From: Nemertoderma westbladi
Lineage: Eukaryota; Animalia; Xenacoelomorpha
NCBI GenBank assembly: GCA_032718475.1
Contig: JAUCBJ010006963.1
Coordinates: forward strand, 1-56,404
DNA length: 56,404 nucleotides
Direction of reading: 5' to 3'
Every line of letters begins with the position of its first letter. Position 1 is the first letter of the stretch. Below are positions 1 to 56,404 of this stretch, piece by piece. The notes beneath the pieces were generated by a model. It did not search any database, was not told the origin of the DNA, and saw only the letters and a program-made list of their open reading frames with translations. The translations under genes were made by a program, and so were the position numbers.

Positions 1-44
1 ATACCACACCGGAAAAATCGGGATCCCTCCTGGATCCCGTCACA
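1..44. mobile_element. Terminus of an unidentified element nested into the gag gene of the outer BEL copy (possible LTR end)
   Basis: Similarity to the intact gag copy (~13765) stops abruptly between 44 and 45. The foreign sequence ends in ...GTCACA (TGTGAC... on minus), typical of an LTR terminus, and contains a CGGGATCC/GGATCCCG inverted repeat. Confidence 0.5.
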
Positions 45-2145
45 GACACATTGTTACAGAGGGTGGCGGTATACCCTTTTGAGTATTTACTAATTTATCG
101 CGTTCTAGCGCGATACTTTGCTGCACTTCTTGCAACTCTAGCCTACTTTCCCTTACTGTGCCCTTGAATTGCTGGACAGTCTCCTGCATCTGCCCGAGCA
201 GGATATCCATCCCCCGCCGTCTCTCGTCCACCCATTCGACCGCCGAAGCGGGAGTCGCCAACGTTGTAGCGGGCGGACGAGGGACAACGGGCGACAAATT
301 ATGAATATTTCGCTCGGAGTCCAGGACCTGAACTGTCCCCTGGGCAGTTCTACGGGGCACAGGTAGCTTAGTGCTATGCAGAGGGAATTTAGAGGTAGTT
401 TCAGGGAGCACAGGTGTGTCTATCACCGAAGGGGTGATTTCAAGAACAGGCCTAATTATTTCAGGCTCATCTACTATAGTAGGGAGTCTTTTTATTTTAA
501 TTATTTGGTCTGTGGGCTCTGTACTACCTAAGTTGGTGCTATTTAGTTGCCTTCTAACAGCTGGAGGCAAATCAGGCAATTTCTGACGGTGGAATGTTCT
601 TTTACGTCTGCTTAGACGAGATCTATTTCCTTTGCCGTCAGTATCGGTGGTATCACCTTCCTCAGATGATGTATATCCCTGTCGTTTGGGAGTAGATCGA
701 TTCATCATCTGCATATTACTAGCTGTTAACTGTTTATTTATGCAGTCTTGATTCTCCTGAATGTTTTCCAATTCTAATTGGGTGGTTTCTTCAGTCGCTC
801 TCCGTTCGGCTTCTGCCACTGCCTCTGCTGTTGCCAGTGCCGCTTTTCTTTCCGCTTCGGCTTCTGCCTTTGCTGCTGCTACTGCCGCTTTTGCCTCTGC
901 CGCTGCCACTGCCGCTGCCGCTTTTGTTTCTGCTTCTGCAGCTGCCACTGCTGCTGCTACTGCCGCTGCCTTTCTGTCTTCTATACGTTTTTTCTTTACT
1001 TGTTCTTCCTGGACTCGTGTGATGCGGAGTTGTTCATCAAATTTAGCCTGATTCGCAGCCCTCATTTCCACATCGATGGCATCCAACACAAGCTTGGTTC
1101 CTTCACTATTAGGGCTAAGTCCCTCTAACCTTCTCCTCAACTCGTCATCACCTAAAAAACGCTGATAGTCTGACAGATAGATGTCAATGGCATCCCTCTT
1201 ATGTGGTTTCTCTGCCGTCGCTTCACTTTCCACTTGGGAAAAAGTGGCGTCTGTTGATTCTCCATGGGTTGATCGCTCCTCCAGCTGAGCTTTCCACTGA
1301 GCTGTTCCTTGAACCTGGAGATTCACCCTTTGAAACCAAGTCTTTACGGCAACTTGCAACGACGTGTCTTGCCTTCGTTTAGAAGCCTCCTCAAAGGCCG
1401 ATAATATTAGCCTGATTCGTAGAATTCTTTCTCTAACTTGATAAAGCAGCAATCCCTGCTCTTGAGGTCCTTGAGGTTGTTGAAACAGTTGTTCTTTTAA
1501 TCGCTCTATAGAGCTGAAGAATCCCTGTGCGTATCCGGCTGCGGACCTCTTCCACACAGCTGGATCGATGGTTTCCTTGGCTACTCCCATCCGGTGTATG
1601 TCTTCCCAGGCAGCTTCTGATAAATCAAACGGGAGTCCGGGTCCGGGGAAGTTCCATTGCGACTCGACAATAGACTTCAGTTCTTCACTCGTGTATCCCG
1701 CATAACTATCTCTAGTTGACCGTTGACTTCTCGCCCAATCGATCTGGTGTTCTTCCACCGCGATCAATAACCTAGTGAGTACGGCTGCAGGAAGGATGAG
1801 AAGGGGATCCGTATAAACCGCATCCGTCATCTCTGCTCCGCGCTCGGGTGTCAGCTCTACAGTATCCTCACTACTGGAGCTGCTGGGCCGCTGAGGAATA
1901 AGTTCTTGACTAGCGGGTTGTTGCTGTTCCGCTGCTTCTTGGTCCCGCTTGACCTGAGCTCGGGTGCCTATGATAGACCTACGATGTTGGACTAGCCTAG
2001 GTTCTGTTATTACTACTGGAGGGATGACCTTCCTCACAGTGGGAGGTGAACTGAACTTACGACCAGACGGTTGTACGTCTCTATCTGAGTCGCAGATAGT
2101 TACATCTAATAAACTGTCTGACAGGTTCTGCTTAGTATCAGACAT
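40..2145 (-). pseudogene. gag: Truncated BEL/Pao Gag N-terminal region (701 aa), interrupted by an insertion
   Basis: Near-identical to the first ~697 aa of the 2695-aa ORF. The stop codon comes from the foreign sequence at 1-44. Confidence 0.9.
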
Positions 2146-3197
2146 GACTATGTATACCGTTGAATGTCTACTGCTGTATTACAGTCTGAGTAAGTCTAGT
2201 AACTCAGTATTAACTGCTAGCCTAGTAATTAATTACCGGTACTGCTACTCAGTGTAGCGTGATATATAATATATTAGAATACCGGTATGCTTATAGTATA
2301 TATAACTATTATTACAGACTAGGTTTATCACCGAATACCGGTATAATTTTAGCACAAATATATATAAATATATAATAGGCCTATCGGGAATACCGGTACA
2401 GCTGACAGTTTGTAGTATATATATAAGTATAGTTATTAACTGAATTAATTTCAGAATACCGGTATGCTTTCAGCACAAATATAAATATTATAATAGGCCT
2501 ATCGTAAATACCGGTATATCAATTATTTTAGAATAATTGAATTTCTGAACTTTAGGGTTACTTGGTTACTTTAACTTACTTTATTACCGTTATTTAAGCA
2601 GTAGTCCACTGATATTGAGACCTAATTGTTATATGGTAGGCCTACTATTTATAAATCGCTAGATTTGATTTATAATATATATATATACCCGTTTTAATGG
2701 GTTTTGTCAATGTTTGAAATAAATGTTATTATTTCTGGGGAGTAATCACTACACAAAGCGGTGCGCTTTCAGTGAAGTGTTACTTATAGGACACTAAAAC
2801 AAATAATTCTAATTTACCTAAGTTACTTAATACTACAAATTACGTACAATTCGGGTGAGATTACAATCTCTAAATAAACACAAAAATTTACAAAAAACAC
2901 AAAATATTAATTTTTTAGGGTAATTTTACAAGAAGTCTACAAACCAGCCTAACAAAGGGTTAGAAATCTGGTTATTACAACGGACAGGGTACTACGGTAT
3001 TTGAAATAATAAGTAGTAGTAAATACACTGCGTTGTCCAGATAGGAAAATACCACCGCCTGACGACCTATAGCCGTATCGCTATAGGTTCTACGTTATGT
3101 ATCACGGAGTGTTCCTACCTAGAAGTTAATAGAGCTAATCGAACGTGCCTATTAATCACTTTACAACACAAATATAATGCCTACACTAATTACTTCG
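45..3197 (-). mobile_element. Outer BEL/Pao retrotransposon, left part (5' part of gag plus gag-proximal leader)
   Basis: Near-identical to 13765-17037, with SNPs and indels. Ends at TAATTACTTCG (3187-3197) and continues at 26728. Confidence 0.9.
3187..3197. repeat. Left copy of 11-bp insertion-site duplication TAATTACTTCG
   Basis: Identical 11-mer at 26728-26738. The uninterrupted leader (17027-17037) has it once, joined to both flanks. Confidence 0.85.
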
Positions 3198-3220
3198 ATA
3201 ATAACTTCATAACTTTGATA

Positions 3221-3502
3221 TGTTCGCGCTTTTAGACCTTTGGCAGTTTAACCCGCCAAATTAAGATGTCTTCTAGATATTAAATCGCTTTTTAGCCTGT
3301 GACAAGTATTTGATTCACTACACTAGTCGAAACCAATCTGTGCGCGATCATTCACCCGCTGGATATTCCCGGGAGATTGGGTTCGACGGCTTAATTTTTA
3401 TTGCTATGTAAGCCTAATGTATTATTCGACTGACAGTATTATTTACTTCCGGAGATGAACTTTAAGGGAAAATAACCGGCTAATTACGCAAAAGCTTTTA
3501 CA
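3221..3502 (-). repeat. Internally deleted mini-LTR (282 bp) with both termini intact
   Basis: Starts TGTTCGCGC and ends AAAAGCTTTTACA like the full LTRs but lacks ~920 bp of the middle. Abuts the next LTR exactly (ACA|TGT at 3502/3503). Confidence 0.9.
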
Positions 3503-4706
3503 TGTTCGCGCTTTCAGACCTTTGGCAGTTTAACCCGCCAAATTAGGATGTCTTCTAGATAATAAATCACCTTTTAGTCTATGACAAGTATTTGATTCAC
3601 TACACTAGTCGAAACCAATCTGTGCGCGATCATTCACCCGCTGGATATTCCCGGGAGATTGGGTTCGACGGTTTAATTTTATTGCTATGTAAGCCTAATG
3701 TATTATTCGACTGACAGTATTATATAATCTCTGACAATATTATTCACCTTCGGGAATATTAACAGTTCCTTTAGGACGTGGCGCTTTATCTATATAAACA
3801 GAGTTATGACTTAAACTACTCACAACGATATGGCTCAATTATAATTCACATATATGGCGCATTCTTTAGGAATTGCTTCTTTAACAGACTCACTCATACA
3901 CAATGCTGCACAATACTGCACACTAATCTGCCAATCTTCACTGATTTTAGTCACATATAAAAGGAACACAGACTGACTCATGTAGGGTCTATCAAATAAC
4001 ATTAGATTCACTTCAAACCACTTTAACATAAGTCACAATCGTTATTGGTAACCTTTCTCTCTTACCTTCGGTATATCAAGAATATTGGGTTTTCGGGGTT
4101 ATTTCTCGTTATTCCAATATAATAATTCATCAACCCATATAATGAATAACCGACAACAAATAACAGTATACAGTATCGATTGAGCAGGTAATTTTAGCAG
4201 TTTCAGCAGTTATTAAAAGCCGTGTGTCAGCAGTCAGTGTATTCCCAGATCAGTTAAAGGATATATGTCCTTATAATTAAACCTACTAGTGTAAGACTAA
4301 AAACTGAAAACACGGAGGTGCCAAAAGCCGGTTCTTAGGCTCTAGGCAAAAACATAACACTGAACTACTGAGTTTCTGTATATACCTCCAACACAGAGAC
4401 AACAAACGCTCGGATTGGTCAACCTGAACAACGAGAGAACAAAGAAACAAAGAAACGTCGACGTGGCAATATCAGCTGCTAGCCGTCGTCATGGTAGCGA
4501 CACTGTTTTCAAAGTATCCAGCTATTGCGTCACGAGATTGTGGATTATGTCCTCTAAAGTACAAATACAGTACAAATACATAAGAAATGACTTTTATGTC
4601 CTCTAAAACACCAGTACAGCAAGGACACGGCCTTTTTATGCCTGGCAAACCAACTACAGAGTACTTTAAGGGAAAATAACCGGCTAATTACGCAAAAGCT
4701 TTTACA
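3503..4706 (-). repeat. 3' LTR of the full-length element (1204 bp)
   Basis: Direct repeat of 18238-19440 and 19466-20669. Minus strand reads TGTAAAAGC...GCGCGAACA; AATAAA on minus at ~3678-3683. Confidence 0.95.
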
Positions 4707-4714
4707 CCGCTCCC
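4707..4714 (-). other. Short polypurine tract (GGGAGCGG) abutting the 3' LTR
   Basis: Minus strand ...CTGGGAGCGG|TGTAAAAGC; same arrangement at 20670-20677. Confidence 0.75.
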
Positions 4715-6932
4715 AGAAAATGGGATTTAAGTCTATAAAATATAACAAATCACAGTTTCTAAAATATAAAGATACTCTAAACAGTTAGCCTTTCTTACGC
4801 AGACGGCGTTTACGCAGTTTTTTGAGGCTAGCAAGAGTCCTTTTCTCTTTGGGGGGAGCCACTTTTCTAGGAGGGCCACAACTCCTGGGTGAAGGGTGCA
4901 ATATGATTGCATTAAAAGGTTTGGGTTTACGGTCGGTGTCTCGTCCATTTCGATATGCTTCTCCTCGAGCTGATTTTCCTCCGCTTGTCATGGGATACGT
5001 TCGTCCAAAACTCTCGCAGAGAATAGGGTTTTCTAAGCTTGATATCTTCTTTGAGATTCGAGGTTTCCCAATCGAACTGAGATAAGGCCAATTCGTTTAT
5101 CGATTGGACTTACTGTTATAACTTACGTTTATCTGAACAAACGCAGGTTTCTTTTTTGATCTTTATAGAATAGCGTTTAACTCGTTTCGTACAACGCTCT
5201 CCTTCACCTTGATGAAGGGTTGTATCGCGTTAAACGGGACGACCATACGGTTGGATAGTGATATTAGGTGTCTGCGTCATAATCCAGCTAGGTAAGATGG
5301 GCGGCTAGCTAGAAATCACTGTCGGAGTGTTACCGATTAATTGTTAGGGTAGCACTAGATCTTGAACAGTGAATACCGTCCGCGAGGATCCGCGACACCA
5401 CCAGGATCGCAGGTCTGAGGTCCAACTAAGGAATGAGGAGGTTTGACCGAGTATTCCGGGACTCTGATCGTAGGTTTACTCCAGGATCGTTCGAGCCGAG
5501 TGAGCATAGGTGATACGTCAAACAAATTTCGCTCGAACTCCAGTAAATATAACGAGCACAACTGTGTTTAACACAACGTTTCCGTGGATGTTTATGTCTT
5601 TCCGTTTATTGGCTGGGTCTAGGACATTTATCGTAATAATACCAAAGACGCACGTCTGATAGGGGAAACGCGGGTGATATTTATTTGTTGTTACAATGCT
5701 TCTATCAAGAATTCCAAATATACGTTGGAGTTACCGCGTCCATTTGTTTCTTTAGTGTCTTTTCTTTCGAGTCGATTTCGAATAGAATTTTCGCATTCGA
5801 ATTTCAGTTTATGGTTCCGACTCCGCTGGGCAGGATATATAGTCGACATAGTCCGTATTGTGTAAATCGATAGGATGGCCAGTAGTTAAGAAGCCCATAT
5901 ACGTACCATTACGCTGCGTATATCGAGCAGCGAATTTTCTATAGTCCAACTCACGCGTGAGCTGCTCTTGGGACATTGGCGGTTCGATATAACGACCATC
6001 GTCCTCCGCAGCAGTTGGACTAACGTCGCCGCGTATTAAGCTATCAACAAACGCTTGTAAAAGTAGGGTATATCGCTCCCCGATACCAAGACCATCTTCT
6101 ATCAACTCCGTCTAATCTGCTATATATGAGTTTATCCATATTATAATGAGTCCACATTTAGGCGAGCGGGCGTCGCTGCCTACTCCAATTAACCCCCGGA
6201 CAGTACGAGATCCTCAGCGCCGATGTGTTGTCGCCGCCGTACTTTCGCCAACGACGTAGCCGCACAACGACAACGACAACCGGCACAAGTCACTCGACTG
6301 TCCATCCCAAAGGCTTAGATGTACTTCAGGTTTTCCTTGGAGAGTTAGGTTACTTTTACGATTGCGACTAGCTACTGTAAACACACTTTAGCAGTAACAT
6401 TCACCTAACCTATAAACTCACAAATACCACACAACTGGTCACAACTACGCACATTCGGGCCATTTGTCCGTTAGTCAATGCCTTCCAGAATGTCACTGTA
6501 TTATTATGTATCCTTGGATACTAGTAGTGCGCTATTTATTCCCTATGCTATTCAATGGGACAAGTTTTCTATAGTTCTTTTAACTCAATTCTAATTCTAG
6601 CGTGGTTGTTGCTATGGTGACATTATGCAAAGCTAGCGGTAGAATTAGGGTGATTCCAATGCATACAGATCTGGGATGTTATTTAATAGTATTCTTTAAT
6701 AGTCAATGTTCTGTTTTATACATGACTTTATGAATTTTATCGGCTATTGACTATGTTTGGGAGACTTTCGCACACTCATATGCATAATAAGATAAATCTC
6801 CGCTCCCTTGATCTATTAATTAATGGAATTTTGGGAACTTTATAAATTGCGTAAAAATGGCAATTTATTAAATTCATTAAAAGACATGAATTTAAATTTA
6901 TTCCCTGAAATTTTATTATTTGATAATTAAAT

Positions 6933-7255
6933 GGACATATTTTGATTCTAGAACATGTCTAGGGACACAAGATCCTTAATTCTATGACAATTGTCTTTTT
7001 TAAGAATATCGGTAAATGCTACGATATCTTAATTGACTAGAATTGTTGAAGGATCTGAATTTTACAGATTTTGATTTATTAGATTTGCAAATATTAAATA
7101 ATTAATATTTGAGATGGGCACCGATTTATTCCAGAACTTGTCTGGGGACGTTAACCACTGATTCTATAATTTGTCTTTCAAGTATATCGGTGGGTGCCAC
7201 GATATCTTAATCGACTAGAATTACAGATGGTCAAAGGGTTTAACAGATTTATTTT
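6933..7255. repeat. Degenerate ~183-bp tandem duplication in the long 3' region
   Basis: CTAGAACATGTCTAGGGAC (6948) matches CCAGAACTTGTCTGGGGAC (7131); both units contain ACGATATCTTAATYGACTAGAATT. Confidence 0.7.
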
Positions 7256-7766
7256 GCGTTATACGCTACTGTTAAAGGGACATCACGCTACTATATGTAT
7301 TATTTAATATACGGTATGAGAGCAATATCGCACGAAGCAATGTCAGTGTGAAGAGGCAAGTCGTTTCCAAGGTCTACCCAGAGCTTGGTTTAGCCGAGAC
7401 ACGAGGATCTGAACTTTGCATTCCTAATACTCTGCCTACCAATAATACTTAAATATAGTAGTGGCTTTATTGTACTTTAATAAGTACGGACATTTCATCT
7501 TACTGTAGTTACGTATTTATAATATAATACGGACAGTAAGGAAAGAGAAAAATAATTATTTCTTCGCCGTCTCACTAAATATAATATAAGTAATTACGTA
7601 CGTAATAAACACGAATATATCGCACTATTCTACAAAATAATCGCTAAATAATATTCTACTAAATTAAATAAAACGATTATAATAAAATTACATAGTAATA
7701 CATACATAAATATAAAAATAATAAAATAATATAAATAATAGAGTCACACGCCCACTCCGAACGATA

Positions 7767-10700
7767 TTAAGTTGGGGAGTCCCTAGATGTCGGTTGGATT
7801 AGGGAAGTGGTCGTGGGAAGAGTTTCTTGCCTTCCATAGTTTCCGGAGAGCTCTCTGTCTCTTTCTAGTAAACATAAACGACCCACTGGGCGATTGAGCT
7901 GTTGAGTCTCAAAGACTATCCCTGGTTTCTTAAAGTTCCGCCGCATGACGACGAGCTCTACTGATCGCACCAAACCATCGCTCGAGATATAAGTCTCGAT
8001 GATACGTCCCGTTTGCCATCGCTTACGTGGGAGATCGGGGTCCACAATAAGCACCATGTCTCCAGCGCTGACGTTTTCTTGCTGCGCAAACCACTTAGTT
8101 CGAAGTTGTAGAGTGGGCAGGTAATGTTTCTCGAAATGGTCAGCGAAACGACGGGATAGCAACTGCATAAGTTGCCAGGTTCGACGGCAGTACTCGTCTC
8201 CGTCTGTGATCTCCGATCGTGGGAGCATGGCTACGGGTTTCTTCAGTAGAAAGTGCGCGGGTGTTAGCGCTTCCAGGGAATCAGGATTTGAAGAGACTGG
8301 CATAAGCGGTCTTTCGTTGAGATAGGCGGCGATTTCCTCCATTAACGTCCGCAATAGTTCGTCGGTGAGATAAGCGCGACAAGGCACAATAAAGTGGAAC
8401 GCAGTCTTCACGCTCCTAATCAATCTCTCCCAACTTCCTCCCCACCAAGGGGCGTCGGCGGCGTTGAAGGTCCAGCTAGACGCTGTTATCCTTAGCTGAT
8501 CGTCCACCTGTCTTTTATTCCAGTCCTTTACGTAAGCTTGAATTTCGTTGTTGGCGCCAATGAAGTTCGTTCCCTTATCCGATCTCATCGTGTTACTGGT
8601 TCCGAAGCGAGCGATCTGTCGTCGTAAACTCAACACGAAGCTGTTGGTGGATAGATCGTTTACCATATCGAGATGAATGGCTCTACAAGTCATACAAACG
8701 AAGATGACACACCATCTCTTGACTATAGTCCGGGCACGATATACTTCAATAGGGCCAAATAAATCCACACCGGTATTAGTAAAGGGTGGTTCATAGAAGC
8801 TTACTCTTTCCCTAGGTAATTCTGCCTCTCGCTGCGTTAAAGGCCTACTGAATGCTTTCCTACAGGGTATGCAGTTCCTAAGAACTTGGTTCAGAGCCCT
8901 ACGGGGTTTATAAAAATAGTAGCGAGTTCGAATTTCGCTCAGAACTCGTTCTCTACCAGCATGGTACAGTTTGCTATGAACATCTACAATTATCTTGATT
9001 TGTATGTCAAGATTTCTAATGAGGATGGGAAACTTAGTGTCAAAGGATAATGGGGCGTTGGTAAGCCGGCCTCCAACACGTATTAACCCATCTATCATGG
9101 TACTAGAGAAGCGATCCCTTAAGCGCATCTGTGGATTTCTTAACAACAGGAAATACTTATCGGAATCCTCATAGCATTGTAGGAGTCTCAGCATCTGTTT
9201 GTTGGTTTCATCATGCTCCTGGTAACTGATCTTCTCCTTTAGAAACCTGTCGGATACCTTGTATTGGGGAAGATCTTTAACAACATGGACTCGTGCAGAT
9301 GTTGATGGAGCATCATCACTATGGGTCTTTGTCCCGGAGTAACGATGATGAAAACATCGTTTTAAATAGGTGACGGCTTTACAGAGCCGATTCCAGGAAC
9401 TGTAGTGACGTATCGCTCTCTGCAAGAGAGGTGAGAGTCCTTGCGTGATATCTGGTATTCCAGATTTCCAATCCTTGTCACGGATTTCCAAGACTTCTTT
9501 CGTCGTGGCGGTGGGTTTCTGATCCAAAGCATCATCTCCGGAAGTAAATAATACAGATAGATCAACCGCAGGTTTAAACAACTTCGATTTACTCGCTCGA
9601 GTTTTGGGTTTAACTTTCTCCGCTCCCTTGGCCTGTCTGATCTCTGCTGTTGTGAGATGAGGAGGCCATTCTTCTTCTTCCCTGTAGAGAAAGTCGGGTC
9701 CTCCTAACCATTCGGGAGTATTTACCAATTCCTTTGGAGTCGCTCCTCGGGACGCGATGTCTGCTGGATTAATCGTTCCGGGGCAATGTCTCCATTGGTC
9801 CATCGTCGTGCGACTAAGTATGATGGCTACCCTGTTGGTAACGAAGACGCTGAACTGACAGACTTCATTGGTTATATACTCTAACACGAGTAAAGCGTCG
9901 GTCCAATAGACAGTTTTCTCTAATGGATAGTCAATCTGTTCGGTTACATTCCGGCCGATGGCTGTAGCGTATAGAGCCGCTTTTAACTCCGCTCGAGGAA
10001 CTTTCAACTTGTTGTTGATTAATGCCTTAGAAGTAACCAAGGCGACTTTGATTCCATCCGGAGTTTCCAGTCTTAGGTAGGCTACTATACCGATTCCCAT
10101 ATCGCTGGCGTCTCCAAACACATGGAGTTGATAGGAATACGTAGGGAGAACATGACCAAAATATGAACGGGAAATTATAAAATTCTCGATAGCTGGCAGA
10201 GAATCTTCCCATTTCATCCACTTCTTCAATAATTCTCCCTTAAGTGGATCGTCCCATGAGTGGTTTTCAAGCCACATTTGTTGTACCAAACTACGAGCAA
10301 TCAATATAACTGGGCTAATAAATCCCAATGGATCGAAATAAGTGCTCAGTATACTTAAGCAAATCCGTTTGGTTCGAACTGGATTATCTCGCTGTTTTAG
10401 CTGGAAAAACAGGATATCTCGCTCTGTGTCCCATTTCAAGCCGAGTGTCTTGGTTTCTGGCAGATCATCTTTGCTCAAATCTAGATCTTTCGCCCCTCGA
10501 TCTTCCGCAGGGATCGACTCCAGAAACTCACGGGAGTTGCTGGTGAATTTGGTTAATCGAAATCCACCTCTTTTTAAGCACTCTACCGTTCCCTTAGCGA
10601 CCTCAATGGCTTCCTCAACTGATGGGAGGGACTTCAGATTGTCGTCCATGTATATGTCTCTCTTGATGTTGTCGATCACTTCCTTAGAGAAGGCCTCTCG

Positions 10701-13700
10701 GTTGTCCTCTGCAGTGGTACGCACTACCGAACAGGCGTTGGAAGGGGTTGAGATTATCCCGAAGGCCTGGATGGTCATCCAGTACTCCACCTGTTTCTGG
10801 TTGAGATCTCCTTCGGGCCACCACAGAAATCGTAGACTATCTCGATCCCTATCTAGCACCTTGACTTGTAAGAACATGCCTTCTATATCGGAGGCGAAAG
10901 CAATCGAATATTGTCTCAATCTTAAAAGAATTCCCAACAAAGATTGAAGCAAGTTGGGTCCGGGTAACAATTCAGAGTTAAGGGATTGACCCATGTAAAG
11001 AGCGGAGCCATCAAACACTACTCTCACTTCGTGTGGTTTACCGGGTTTAGGAACGTAATGGTGAGTTAAGTAATACGTTCTTTCAGTCACAGGTGTTTCT
11101 TCCGGTACTCTCTCCGCGTATCCCTTACTAATAAATTTTTCCAGCTGTGTTTGATACATTGCTTTAGCTGAAGAATTAGCCGTAAGGCGTCGATGGAGTT
11201 GCGCGATTCTTTTTTCCGCCAAAGGTCTGTTATTGATGAACTTCGGTTCTCTCTTGCGAAAAGGTAAACCGACTTCGTACCTTCCTTGATCTTTGAGGAA
11301 ACGTGTAGTCGTCTCTTGGATCTGCTTGGCCCTTTCCTCTTCCACCGACAAGGCTTTATCGTAGGAATTGGGCTCTACCGCCTCTTGCGTAAAGAATCGT
11401 ACAGCATGTTCATCTCGAGTCTTGGCATTGCAACGCTCAATGACGTCATTTAACTCGTCGTTATAAGCTTCTCGTTCAGATGGATAGAGAAGTTGACATA
11501 AGTTAACTTGGTTTTGCCAAGCCTCATTTTCCTTAAGGAGATCGATGGTATTCTCCTCATCAAAAAGCTGGTGAACGTCGTCGTTATCTGAGGAGTATGG
11601 AATTCCCTCAGTTGAATCGTCTCCCTCACTAGCATCATCTTCCCATTCACTCACCTGGCAGACTCTCTCTTGCGGTAGTCTTTCTCTGAGTGTTCTACGG
11701 GAAGGGCCAGTAAAGTACCAACCTACTCTAGTTCTTACCGCATATGTCTGTAGGGGCTGCGGTTGAGCAGGCCGTTTCTCTAATGTCTCCAGCGCCTCAT
11801 GCGCGTTTTGGCCGATGAGTATTTGTACTCCAGGATAATCAGTCTGGAATCGAGGTATGTTAAGATGTTGGATGCTCTCATCCTCGTCCCAATTATAAAG
11901 GTCTGCTTGAGTAGTAGCGAAGTTCTTTATAGCCACCATTTTCACTGACCTTATGCTATGTTCTCCTAGTTCGTCCTGGGGGGTGGACAACGCTCCTACA
12001 TAATAATCCGCTGTGATTGTAGATTTCCAAACTTGCATTATGCCAGACATGTTGAGCTTAGTTTGGAACTTGAGTTGTCCAGCAAATATATCTTCGGCTA
12101 GCTCTTTGTCGATGAATGTTCCTGTACTACCGGAGTCAAGGAGGGCGTTCACTACATAACTCCTCTTAGGTCCGTGAACCCTCACTTGCACCACAGGAAA
12201 CTCTCGGATCCCTACATTGGAAGATGGCTCTTTCCAAGATGGTTGTCGCTCAGAAGTAGTTAGAGTGAAGTCGTTGTCTGTATCCTTTTCATAGGTGAGC
12301 GCTCGATACACTGCGGTATTTATCATGTAACAGGATTCGTTTTCGTCGGAGAACTCGTCTGTGTAGAATCCTTCCATCTCAGATTGATCAGTGTCGTTCA
12401 CATCACTGAATTGGACATGTAGCTCGGAATCACTTACCTGATTCGGACTATTTCGATCGAATTCAGCGTGCAACAAGATATGATGTTTCGCACCACACTT
12501 TGCACACCTTATGTCAGAGAAACAGGTTCGCCGTTGGTGTCCTTGTCTGAGGCAATTATAACATAACCGCTTATCCCACATGACTTCGCGTCTCTCCGTT
12601 AATGATTTCTTTAGAAATTCATCACACCTATTCAAATGGTGGATCCCGTCACACAGAGCACATTTTGGTTTGATGTTACTTACCTTATTTTGAGTCACAT
12701 TGTGTACACTTGCCCTTTCTTCGGGCTTTCTCACCGGAATTCTCTTGGGAGACGTAGGAGGAGTTTTTCTTACCTGTTCTCTCCTGTCATTTGATCGAGA
12801 CTTGAATTTACTCACCTGATCTTTAGGAATTTTATTTACGTAATAAGATCTCTCAGTGTCTTTCCCGCTATCTTCTCCTTGAGAAGTCTGGCTTTCGCCG
12901 TCGTCTGTATAACACACTGGTGTTACCTTTCTCCTAGAGACGGGTTTTTCACTTACCTTGCTTTCCGGTGTCTTCTCCCTAGACAGTTTCAGGAGCTGTA
13001 ATTTCACTTCTCCATCTAGGAATGACATGAGATCAGCCATGGTAGGGTCTCGTCGTTGTTGTTCCATCATATATAACACTTTCTTATCCCAGCGTGTACC
13101 TACTCCACCTTTCGGTAAAGTAGAAGCCAGTGCTCTAATAACCATAGTGTTCTGATACTCATGAGACTTACCTAGCCAATCTAATTGTCTGCAGATCTCC
13201 TGGATCTCATCGGAAAACTCGATAATTCCGCTACTAATAAACTTTCGGGGCGCTACTAATTTTGCATACAAGTACCCAGCGATATTATTCCTATTACCAT
13301 ACCTGATGTTTAATGTATCCCAAACTTGTCTTAATCCGTCTGGATGTCCAATAAACTTTAACGCCATTAACTTGGGAGATCCTTCCAAGCACTCGATGAG
13401 GTATCTAAGTTTTTCTCCATTAGATAGTACAGAGTTCTGTATGTTATCTTTGTAATATTCATTAAAAGGTAACCATTTCATCTCATCTCCATTGAACTTG
13501 ACGATCTCTCCCACCTTTACCGCTTGCCGGGCTTCGGTTCTAGCCATTTGACGCGTAAAACTTTCTTGGGCCATCGTGTTATTTAATATCGAGTTATCGG
13601 TATATAAATTTCTCGGATTATGATCAGGTCTATAGGGAATGTCATTATCAACAGGTCTATAATTACCCTTAATAGGGTTCACTATAGGAGTTTCTACTTC

Positions 13701-15854
13701 GCTAGCAGTATATATGCGTGTAGGCTCCACACCTTGCGCATGCGATACTTCAGACCTAACAGGTTGACACATTGTTACAGAGGGTGGTGGTATACCCTTT
13801 TGGGTATTTACTAATTTATCGCGTTCGAGCGCGATACTTTGCTGCACTTCTTGCAACTCTAGCCTACTTTCCCTTACTGTGCCCTTGAATTGCTGGACAG
13901 TCTCCTGCATCTGCCCGAGCAGGATATCCATCCCCCGCCGTCTCTCGTCCACCCATTCGACCGCCGAAGCGGGAGTCGCCAACGTTGTAGCGAGCGGACG
14001 AGGGACAACGGGCGACAAATCAGGAATATTTCGCTCGGGGTCCAGGACCTGAACTGTCTCCTGGGCAGTTCTACGGGGCACAGGTAGCTTAGTGCTATGC
14101 AGAGGGAATTTAGAGGTAACTTCAGGGAGCACAGGTGTGTCTATCACCGAAGGGGTGATTTCAAGAACAGGCCTAATTATTTCAGGCTCATCTACTATAG
14201 TAGGGAGTCTTTCTATTTTAATTATTTGGTCTGTGGGCTCTGTACTACCTAAGTTGGTGTTATTTAGTTGCCTTCGAACAGCTGGAGGCAAATCAGGCAA
14301 TTTCTGACGGTGGAATGTTCTTTTACGTCTACTTAGACGAGATCTATTTCCCTTGCCTTCAGTATCGGTGGTATCGCCTTCCTCAGATGATGTATATCCC
14401 TGTCTTTTGGGAGTAGATCGATTCATCATCTGCATATTACTAGCTGTTAACTGTTTATTTATGCAGTCTTGATTCTCCTGAATGTTTTCCAATTCTAATT
14501 GGGTGGTTTCTTCAGTCGCTCTCCGTTCGGCTTCTGCCACTGCCTCCCGCTTGCGTCCTTCCGCTTCGGCCGCTGCCTTTGCTGCTGCTACTGCCGCTTT
14601 TGCCTCTGCTGCTGCCACTGCCGCTGCCGCTTTTGTTTCTGCTTCTGCAGCTGCCACTGCTGCTGCTACTGCCGCTGCTTTTCTGTCTTCTATACGTTTT
14701 TTCTTTACTTGTTCTTCCTGGACTCGTGTGATGCGGAGTTGTTCATCAAATTTAGCCTGATTCGCAGCCCTCATTTCCACATCGATGGCATCCAACACAA
14801 GCTTGGTTCCTTCACTATTAGGGCTAAGTCCCTCTAACCTTCTCCTCAACTCGTCATCACCTAAAAAACGTTGATAGTCTGACAGATAGATGTCAATGGC
14901 ATCCCTCTTATGCGGTTTCTCTGCCGTCGCTTCACTTTCCACTTGGGAAAAAGTAGCGTCTGTTGATTCTCCATGGGTTGATCGCTCCTCCAGCTGAGCT
15001 TTCCACTGAGCTGTTCCTTGAACCTGGAGATTCACCCTTTGAAACCAAGTCTTTACGGCGACTTGCAACGACGTGTCTTGTCTTCGTTTAGAAGCCTCCT
15101 CAAAGGCCGATAATATTAGCCTGATTCGTAGAATTCTTTCTCTCACTTGATAAAGCAGTTGTCCCTGCTCTTGAGGTCCTTGTGGTTGTTGAAACAGTTG
15201 TTCTTTTAATCGCTCTATAGAGCTGAAGAATCCCTGTGTGTATCCGGCTGCGGACCTCTTCCACACAGCTGGATCGATGGTTTCCTTGGCTACTCCCATC
15301 CGGTGTATGTCTTCCCAGGCAGCTTCTGATAAATCAAACGGGAGTCCGGGTCCGGGGAAGTTCCATTGCGACTCGACAATAGACTTCAGTTCTTCACTCG
15401 TGTATCCCGCATAACTATCTCTAGTTGACCGTTGACTTCTCGCCCAATCGATCTGGTGTTCTTCCACCGCGATCAATAACCTAGTGAGTACGGCTGCAGG
15501 AAGGATGAGAAGGGGATCCGTATAAACCACATCCGTCATCTCTGCTCCGCGCTCGGGTGTCAGCTCTACAGTATCCTCACTACTGGAGCTGCTGGGCCGC
15601 TGAGGAATAAGTTCTTGACTAGCGGGTTGTTGCTGTTCCGCTGCTTCTTGGTCCCGCTTGACCTGAGCTCGGGTGCCTATGATAGACCTACGATGTTGGA
15701 CTAGCCTAGGTTCTGTTATTACTACTGGAGGGATGATCTTCCTCACAGTGGGAGGTGAACTGAACTTACGACCAGACGGTTGTACGTCTCTATCTGAGTC
15801 GCAGATAGTTACATCTAATAAACTGTCTGATAGGTTCTGCTTAGTATCAGACAT
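7767..15854 (-). CDS. gag-pol: BEL/Pao Gag-Pol polyprotein, 2695 aa
   Basis: BEL-type Gag core (KFNGDEMKW...EKLRYL); three zinc knuckles (CALCDGIHHLNRC, CYNCLRQGHQRRTC, CAKCGAKHHILLH); protease ALLDSGS; RT (LPGPNL, DIEGMFLQV, YMDD); RNase H (VFGDAS, PRAEL, WTDA, NPADIASRG); integrase HHCC plus DDE (GVDLFGP, SDKGTNF, WERLIRSVK); C-terminal RWQTGRI domain. Confidence 0.97.
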   Translation of the reverse strand: MSDTKQNLSDSLLDVTICDSDRDVQPSGRKFSSPPTVRKIIPPVVITEPRLVQHRRSIIGTRAQVKRDQEAAEQQQPASQELIPQRPSSSSSEDTVELTPERGAEMTDVVYTDPLLILPAAVLTRLLIAVEEHQIDWARSQRSTRDSYAGYTSEELKSIVESQWNFPGPGLPFDLSEAAWEDIHRMGVAKETIDPAVWKRSAAGYTQGFFSSIERLKEQLFQQPQGPQEQGQLLYQVRERILRIRLILSAFEEASKRRQDTSLQVAVKTWFQRVNLQVQGTAQWKAQLEERSTHGESTDATFSQVESEATAEKPHKRDAIDIYLSDYQRFLGDDELRRRLEGLSPNSEGTKLVLDAIDVEMRAANQAKFDEQLRITRVQEEQVKKKRIEDRKAAAVAAAVAAAEAETKAAAAVAAAEAKAAVAAAKAAAEAEGRKREAVAEAERRATEETTQLELENIQENQDCINKQLTASNMQMMNRSTPKRQGYTSSEEGDTTDTEGKGNRSRLSRRKRTFHRQKLPDLPPAVRRQLNNTNLGSTEPTDQIIKIERLPTIVDEPEIIRPVLEITPSVIDTPVLPEVTSKFPLHSTKLPVPRRTAQETVQVLDPERNIPDLSPVVPRPLATTLATPASAVEWVDERRRGMDILLGQMQETVQQFKGTVRESRLELQEVQQSIALERDKLVNTQKGIPPPSVTMCQPVRSEVSHAQGVEPTRIYTASEVETPIVNPIKGNYRPVDNDIPYRPDHNPRNLYTDNSILNNTMAQESFTRQMARTEARQAVKVGEIVKFNGDEMKWLPFNEYYKDNIQNSVLSNGEKLRYLIECLEGSPKLMALKFIGHPDGLRQVWDTLNIRYGNRNNIAGYLYAKLVAPRKFISSGIIEFSDEIQEICRQLDWLGKSHEYQNTMVIRALASTLPKGGVGTRWDKKVLYMMEQQRRDPTMADLMSFLDGEVKLQLLKLSREKTPESKVSEKPVSRRKVTPVCYTDDGESQTSQGEDSGKDTERSYYVNKIPKDQVSKFKSRSNDRREQVRKTPPTSPKRIPVRKPEERASVHNVTQNKVSNIKPKCALCDGIHHLNRCDEFLKKSLTERREVMWDKRLCYNCLRQGHQRRTCFSDIRCAKCGAKHHILLHAEFDRNSPNQVSDSELHVQFSDVNDTDQSEMEGFYTDEFSDENESCYMINTAVYRALTYEKDTDNDFTLTTSERQPSWKEPSSNVGIREFPVVQVRVHGPKRSYVVNALLDSGSTGTFIDKELAEDIFAGQLKFQTKLNMSGIMQVWKSTITADYYVGALSTPQDELGEHSIRSVKMVAIKNFATTQADLYNWDEDESIQHLNIPRFQTDYPGVQILIGQNAHEALETLEKRPAQPQPLQTYAVRTRVGWYFTGPSRRTLRERLPQERVCQVSEWEDDASEGDDSTEGIPYSSDNDDVHQLFDEENTIDLLKENEAWQNQVNLCQLLYPSEREAYNDELNDVIERCNAKTRDEHAVRFFTQEAVEPNSYDKALSVEEERAKQIQETTTRFLKDQGRYEVGLPFRKREPKFINNRPLAEKRIAQLHRRLTANSSAKAMYQTQLEKFISKGYAERVPEETPVTERTYYLTHHYVPKPGKPHEVRVVFDGSALYMGQSLNSELLPGPNLLQSLLGILLRLRQYSIAFASDIEGMFLQVKVLDRDRDSLRFLWWPEGDLNQKQVEYWMTIQAFGIISTPSNACSVVRTTAEDNREAFSKEVIDNIKRDIYMDDNLKSLPSVEEAIEVAKGTVECLKRGGFRLTKFTSNSREFLESIPAEDRGAKDLDLSKDDLPETKTLGLKWDTERDILFFQLKQRDNPVRTKRICLSILSTYFDPLGFISPVILIARSLVQQMWLENHSWDDPLKGELLKKWMKWEDSLPAIENFIISRSYFGHVLPTYSYQLHVFGDASDMGIGIVAYLRLETPDGIKVALVTSKALINNKLKVPRAELKAALYATAIGRNVTEQIDYPLEKTVYWTDALLVLEYITNEVCQFSVFVTNRVAIILSRTTMDQWRHCPGTINPADIASRGATPKELVNTPEWLGGPDFLYREEEEWPPHLTTAEIRQAKGAEKVKPKTRASKSKLFKPAVDLSVLFTSGDDALDQKPTATTKEVLEIRDKDWKSGIPDITQGLSPLLQRAIRHYSSWNRLCKAVTYLKRCFHHRYSGTKTHSDDAPSTSARVHVVKDLPQYKVSDRFLKEKISYQEHDETNKQMLRLLQCYEDSDKYFLLLRNPQMRLRDRFSSTMIDGLIRVGGRLTNAPLSFDTKFPILIRNLDIQIKIIVDVHSKLYHAGRERVLSEIRTRYYFYKPRRALNQVLRNCIPCRKAFSRPLTQREAELPRERVSFYEPPFTNTGVDLFGPIEVYRARTIVKRWCVIFVCMTCRAIHLDMVNDLSTNSFVLSLRRQIARFGTSNTMRSDKGTNFIGANNEIQAYVKDWNKRQVDDQLRITASSWTFNAADAPWWGGSWERLIRSVKTAFHFIVPCRAYLTDELLRTLMEEIAAYLNERPLMPVSSNPDSLEALTPAHFLLKKPVAMLPRSEITDGDEYCRRTWQLMQLLSRRFADHFEKHYLPTLQLRTKWFAQQENVSAGDMVLIVDPDLPRKRWQTGRIIETYISSDGLVRSVELVVMRRNFKKPGIVFETQQLNRPVGRLCLLERDRELSGNYGRQETLPTTTSLIQPTSRDSPT

Positions 15855-15940
15855 GTCTATGTATACCGTTGAATGTCTACTGCTGTATTACAATCTGAGC
15901 AAGTCTAGTAACTCAGTATTAACTGATAGCCTAGTAATTA

Positions 15941-16360
15941 ATTACCGGTACTGCTACTCAGTGTAGCGTGATATATATAATATATTAGAATACCGGTATG
16001 CTTATAGTATATATAACTATTATTACAGACTAGGTTTATCACAGAATACCGGTATAATTTTAGCACAAATATATATAAATATATAATAGGCCTATCGGGA
16101 ATACCGGTATACAGATTACAGTTTTGTAGTATATAATTATAATTCTGGAATAGAATTAATTACAAGTACCGGTATAATTTCAGCCTAAATTTATAGAAAT
16201 AAAGATAATAGGCCTATCGTAAATACCGGTATGCAGTTTACACTTATAGTGTATATATATAAGTATAATTACAAACTGGAATTAATTACAGAATACCGGT
16301 ATGATTTCAACCTAAAATTTATAGAAATAAATATAATAAGCCTATTGTAAATACCGGTAT
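15941..16360. repeat. Array of eight palindromic TACCGGTA motifs spaced ~47-70 bp upstream of the gag start
   Basis: Motif counted directly; the outer copy (2233-2517) has six. Confidence 0.75.
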
Positions 16361-17344
16361 ATCAATTAGTTTAAATAACTGAATTTCTGAATTTTAAGGG
16401 TTACTAAGTTACTTTAACTTACTTTATTGCCGTTAGTTAAGCAGTAGTCCAACTGATATCGAGACCTAATGGTTGTATGGCAGGCCTACTATTTATAAAT
16501 CGTTAGATTTGATTTATAATATATATATACCCGTTTTAATGGGTTTTGTCAATGTTTGAAATAAATGTTATTATTTCTGGGGGGTAATCACTACACAAAG
16601 CGGTGCGCTTTCAATGAAGTGTTACTTATAAGACACTAAAACAAATAATTCTAATTTACCTAAGTTACTTAATACTACAAATTACGTACAATTCGGGTGA
16701 GATTACAATCTCTAAATAAACACAAAAATTTACAAAAAACACAAAATACGAATTTTTAGGGTAATTTTACAAGAAGTCTACTAACCAGCCTAACAAAGGG
16801 TTAGAAACTGGTTATTACAACGGACAGGGTACTACGGTATTTGAAATAATGAGTAGTAGTAAATACACTGCGTTGTCCAGATAGGAAAATACCACCGCCT
16901 GACGACCTATAGCCGTATCGCTATAGGTTCTACGTTATGTATAACGGAGTGTTCCTACCTAGAAGTTAATAGAGCTAATCGAACGTGCCTATTAACCACT
17001 TTACAACACAAATATAATGTCTACACTAATTACTTCGGAAAGTACTGTACACTAAACCCTAAATTAGGTACGAGTACTTGTACAACATATAATCTGTAGT
17101 TAAATATACTTGAGCAGCTAAAAGAACCACGGCATCTGCTGGAGTGACCGATGCACAAAATCACCAGTCTTTACCTACGCCAAGCAGCCCGTGTAGTACC
17201 GGGGTTAATTTAACTATAGCGGTATGTATAACAAACACAATTACTGTAGGAACAAACTTGGGGAATGAATGTTGCGAATAATCGCATAAACTCTGAATAA
17301 TAAATATTACGCTACGCGTACAAACTACTCAAACAAAATGCAGA

Positions 17345-17872
17345 CCGAACACTGACAGACTACCATCAAGCTTAAACAAACTACGGTATATGCAGACTCC
17401 GAAATAATTAGGTAGTATGCGTTCTAACCCAGTAGTACGACTTATTCTTTAATTGGGGGTTTACCTTACAGCATTCGCTGCCCCTACTTCCTAACCGTTC
17501 TTTATCGGACAAGTGATCTACACACGCTGCAATCCGCTCAGGCCTAATAACAGCCAGACAACTATCCAGCCTACAAATTATCTAAATAAATATTATACGC
17601 TACCCGTACAGACTTACACAAACAAAGTACAGACTAAACGATGGCAGACTACTCTCAAGCCTAAATAAACTACAGGACATGCAGACTCCGAAATGATTAG
17701 GGAGTATGCGTTCTAACCCAGTAGTACGACTTATTCTTTAGTTGGGGGTTTACCTTACAGCATTCGCTGCCCCTACTTCCTAACCGTACTTAATCGGACA
17801 GGTGATCTACACACACTGCAATCCGTTCGGACCTAACAGCAATCAGACAACAGCTCAGCCTACAAATCGTCT
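17345..17872. repeat. ~290-bp tandem duplication in the 5' leader
   Basis: CAGACTCCGAAAT...GTGATCTACACAC block at ~17392 and ~17682; same duplication at ~27050-27570. Confidence 0.85.
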
Positions 17873-18044
17873 GTACAATCTGATCAGGTTTACACGCCTT
17901 CTGTTCAATACTAGCCTACAAACAAATAAAACTGACAGAAATAAGTAAGCTCCAAAAGAAACAAGGGGTGTACAGTCCCTAATCTCTTAAACAGCCTACT
18001 GGTATACAACAATCAAATCGAATAATACTAATGTACTTATACTG

Positions 18045-18192
18045 GAAGTACCGGTTAGGACAGTTGGGCCTACGGACCTACAGAAGTACCGGTTCTGGCA
18101 GTTGGACCTACGGGCCTACAGCAGTACCGGTTCTGGCAGTTGGGCCTACTGACCTACAGATGTACCGTTCAGGTTTACCGGTTGACCGGTAC
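18045..18192. repeat. ~38-bp tandem repeats (GTACCGGTT...GCAGTTGGRCCTAC...CCTACAG) close to the PBS position
   Basis: Three full units plus a partial one; also at ~27748-27894. Confidence 0.8.
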
Positions 18193-18225
18193 TTTCAACT
18201 TTATTGCTTACTGCAATAAAGAAGC

Positions 18226-18237
18226 TATATCCTTTAA
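18226..18237 (-). other. Non-canonical primer-binding site TTAAAGGATATA, complementary to a motif in the element's own LTR
   Basis: Follows the 5' LTR directly on the sense strand, does not start with TGG, and is the reverse complement of the sense LTR sequence at 18989-19000. Confidence 0.7.
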
Positions 18238-19440
18238 TGTTCGCGCTTTCAGACCTTTGGCAGTTTAACCCGCCAAATTAGGATGTCTTCTAGATAATAA
18301 ATCACCTTTTAGTCTATGACAAGTATTTGATTCACTACACTAGTCGAAACCAATCTGTGCGCGATCATTCACCCGCTGGATATTCCCGGGAGATTGGGTT
18401 CGACGGTTTAATTTTATTGCTATGTAAGCCTAATGTATTATTCGACTGACAGTATTATATAATCTCTGACAATATTATTCACCTTCGGGAATATTAACAG
18501 TTCCTTTAGGACGTGGCGCTTTATCTATATAAACAGAGTTATGACTTAAACTACTCACAACGATATGGCTCAATTATAATTCACATATATGGCGCATTCT
18601 TTAGGAATTGCTTCTTTAACAGACTCACTCATACACAATGCTGCACAATACTGCACACTAATCTGCCAATCTTCACTGATTTTAGTCACATATAAAAGGA
18701 ACACAGACTGACTCATGTAGGGTCTATCAAATAACATTAGATTCACTTCAAACCACTTTAACATAAGTCTCAATCGTTATTGGTAACCTTTCTCTCTTAC
18801 CTTCGGTATATCAAGAATATTGGGTTTTCGTGGTTATTTCTCGTTATTCCAATATAATAATTCATCAACCCATATAATGAATAACCGACAACAAATAACA
18901 GTATACAGTATCGATTGAGCAGGTAATTTTAGCAGTTTCAGCAGTTATTAAAAGCCGTGTGTCAGCAGTCAGTGTATTCCCAGATCAGTTAAAGGATATA
19001 TGTCCTTATAATTAAACCTACTAGTGTAAGACTAAAAACTGAAAACACGGAGGTGCCAAAAGCCGGTTCTTAGGCTCTAGGCAAAAACATAACACTGAAC
19101 TACTGAGTTTCTGTATATACCTCCAACACAGAGACAACAAACGCTCGGATTGGTCAACCTGAACAACGAGAGAACAAAGAAACAAAGAAACGTCGACGTG
19201 GCAATATCAGCTGCTAGCCGTCGTCATGGTAGCGACACTGTTTTCAAAGTATCCAGCTATTGCGTCACGAGATTGTGGATTATGTCCTCTAAAGTACAAA
19301 TACAGTACAAATACATAAGAAATGACTTTTATGTCCTCTAAAACACCAGTACAGCAAGGACACGGCCTTTTTATGCCTGGCAAACCAACTACAGAGTACT
19401 TTAAGGGAAAATAACCGGCTAATTACGCAAAAGCTTTTAC
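18238..19440 (-). repeat. 5' LTR of the full-length element (one terminal base lost at the junction)
   Basis: Direct repeat of 3503-4706 with about two visible substitutions (18769, 18831). Confidence 0.95.
18989..19002 (-). other. Candidate self-primer CATATATCCTTTAA inside the LTR
   Basis: Complementary to the PBS position; present in all four full LTRs (4254, 18989, 20217, 28713). Confidence 0.6.
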
Positions 19441-19465
19441 TTTATCCTTATTTAATATCCTTTAA

Positions 19466-20669
19466 TGTTCGCGCTTTCAGACCTTTGGCAGTTTAACCCG
19501 CCAAATTAGGATGTCTTCTAGATAATAAATCACCTTTTAGTCTATGACAAGTATTTGATTCACTACACTAGTCGAAACCAATCTGTGCGCGATCATTCAC
19601 CCGCTGGATATTCCCGGGAGATTGGGTTCGACGGTTTAATTTTATTGCTATGTAAGCCTAATGTATTATTCGACTGACAGTATTATATAATCTCTGACAA
19701 TATTATTCACCTTCGGGAATATTAACAGTTCCTTTAGGACGTGGCGCTTTATCTATATAAACAGAGTTATGACTTAAACTACTCACAACGATATGGCTCA
19801 ATTATAATTCACATATATGGCGCATTCTTTAGGAATTGCTTCTTTAACAGACTCACTCATACACAATGCTGCACAATACTGCACACTAATCTGCCAATCT
19901 TCACTGATTTTAGTCACATATAAAAGGAACACAGACTGACTCATGTAGGGTCTATCAAATAACATTAGATTCACTTCAAACCACTTTAACATAAGTCACA
20001 ATCGTTATTGGTAACCTTTCTCTCTTACCTTCGGTATATCAAGAATATTGGGTTTTCGGGGTTATTTCTCGTTATTCCAATATAATAATTAATCAACCCA
20101 TATAATGAATAACCGACAACAAATAACAGTATACAGTATCGATTGAGCAGGTAATTTTAGCAGTTTCAGCAGTTATTAAAAGCCGTGTGTCAGCAGTCAG
20201 TGTATTCCCAGATCAGTTAAAGGATATATGTCCTTATAATTAAACCTACTAGTGTAAGACTAAAAACTGAAAACACGGAGGTGCCAAAAGCCGGTTCTTA
20301 GGCTCTGGGCAAAAACATAACACTGAACTACTGAGTTTCTGTATATACCTCCAACACAGAGACAACAAACGCTCGGATTGGTCAACCTGAACAACGAGAG
20401 AACAAAGAAACAAAGAAACGTCGACGTGGCAATATCAGCTGCTAGCCGTCGTCATGGTAGCGACACTGTTTTCAAAGTATCCAGCTATTGCATCACGAGA
20501 TTGTGGATTATGTCCTCTAAAGTACAAATACAGTACAAATACATAAGAAATGACTTTTATGTCCTCTAAAACACCAGTACAGCAAGGACACGGCCTTTTT
20601 ATGCCTGGCAAACCAACTACAGAGTACTTTAAGGGAAAATAACCGGCTAATTACGCAAAAGCTTTTACA
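19466..20669 (-). repeat. 3' LTR of the truncated copy (1204 bp)
   Basis: TGT...ACA termini, PPT adjacent at 20670. Confidence 0.95.
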
Positions 20670-23600
20670 CCGCTCCCAGAAAATGGGATTTAAGTCTATA
20701 AAATATAACAAATCACAGTTTCTAAAATATAAAGATACTCTAAACAGTTAGCCTTTCTTACGCAGACGGCGTTTATGCAGTTTTTTGAGGCTAGCAAGAG
20801 TCCTTTTCTCTTTGGGGGGAGCCACTTTACTAGGAGGGCCATAACTCCTGGGTGAAGGGTGCAATATGATTGCATTAAAAGGTTTGGGTTTACGGTCGGT
20901 GTCTCGTCCATTTCGATATGCTTCTCCTCGAGCTGATTTTCCTCCGCTTGTCATGGGATACGTTCGTCCAAAACTCTCGCAGAGAATAGGGTTTTCTAAG
21001 CTTGATATCTTCTTTGAGATTCGAGGTTTCCCAATCGAACTGAGATAAGGCCAATTCGTTTATCGATTGGACTTACTGTTATAACTTACGTTTATCTGAA
21101 CAAACGCAGGTTTCTTTTTTGATCTTTATAGAATAGCGTTTAACTCGTTTCGTACAACGCTCTCCTTCACCTTGATGAAGGGTTGTATCGCGTTAAACGG
21201 GACGACCATACGGTTGGATAGTGATATTAGGTGTCTGCGTCATAATCCAGCTAGGTAAGATGGGCGGCTAGCTAGAAATCACTGTCGGAGTGTTACCGAT
21301 TAATTGTTAGGGTAGCACTAGATCTTGAACAGTGAATACCGTCCGCGAGGATCCGCGACACCACCAGGATCGCAGGTCTGAGGTCCAACTAAGGAATGAG
21401 GAGGTTTGACCGAGTATTCCGGGACTCTGATCGTAGGTTTACTCCAGGATCGTTCGAGCCGAGTGAGCATAGGTGATACGTCAAACAAATTTCGCTCGAA
21501 CTCCAGTAAATATAACGAGCACAACTGTGTTTAACACAACGTTTCCGTGGATGTTTATGTCTTTCCGTTTATTGGCTGGGTCTAGGACATTTATCGTAAT
21601 AATACCAAAGACGCACGTCTGATAGGGGAAACGCGGGTGATATTTATTTGTTGTTACAATGCTTCTATCAAGAATTCCAAATATACGTTGGAGTTACCGC
21701 GTCCATTTGTTTCTTTAGTGTCTTTTCTTTCGAGTCGATTTCGAATAGAATTTTCGCATTCGAATTTCAGTTTATGGTTCCGACTCCGCTGGGCAGGATA
21801 TATAGTCGACATAGTCCGTATTGTGTAAATCGATAGTATGGCCAGTAGTTAAGAAGCCCATATACGTACCATTACGCTGCGTATATCGAGCAGCGAATTT
21901 TCTATAGTCCAACTCACGCGTGAGCTGCTCTTGGGACATTGGCGGTTCGATATAACGACCATCGTCCTCCGCAGCAGTTGGACTAACGTCGCCGCGTATT
22001 AAGCTATCAACAAACGCTTGTAAAAGTAGGGTATATCGCTCCCCGATACCAAGACCATCTTCTATCAACTCCGTCTAATCTGCTATATATGAGTTTATCC
22101 ATATTATAATGAGTCCACATTTAGGCGAGCGGGCGTCGCTGCCTACTCCAATTAACCCCCGGACAGTACGAGATCCTCAGCGCCGATGTGTCGTCGCCGC
22201 CGTACTTTCGCCAATGACGTAGCCGCACAACGACAACGACAACCGGCACAAGTCACTCGACTGTCCGTCCCAAAGGCTTAGATGTACTTCAGGTTTTCCT
22301 TGGAGAGTTAGGTTACTTTTACGATTGCGACTAGCTACTGTAAACACACTTTAGCAGTAACATTCACCTAACCTATAAACTCACAAATACCACACAACTG
22401 GTCACAACTACGCACATTCGGGCCATTTGTCCGTTAGTCAATGCCTTCCAGAATGTCACTGTATTATTATGTATCCTTGGATACTAGTAGTGCGCTATTT
22501 ATTCCCTATGCTATTCAATGGGACAAGCTTTCTATAGTTCTTTTAACTCAATTCTAATTCTAGCGTGGTTGTTGCTATGGTGACATTATGCAAAGCTAGC
22601 GGTAGAATTAGGGTGATTCCAATGCATACAGATCTGGGATGTTATTTAATAGTATTCTTTAATAGTCAATGTTCTGTTTTATACATGACTTTATGAATTT
22701 TATCGGCTATTGACTATGTTTGGGAGACTTTCGCACACTCATATGCATAATAAGATAAATCTCCGCTCCCTTGATCTATTAATTAATGGAATTTTGGGAA
22801 CTTTATAAATTGCGTAAAAATGGCAATTTATTAAATTCATTAAAAGACATGAATTTAAATTTATTCCCTGAAATTTTATTATTTGATAATTAAATGGACA
22901 TATTTTGATTCTAGAACATGTCTAGGGACACAAGATCCTTAATTCTATGACAATTGTCTTTTTTAAGAATATCGGTAAATGCTACGATATCTTAATTGAC
23001 TAGAATTGTTGAAGGATCTGAATTTTACAGATTTTGATTTATTAGATTTGCAAATATTAAATAATTAATATTTGAGATGGGCACCGATTTATTCCAGAAC
23101 TTGTCTGGGGACGTTAACCACTGATTCTATAATTTGTCTTTCAAGTATATCGGTGGGTGCCACGATATCTTAATCGACTAGAATTACAGATGGTCAAAGG
23201 GTTTAACAGATTTATTTTGCGTTATACGCTACTGTTAAAGGGACATCACGCTACTATATGTATTATTTAATATACGGTATGAGAGCAATATCGCACGAAG
23301 CAATGTCAGTGTGAAGAGGCAAGTCGTTTCCAAGGTCTACCCAGAGCTTGGTTTAGCCGAGACACGAGGATCTGAACTTTGCATTCCTAATACTCTGCCT
23401 ACCAATAATACTTAAATATAGTAGTGGCTTTATTGTACTTTAATAAGTACGGACATTTCATCTTACTGTAGTTACGTATTTATAATATAATACGGACAGT
23501 AAGGAAAGAGAAAAATAATTATTTCTTCGCCGTCTCACTAAATATAATATAAGTAATTACGTACGTAATAAACACGAATATATCGCACTATTCTACAAAA

Positions 23601-23729
23601 TAATCGCTAAATAATATTCTACTAAATTAAATAAAACGATTATAATAAAATTACATAGTAATACATACATAAATATAAAAATAATAAAATAATATAAATA
23701 ATAGAGTCACACGCCCACTCCGAACGATA

Positions 23730-26720
23730 TTAAGTTGGGGAGTCCCTAGATGTCGGTTGGATTAGGGAAGTGGTCGTGGGAAGAGTTTCTTGCCTTCCAT
23801 AGTTTCCGGAGAGCTCTCTGTCTCTTTCTAGTAAACATAAACGACCCACTGGGCGATTGAGCTGTTGAGTCTCAAAGACTATCCCTGGTTTCTTAAAGTT
23901 CCGCCGCATGACGACGAGCTCTACTGATCGCACCAAACCATCGCTCGAGATATAAGTCTCGATGATACGTCCCGTTTGCCATCGCTTACGTGGGAGATCG
24001 GGGTCCACAATAAGCACCATGTCTCCAGCGCTGACGTTTTCTTGCTGCGCAAACCACTTAGTTCGAAGTTGTAGAGTGGGCAGGTAATGTTTCTCGAAAT
24101 GGTCAGCGAAACGACGGGATAGCAACTGCATAAGTTGCCAGGTTCGACGGCAGTACTCGTCTCCGTCTGTGATCTCCGATCGTGGGAGCATGGCTACGGG
24201 TTTCTTCAGTAGAAAGTGCGCGGGTGTTAGCGCTTCCAGGGAATCAGGATTTGAAGAGACTGGCATAAGCGGTCTTTCGTTGAGATAGGCGGCGATTTCC
24301 TCCATTAACGTCCGCAATAGTTCGTCGGTGAGATAAGCGCGACAAGGCACAATAAAGTGGAACGCAGTCTTCACGCTCCTAATCAATCTCTCCCAACTTC
24401 CTCCCCACCAAGGGGCGTCGGCGGCGTTGAAGGTCCAGCTAGACGCTGTTATCCTTAGCTGATCGTCCACCTGTCTTTTATTCCAGTCCTTTACGTAAGC
24501 TTGAATTTCGTTGTTGGCGCCAATGAAGTTCGTTCCCTTATCCGATCTCATCGTGTTACTGGTTCCGAAGCGAGCGATCTGTCGTCGTAAACTCAACACG
24601 AAGCTGTTGGTGGATAGATCGTTTACCATATCGAGATGAATGGCTCTACAAGTCATACAAACGAAGATGACACACCATCTCTTGACTATAGTCCGGGCAC
24701 GATATACTTCAATAGGGCCAAATAAATCCACACCGGTATTAGTAAAGGGTGGTTCATAGAAGCTTACTCTTTCCCTAGGTAATTCTGCCTCTCGCTGCGT
24801 TAAAGGCCTACTGAATGCTTTCCTACAGGGTATGCAGTTCCTAAGAACTTGGTTCAGAGCCCTACGGGGTTTATAAAAATAGTAGCGAGTTCGAATTTCG
24901 CTCAGAACTCGTTCTCTACCAGCATGGTACAGTTTGCTATGAACATCTACAATTATCTTGATTTGTATGTCAAGATTTCTAATGAGGATGGGAAACTTAG
25001 TGTCAAAGGATAATGGGGCGTTGGTAAGCCGGCCTCCAACACGTATTAACCCATCTATCATGGTACTAGAGAAGCGATCCCTTAAGCGCATCTGTGGATT
25101 TCTTAACAACAGGAAATACTTATCGGAATCCTCATAGCATTGTAGGAGTCTCAGCATCTGTTTGTTGGTTTCATCATGCTCCTGGTAACTGATCTTCTCC
25201 TTTAGAAACCTGTCGGATACCTTGTATTGGGGAAGATCTTTAACAACATGGACTCGTGCAGATGTTGATGGAGCATCATCACTATGGGTCTTTGTCCCGG
25301 AGTAACGATGATGAAAACATCGTTTTAAATAGGTGACGGCTTTACAGAGCCGATTCCAGGAACTGTAGTGACGTATCGCTCTCTGCAAGAGAGGTGAGAG
25401 TCCTTGCGTGATATCTGGTATTCCAGATTTCCAATCCTTGTCACGGATTTCCAAGACTTCTTTCGTCGTGGCGGTGGGTTTCTGATCCAAAGCATCATCT
25501 CCGGAAGTAAATAATACAGATAGATCAACCGCAGGTTTAAACAACTTCGATTTACTCGCTCGAGTTTTGGGTTTAACTTTCTCCGCTCCCTTGGCCTGTC
25601 TGATCTCTGCTGTTGTGAGATGAGGAGGCCATTCTTCTTCTTCCCTGTAGAGAAAGTCGGGTCCTCCTAACCATTCGGGAGTATTTACCAATTCCTTTGG
25701 AGTCGCTCCTCGGGACGCGATGTCTGCTGGATTAATCGTTCCGGGGCAATGTCTCCATTGGTCCATCGTCGTGCGACTAAGTATGATGGCTACCCTGTTG
25801 GTAACGAAGACGCTGAACTGACAGACTTCATTGGTTATATACTCTAACACGAGTAAAGCGTCGGTCCAATAGACAGTTTTCTCTAATGGATAGTCAATCT
25901 GTTCGGTTACATTCCGGCCGATGGCTGTAGCGTATAGAGCCGCTTTTAACTCCGCTCGAGGAACTTTCAACTTGTTGTTGATTAATGCCTTAGAAGTAAC
26001 CAAGGCGACTTTGATTCCATCCGGAGTTTCCACTCTTAGGTAGGCTACTATACCGATTCCCATATCGCTGGCGTCTCCAAACACATGGAGTTGATAGGAA
26101 TACGTAGGGAGAACATGACCAAAATATGAACGGGAAATTATAAAATTCTCGATAGCTGGCAGAGAATCTTCCCATTTCATCCACTTCTTCAATAATTCTC
26201 CCTTAAGTGGATCGTCCCATGAGTGGTTTTCAAGCCACATTTGTTGTACCAAACTACGAGCAATCAATATAACTGGGCTAATAAATCCCAATGGATCGAA
26301 ATAAGTGCTCAGTATACTTAAGCAAATCCGTTTGGTTCGAACTGGATTATCTCGCTGTTTTAGCTGGAAAAACAAGATATCTCGCTCTGTGTCCCATTTC
26401 AAGCCGAGTGTCTTGGTTTCTGGCAGATCATCTTTGATCAAATCTAGATCTTTCGCCCCTCGATCTTCCGCAGGGATCGACTCCAGAAACTCACGGGAGT
26501 TGCTGGTGAATTTGGTTAATCGAAATCCACCTCTTTTTAAGCACTCTACCGTTCCCTTAGCGACCTCAATGGCTTCCTCAACTGATGGGAGGGACTTCAG
26601 ATTGTCGTCCATGTATATGTCTCTCTTGATGTTGTCGATCACTTCCTTAGAGAAGGCCTCTCGGTTGTCCTCTGCAGTGGTACGCACTACCGAACAGGCG
26701 TTGGAAGGGCTTGAGATTAT
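23730..26720 (-). pseudogene. pol: pol fragment (partial RT, RNase H, integrase)
   Basis: 985-aa ORF nearly identical to the C-terminus of the 2695-aa ORF; begins at an internal GTG, not an ATG. Confidence 0.9.
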
Positions 26721-27926
26721 TATTTATTAATTACTTCGGAAAGTACTGTACACTAAACCCTAAATTAGGTACGAGTACTTGTACAACAGATAATCAGTAG
26801 TTAAATATACTTGAACAGCTAAAAGAACCACGGCATCTGCTGGAGTGACCGATGCACAAAATCACCAGTCTTTACCTACGCCAAGCAGCCCGTGTAGTAC
26901 CGGGGTTAATTTAACTATAGCGGTATGTATAACAAACACAATTACTGTAGGAACAAACTTGGGGAATGAATGTTGCGAATAATCGCATAAACTCTGAATA
27001 ATAAATATTACGCTACGCGTACAAACTACTCAAACAAAATGCAGACCGAACACTGACAGACTACTATCAAGCCTAAACAAACTACGGTATATGCAGACTC
27101 CGAAATAATTAGGTAGTATGCGTTCTAACCCAGTAGTACGACTTATTCTTTAATTGGGGGTTTACCTTACAGCATTCGCTGCCCCTACTTCCTAACCGTT
27201 CTTTATCGGACAAGTGATCTACACACGCTGCAATCCGTTCAGACCTAATAACAGCCAGACAACTATCCAGCCTACAAATTATCTAAATAAAATTATACGC
27301 TACCCGTACAGACTTACACAAACAAAGTACAGACTAAACGATGGCAGACTACTCTCAAGCCTAAATAAACTACAGGACATGCAGACTCCGAAATGATTAG
27401 GGAGTATGCGTTCTAACCCAGTAGTACGACTTATTCTTTAATTGGGGGTTTACCTTACAGCATTCGCTGCCCCTACTTCCTAACCGTACTTAATCGGACA
27501 GGTGATCTACACACACTGCAATTCGTTCGGACCTAACAGCAATCAGACAACAGCTCAGCCTACAAATCGTCTGTACAATCTGATCAGGTTTACACGCCTT
27601 CTGTTCAATACTGGCCTACAAATAAATAAAACTTGACAGAAATAAGTAAACCATATAAAGGAATAAGGGGTGATCAATCCCTAATCCCTTCAACAGCCTA
27701 CCGGTATACAACAATCAAATCGAATAATACTAGTGTACTTATACGGAAGTACCGGTTAGGACAGCTAGGCCTACGGACCTACAGAAGTACCGGTTCTGGC
27801 AGTTGGGCCTACTGACCTACGGCAGTACCGGTTCTGGCGGTTGGGCCTACTGACCTACAGATGTACCGGTTCAGGTTTACCGGTTGACCGGTACTTTCAA
27901 CTTTATTGCTTACTGCAATAAAGAAG

Positions 27927-27940
27927 CATATATCCTTTAA
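27927..27940 (-). other. Non-canonical PBS of the outer copy, TTAAAGGATATATG (14/14 complementary to LTR motif 28713-28726)
   Basis: Direct sequence comparison. Confidence 0.7.
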
Positions 27941-29165
27941 TGTTCGCGCTTTCAGACCTTTGGCAGTTTAACCCGCCAAATTAAGATGTCTTCTAGATAT
28001 TAAATCGCTTTTTAGCCTATGACAAGTATTTGATTCACTACACTAGTCGAAACCAATCTGTGCGCGATCATTCACCCGCTGGATATTCCCGGGAGATTGG
28101 GTTCGACGGTTTAATTTTTATTGCTATGTAAGCCTAATGTATTATTCGACTGACAGTATTATATAATCTCTGACAATATTATTCACCTTCGGGAATATTA
28201 ACAGTTCCTTTAGGACGTGGCGCTTTATTTATATAAACAGAGTTATGACTTAAACTACTCACAACGATATGGCTTAATTATAATTCACATATATGGCGCA
28301 TTCTTTAGGAATTGCTTCTTTAACAGACTCACTCATACACAATGCTGCACAATACTGCACACTAATCTGCCAATCTTCACTGATTTTAGTCACATATAAA
28401 AGGAACACAGACTGACTCATGTAGGGTCTATCAAATAACATTAGATTCACTTCAAACCACTTTAACATAAGTCACAATCGTTATTGGTAACCTTTCTCTC
28501 TTACCTTCGGTATATCAAGAATATTGGGTTTTCGGGGTTATTTCTCGTTATTCCAATATAATAATTCATCAACAAATATAATGAATAACCGACAACAAAT
28601 AGCAGTATACAGTATCGATTGAGCAGGTAATTTTAGCAGTTTCAGCAGTTATTAAAAGCCGTGTGTCAGCAGTGATTACGAAATTGCAGTGATTCCGGTG
28701 ATATTCACAGAGTTAAAGGATATATGTCCTTATAATTAAACCTACTAGTGTTGAGCTAAAAAGCAGAAAGCACAAAACACTACAAAGCCGTTCTTTCGTG
28801 GCTTTGAAAAACTCGTGACTACTGCTCTATACGAGGATACCAACTACCCTTATTCCACGAAGCTCCCGTTCAACACAGAGAAAGAGCAGTGAGATAGGAA
28901 AATTTCAGTTCAGTAGCTCTGTGATAGGTCAAAATCAAGGCTAACTCAAATTCTATTGGGAGATACAAAAACAAGGCTATGACGCAACCTTCTCTAGGCT
29001 GGTTGGCCGATTAAACAGAGCCCAGATACCTGCGTACAGCAAATCAGCCAATAAGCTGGTAGCTTGCACTATTTTAACTATAGATCCCCTTTAGAGTATT
29101 CTAGCGACCGGGGGGGAACTGGCCAACAAGGCAAACGAATCAGTTATCCCACAAAAGCTTTTACA
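27941..29165 (-). repeat. Variant 5' LTR (1225 bp) with divergent U3-side half
   Basis: 27941-28672 is near-identical to the other LTRs; 28673-29151 is diverged; terminal CAAAAGCTTTTACA is shared. Confidence 0.9.
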
Positions 29166-30312
29166 GTTACCTATTTTATTTTGAAAAAATTAAGGTTCTG
29201 GAACAGCTATTTTTTGTTCTTTAACATTTATTAGATAAAAGCCTGGTTGGTATTTAAAAGGCATGGGCTGGTAAAAGCAAGGAAGTTAAATAATTTTTTG
29301 AAACATTTTGAAATTTTTTAATTAAATTATGATGATAGCTACTAATGTTAATGGTAGCTAGTAAATAATAAAAGCAACGATGAATGCAATTTGCACAATA
29401 AAAATAGTGGTCAATATTTTTTCAAATTTTCAATTTTATTTTTTCACTTAGCTAAAATAAAGTACTAGCTAACACAAAATCAAAATTACTAGTTACCATC
29501 TTAGTGTTAGAAGGTCAAATATAAATAATAAATTGGTCACAAAGTGGGTACCCAATACATAAAAATTTGAGACGTTTTCTACGCACAAAGTTGCACTAGC
29601 TAGCTTGTTTCCAGAGAATCATTAAAATGCTAAATACCGTAACGAACGAACGAACTCGAACGAACATAACAAACTCATAAAATTTTAATCCAAACCTTGT
29701 TTTTTTCTAAAAATATGTTACAGAATGAAAATATTTTTTCTAGAACATTATTTTTATAAACAAAGAGTAACATGTTCTAGAACATTTCTAAAAAAGAAAT
29801 TATCAATAATTAATTAGTATAAAAATTTTTCGAGGGGTGTACGCATATTGAACCAGTACCCATTACTCTGAGTGTGTGATATGGTTGCGTCGCAGGCTGA
29901 ACTTCAACTTACTGTGGTCCACTGCTTTGTTTGATTGATTTGCATTTAAAATGTTTACTAAAAAATTTTTTATATTCTTTTCTATTCTTATATTTTATTC
30001 TATTCTTTTTATATTCGAATATAATAAAATAAACTGAAATTAATTATTATTTATTAAGGAACAACATTTTAGTAAAACCTAAAAAATTTTTTACTAAAAA
30101 AATAAATTATATTAGGTCCTATAGTTTATGTTTTATGTATTTATTTTTCTGTAATTATTTATTTCTGTAATTCTCCAAAATCTGCCCTATTATGAAATTT
30201 AATCAATTATAAACAAAGAATACCACCATTTGGTCTGTCAATCAGTTAGCAAGCTTCGAGCAATTCTAACAGTAACAAACTTCTCGGTTTTTATTTCTAT
30301 TTATTTACTCAC

Positions 30313-30512
30313 GAGTAACGGCGGCAATGAGAATAAATTAACATCATCTGTACAGTTGATGTGGCTAATGTCCTCCCAGGAACCATTCGATTGGCACAAA
30401 CGCATGGCAACACCAGTACCATTCACCCCACACGGCATGTCCACCGTTCCGGGGTCGGAAATCGGCCAGCAGATTTGGTCCAGGAAGTCCCAGTCGGCAA
30501 AACAATGAATTT
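30313..30512 (-). CDS. Internal exon encoding the hormone-receptor motif (HRM) of a secretin-class/adhesion GPCR
   Basis: CFADWDFLDQICWP...G...PCG...GVAMRLCQSNGSW...INC fits the HRM Cys/Trp pattern. Acceptor ctctctcttccag, donor gtgagt; 200 nt, phase 1 to phase 0, no stops. Confidence 0.85.
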
Positions 30513-30726
30513 CTGGAAGAGAGAGTATAAAAATAATTTGCATAAGTTAACATGTTATTTTGTAATATGAATTTACAATATCGGTCAGTTTGTAAGGAAT
30601 TGTATGAATTTAGTATTAAACACATTTAATATAATTAATATAATATTATTATTATAATATTAATTAATTAATTAATTAATTATTATAATATTATTATAAT
30701 TGAAGCAGAAGCTTGAAAATCCAATA

Positions 30727-31188
30727 ATAAAGAGTTAATTGTATTTTATTTATTAATCAAGCACGTTAAGTAAAAACCTTACCGGTAGGTATGTCAGTGC
30801 CAAAGTATGTAAAAAACTAAAAGCAAAAACTTGCGCCAGTCACGTTTCTGCTTGTTTATAACCGGCTTGCGTGTTTGTGCGAGCGCAAGTTTATGGTGCT
30901 GCTTCCCAGTGGTTAGTTACAGTACAGACATCTATTCATTTCATTACCTGTCCCGTCCCCCTTTGGGAATCTCTCTCTACATATCCTGACTTGTCCTCCT
31001 GAGAATGCCTTCAGTTGCGGGGCGAAACCTACCGATCAGCTGGCTGCCGTCAGCTGATCGCTGATTGCATGCAACGTCTAGGTCTTCTAGCTTTTTAGTT
31101 TTTTACATACTTTGGCACTGACATACCTACCTGTAAGGTTTTTACTTAAAGTGCTTGATTAATAAATAAAATACAATTAACTCTTTAT
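30727..31188. mobile_element. ~460-bp element with ~97-bp inverted arms (MITE or Penelope-like inverted terminus)
   Basis: 30727-30823 is the reverse complement of ~31090-31188 with few mismatches. Confidence 0.7.
30999..31084 (+). ncRNA. Hammerhead-ribozyme-like motif, atypical and probably incomplete
   Basis: CTGAGAA-T-GCCTT..GGGGC-GAAA-CCTA...TAGG-TC gives core boxes with stems II and III. The core has A where canonical CUGANGA has G, and no stem I pairing is visible. Confidence 0.4.
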
Positions 31189-31290
31189 ATTTATTGTACA
31201 TGTAATTAATTATATTAATCGTATATTTATAGATTAAGACATTACCAAATAATATTAATGAATGCGATAATATTTTAGGCTCGTTAGGCC

Positions 31291-31925
31291 AAGGAATGCC
31301 TGTTCACCACCATCATGGGGGTGATCTTACACAGTAAACCCTTCCACTCTGTTTACTAAAGGAATGCCTGTTCACCACCATGGGTGATCTTCCACAGTAA
31401 ATCCGTCAACCGTTTCCTAAAGGAATGACAGTTCACCACCATGGATAATCTTCCACAGTAAACCCTTACACTCTGTTTCATAAAGGAATGCCTTTTCCCC
31501 ACCACGGGTGATCTTCCACAGTAAACATTTCCAATCTGTTTCCCAAAGGAATGCCTGTTCACCACCATGGGTGATCTTCCACAGTAAACTGTTCCACTCT
31601 GTTTCCCAAAGGAATGCCTGTTCACCACCATGGGTGATCTTCTTCAGTAAACTCTTCCACTCTGTTTCCCAAAGGAATGCCTGTTCACCACCATGGGTGA
31701 TCTTCCACAGTAAACTCTTCCACTCTGTTTCCCAAAGGAATGCCTGTTCACCACCACGGGTGATCTTCTTCAGTAAACTCTTCCACTCTGTTTCCCAAAG
31801 GAATGCCTTTTCATCACCATGGGTGATCTTCTTCAGTAAACTCTTCCACTCTGTTTCCCAAAGGAATGCCTGTTCACCACCATGGGTAATCTTCTACAGT
31901 AAACTCCTCCCACTCTGTTTCCAAA
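31291..31925. repeat. 63-bp minisatellite, about 10 copies
   Basis: AAAGGAATGCCTGTTCACCACCATGGGTGATCTTCCACAGTAAAC... at period 63 (31545, 31608, 31671); a solitary related copy at ~32093-32165. Confidence 0.9.
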
Positions 31926-32259
31926 GTTGCCTTGGTTACCATATAAATCATATTAATTATATAAATCATATTAATAACAAATGTATTAAACTCTATTCAT
32001 ATTTTTGACACTGCTATATTAAACTTTCTTAATCTCTGCATGTTACATTGCAGCTGTATTTTATATATTTATAATATTGATTGGGAGAATCTTTTAGGCT
32101 CGTTAAGCCAAGGAATGCCTGTTCACCACCATGGGTGATCTTCCACAGTAAATCCTTCCTCCCTTCCTTAATATTTATAATATTAAGAATACTATGACCG
32201 CTTATCAACAAAATTGCAGTATTCCCCATTACCCATCACTTTAGCTTGATTATCTGAAA

Positions 32260-32522
32260 CATCAAGGCCATTGTCCTTTAAGAGGCGTCTCAAGAAAGTC
32301 ATGTTTTGTTTTCCACCTAAAATGTTTTCTCCATTGTCTAGCTAAAGCACAGGATCATCAAATTGTGGCATCATTCAAGTGCCAAGCTTTGTGATAATAG
32401 AGGCACTGCCAGCCAAAGCTATATAGCGTCTGGTTGGAGATGTGTTCAATGTGCTTGTCACAATTAACCTGGTGTAGTATCCTTGTGTATGTGCAATCCA
32501 GAGATTTGATGCTATCAGCAGC
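32260..32522 (-). mobile_element. Degenerate RTE-clade LINE 3' fragment
   Basis: Similar to 45470-45800 (SLDCTYTRIL...HISNQTLY). Confidence 0.6.
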
Positions 32523-32525
32523 AGT

Positions 32526-32610
32526 TTAACCCGATTAGTACCGGGCTATAAAATATTGTACAAATACCGGTGGGGGGGGGGGGGGGGGGGGGGTCATATT
32601 GACCCTACCT
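32526..32610 (+). mobile_element. Possible piggyBac-type non-autonomous left terminus
   Basis: TTAA followed by CCCGATTAGTACCGGG and a G-run plus GGGTCATATTGACCC; no partner terminus found. Confidence 0.3.
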
Positions 32611-34369
32611 CTAAAATCTAATTATACGATTTTTTCCATTTCTGAACAAAACCATAATATTACACTTATACGATGCTATGAATTGACATTTTCTGGTTTC
32701 TGGGGCGCTGATTGTAATGGAATACATTTCTAATTTGTCAGATTATTTCAACTGGTATTTTTCTGCGCAATATGGCCAATTGCTGTGCTACCACCAAATT
32801 TCGTACCCATCATCAAAATGTACAAGTTTGAGATGTCTAGTGATGTTTTTATTGATTCCATCGAATTCAGGACCCGCATAAACCCGTATAACGCAAGAAA
32901 CAAGATAATACTATCTATTGATCAATTTGAATATTTTCAAAAATTTGGTGCTGGCACGAAAATCTTCACCCACCGACGAAAAATACAAGTAGAAAAAACT
33001 CTTATGCAATTTTTACTTATTCCATTGAATTCAGAACCCACACTTTGAAATTTCTAAATTAATTTAAATGAATTCCATCTAATTGCAAACACCAAAAAGC
33101 CGGGGGAAATCAAAAATGGAGATGTTACAAATCATATTTCATGAAATGTAATTTTCAAAAAACGTCTCACATTTTTGTCTTCTTGGAGTCAACAAAAATT
33201 CCAGCACTAGAAGTATAAAGCAGGACTATATAGACTCTTGCAAACATACAAGATAAGCTTTTCGTGGGATGAATTATTGAATTGTTAAACATTACAAGAC
33301 ATTGAACTTAATCTTACTGAGTTACAACAGAAACTAATCACAATTTTCGAGCCTTCCACATTGACATGGACTACCTGGACTACTATTGATCTAATCTGAC
33401 AACGATCCCACCCGCATCCCAGAGGACTACTTGTGTCACAGGCAACTTCATAAACCTACACTTTATCTAATTTACAGCGAGCAGCAACATAAAGTTATTG
33501 ATTTATTTTCATAAAATATTATATTTTGGCATTTCAAAAGGCATCCGTTAAAGGATGAAGAAATGGACCAGCTTATTATATTACACGAACATTGTCTGCT
33601 GAAACATTTATAATTAAAATTAAAATAGATTCTTCCATTGTGAAACAACTAAAACGAAAGCAAAATGACAAAATATCATGTAGTAGAGGACCTCTATAAT
33701 ACAGTATTATAATCTGAAATATTGAATTAAAATTAAAACACAAAATTATATTGCAGACATATGTATATAGTTGCATACATATGTACCTAACATAGACAAA
33801 CAAGTTAGTTTGCAGTATGAACGATTACTAATTTATTAGTTATGTATACTCCGCTTTAATAAACTAATAAACTAAAGAGGACACATACTGTACATGTGTA
33901 GACATGTACACTGTACGTACCGTACATGCGATATGTATGCTGTACAGGACATGTAGACAAGACATGTGCAATGTACGTACACGTTCGTGGGGCCTTCGCG
34001 CAGCACGAGGCCCAGTTATGAGATACAAATTAAAATTGTGCGACTGTATCACAAAATCAGGTTATGAGAGATTAACCCACACCACCAATTAATCAAAGAA
34101 AGGGGGAAAGTACGTGTTCACCCCTTTTAATATGCACCCCCCCCCCCCCTCCCTTCCCACCCACCAATACATAACCGCGACATCTACCACCCACGGAAGG
34201 GTAGCACGAACTTATTTCCAAACGCACGTTCAATATGCAAAGCCAGGTGGTTTATAGGAATATAATCAATGCAGTACTCGTCTTCATTATATGCCTCTTT
34301 GTGTTCGACCTGTTTTGTATTAAAATATATTTATTAAACGCAGGCTGACGCTCTTTATAATAATAATAC

Positions 34370-34710
34370 CTAGGGATGCCAGCTTCCAGACTTTCAATCT
34401 TTACTGCCGCGCAAACCCCGCAGAGGAAGTTTTGGTTTGAGAGATCAAGCCCATCGGCAATTGGTGTTTCAATTTCGGTCCAGGAACTCTGACAATGGGA
34501 GCATTCAATCTTAGCTGTGGTCCATTCCCGTGGTTTCGGCTTCCTTTTCTTCGTCCCAATGACAGATTCTTCTGAAGACGTTCGATTCGCTTTCAGTTTA
34601 TTGTTGGCGTTTGTGTTTTGAAGTTGTATTCGAGTGGACAGTCGCGCCGGTTTCGAGGTAACCATACCGACCTGTGATAAGCGTTGGTTTTGTTGAGTGC
34701 CGGTATTCAT
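34370..34710 (-). pseudogene. Fragment resembling the PHD-like zinc-finger N-terminus of a LINE ORF1
   Basis: IECSHCQSSW...FLCGVC after a basic low-complexity N-terminus; runs into AT-rich sequence after LEAGIPR. Confidence 0.4.
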
Positions 34711-34943
34711 CTTCTCTCACCTCTTCAATGTCAGATGTTGCAAATACTGATAACACGAATAACGGTATATATTTCAATACTTGTCAATAGTAATATATAT
34801 AATTTAGATAACTATTTTATATCTGTACTGTTGAGCAAACTCTACATAAATTCCAACCTGTGTATCGCCGGTAGTGCTGTTGCTGTTGAAGTGCTGAAGT
34901 GCTAGTTGCCACCGGTCAGCCGGTACCGGTAGTAGGGTGGTAC

Positions 34944-36607
34944 CATGGCCTACTACACACAGGCCATGACAAGGACTTTGCTGTGAAATGAGCGTAGGCT
35001 GACTGCTGAATTATCAAATATTATATTTTCCACGAATGCAGGGTCCATATTTAAAAGAAGATGACTAGATTTTCGTAAGTAATTTAATTGAAACAGTATT
35101 TAATAATTAATTAATTAATTATCGCTAGTTAACGCGAATTAACGCAAATTAACAGAAACGTAAAAATAGCTGTAATTATAGAACCAACGATCAGATTCAT
35201 CTGAAATTTAGTAGTAGTTACCTAAGAGCATTGCTTAATTAGAAATTCTACAGAGACTTTTACAGTTCCTGTCTGCCGCTAGTGGGGAATTGTTAGAGCT
35301 CCAGTTCAACGTGCTTAGCACGGTTTAATGAACAATAAATTAATTATTTTATTCTATACAGTAATTATAACAGTAAAATGCAATATATTCTATTTTTTAG
35401 TAAAATCAAGAGACAGGAGGGGGGTGGGACTGGACGCAAATCCCATCTTGGCGAATTAATATCCTGCCTCAATATTAATTTCTCAATTTTGGGAAAGGAG
35501 CAGGTTACAGTGGCACGTTATTTTAACCAAAACAATAAAGTAAACACAATAGAACAGGTTACAGTTTTATTTTTGAGAGTAATCAGCTGTTGTTATTTGC
35601 GTCCAATTTCCCCTGGAGAGGGATGAATTTTTATTGCATCCAGTCCCCCCCCCCTATCTTGAAATAAAATTCCAAAAATATATTTATTATATGAACAATC
35701 TATTTGGAAATTGTAAGTTCGGCCTATCTCTTTACCATAAGCTCAGTATCTTTATCTGGTGTGTTTTTATTATTTTACCAATTATTTAATACATTTGATA
35801 GAATTGAACAACACCGCCCAACACAACCAACTCTCTATCCGCCTCGAGCTGTCGAGCATCGAGAATACGAGAAACTCGATCGAAATACCTGCTTATCCCA
35901 GTAGTATCCGTCCGTAGTCACCGGACCGCTGCAGTTTACTCCCGTAGAACAGTAGAATTCCCGCAGCTTTCGACCCAATTCGACAACGAATTCGCTTCAC
36001 ACTTTCACATCGCAGAGAACGTAATCCAGTGCGATACAAGTATGCCCGGCGTTCAACCATTTCCCCCAGGCGATACCAGGATCCGGGCCGCCGCTAAACC
36101 CAGATCGCAATCCTCGTCGATTCGTCCAGTCATCGACGTAAGTCAGTAAGTGGGACTCTTCCCACCGCACTCCAAGGTGGGTGACCGGAGTGAGGCATGA
36201 GGAACTTGGCAGTGGCCCGCATTATGATCTGACCGACCGCCGCATTCCCAGTTTTCTGAGTGTAGTAAGAATCGAAATAGAATCGTAGTGACAAACAAGC
36301 AATTCCATAGCACTGCGTAGTATTCCCCCGTTAATCACCTCTTGAAGCAACTCGGCTGCTCGGGTCCAGATACATCGGACTGTCGGGAGAATTTCAGACA
36401 GTAATGGAGCGGCATTTGCGAATATTTCCAATGGTTTTATAATAAATAAGGGGATTAAATGCTAAAACAAATGGATTATTCCTAACCCCACCCCAATACA
36501 GCAGTATATAGCTTGTACCATAGTACCATAATCTGATAATCAGCACAGTCAGCCTACGCTAATTTCACAGCAAAGTCCTTGTCATGGCCTGTGTGTAGTA
36601 GGCCATG
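34944..36607. mobile_element. Non-autonomous TIR transposon, P-element-like (1664 bp)
   Basis: ~75-bp TIRs starting CATGGCCTACTACACACAGGCCATG; perfect 8-bp TSD GGTGGTAC at 34936-34943 and 36608-36615. hAT is the alternative assignment. Confidence 0.85.
35408..35660. mobile_element. Small MITE nested in the P-like element
   Basis: Inverted ends ACTGGACGCAA/TTGCATCCAGT; second, inverted copy at ~51735-51945; related fragments at ~48998-49132. Confidence 0.65.
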
Positions 36608-38789
36608 GGTGGTACCTACGGTGCGCACTACAACGGCAGTACAGCAATACGGTGTACCGTGCCAATGCAGCAATGACTGAATGATTACCGGTAGCGGTAA
36701 CTATCTAAACTATTATATTATTATTACCGGTGCCGGTACTGGGCTAATTCTGTAATTAGGCCTAAACTATAATCACCGCAAGGGTTGCCGGGGTTAATTA
36801 GATTACATGATATGGCATGTCTGCAGTGTATGGTACCGGCTGACCAGTATTGCAGTATTGACTGATTGCAAGATTATCGATTCAGGGATTGAGTACAGCC
36901 TGACAGTACCGGTACACATGGTACATGCAGACAACCCCAATGTATTGCAAAATTTGTCAGAAATCAGCTGATTTATCCTACAGTAATAATAATTTAACGC
37001 ATTTTAAATTTGGATAAATAAATTTATTATAACTGCAATAACAGTTACACTGATGCTGCACGAAGACCCCACGCAAATTCTACTTGGAAAATTTTCAAAC
37101 TTTTGCCAAACAACATGTGTACCAAGTTTGGATAGATTTCATCAAGGATTGGCCGAGTTATTAACGTTTAAAATAAAATACTGAAAAAAAACGCGACAGA
37201 ACGACAGAACGACAGGTTGATTAATGGTACCCCTACGCTAAGGCTCACTCACTTCGTGGCTCGCCCCAACATGTGAACAGGTACACTGTAATTGTTGACA
37301 GGTAAAACACTAGAAAGCCAGCAAGCTGGCTGGAAGGAGCCCGGGGGAAAAATCCTAGCCAAGACTATTACAAAGAACTATGTTAGTCAGCAGTAAGTAA
37401 ACTAAAATTGTCTAAACTGCAAGGCGTGAGGCTAGCTGACTTTGTGGCTCGCCCCACATAATAAAAAATGCAACTTAGCTACCACTAACAAAAATATAAT
37501 ATGAAGCAAATAATTTCATTATCAAGAACGTTTACAAGATATAAGATGCGATTACCGAATATTTATAAAAAATGCCCATGATGCACAACCAGATAAATAA
37601 CAACGAATAGAGCCAAATAACAAATTTAGTTTCCTTCTATAGGTATTACCCCGTCGTCAAGCGGAATATCTCTTCCCAGTGAATTCTATGTGAATATGTA
37701 ATATAGGTACTCCTTAGGCGGTAGGCCAGAGCGGGCTCCTTAAATACATGCAACTACTGTATTATAGTGTAGGTCAACTATAAAACATTTTGCAATCCAC
37801 AGTGAGTATCGACTGCAATAGGATACAACACACTGCTTTGTGTAACTAAAATTCATTCTCCTGATCCACCCCCTAACATAGCAGAGTGAGTAACCTTATT
37901 GTAGATATACTCTTAGGAAGCACTGGGAGAGCAATCAGCTTATGGGGTAATACATTAGAAACCAACAGCTTATGTGTGAGTAAACATTGCCTTTAAGAAT
38001 TTAATGAGGATTTCAAATCTGAAAACGGCTTAGCGATATCTCTTTTAGTTCTGGAGTTATAGCCGTTTGTCCGTTCATATGTCTGTCATTCTGTCCAACA
38101 ATATATAAGAAACCATATGACGTACTCATATTTTCGTTTTGGCAGTTGTTATTGGCGTTGACTTCATTTCCGAAGTTAGTTTTGATGTTTGGTGGAATCA
38201 AGTCCATCTATCTGTCTTCCTGCCTGGTTGTCTGTTCGTGTGTCTGTCTGTCTGTTTGTGTGTCAGTCTGTCCATCAATTTATAATAAAATACACCACCT
38301 AGCTGAAATTTTCGATATGGGGGTTTTCCTAGTCAGTGATTCCATTTCCAATGTCAGTTGTAATGTTTTGTGAAATGTAGTTGGTCTGTCTGTAGGTTTG
38401 ATAGGTTGGGCAGACAACCGACAGAAAGATATGCAGACTCCCAAGATTCCATCGAATATGAAAATTTCCATCGAAACATGACCTTCTAAACAAGTTATTG
38501 ATGTTTAGAAGGCCATGCATCGAAATGAAACAGCCAAGTTTTCATGTTTGATAGAATCTAATCTGTCTGTTGGTCTGTCCTTTTGTCTATTTGTAAGCCG
38601 TAAGTCTGTATGTCCCCATAGGTGTCCATAAACATGACTGTCTTTTTAGGCCATGGCTCTACAGTACTAGGAACTACTTTATCAATAGCGGGAATTTTAA
38701 ACTATATTATTGTTACATTCTGTAGAAAGTAGTGTGTTGCCTAAATACTACCCCACTTTTTTACCGGTATTTTACTGGCCTACTCTGAA

Positions 38790-40691
38790 ATGGGTAAATG
38801 CACTAGACTAAACGTTAAAAGGTGGCAATTAGCTGCCACAGCAGCAAGAATAAATCGGTGGTCTGTCCCACAGTCTCCACTGTCACCACAGACTAAATCT
38901 AAAAAAAAACTAATAACAAGTCTATTGCCTCGTAAATTACTAAAATGTGATCCATTGGAAAATTCCGGATTTCGTATTTTCGATATTACAAATGTTACTG
39001 CAGCAATTCAAACTGCACATTCTGCTGGTTGCCTTGGCAAGGTATCTGTGAGAGAGCAGGTATGCCAAGGTATAAGTTCGTCACTCAATATAGTTTGTGA
39101 CGCCTGTGATATGTCACTTTACCTCGGCAACTCTTCGAAACCGGAAGTTGTAACAAGAAAACCGTACTCACAAGAACATACTCCTCTAAATAGACGGATG
39201 GTTTACGCGGCGTGTGAGGTAGGCGGTGGGCTAGAAACACTCAAGCTGATCGCTGAGCTCCTAGCAATGCCGTGCACAATGAGTAAAACAGCATTCGAGA
39301 ATAACCAGGGTGAAATATTCAAAGCGCATAAAGTACTTGTAGAGAAGGAACTCGTTAGTGCACGTCATGAACTTTCCAAAGGAAATGAGAAAGTAAATAT
39401 AGAAGCATGTTATGATGGTACATGGCATACACGTGGATTCGGTTCTTCCTTTGGAGCAGGATTTCTTCTAAGTTGGGAAACAGGCAAAGTGATAGATTAT
39501 GGGACTAGGTCGAAGTTGTGTAACCAATGTACATTTTGTCCATACGACAAAAAAAGTGAAAAGTATGCAGTGTGGATGAGCAACAACCACGAATCGGAAT
39601 GCCAAGGAAGTTTTTCCGGCTCTAGCGGAAGTATGGAGACCAGCATTGCTGTGGAAATTTTTAATAATCCCAAAACCCGCCTTACAGATCCAGACCATTC
39701 GCTGAAGATAAGTAATTTAATTTCGGATAGAGATTCAAGTGTTTACAAGAATGTTTGGGATGCATATGGGGCATGTCATGGATGTCGGAAATACGAAAAG
39801 TTGACCATGGAAGAGAAAGAGGAATTTGATCGTTCTGATAAGGGGTTAGAATATTGGAACAAACACCATAGCAATGAAATTATTTGTGACAGAGTCTGGA
39901 AAACTGATTGTATAAACCATATCCAGAAAAGCTTGGGTAGTCAGCTTCGGAAATTGAAAACTGATACTAAAGGAAAACTGAGTGATGGGAAATATATAGG
40001 TGGTTCCTCACATAGACTCACTAATGAAGCTATAGTAAAACTCACTGGTTACTTTGGAAAAGCTGTTCATCGGTCTATAAATGATACCAAAGGGAAGTCG
40101 GAAGTGGAAAGGATCCAAAATATGAAATCCGCTATTTTGGCTAGTTTCAGACATTGTATCCGAAGTGGTTCTAATAACCAACGTCATTTCTATTGCCCAA
40201 TTGGTCCAAAATCATTCTGTACATACAAGCGAACAAATAAACCTGAGCCAGAAAAACCCCATCATTTAGATCCAATTTTCCTTCCCCTATTGCTACCAAT
40301 CTACCGCCGATATATTACGGACAAACAGATTCGGCAATATTTACCAGGTTATACTCAAAATATGTCAGAAGGTCTGCACAGTTTGGTTTGGAAGCGGGCA
40401 CCGAAGATTGGATTCTTTGGAGCGCAACGAATTGAAATGGCCGCAATGAGCACTATATTATATTATAACATAGGATCGGAGGCTAGGTCACTTGTTTTAA
40501 AACAACTGTTCTCAGTGGAACCGAGTCGGCCTACACTGCAACTGCAAGTGAGGAAGGATGTTAAACGAGTGCGGCATAGCGTGGAGAAGTTCAAGAGCAA
40601 GATAAAGCATCGGAATGCGAAAATTGCAGCAGCTAAAAAACGAGATGGTGAAGATATTGTTGAGCCAGACTATCTTCCTGGAGGACATTAA
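38790..40691 (+). CDS. Intact DDE transposase, Kolobok/Mutator-like, 633 aa
   Basis: Motifs YDGTWHTRG, TGKVIDY..SKLCNQC, GSSGSME, SDRDSS, KTDCINH (CxxH), HFYCPIGPKSFC, TQNMSEGLHSLVWKRAPK; basic C-terminus; ATG start, no stops. Confidence 0.85.
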   Translation: MGKCTRLNVKRWQLAATAARINRWSVPQSPLSPQTKSKKKLITSLLPRKLLKCDPLENSGFRIFDITNVTAAIQTAHSAGCLGKVSVREQVCQGISSSLNIVCDACDMSLYLGNSSKPEVVTRKPYSQEHTPLNRRMVYAACEVGGGLETLKLIAELLAMPCTMSKTAFENNQGEIFKAHKVLVEKELVSARHELSKGNEKVNIEACYDGTWHTRGFGSSFGAGFLLSWETGKVIDYGTRSKLCNQCTFCPYDKKSEKYAVWMSNNHESECQGSFSGSSGSMETSIAVEIFNNPKTRLTDPDHSLKISNLISDRDSSVYKNVWDAYGACHGCRKYEKLTMEEKEEFDRSDKGLEYWNKHHSNEIICDRVWKTDCINHIQKSLGSQLRKLKTDTKGKLSDGKYIGGSSHRLTNEAIVKLTGYFGKAVHRSINDTKGKSEVERIQNMKSAILASFRHCIRSGSNNQRHFYCPIGPKSFCTYKRTNKPEPEKPHHLDPIFLPLLLPIYRRYITDKQIRQYLPGYTQNMSEGLHSLVWKRAPKIGFFGAQRIEMAAMSTILYYNIGSEARSLVLKQLFSVEPSRPTLQLQVRKDVKRVRHSVEKFKSKIKHRNAKIAAAKKRDGEDIVEPDYLPGGH

Positions 40692-40847
40692 TATTTTATT
40701 TAGTAATACTAATATCAATAGTAATAAATTATACTAAATAAATAACTAATAAATAAAGTACCTAATAAAATTGAAAATTTTGCTGACAGTTTTTATTTTA
40801 TGATTAACAATGAGACAAACTATGCGCTACCAAACAAACATGTAAAT

Positions 40848-41720
40848 TGACATCAGAAATGAAATCAGCGACATGGAAAACCCCTGTAACAAAAATTTTG
40901 GCGAGGTTGCGTGCTTTCTTATGTTTTGACATATAGACCTATAAACTGACATAAAGACGGACAGACAGACCAACCGACAATGTGAAGTCAGAAATAAAAA
41001 CTGAGATCGGAAATGAAATCGGCGACCTGGAAAACCCCTGTAACAAAAATTTTGGCGAGGTTGCGTGCTTTCTTATGTTTAGACATATAGACCTATAAAC
41101 TGACATAAAGACGGACAGACAGACCAACCGACAATGTGAAGTCAGAAATAAAAACTGAGATCGGAAATGAAATCGGCGACCTGGAAAACCCCTGTAACAA
41201 AAATTTTGGCGAGGTTGCGTGCTTTCTTATGTTTTGACATATAGACCTATAAACTGACATAAAGACGGACAGACAGACCAACCGACAATGTGAAGTCAGA
41301 AATAAAAACTGAGATCGGAAATGAAATCGGCGACCTGGAAAACCCCTGTAACAAAAATTTTGGCGAGGTTGCGTGCTTTCTTATGTTTTGACATATAGAC
41401 CTAAAAACTGACATAAAGACGGACAGACAGACCAACCGACAATGTGAAGTCAGAAATAAAAACTGAGATCAGAAATGAAATCGGCGACCTGGAAAACCCC
41501 TGAAACAAAAATTTTGGCGAGGTTGCGTGCTTTCTTATGTTTTGACATATAGACCTATAAACTGACATAAAGACGGACAGACAGACAGACCGACAATGTG
41601 AAGTCAGAAATAAAAAGTGAGATTGGAAATGAAATCAGCGACCTGGAAAACCCCCATAACGAAAATTTTAGTGAGGCGGCGTGCTTCCTTATTTAGAGAC
41701 ATAAATTTGACAGACAGACA
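40848..41720. repeat. 154-bp tandem repeat, about 5.5 copies, downstream of the transposase
   Basis: Repeated pseudo-ORFs at 40939, 41093 and 41247 give a period of 154. Confidence 0.92.
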
Positions 41721-43084
41721 GACAGAAAAACAGAAATAGACACCAGAAAGTTTAATTGCGTTTTTCTCAACTTTATAATTTTGCACTAAAATAGCTTTTA
41801 TTCAGCCATTTCTTGGCGAAATTTAAAAATTTTTTTTTTCCCTGAAAGGTCCCACGGAGACGCAACTTTCCATAAGAGGAATTTTTAAAATTTGGCCTAT
41901 TTCGTCTTTTATGGTACTTGGAGCTCCTACAACACCTAAAAATTTATTAATATACACGTGGACTGCGACCTAGAGCAGATATCAAAAAATCCTCTTATGG
42001 AATTGTAAAGTTACTCAAGGTGATTATAGCGCAAAAAAATTTTTTGAAAAATATTGGGAATTGGTGGAGAAATTTCGTTTCAAAAAATGTATCTCTATTT
42101 TTGTGATTATTGCTGTGGCGCCCCCTAGCGGCCAAAATTGTTGATTTTTTTTATTTCAGTTAAAACCAGTTTTTATTCCTCTATCCGATGATATATAGAG
42201 GTATGGCGTGCCGGCTATATTTTTGAAGATATATAACATTATAAAAATGTTGGTATTGGGGGTGTACCCCCCCCCTTAAGCCATATTTCATCATGAACAC
42301 CAGCTGTTATTTTACCATTGCTTTTAATTTCGCGACAAAACAATGTCAAAAAACTAAATATGTCGAATACCACACATAGAATCGATCTGAAATTTTGTAA
42401 CGCGATTATGAACCACCAAAGCAATGTACTTGCAAAATTTAATCAAAATCGCCAGGCAGGAAGTGCCTTAATCTAGATAATTATCAGTCAGTCAGTATGT
42501 CAGTCAGTGTAATGTATCCTGAGATTTTTACAGAAAGTATCCCTGAGATTCTTACAGTAAGTATCCCGCTGTCAAGCGGGCTCCTAATAACTGTAGTAAA
42601 TTAAATGGGCATAAATGTATCTTAATTCTGTCGCACAGCAGACAGAGGTTATTAAATTATTTTCTATAGAAACAATCAAGTAAAAGCAAAGCAACACTAG
42701 ATCAATTTTAATGGAAAATTTAAATTGGAACATAAGAAGTCATAGACGACATACTGGACGCTCCAGGGTGTTATATCGATGTCATTGTTAGGCAGCTAAA
42801 TGAGGCAGAAAAATTTCAATGCTGCGCTGCAGTGTCTGACTTCACAGTGTATAGTTGGTTGGTTGAATTTCCTGGCGTAGGTGCTTTCTGGGAAATATGT
42901 TCAGTGATGCGAATGAATGTCTATTTGGTGTCATTCGCCAATTTATTATACTTCATAACAATCACTTAATTACGTAATGGAGGCGCCTATAGCAAGACCA
43001 ATGCATATTATATAACGAGTGAGATTCATTTTGAAATTGTTAGTCTAATCTAAGAATATAATCAGTGTAACATAACTACTGCTG

Positions 43085-43985
43085 CCATTAAATGCTGCCA
43101 ATGTCTTCCCCTTTTCACACTTATCTGAACGCCTTAACATGACTTCCGGATCCATAATCCCAAGTAGCAAAAGTCGTCCATATGCTCAAGCAAGCCATCT
43201 CTGGAGCTTATGCCCTTATAATCAGATATTTCTTGGGGCTGTCAAGGTTCACTGTTATAATTTTCATCTTCTCGAAGTTTACAAAAAGCCCAACACTAGA
43301 AGCTACCTGTTGTACCTGCAGCAACAAGCTCTATGATGCAGTCATGATTTCAGCAAAGGATATGTCACCAATGGGTATATCTGTGAGCATAGACTCAGAT
43401 ATTCTACCCTGAAATTTATCAAACAATATCCTGTCATTGTTTAGAATATTTTCAAAGCGGGCCTTCTAACCATTGAGGCAATGAATATTCAGCCCTAACC
43501 TTGGTTGTTGGTTGGCTTTGCCTCCCAGTGATCAGGTTTATTGATTGCCATGCTTGGGTTGATTGCCTGCTATCATCTGCATTATTAATGACATCAATCT
43601 GCTCATTGTTAAGCTCGTTCAGATTATCAGAGTACTCCATGTTAAGGGGCCTAGATGCTACTACTACTACTAGGATCGGCATGCTGCATTGCAGCTGCAT
43701 TTTTAAGAATGCTGTGCCGGCTTATCAACAAAATTGCACCGCCACAACTCCCTATCACCCATGACATTTGCTAGATCATCCGCATCTTCAAGGCCAGTGT
43801 CCTTTAAGATGCGTCTCAAGAAAGTCATGGGCTGTCCACCATGCTTATTCACTCCATGAGGCTGCCAAAGTACAAGATTATGCACTGGCTGGTCCTCACG
43901 GCGAAAGCAATGTCCTGCAAAGCAGCCTAGATGCAGCCTTAACTGTATCCCACGCTGACTTAATGTGCCTGAGCAGGCGGCACCA
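43085..43985 (-). mobile_element. Cluster of RTE-clade LINE fragments (RT C-terminal part, linker, 3' end with (TAG)n tail)
   Basis: SLLLQVQQVASSVGLFVNFEKMK..., DDFCYLG; AWQSINLITGR; LVLWQPHG...KDTGLEDADDLANVMGDRELW followed by TAGTAGTAG. Confidence 0.7.
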
Positions 43986-44449
43986 GTAATAACTTCATAA
44001 TAACATAATAATAATAAAATAATAAAAATAATAAATTCATAATAACACCTTCAAGTTTGGCACATGAACCAGCTATAATGGAAAACACAGGAGCCACTAA
44101 GTATGACCAGAAAGAATAGCTGTGTCCGTCATAGATATCTACCCCCCTTGATATATGATATATGTTACATAAACAACGTTGAAACAAAGGAAATTCCATA
44201 TCATAAATAATTTTACATGAGTGGCAAAAAAGTAACATATTTAGTGAAATGCCTTCGAAGTGTACAAGGATTGGTATTGCTTCGATGGAGCACAGAGGTT
44301 CTCAAACTATGGATTAACCTATATAAGAACTTAGTAAGAACCAAAAACCCACACGCCCTGATGTGTTTGGATTCAGAATACACCATCTGAACTGCCAATA
44401 GAAACTGTTTTGTCTTTTCCTAACACAGGAGGCTGTCCTAACCTGGGCT

Positions 44450-44975
44450 AGGCTGGCCCTGGTTAAAAATGTAAACAATGATGAATCATTGGAAGTGTAA
44501 ATTTTCCCTGTGTTGGAAATGTGTGAAATGGCTTACAACCACAAAAAAACACAACTTTTTCAAATTTATGAGAATGCAGGACCCCCGCACAATTAGTGGA
44601 AACAAACAACATTTTTGCTAAACTAAAAAACTATGTAATTATTAACTGTTAGACTGTGGGTAGCAAGAAGCATTTCTTTATTTACCAACCCAAATCCACC
44701 ATGGCGGGAAATTAAAATTAAAACTTTTTAACTTACAAGGACTAGGCCAACCAGATTGTTGAACTGCAAACGGAGCTATACCTGCTAACACTTCAGGTAA
44801 TGCCAGCAACAGTACACATTAGGTACTTATCCATATCCACTCTGCCTCCACTTTATTTCAGTCTTAATTACAATTTATTCGATCTCCTTGACAAGATGCT
44901 TCTTAGTCTTAATAAAACCCAAACCCTATTTGAAACCACCTACTGGACTGCTGCTAGATATACTTTCCAATGAGA
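44450..44975. repeat. Dispersed non-coding repeat; uninterrupted paralogue of the repeat split by the pogo element
   Basis: Reverse complement of 46660-46767 joined to 50134-50500. Confidence 0.75.
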
Positions 44976-45215
44976 TTTAGGCCTACTTCCATCCCCTGCT
45001 GCACTACATCCTATGTCCTATATTGAATTAAATATATTTTGTAGTGTTTTGGTTATTAAAACTCATGACACTCTGGAGCGGAATTAGCTTGAATGGAAAG
45101 TTCAGCTCCACTTTCGAATCTTGTCTCAGGGGATAAATGTGTTAGTGCTCCACTCTCATTCGGTAAACTTTCTGTTAACAACGGCTAAAATAGTGAAGCA
45201 ATATATAATCTATAA

Positions 45216-46400
45216 TACTACTACTACTATAATCGGCCTGCTGCATTGGAACTGAACATTGAGATGCTACTGTATGCCAGCCATTCAAAAACATTTTATC
45301 ACCACCATGCAATCCACAATTGGAAAGCCCAATGCAGCATGCATTAAGAATGCTATGCTATACGTAAGGGAAAGGCATGGGCAGCATCGGATAGGCTTTC
45401 CAGGATTTGGAAGTCACCGAGAATTAATCGGAAACTTAAGGTCCGATTATTTAGAGCAGCAGTAGTTCCAGTACTCCTCTATGGGAGTCCATGCTGGGCT
45501 CGAACTGCTGAGGACACCAAATCTATGGATGGCACATTCACAAGAATGCTGCGCCGGGTTCATTGTGTCAAGTACAATGCACACATCTCCCAATCAGACA
45601 CTATATAACATTGGAGGTGTCTCATTGGTTCCCCCAAGCTTGACACTAGAACAAAGCCACCTGCGCTTTACGGGACATTTTTTCGCCATGAGGACCGCCT
45701 GTGCATAATCTTGTATTTTGGCAGCCCCATGGAGAAAATAAGCGTGGTGGAAAGCCCATGACCTTGAGACGCATCATAAAGGACACTGGCCTTAAAGATG
45801 CGAATAATCTCGCGAAAGTCATGGTGGATAGGGAGTTGTGGTGGTGCAACTTTATTGATAAGCCGGGATAGTATTCTTAATCACGCTGCATTGGGCCTTC
45901 CAATTGTGGATTGCATGGTGGTGATAAAATGTTCTTATTAAGCTGGATTAGCATCTCAATGTGCAGTTTCAATGCAGCAAGCAGACCGATTATAGTATTT
46001 ATTATTATTATCATACATGCATTTATTATTATTATCGCACTCCATTGGCTGGAGGCCGTGTCGTTGAGGAGGTGAATCCCTGAAGACTCGAAAGTACCAA
46101 GAACTGATTGACAGAGGGTACTCCTTCTACCCTGTTGCCTTCAAGACCCTCGGTTGCCCTGTCAATAATAAGCATAATAAGGTCTAATAATAAGGTATAA
46201 TAATAATAAGGTATAATAAGCATGGTGGACAGCCCATGACTTTCTTGAGACGCATCTTAAAGGACACTGGCCTTAAAGATGCGGATGATCTAGCAAATGT
46301 CATGGGTGATAGGGAGTTGTGGCGGTGCAATTTTGTTGACAAGCCGGCACAGCATTCTTAAAAATGCAGCTGCAATGCAGCATGCCGATCCTAGTAGTAG
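45216..46400. mobile_element. RTE-clade LINE 3' fragments in both orientations
   Basis: VLLYGSPCW...SMDGTFTRMLRRV...LRFTGH at ~45470-45850 (+). 45216-45350 is an inverted copy of 45868-45998. 46221-46400 (+) matches ~43660-43840 (-). (TAG)n tails. Confidence 0.7.
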
Positions 46401-46767
46401 CCCTGTCAATAAGATGACGGCATTCATTAAGGAGATTGGAACTCGTCTCCAGGCCACATAAGAACAGCCAGAGAATAAAAACAGTACGTAAGTCAGTAAG
46501 TAGCGCAAAATAATTAACGGTAGGGCGTAGGTACATACAAAAATTACAAGAAACGAATTAATCTCACAAAAAATTGACAATAAGCAATAATAAAAGTTAC
46601 TGTGGGCAAACAAAAATTAACATATCATTATTAATATTATTCAATGTAGGCCGAAATCTGATTGGAAAGTATATCTAGCAGCACCAGTCCAGTAGGTGGT
46701 TTCAAATAGGGTTTTGGTTTTATTAAGACTGTAAGAAGCATCTTGTCTAGAGTTCGAATAAAGTGTA

Positions 46768-49700
46768 GGGCAATCAGGGGCATTAAGGGTCGGAGGCATT
46801 AAGGGTTGCCATTTATTTTAATGGTTATTGTGGTACTGCACTTTATAAAATTTATTTGGCTATGACATCTTAGCATCTGGTATGAAAACTAATTTCACAG
46901 TTTTGTATCAAATGATAGTCCAAAAAAACGAAAATAATCAGAGCTACATAATTCCTTAGGGTAAAGTTTAGGGTGAAATGTATGTTGAAACTTTTCTTCA
47001 CTGTGTACATCATATTAATTGCTTAACATTTTTTTTTAGTTGTGGCCTATATTGTATATATACCTATATGAGAATGGTATTGAGTCACAAAAAGTGTGGA
47101 AAACTGAAAATATAATTGGTTTTTATCTAAATTTTGTATTTATCAACTTATCTGGCATATTTTACCTTTTTGGGGGCATTAAGGGTCATAAATTCATGTA
47201 GTCCTAGGGGAATTTGTGCAGGTAACAGGGTAAACTTTGTCAGTTTGTTATGCTACACACTTGTAGAATATGGAACAATATACAATACTATATTTATTTA
47301 GCATATCAATTCAATACTGGAAGGCTCTGCAGCCTATATCAGTATATATATATATATATTCTACTACCAGTCAATTCTAGAATTGTGCTCTAACCTTTAC
47401 TGTTTAGTCTTCTAGTAGGCCTACCCAGATCCATCCTGCCCCCCTGTCTGCTGGATACTTTATTTAGAGATTGTGAAAGCCCTTTAAATACATAGCAATG
47501 ATAGCATAGCTTACAATATTATATATATAATGGTGAAACATTATAAGAAACGCAAAGCTAAAGGATGCACCAGAGGAAATGATGTTGAGAAAGGTAAGCT
47601 GGGCGAATCACCCTAGGATTATTAAAGCATTAGTCAAACCAACCCGAATTCATCCATATGGGAATTAGCTGTAGTCCAGTCAGTTCCATTTAGTGTGTTC
47701 CAGAAAAGATCTTCTGGCTGGTAAGGTATCTGTGGATGCTACAGTGGGCCGCAAAACTGTTCTAGATAAGAAGGTGGAAGAATGTTTCACTAAAGCATGC
47801 ATTGTATCTCAATCATGGGGATATCCCCTAACTCTGTGTGAATTGCAGGACGCAGTTGAGTTCTACGTGAATGAACAGGGGGATGATTCACCACCTACTC
47901 CATTTATTGATGGACAGCCAAGCAAGGAATGGGTGGAGTCGTTTATGATTGGACATCTGGAGCTGAGCATCAGAAAAATGGAACAGTTGTCCAAGGCTAG
48001 AGGACTGGCCATTACATGTAAATTGATAAACGGGTACTACATTGAGTTAGAAAAGATAATTGATAAGCTAAATTTGAAGGATAAGCCAGCCCAGATTTTT
48101 AATGTTGATGAAACTGGATTTTCAACAGATCCTAAGACACAAAGGTTATAGCAAAGAATGGTTCTAAGAACGTGAACCAATCTATTGGAGGAAGTGGTCG
48201 CGAGCAGTGGACTGTCAATGGTTGTGCCAGTGCATCTGGACTGATTCTTCCACCACAGATTTGTTATAAGGGTATAAACTTTTCACCTTCAATGGTTATC
48301 CCGGTACAACGTTTGGAATGTCTGATACTGGCTGGATGAATTACTTACTGTTCTTAGGTTGGTTCAAGTTCTTCGTGAAATCAATTCCTCCAGCAAATTC
48401 TTGTTAATTTTAGATGGGCACACCTCACATTTTAGTGTTCAACTGATAAAACTTGCAATTACCAATGATATTCACATATTCAAAATCCCTCCACATGCTA
48501 CCCATTTCCTCCAACAACCTCTTGATCAATGTGTCTATGGTCCCTTTAAAAGGGGTTGGATGAAAATCTTGCGTAAGCATGTGAGATAGACTGGATCAAA
48601 GAGGCTTCGAAAGGAAGACTTCATATGACTTATTGAAGAACTATGGACAAACTACCTTACACCAGCCATTAGCATTTCTGGCTTTGATAAGCTACTGGTA
48701 TATATCCCTTTAATCCCCACCATCTCCCAGAAAGTATTCATAGTCAAAGTGTCCCATTTACAACAGTCCTAGAATCAGAATCACTGGTCAATTCACCTCC
48801 CACTACCCCCATTGTTCCATGAGACACTTCTACCAGATCTTCCATAACTGCACTGATTACATGTACTACATCCATCACTGCCCCTGTCGCCATCACTACC
48901 CGAAACACCTTTAAAATCGGTTTCAGTACACCCACTTGGCAATTTTTTGAAATTGTACATTATATACTGCTGTACTGGTATATATAATATATATACCAAT
49001 TGAGGGAAAGGAGCAGGTTACAGATGCAGGCTTTTCTAACCAAAACAATAAATGATCACTTTACTAATTGAGGGAAAGGAGCAGGTTACAGAGGTGGGCT
49101 TTTCTAGCCAAAACCATAAATGATCACTTTATCTTTCCTCTGAGCAAGGTGGATGGAAACCGATTTGAGCCCCAAACATTGCACCTGTCACCATCACTAC
49201 CCCAAACACTGTACCAGTCACCATCACTACCCCAAACACTGCACCTGTCACCACAACTACCCCAAACACGACTGCTCCTGTCACCATCACTACTCCTACC
49301 ACAACACTGCCCATGACACCATCACCCACCATTGTAGTTACACCAACAAAAAAAGTTGTGAATGCCTTAAGGAATGCCTTGTTTGGTGGTATAAAACCAA
49401 AAGTAGTACAAAGCGAACCAATAGCAACAAAAATATCTACAGGTCAAGTGGATATGAGGTATGGGGAGGTAATTACGACTAGTGAGGCATTAGAAAGGGC
49501 AAAGGAACTGGCCGAAAGTAGATAACTAAAAACGAGGAAACCGAAGAAGAAATCCACAACAGCAAAGAACCAAAAGAGAAAAAACTGATAATCAGTCAAA
49601 TGCTTCTACATCAGCTGGAACATCAACATCAGCTCTCCCCATCCCTCTTATACAGAACGCCGATGAAGGCGAAGAAGATGATGATATTGACATCAACAGA

Positions 49701-50131
49701 TGCAGTACATGTGATGCCCATTTCTCTGCATCAGACTTCTGTAACACCGTCAGTTTTGACTACTGTGCGCGGTGGTTTCACAATCGATGCATGGAGTTCG
49801 CTGATGTTCACGGCAATCTAGAATGTCAAGATTTTAAGTGCGACTTCTGTTATGAGGACGAAGTTTAGGCAAATAAACTATTTTACAAACAAACTTTACC
49901 ACAGTAAAAACTGTAACAAACTATTAGGCTAACAAACAATTTACTCAGTATTAAAGTTTTTAAAAAACCTGATAAAATGGCCAAATGGGCTAATGGGCAC
50001 TAAGCGTTATTAGGAACTTTTTACAAATAGATTTTTAACCACAATAAGAAAAAAACCTCATCAAATTAGCATAATAGGAACACATAAAAGCGTATATAAT
50101 AAAGTGTGACCCTTAATGCCCCCGTTTGTCC
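46768..50131 (+). mobile_element. pogo/Tigger-like (Tc1/mariner superfamily) DNA transposon, decayed
   Basis: TIRs GGGCAATCAGGGGCATTAAGGGTC / GACCCTTAATGCCCCCGTTTGTCC with TA on both sides; the empty-site paralogue has a single TA. Confidence 0.88.
47530..49868 (+). pseudogene. pogo-family transposase with frameshifts and stops (CENP-B-type HTH, DDE_1 domain, C-terminal PHD-like finger)
   Basis: PSKEWVESF, IFNVDETGF, LLILDGHTSH, PPHATHFLQ(Q)PLD, and CARWFHNRC...KCDFC near the end. Confidence 0.8.
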
Positions 50132-51959
50132 TAATTAAGACTGAAATCAAGTGGAGGCAGAGTGGATATGGATAAGTACCTAATATGTACTGTTGCCGGC
50201 ATTACCTGAAGTATTAGCAGGTACAGCTCCATTTGCAGTTCAACATTCTGGTTGGCCTAGTCTTTTGAAGTTAAAAAGTTGTTATTTATATTTCCCACCA
50301 TGGAGGATTTGGGTTGGTAAATAAGGAACTGCTTGCTACCCACAGTCTAACAGTTAATAATTACAGTACATACATAGTTTTGCAATCAAATGTTATTTGT
50401 TTGGACTATGTATTTGTGCGGGGTCTTGCATTGTCAAAAATTAGAAAAGTTGTTTCTTTGTGATTTTAGGCCATTTCAGACACTTCTAGCACTGGGAAAA
50501 GTCATATTTCAAAAACAATTTCCTTCTAAGTGAATTAATTTTACATAGTTTTGTAAAAAATGTTGTTTGTTTGAACTAATTGTGCAGGGGTCATGCATTA
50601 TCAGAAATTGGGAAAGTGATGTTTTTTGAGGTTTTAGGCAATTTCACACATTTCTAACATAGGGAAAAGTTACATTTCCAAATTTGTTTCTTCTATCAAC
50701 CCTAGTATACACGTAGGTAGGCCTTGCTTGATACACCAATGTAATCCTGACCTAATTCATTTTTAAGTTATACTTTTATAGAAGCATCGATAATACCTTC
50801 ATGTTTAAACTAAACTAATTTATCATTTTTTTCATGATAAATAATTCGGCCAAAAGGTTACCTGCTACCTCTATCACTATCAGATAAACTTTGTAGACTA
50901 TCATCAAAGCCAAATTGATGCAGTGCACAGAACACTCACATGAGGATGCAAATCATAATTTGGCCCCACCACAACTTCTTCAACTTCAATGATTCCAGTA
51001 TTATTCGACTTTATCACTCCTGGATTTACAGGGTTAATTGCTTGAGAATTCCCATCATTACTCCAGGATTCGATATATTTATCAATTTGTATGGTTATCC
51101 TGGATTATTGCTAGATAATATTCTGGATTTATCGATAGACAATTCTAAGAGTTTATTACTACAACACTGTCCTGATTCATCTCTTCATGATTTGCATCAT
51201 AGCGGATTCGCTATGATTATATCACTCCAGGTTTTTCTGCATTCATTGCTCCAGCTCCTGGATTCAACATTCCAGGATTTGCTATGTTAATTGATCCAAT
51301 ATTCATTGCGTTTAGGCCTATCACATTATCCCAGTACATTAATCCAGGGTTCACAGCGTTCATTGGTTCGTGCACATCATTATTATCCACCATATTAATG
51401 ATATCACCACAGTGTTTAGGCCCAGTTGTAACAATATAAAACCAGAAAAGCCAAAGTCCAGATTAAGCGTGCAACTGTTCTGTAGTTTTATACAATTCGG
51501 TCTCTGGAAATGTACGATCATGCCAGTCACTCAATGATACGCATGTTGATCTATTTCACTGATACTAGTAGTATCAGTACAATAGGCCTAGTTTTTAAAA
51601 AAATATCTACACCCTTAGCCACAGATCAGCTAATTTATCATCATTTTGTATTAGTTTAACCCATGTACCACCCCCTAGTTTTTAATTGATTTAATTTGGC
51701 CCTTCTGGTCCACCATAGATAAGTCCATGGTATCCAGAGAGGGGCGAAACTGGACGCAATACAAATTCATCCCAATCCAGGGGAAATTTGATGCATCTGT
51801 AACCTGCTCTATTGTGTTTAGTTTATTGTTTTGGTTAAAATAAGTGCCACTGTAACCTGCTCCTTACCCTAAATTGAGAAGTTAACATTGAGGCGGGATA
51901 TTAATTCGCCAAGATGGGATTTGCGTCCAGTTTCCACCCTGTCTCCCGGTATCAAATAG

Positions 51960-52330
51960 TTGATGGTGTTTATGAGTTTATGGGTACACTTCAGGAAATA
52001 AATAATTGAAATCGCTTCACTGGCTGTCGATAGAGAAGCTTGTTGATTTTAAAATAGCTTGTCTCTTAAAAAAGTGTATTGATGGTACAGCTCCGAGTTA
52101 TTTAATAACTGAGGTTTAGCAACAGGAGCTAACCCCGGGTGCTTAGGTCTTAATCGACAATTTATCCCTTAACAAAAACTCATACTGTAGACTGCAAAAA
52201 GTTTCTCGGCGTATGGCCCTAAGTTATGGAATTCCTTCCCGACTTCACTGAGATCTGCTGAAAGTCCTTTGGAGTACTGAAGAGGGAAATATGGAAATTA
52301 ATCTACTTAGTTTCTGTCTAAAGAATTGAT
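51960..52330 (+). mobile_element. L2/CR1-group LINE 3' fragment
   Basis: KSFSAYGPKLWNSFPTSLRSAES matches the typical ORF2 C-terminal WN.LP motif. Confidence 0.55.
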
Positions 52331-53155
52331 AAATATTTGTTGCCAAATTAATAAATCTTCACCACAACCCACGCACATCAAATTAATTTAGTGACAGCTC
52401 AAAACAACTTTAATTTACTAGAATAACTATAATTATTACCCTGTTGTTTTTCTGGTTATTTTGCCGGAGGGGAAATTTATAATATTATAACTTGCTCCGA
52501 GGGTAAAACAATCGGAACAACAACAAAACAACAGGGTAATAATTAAGTTGTTATACAATTTTATAACAATATTCCTTCTTCAAAACAACACAAGCTAAAC
52601 TAACACTTCTAAAAGGGTTTTGTTTGGGGGAGAATAAAGAAAATGGGGCCTGGCATTTTGTGGTTACAAACTTAAAACAATTAACTAGTTTTCGTGTTGT
52701 TTAGTGACAGCACCCGGCAGTTCTAGTATAAAGAATGCACGGATACATCATGCACCACCCTCTGTCAAAACGATATAAATCCGGCCTGGCGTGTGGAGCG
52801 AGCCACAAAGTTCACATGAGCCTTAGCATAGCGGTACAATTAGTGAACAGTCTGTCGTCGTCGAAAATGTATAAACGTTAATAAATCGGTCAATCATTGA
52901 TGAAATGGAAACAAACTTGGTACACATGTAGTCTATCACAGGTTTAGAAATTCAACACACAGAAATACTTCTATAGTTCCTCTGTCTGTCGCTGGGGGGC
53001 GAATTGACAGAAAAGTAAAAGTAGATGTAATTATAAAAACCAACCATCCGATTCCGGTTTGTAAATATAACAACAATATTATGCTATAAAGCAAAATCAA
53101 AACCAATGTCTTACAAAAAGAAAATTTTTCTTTTACGAATTTTCGACTCGACATG

Positions 53156-53219
53156 AGTCTTATTCATGTATTTATTTCCAATGAATCATATTTATGGAAA
53201 TAAATACATGAATAAGACT
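53156..53219. repeat. Perfect 25-bp inverted repeat with 14-nt spacer
   Basis: AGTCTTATTCATGTATTTATTTCCA ... TGGAAATAAATACATGAATAAGACT. Confidence 0.9.
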
Positions 53220-53224
53220 GACTG

Positions 53225-53990
53225 CTCAGCCCTCTCCAGCCGACCACACCGACTTAGATCCTGACGCCTTCAGGGACAATCTTGCGTTGTGGTATGGCTT
53301 AACGCCGCCAGGCCTCCCGTCGAACTGCGAGGGATGTGGAGCTCCATTTACAACCACCCACACCCTTAACTGTAAACACGGGGGCCTTATAATAAAGCGG
53401 CACGACGAATTGCGCGAGGTGTATGGTGACCTTATCTCTTCTGCTTTCAGTGGATCTTGCGTCCAACGTGAAGTGACCCTCTCCACCGGTTATCTGGACG
53501 GATGTGGGCGGGAGGTTGGAGGAGTGAGGGCCGATCTTTTGGCGCGTGGAGTCTGGGCCAATCAGAGGGTGGCGTCTTTTGATATCACGATTGTAAACGC
53601 CGACGCCCCCTCTTATACCAACAGGTCCATTGACTCCGTTCTAGAACAAAGGGTACGCGCCAAGAAGACAAGACGCATTACAGTGCAGTCTGTGAGGAGA
53701 GGAGGATTTCTTTTACTCCCCTCGTTGGCACAACGGATGGTGTCTGGTGCAAGGAGGCCGAGATTTTTATTTGGCACCTAGCTGAGACGCTTGTGGCCAG
53801 ACGTGATGGGATGCGTTCCCGTGGCTTTGCATTGGGGATGGGTGGAGTTCGGAGACGACTCCAGTTCGGGCTGCTACGCTCCAACTCGCTATGCCTGCGC
53901 GGTGGCCGAAGACCTTGGAGAGCCTTAGGTTTCGGGGATGGCGCTGGCCTATGGGGTAAAGACCTCCCCAACTCCTATTAAATCGGCAAT
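53225..53990 (+). mobile_element. 5'-truncated CRE-clade (restriction-like endonuclease) non-LTR retrotransposon
   Basis: AFRDNLALWYG, CEGCG...H.LNC..GG..IKRHDELR (CCHC plus RHD), RADLLARGVW...FDITIVN.DAPSY; after a frameshift FTPLV.T.DG and LLRSNSLCLRG.R. Confidence 0.8.
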
Positions 53991-54164
53991 CACCAAATAA
54001 CTAACTCAGTAACTCAATTACAGTACTATTATATATAATTATAATATTAATATATTATTGATTTTATTAATCATATTATTAATACAAGAAATATATATAG
54101 AAAGTTGCAAAAATAATATTAGAGATTAATTAATTTTAAACTATATAACTTTGTTATTTTTCAG

Positions 54165-54786
54165 ATGAAAATGCTGAAGATGCAGGACTGAGCAAGAAAT
54201 TCGCCGTGTGCTGAGGGAGGTTTTAAACAATCTGCAGTCAGATATTGGTATAAGAAGTGAGAGATTTCGAGAAGTTGATAATAGGTTTGGGTTTCTTCTT
54301 GATATTCCCGCTCTGTTTAGTAAAAACTTTAACAAGGAAATAGTACTTAATCAATGCAGAGATTTTGCTTCGTTTTATAATGATGACGTCACAGCTAATG
54401 AACTATTTCAAGATATTCTAGACTGTAGAATGATATTCAATAATAGAGAGGATATCCCACTAAATCCTGAGAACCTTCTGTCTCATATTATAAGGAATGG
54501 AAAGGACTCTCTGCCAACATTGCGAACGGCTTTAGTGGTGGTATTAACAATTGCTGTAAGGATAGCTTCTTGCGAAAGAACTTTTATTAAACTTAAGCTG
54601 ATTAAGAACTACCTTCGCAGTTCAATGTCCAAAGAATGGCTAACAAACCTGGCTATACTTTTTATTTTTATTATATTATATTTATACTTTATATTATATT
54701 ATTTTTATTTTTTTTTTTTGGGGGGGGGGGGGGGCGAAAATGTTGTTAGTTGCCCCTGGGCGCATGAAACCCTCGGCACGCCACTG
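54165..54786 (+). mobile_element. hAT transposon 3' fragment with dimerisation domain and right terminus
   Basis: LTIAVRIASCERTFIKLKLIKNYLRSSMSKEWLTNLAIL; ends ...GGCACGCCACTG (CAGTGGCGT on minus). Confidence 0.8.
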
Positions 54787-54831
54787 GTCTGGTCTGGAAA
54801 GTCAACCATGTGCTGCTTAGCAACAATAAGT

Positions 54832-56253
54832 AAATTCTGCAAATCACATTCATTGGTGGTATGAGGATCTTTTAGGTATCACACAGGTTTTAGGATATGT
54901 GCCACACCCACACCCCTCTCTGCAAGGTCGTTTATAGGGGATAGATATTTCAGCTTCGACTTTGCCTCAATGAATCCAGTGTTCTTATACAATCTTGCTT
55001 ATTGGCAAAATAAATAAATTTAAGCCACAGACTAACAGAGCCACTCTGTAGCCAGATTATATTCACATCCTGTGGTCTATTCTTGGTTGAAAGAAAGAAG
55101 GGCCTTGGCAATTTCAGCTTTCTCTGTTATTGGAGTTTTATTGTCAAACAATGCTAAGACCACTATCACCAACTCACCGGATATGTACCACGGGTGTCTC
55201 AATAGTACAGCATTGCAATTATGATAGAACTCCTGATCAAATGAAGCATGGTTAACTGGCGTTTCTGAAAGTAATATATCATTGGCAGGAGCATTCAATA
55301 AGTCAGGGGCATTAAACCGCAATGGTGAACAAAAATCTTCACAGCCCAAATGTTGAAACTCACGAATACCCTTCTTCACAGTAGCATCCATCTCTAATTG
55401 ATGGAAGAATAGCTCTATCATGATAGAATATCGCAACTTCGACATCAACATGGTGCTGAAATTTTACACCAGCGGGTGGAGTTCCTCCAAAGTATATGAT
55501 TGTCAAATGATTAAGTCTTTATAATCTCCCCTTGGTTGAGCTGGAGCATCTGGATCTGGATGTATGAGACTTTCCATATATACCTTAGAGGAATTCCACC
55601 AGGTGGTGTAAAATTTCAGTGACCAGGAACTTATAACACACCAGGTGGATGATGAAGTTGCGTATTCCTTCATGCTAGAGCTATTCTTCCATCAATTAGA
55701 GATGGATGCCACTGTGAAAAAGGTATTCATGAGTTCAACATTTGGGTTGTGAAGATTTATGTTCTCCATTGTTTTAATTTAATGCCCCTGATTTATTAAT
55801 GCCTCTGCTAAGCCAATGATATATCACTCTCAGAAATGCTAATTAACCATGCTTCATTTGATCATGATATCTATCATATTTGCAATGATGTACTATTGAG
55901 ACACCAGTGGTACATATCCGATGAGTTTAGTGGTCTTAGCATTGTTTGACAATAAAACCCCAATAACAGTTAAAGCTAAAATTGCTAAGGCTCTTCTTTC
56001 AACTAAGAATAGACCACAGGATGTGTATATAATCTGGATACAGAGTGGCTCTGCCAGTCTGTGGCTTAAACTTATTTATATTGCTGATAAGGAATATTAT
56101 ATAAGAATCCTGGATTCATTGCGGCAAAGTCGAAGCTGAAACATCTATCCCCTATAAACGACCTTGCAGAGATGGGTGGGGGTGTGGAACATGCGATATG
56201 ATACCTAAATGATCCTCGAACCACGAATGAGCATGATTTGCAGAATTTGCTTG
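54832..56253. repeat. Foldback: two ~670-bp diverged inverted arms with ~75-bp spacer, encoding transposase-like (possibly hATm) C-terminal remnants
   Basis: 54832-55499 is the reverse complement of ~55576-56253. Both arms encode RH(P/Q)WYIS.E..VVLALFDNKTPIT.KA.IAKALL. Confidence 0.75.
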
Positions 56254-56404
56254 CTGCGCATTCTACCGATACGAGCAGTACCGGTAAGCGCAACTACAGC
56301 GATCTTTCACAATTTTCCTCGGTTTCCTCTCCTGACGCAAAACCAACCCCAGTCTGCAGTCCAACCTGCTCCCGCTTGGAGCGCAGTGCCCGAGTCTGTC
56401 CCTG

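Follow-up and report, generated by a model that had tools for sequence, protein, structure and literature searches.

A BEL/Pao retrotransposon of Nemertoderma westbladi with a putative primer for reverse transcription in its own LTR

Organization of the element and its surroundings

The window, i.e., the whole 56,404-nt stretch of Nemertoderma westbladi DNA analyzed here, contains a BEL/Pao LTR retrotransposon of 15.9 kb on the minus strand, which is unusually large for BEL/Pao. The copy is young, since its two LTRs (19440–18238 and 4706–3503) differ by only two substitutions and the absence of the first base (1201 of 1204 positions identical). Gag-pol is encoded by a single intact ORF with the Pfam domains PF03564, PF05380, PF17921, and PF18701, in which three Cys-His knuckles, a DSG protease, a YMDD reverse transcriptase (RT), an RNase H, and a DDE integrase follow one another in BEL order. 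About 800 residues of gag-pol precede the first Pfam match, and no env was seen in the full-length element. The leader (15854–18237) is 2.4 kb long and contains short repeats. The Gag-PR-RT-RH-IN order with BEL-type Pfam domains, the TG...CA LTR pair, and the purine tract before the 3' LTR are as found in BEL/Pao members. The 18-nt primer-binding site (PBS) for tRNA-Arg or tRNA-Gly listed as a trait by the ICTV is not present, as no TGG follows the LTR; membership is unaffected by this, because the PBS trait is descriptive and the family is defined by its proteins. The features are collected in Table 1.

Table 1. Features of the full-length element and neighboring copies (window coordinates)
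Feature	Position	Strand	Remarks
3' LTR, full-length copy	3503–4706	−	1,204 nt; joined CA/TG to the start of another LTR
Purine-rich tract immediately before the 3' LTR	4707–4714	−	
Single gag-pol ORF	7767–15887	−	2,706 aa, stop to stop
Predicted 9-bp hairpin just past the PBS	18199–18221	−	fold prediction
PBS, without TGG, adjoining the LTR end	18226–18237	−	
5' LTR, full-length copy	18238–19440	−	1,203 nt, without the first T
Predicted 8-bp hairpin near the LTR 3' end (U5)	18256–18277	−	fold prediction
AATAAA, candidate polyadenylation signal	18413–18418	−	
Possible GT-AG intron	18724–18800	−	77 nt; by eye; weak pyrimidine tract; downstream of the primer, not splitting it
Conserved island containing the primer	18987–19028	−	41/42 identical between the two LTR types
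Candidate self-primer	18989–19002	−	19000–18989 pairs 12/12 with the PBS (18237–18226); duplex −11.6 kcal/mol
TATAAGG	19004–19010	−	TATA box or 5' extension of the primer duplex
LTR-LTR junction	19441–19465	−	3' LTR, then 10–11 nt of PBS (19465–19455), filler, next LTR
3' LTR of the partial upstream copy	19466–20669	−	
PBS, outer copy	27927–27940	−	14/14 (27940–27927 vs. 28726–28713)
5' LTR, outer copy	27941–29165	−	different U3
Candidate self-primer, outer copy	28713–28726	−	

The full-length copy is part of a concatemer (3187–26738) that consists of a partial copy, the full copy, and LTR pieces and lies inside the 5' leader of an older copy. The concatemer is flanked by an 11-nt duplication (26738–26728 and 3197–3187) plus filler bases, and its appearance suggests that end joining, rather than integrase, captured the cDNA. 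Its LTR-LTR joints are of two kinds, an exact CA/TG joint (3502–3503) and a PBS tail with filler (19441–19465), which may be a record of two states of the unintegrated cDNA end. The PBS tail fits a cDNA end copied from a primer and supports the site as a working PBS, but it cannot separate a tRNA primer from a self-primer. For comparison, passages of PMC11042837 describe a PBS tail kept in about half of Tf1 cDNA. Elsewhere, the window carries a Mutator-like transposase ORF (38745–40691), an element with 186-nt terminal inverted repeats (43664–46400), a hAT fragment (54178–54864), a 1.4-kb foldback (54828–56252), and two tandem arrays (31291–31925, period ~63 nt; 40844–41745, period ~154 nt).

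Complementarity between the PBS and the LTR

On the minus strand, the 5' LTR ends in GCGCGAACA at 18238 and is directly followed by TTAAAGGATATA (18237–18226). The original prediction held that this site lacks the TGG of a tRNA-primed element and is instead complementary to a motif inside the LTR, and the sequence agrees: there is no TGG within the first bases, and the exact complement is present in both the full-length copy (12/12) and the outer copy (14/14). The pairing was also predicted to extend past a bulge; indeed, RNAduplex adds 7 bp beyond a 2-nt bulge in the outer copy. The motif begins ~440 nt into the 1,203-nt LTR; ~750 nt separate it from the PBS, and no LTR intron interrupts it. 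Within the first 3.6 kb of the element, no complement of at least 8 nt is found for the junction that removal of the possible intron at 18800–18724 would create. Formation of the primer 3' end by 5' splice-site cleavage is ruled out, since no GT follows the motif. Among Markov-simulated LTRs, a match of at least 12 nt anchored at PBS base 1 was found in 1, 6, and 20 per 20,000 for orders 1, 2, and 3, respectively, i.e., a chance of about 1e-3 or lower. Only 2 of 13,502 start positions in the internal region reach 12 nt against the real LTR, and one of them is the PBS itself. Within the window, ARAGORN detected no tRNA, and Rfam gave no match at E up to 10 over 17800–19500; neither result tests for a host primer.

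The primer motif lies in an island shared by the two LTR types of the window and ends 2 nt before the island does. Upstream of the island, the two types are identical at 243 of 459 positions (53%; shuffled baseline 48%). Downstream, indels come right after the island, followed by 714 of 729 identical positions over the remainder. A T-rich AG motif at 19038–19032 is also common to both. The unrelated-looking U3 regions (19029–19440 and 28753–29165) sit on near-identical R-U5 regions, which suggests promoter swapping with a crossover 20–40 nt after the primer.

The stretch is present in six of the seven public sequencing runs listed, of which four (X1, X3, X4, and X5) were compared as contigs. 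None of the six is listed as an RNA run, though X4 may be one. The family is highly repeated, with 15,537 X1 contigs over 1,581 bases (~1.6 kb). In all four runs, the summed contig depth of the bin 18983–19035, a quantity that is not a copy number, exceeds that of the next downstream bin (X1: 481,390 vs. 33,625). Loose contig ends are found at 19038 (X3, X4, and X5) and at 18986–18987 (X4 and X5). These data show that the island is common to variants that differ on both its sides. The sole substitution listed at ≥1% over 18180–18275 falls inside the PBS, at 18233, where the variant makes up 26% of the summed depth in X1 (37 contigs) and 28% in X3 (25 contigs). Self-priming predicts a matching change at 18993 for this variant, which could count against the model. 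Loose ends at 18221–18223 (X1, X3, and X4) reveal a sister subfamily whose LTR end deviates slightly and whose PBS, likewise lacking TGG, is altogether another one but runs into the same leader sequence. A viral contig collection searched by protein, alignment, and DNA pattern gave no matches.

Own-LTR complements among BEL relatives

The element has no close relative: the best of 276 homologues share 42–44% identity with it over RT-RNase H. PF05380 is present in all 120 listed homologues, and those with a named source belong to echinoderms, a mussel, tunicates, a ribbon worm, barnacles, fish, and Schistosoma. The original prediction had named covariation between PBS and LTR motif across related BEL families as a check. 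The relatives used here comprise the best 80 of 503 metagenome loci and 24 genome loci (104 in total), and the 17 loci in which both LTR 3' ends were readable form the test set. For L003, L043, and L099, the end was placed by eye, a few bases off the BLAST end, and L006 was left out of the defined-end set, as its apparent LTR end is a contig overlap. The score is the length of the longest exact complement that starts 0–5 nt past the LTR end and is formed either without interruption or over a GT-AG intron of 45–400 nt.

All 13 non-TGG loci of the test set carry a complement of 10–15 nt in their own LTR, whereas the four TGG-type loci score 4–5. In four of the 13 the complement is contiguous; the other nine pair only across a GT-AG intron (contiguous-only score 5–8), with the donors GTAAGT (seven loci), GTAAGC, and GTGAGT and intron lengths of 77–338 nt. 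When the PBS of one element was set against the LTR of another, none of 334 cross pairs reached 11 nt and one reached 10; these pairs leave out three core-sharing loci and the two window copies. The 13 loci have 11 distinct PBS cores, as L010, L040, and L053 have one in common, and even here position 12 is G-C in L040 and A-T in L053. Three of the 13, all the non-TGG loci that came from a later, separate scan, passed the unchanged test with 11, 11, and 14 nt. The covariation check thus came out in favor of the pairing: PBS and LTR match within each non-TGG element of the test set, in different letters, and the match is absent from TGG types and from cross pairs. Of the 80 metagenome loci, 57 had usable DNA upstream and were scanned blind: 22 reach at least 11 nt when real splice sites are used, and controls with shifted splice sites gave 3, 5, 5, 6, and 2 loci; some of the 22 matches are chance, and several loci are near duplicates.

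The position of the pairing differs from that in the window. In all 13 relatives it begins 1–5 nt after the LTR end; when the search for spliced primers was fixed to PBS base 1, it gave no match, and complements appeared once a spacer of 0–5 nt was allowed. The relatives' primer ends in AC in 10 of 13 loci, and in 10 of 13 the next base is C, while that of the window element ends in AA, followed by C. One locus (L039:228–615) has a clear layout: a TATA-like motif, an LTR-leader helix of 14 bp, a primer of 11 nt split by an intron, and AATAAA. The PBS core of L010, L040, and L053 (and of L020 and L059) contains the palindrome TTCGAA, which resembles a tRNA T-loop, yet pairs with a spliced LTR junction. 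Records labelled as bacterial also contain BEL/Pao elements with LTR pairs (L093 and L103, both in the Wolbachia chromosome NZ_OU909470.1, and L083, L085, L099, and L101), probably as host DNA in bins or as a host-integrated Wolbachia copy.

In a tree of 46 rows, from which L011 and L074 were left out, the window protein pairs with L099, an element of the spliced type (SH-aLRT 99), although both branches are long and attraction is possible. This pair sits within a 33-row set in which all labelled loci are of the self-complement type. A 9-row group contains the seven TGG-type loci together with a Lineus protein and L039, itself of the self-complement type with an end not fixed by homology. The placement of the window element is soft, since other trees put it elsewhere. 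Contiguous and spliced types are interleaved in the tree, which would fit repeated intron loss.

Putative mechanism, alternatives, and relation to known systems

Judged from sequence comparison, the primer of the window element is very probably a self-derived RNA rather than a tRNA, and it is likely to be the element's own LTR motif, acting in cis from the 5' LTR copy of the RNA. We infer that transcription starts upstream of the motif and that the RNA's 5' LTR copy would bend back across ~750 nt to pair with the PBS. The RNA would then be cut just past the paired stretch, the predicted cutter being the element's RNase H by analogy with Tf1, and minus-strand DNA would be begun from the RNA 3' end thus created. 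Most relatives would have a primer only once the LTR intron has been removed. With such split primers, cleavage would fall just within exon 2 and strong-stop DNA would never cross the junction; as it would end downstream of the intron, the intron could be inherited via the unspliced 3' LTR copy. Splicing of the 3' LTR copy would yield intron-less lineages such as the window element, which may represent a form whose primer is ready-made and whose loop, at ~750 nt, is unusually long.

The relatives modify several details of the original prediction. Zero spacing between LTR and PBS is true of the sequence here, but none of the 13 relatives pairs from the first base, and their spacer of 1–5 nt implies that the working primer end of the window element could lie 2–3 nt further in. 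Extension from the last base of the LTR would accordingly require that both terminal A-U pairs truly form; the relatives suggest that a spacer of 2–4 nt is usual. That every relative (13/13) has an unpaired spacer, whereas the window element pairs from base 1, counts against the model. The proposed analogy with Tf1 survives as to a self-derived primer, which is supported by the 13 relatives, but Tf1-specific features are partly contradicted by them: their primer is often internal instead of forming the first 11 nt, is mostly intron-split, and is separated from the LTR end by the spacer.

Where transcription starts bears on the source of the primer. If the TATAAGG at 19010, whose one-base-longer variant TATAAAGG is present in all four runs, is a TATA box, it would put the start ~8 nt downstream of the motif and leave the motif in U3. 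The predicted motif-PBS pairing of the full-length copy is 0.83–0.91 for RNA starts at 19009–19000 and at most 0.05 for starts at 19013 or further upstream, and that of the outer copy is 0.96–0.97 from 28755 downward and 0 from 28828; long-range fold predictions of this kind are probably weak evidence either way. A motif lying in U3, as the TATAA(A)GG 8–10 nt upstream of it would imply, would suit a primer made of the same LTR motif but supplied by the 3' LTR copy or, in trans, by a separate short LTR transcript that substitutes for a tRNA. The LTR's own AATAAA and the great abundance of the family make LTR-only transcripts plausible, and the covariation evidence all fits such a source equally. 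In the relatives, however, a TATA-like motif is found upstream of the primer in L003, L016, L040, L043, and L083 (and by eye in L039), the nearest 31–165 nt away, and all AATAAA/ATTAAA signals detected are downstream of the primer. Together, these signals place the relatives' primer in R. Moreover, cutting the 3' copy would presumably destroy the strand-transfer acceptor on that molecule. We consider a primer from the 3' copy or in trans unlikely.

The LTR-leader helix might also be a structural switch for packaging, dimerization, or translation, with something else nearby priming. In line with this, long-range helices flank primer sites elsewhere, as in L039, whose second, 14-bp LTR-leader helix lies ~45 nt past its PBS, and predicted hairpins lie on both sides of the window PBS. 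Yet the helix begins 1–5 nt past the LTR end in 13 of 13 relatives, where a primer must sit, it is missing in the four elements with a TGG site, and no alternative primer site is visible, which makes a purely structural role quite improbable. Priming by a host tRNA fragment or another small RNA ending in the motif, with the LTR copy incidental, has a precedent in the tRNA halves described as primers of some copia lineages in passages of PMC6317226. However, eleven different PBS cores in 13 relatives are each matched by the respective relative's own LTR, nine of the loci only across splice sites, and host RNAs would not track such varied cores; a host primer is thus very improbable. A chance match is strongly disfavored, for although the motif is AT-rich and the order-3 simulations give 20 matches in 20,000, the conserved island, the 14/14 match in the second copy, and the 13 of 13 relatives stand against it.

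A primer from the element's own RNA, which remains the preferred reading, has counterparts in other superfamilies. [quoted passage not shown] Tf1/Tf2/Tj1 and the Tf1/sushi elements, including plant Tcn1, resemble the window element in the lack of a tRNA site, a PBS by the 5' LTR, and an own-LTR complement of ~11 nt; the PBS studied here adjoins the LTR end and is complementary to its own LTR over 12–14 nt, where Tf1-type self-priming calls for at least 10–11 nt. They differ in belonging to Ty3/gypsy, whereas the protein of the window element is BEL/Pao and not a Ty3/gypsy chromovirus polyprotein, and the loop here is ~750 nt; the relatives of the window element further differ by their mostly intron-split primers and 1–5 nt spacers. 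In its priming, the window element probably resembles Tf1, with its own RNA serving as primer.

Self-priming is also predicted for Tcn1 and the TAR copia lineage in passages of PMC6317226, PMC4600332, and PMC5341516. For the plant copia elements TAR/Houba/Osr, the relevant part of PMC6317226 bases this prediction on an LTR complement of at least 10 bp beginning 0–5 bp past the 5' LTR, an arrangement also found in the window element and its 13 relatives (4 contiguous, 9 after splicing); these elements differ in being Ty1/copia of plants, and that part of the source mentions no intron-split primer. Fungal GalEa copia elements, as described in a section of PMC5445492, likewise lack a tRNA PBS at the expected place but have a local palindromic hairpin for which no LTR complement was found, whereas the complement of the window element lies inside the LTR. 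The ICTV profile of Belpaoviridae (PMC8742986) agrees with the window element in domain content and order, the single gag-pol ORF, and an LTR at the 1.2-kb upper end; the element differs by its non-TGG site and by its 15.9 kb, against a genome of 4.2–10 kb and the tRNA-Arg or tRNA-Gly PBS of 18 nt in the profile.

PMC6934838 names only fungal gypsy elements as self-primed. Term searches found no mention of PBS, primer, or tRNA in the searched text of the main BEL/Pao survey (PMC3118150) and only PCR and sequencing primers in that of the Sinbad paper (PMC554778), and the relevant sections of PMC3601003, PMC13524379, and PMC5445492 do not report BEL/Pao self-priming. Neither BEL/Pao self-priming nor splice-built primers were found in the searchable portion of the full-text literature.

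There is about an even chance that a more general model holds, in which a large, mostly aquatic BEL/Pao branch dropped tRNA priming and uses as primer an internal piece of LTR RNA, usually built by host splicing: the 5' LTR copy would gain its primer competence through splicing, whereas the 3' copy, left unspliced, would hand on the intron, and reverse transcription would be licensed by the spliceosome; lineages that lost the intron would keep a ready-made primer, and, unlike in Tf1, a capped 5' end would not be required as primer. The intron-split primers of the relatives would link splicing directly to the start of reverse transcription, a connection that we did not find in print. A primer from the own LTR would account for the failure of PBS finders with many BEL elements and, if true, contradicts the ICTV statement of host-tRNA priming for BEL/Pao. 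Self-priming would then be present in all three superfamilies of LTR retrotransposons, and a widespread animal branch would neither depend on the supply of tRNA nor be subject to control through tRNA fragments.
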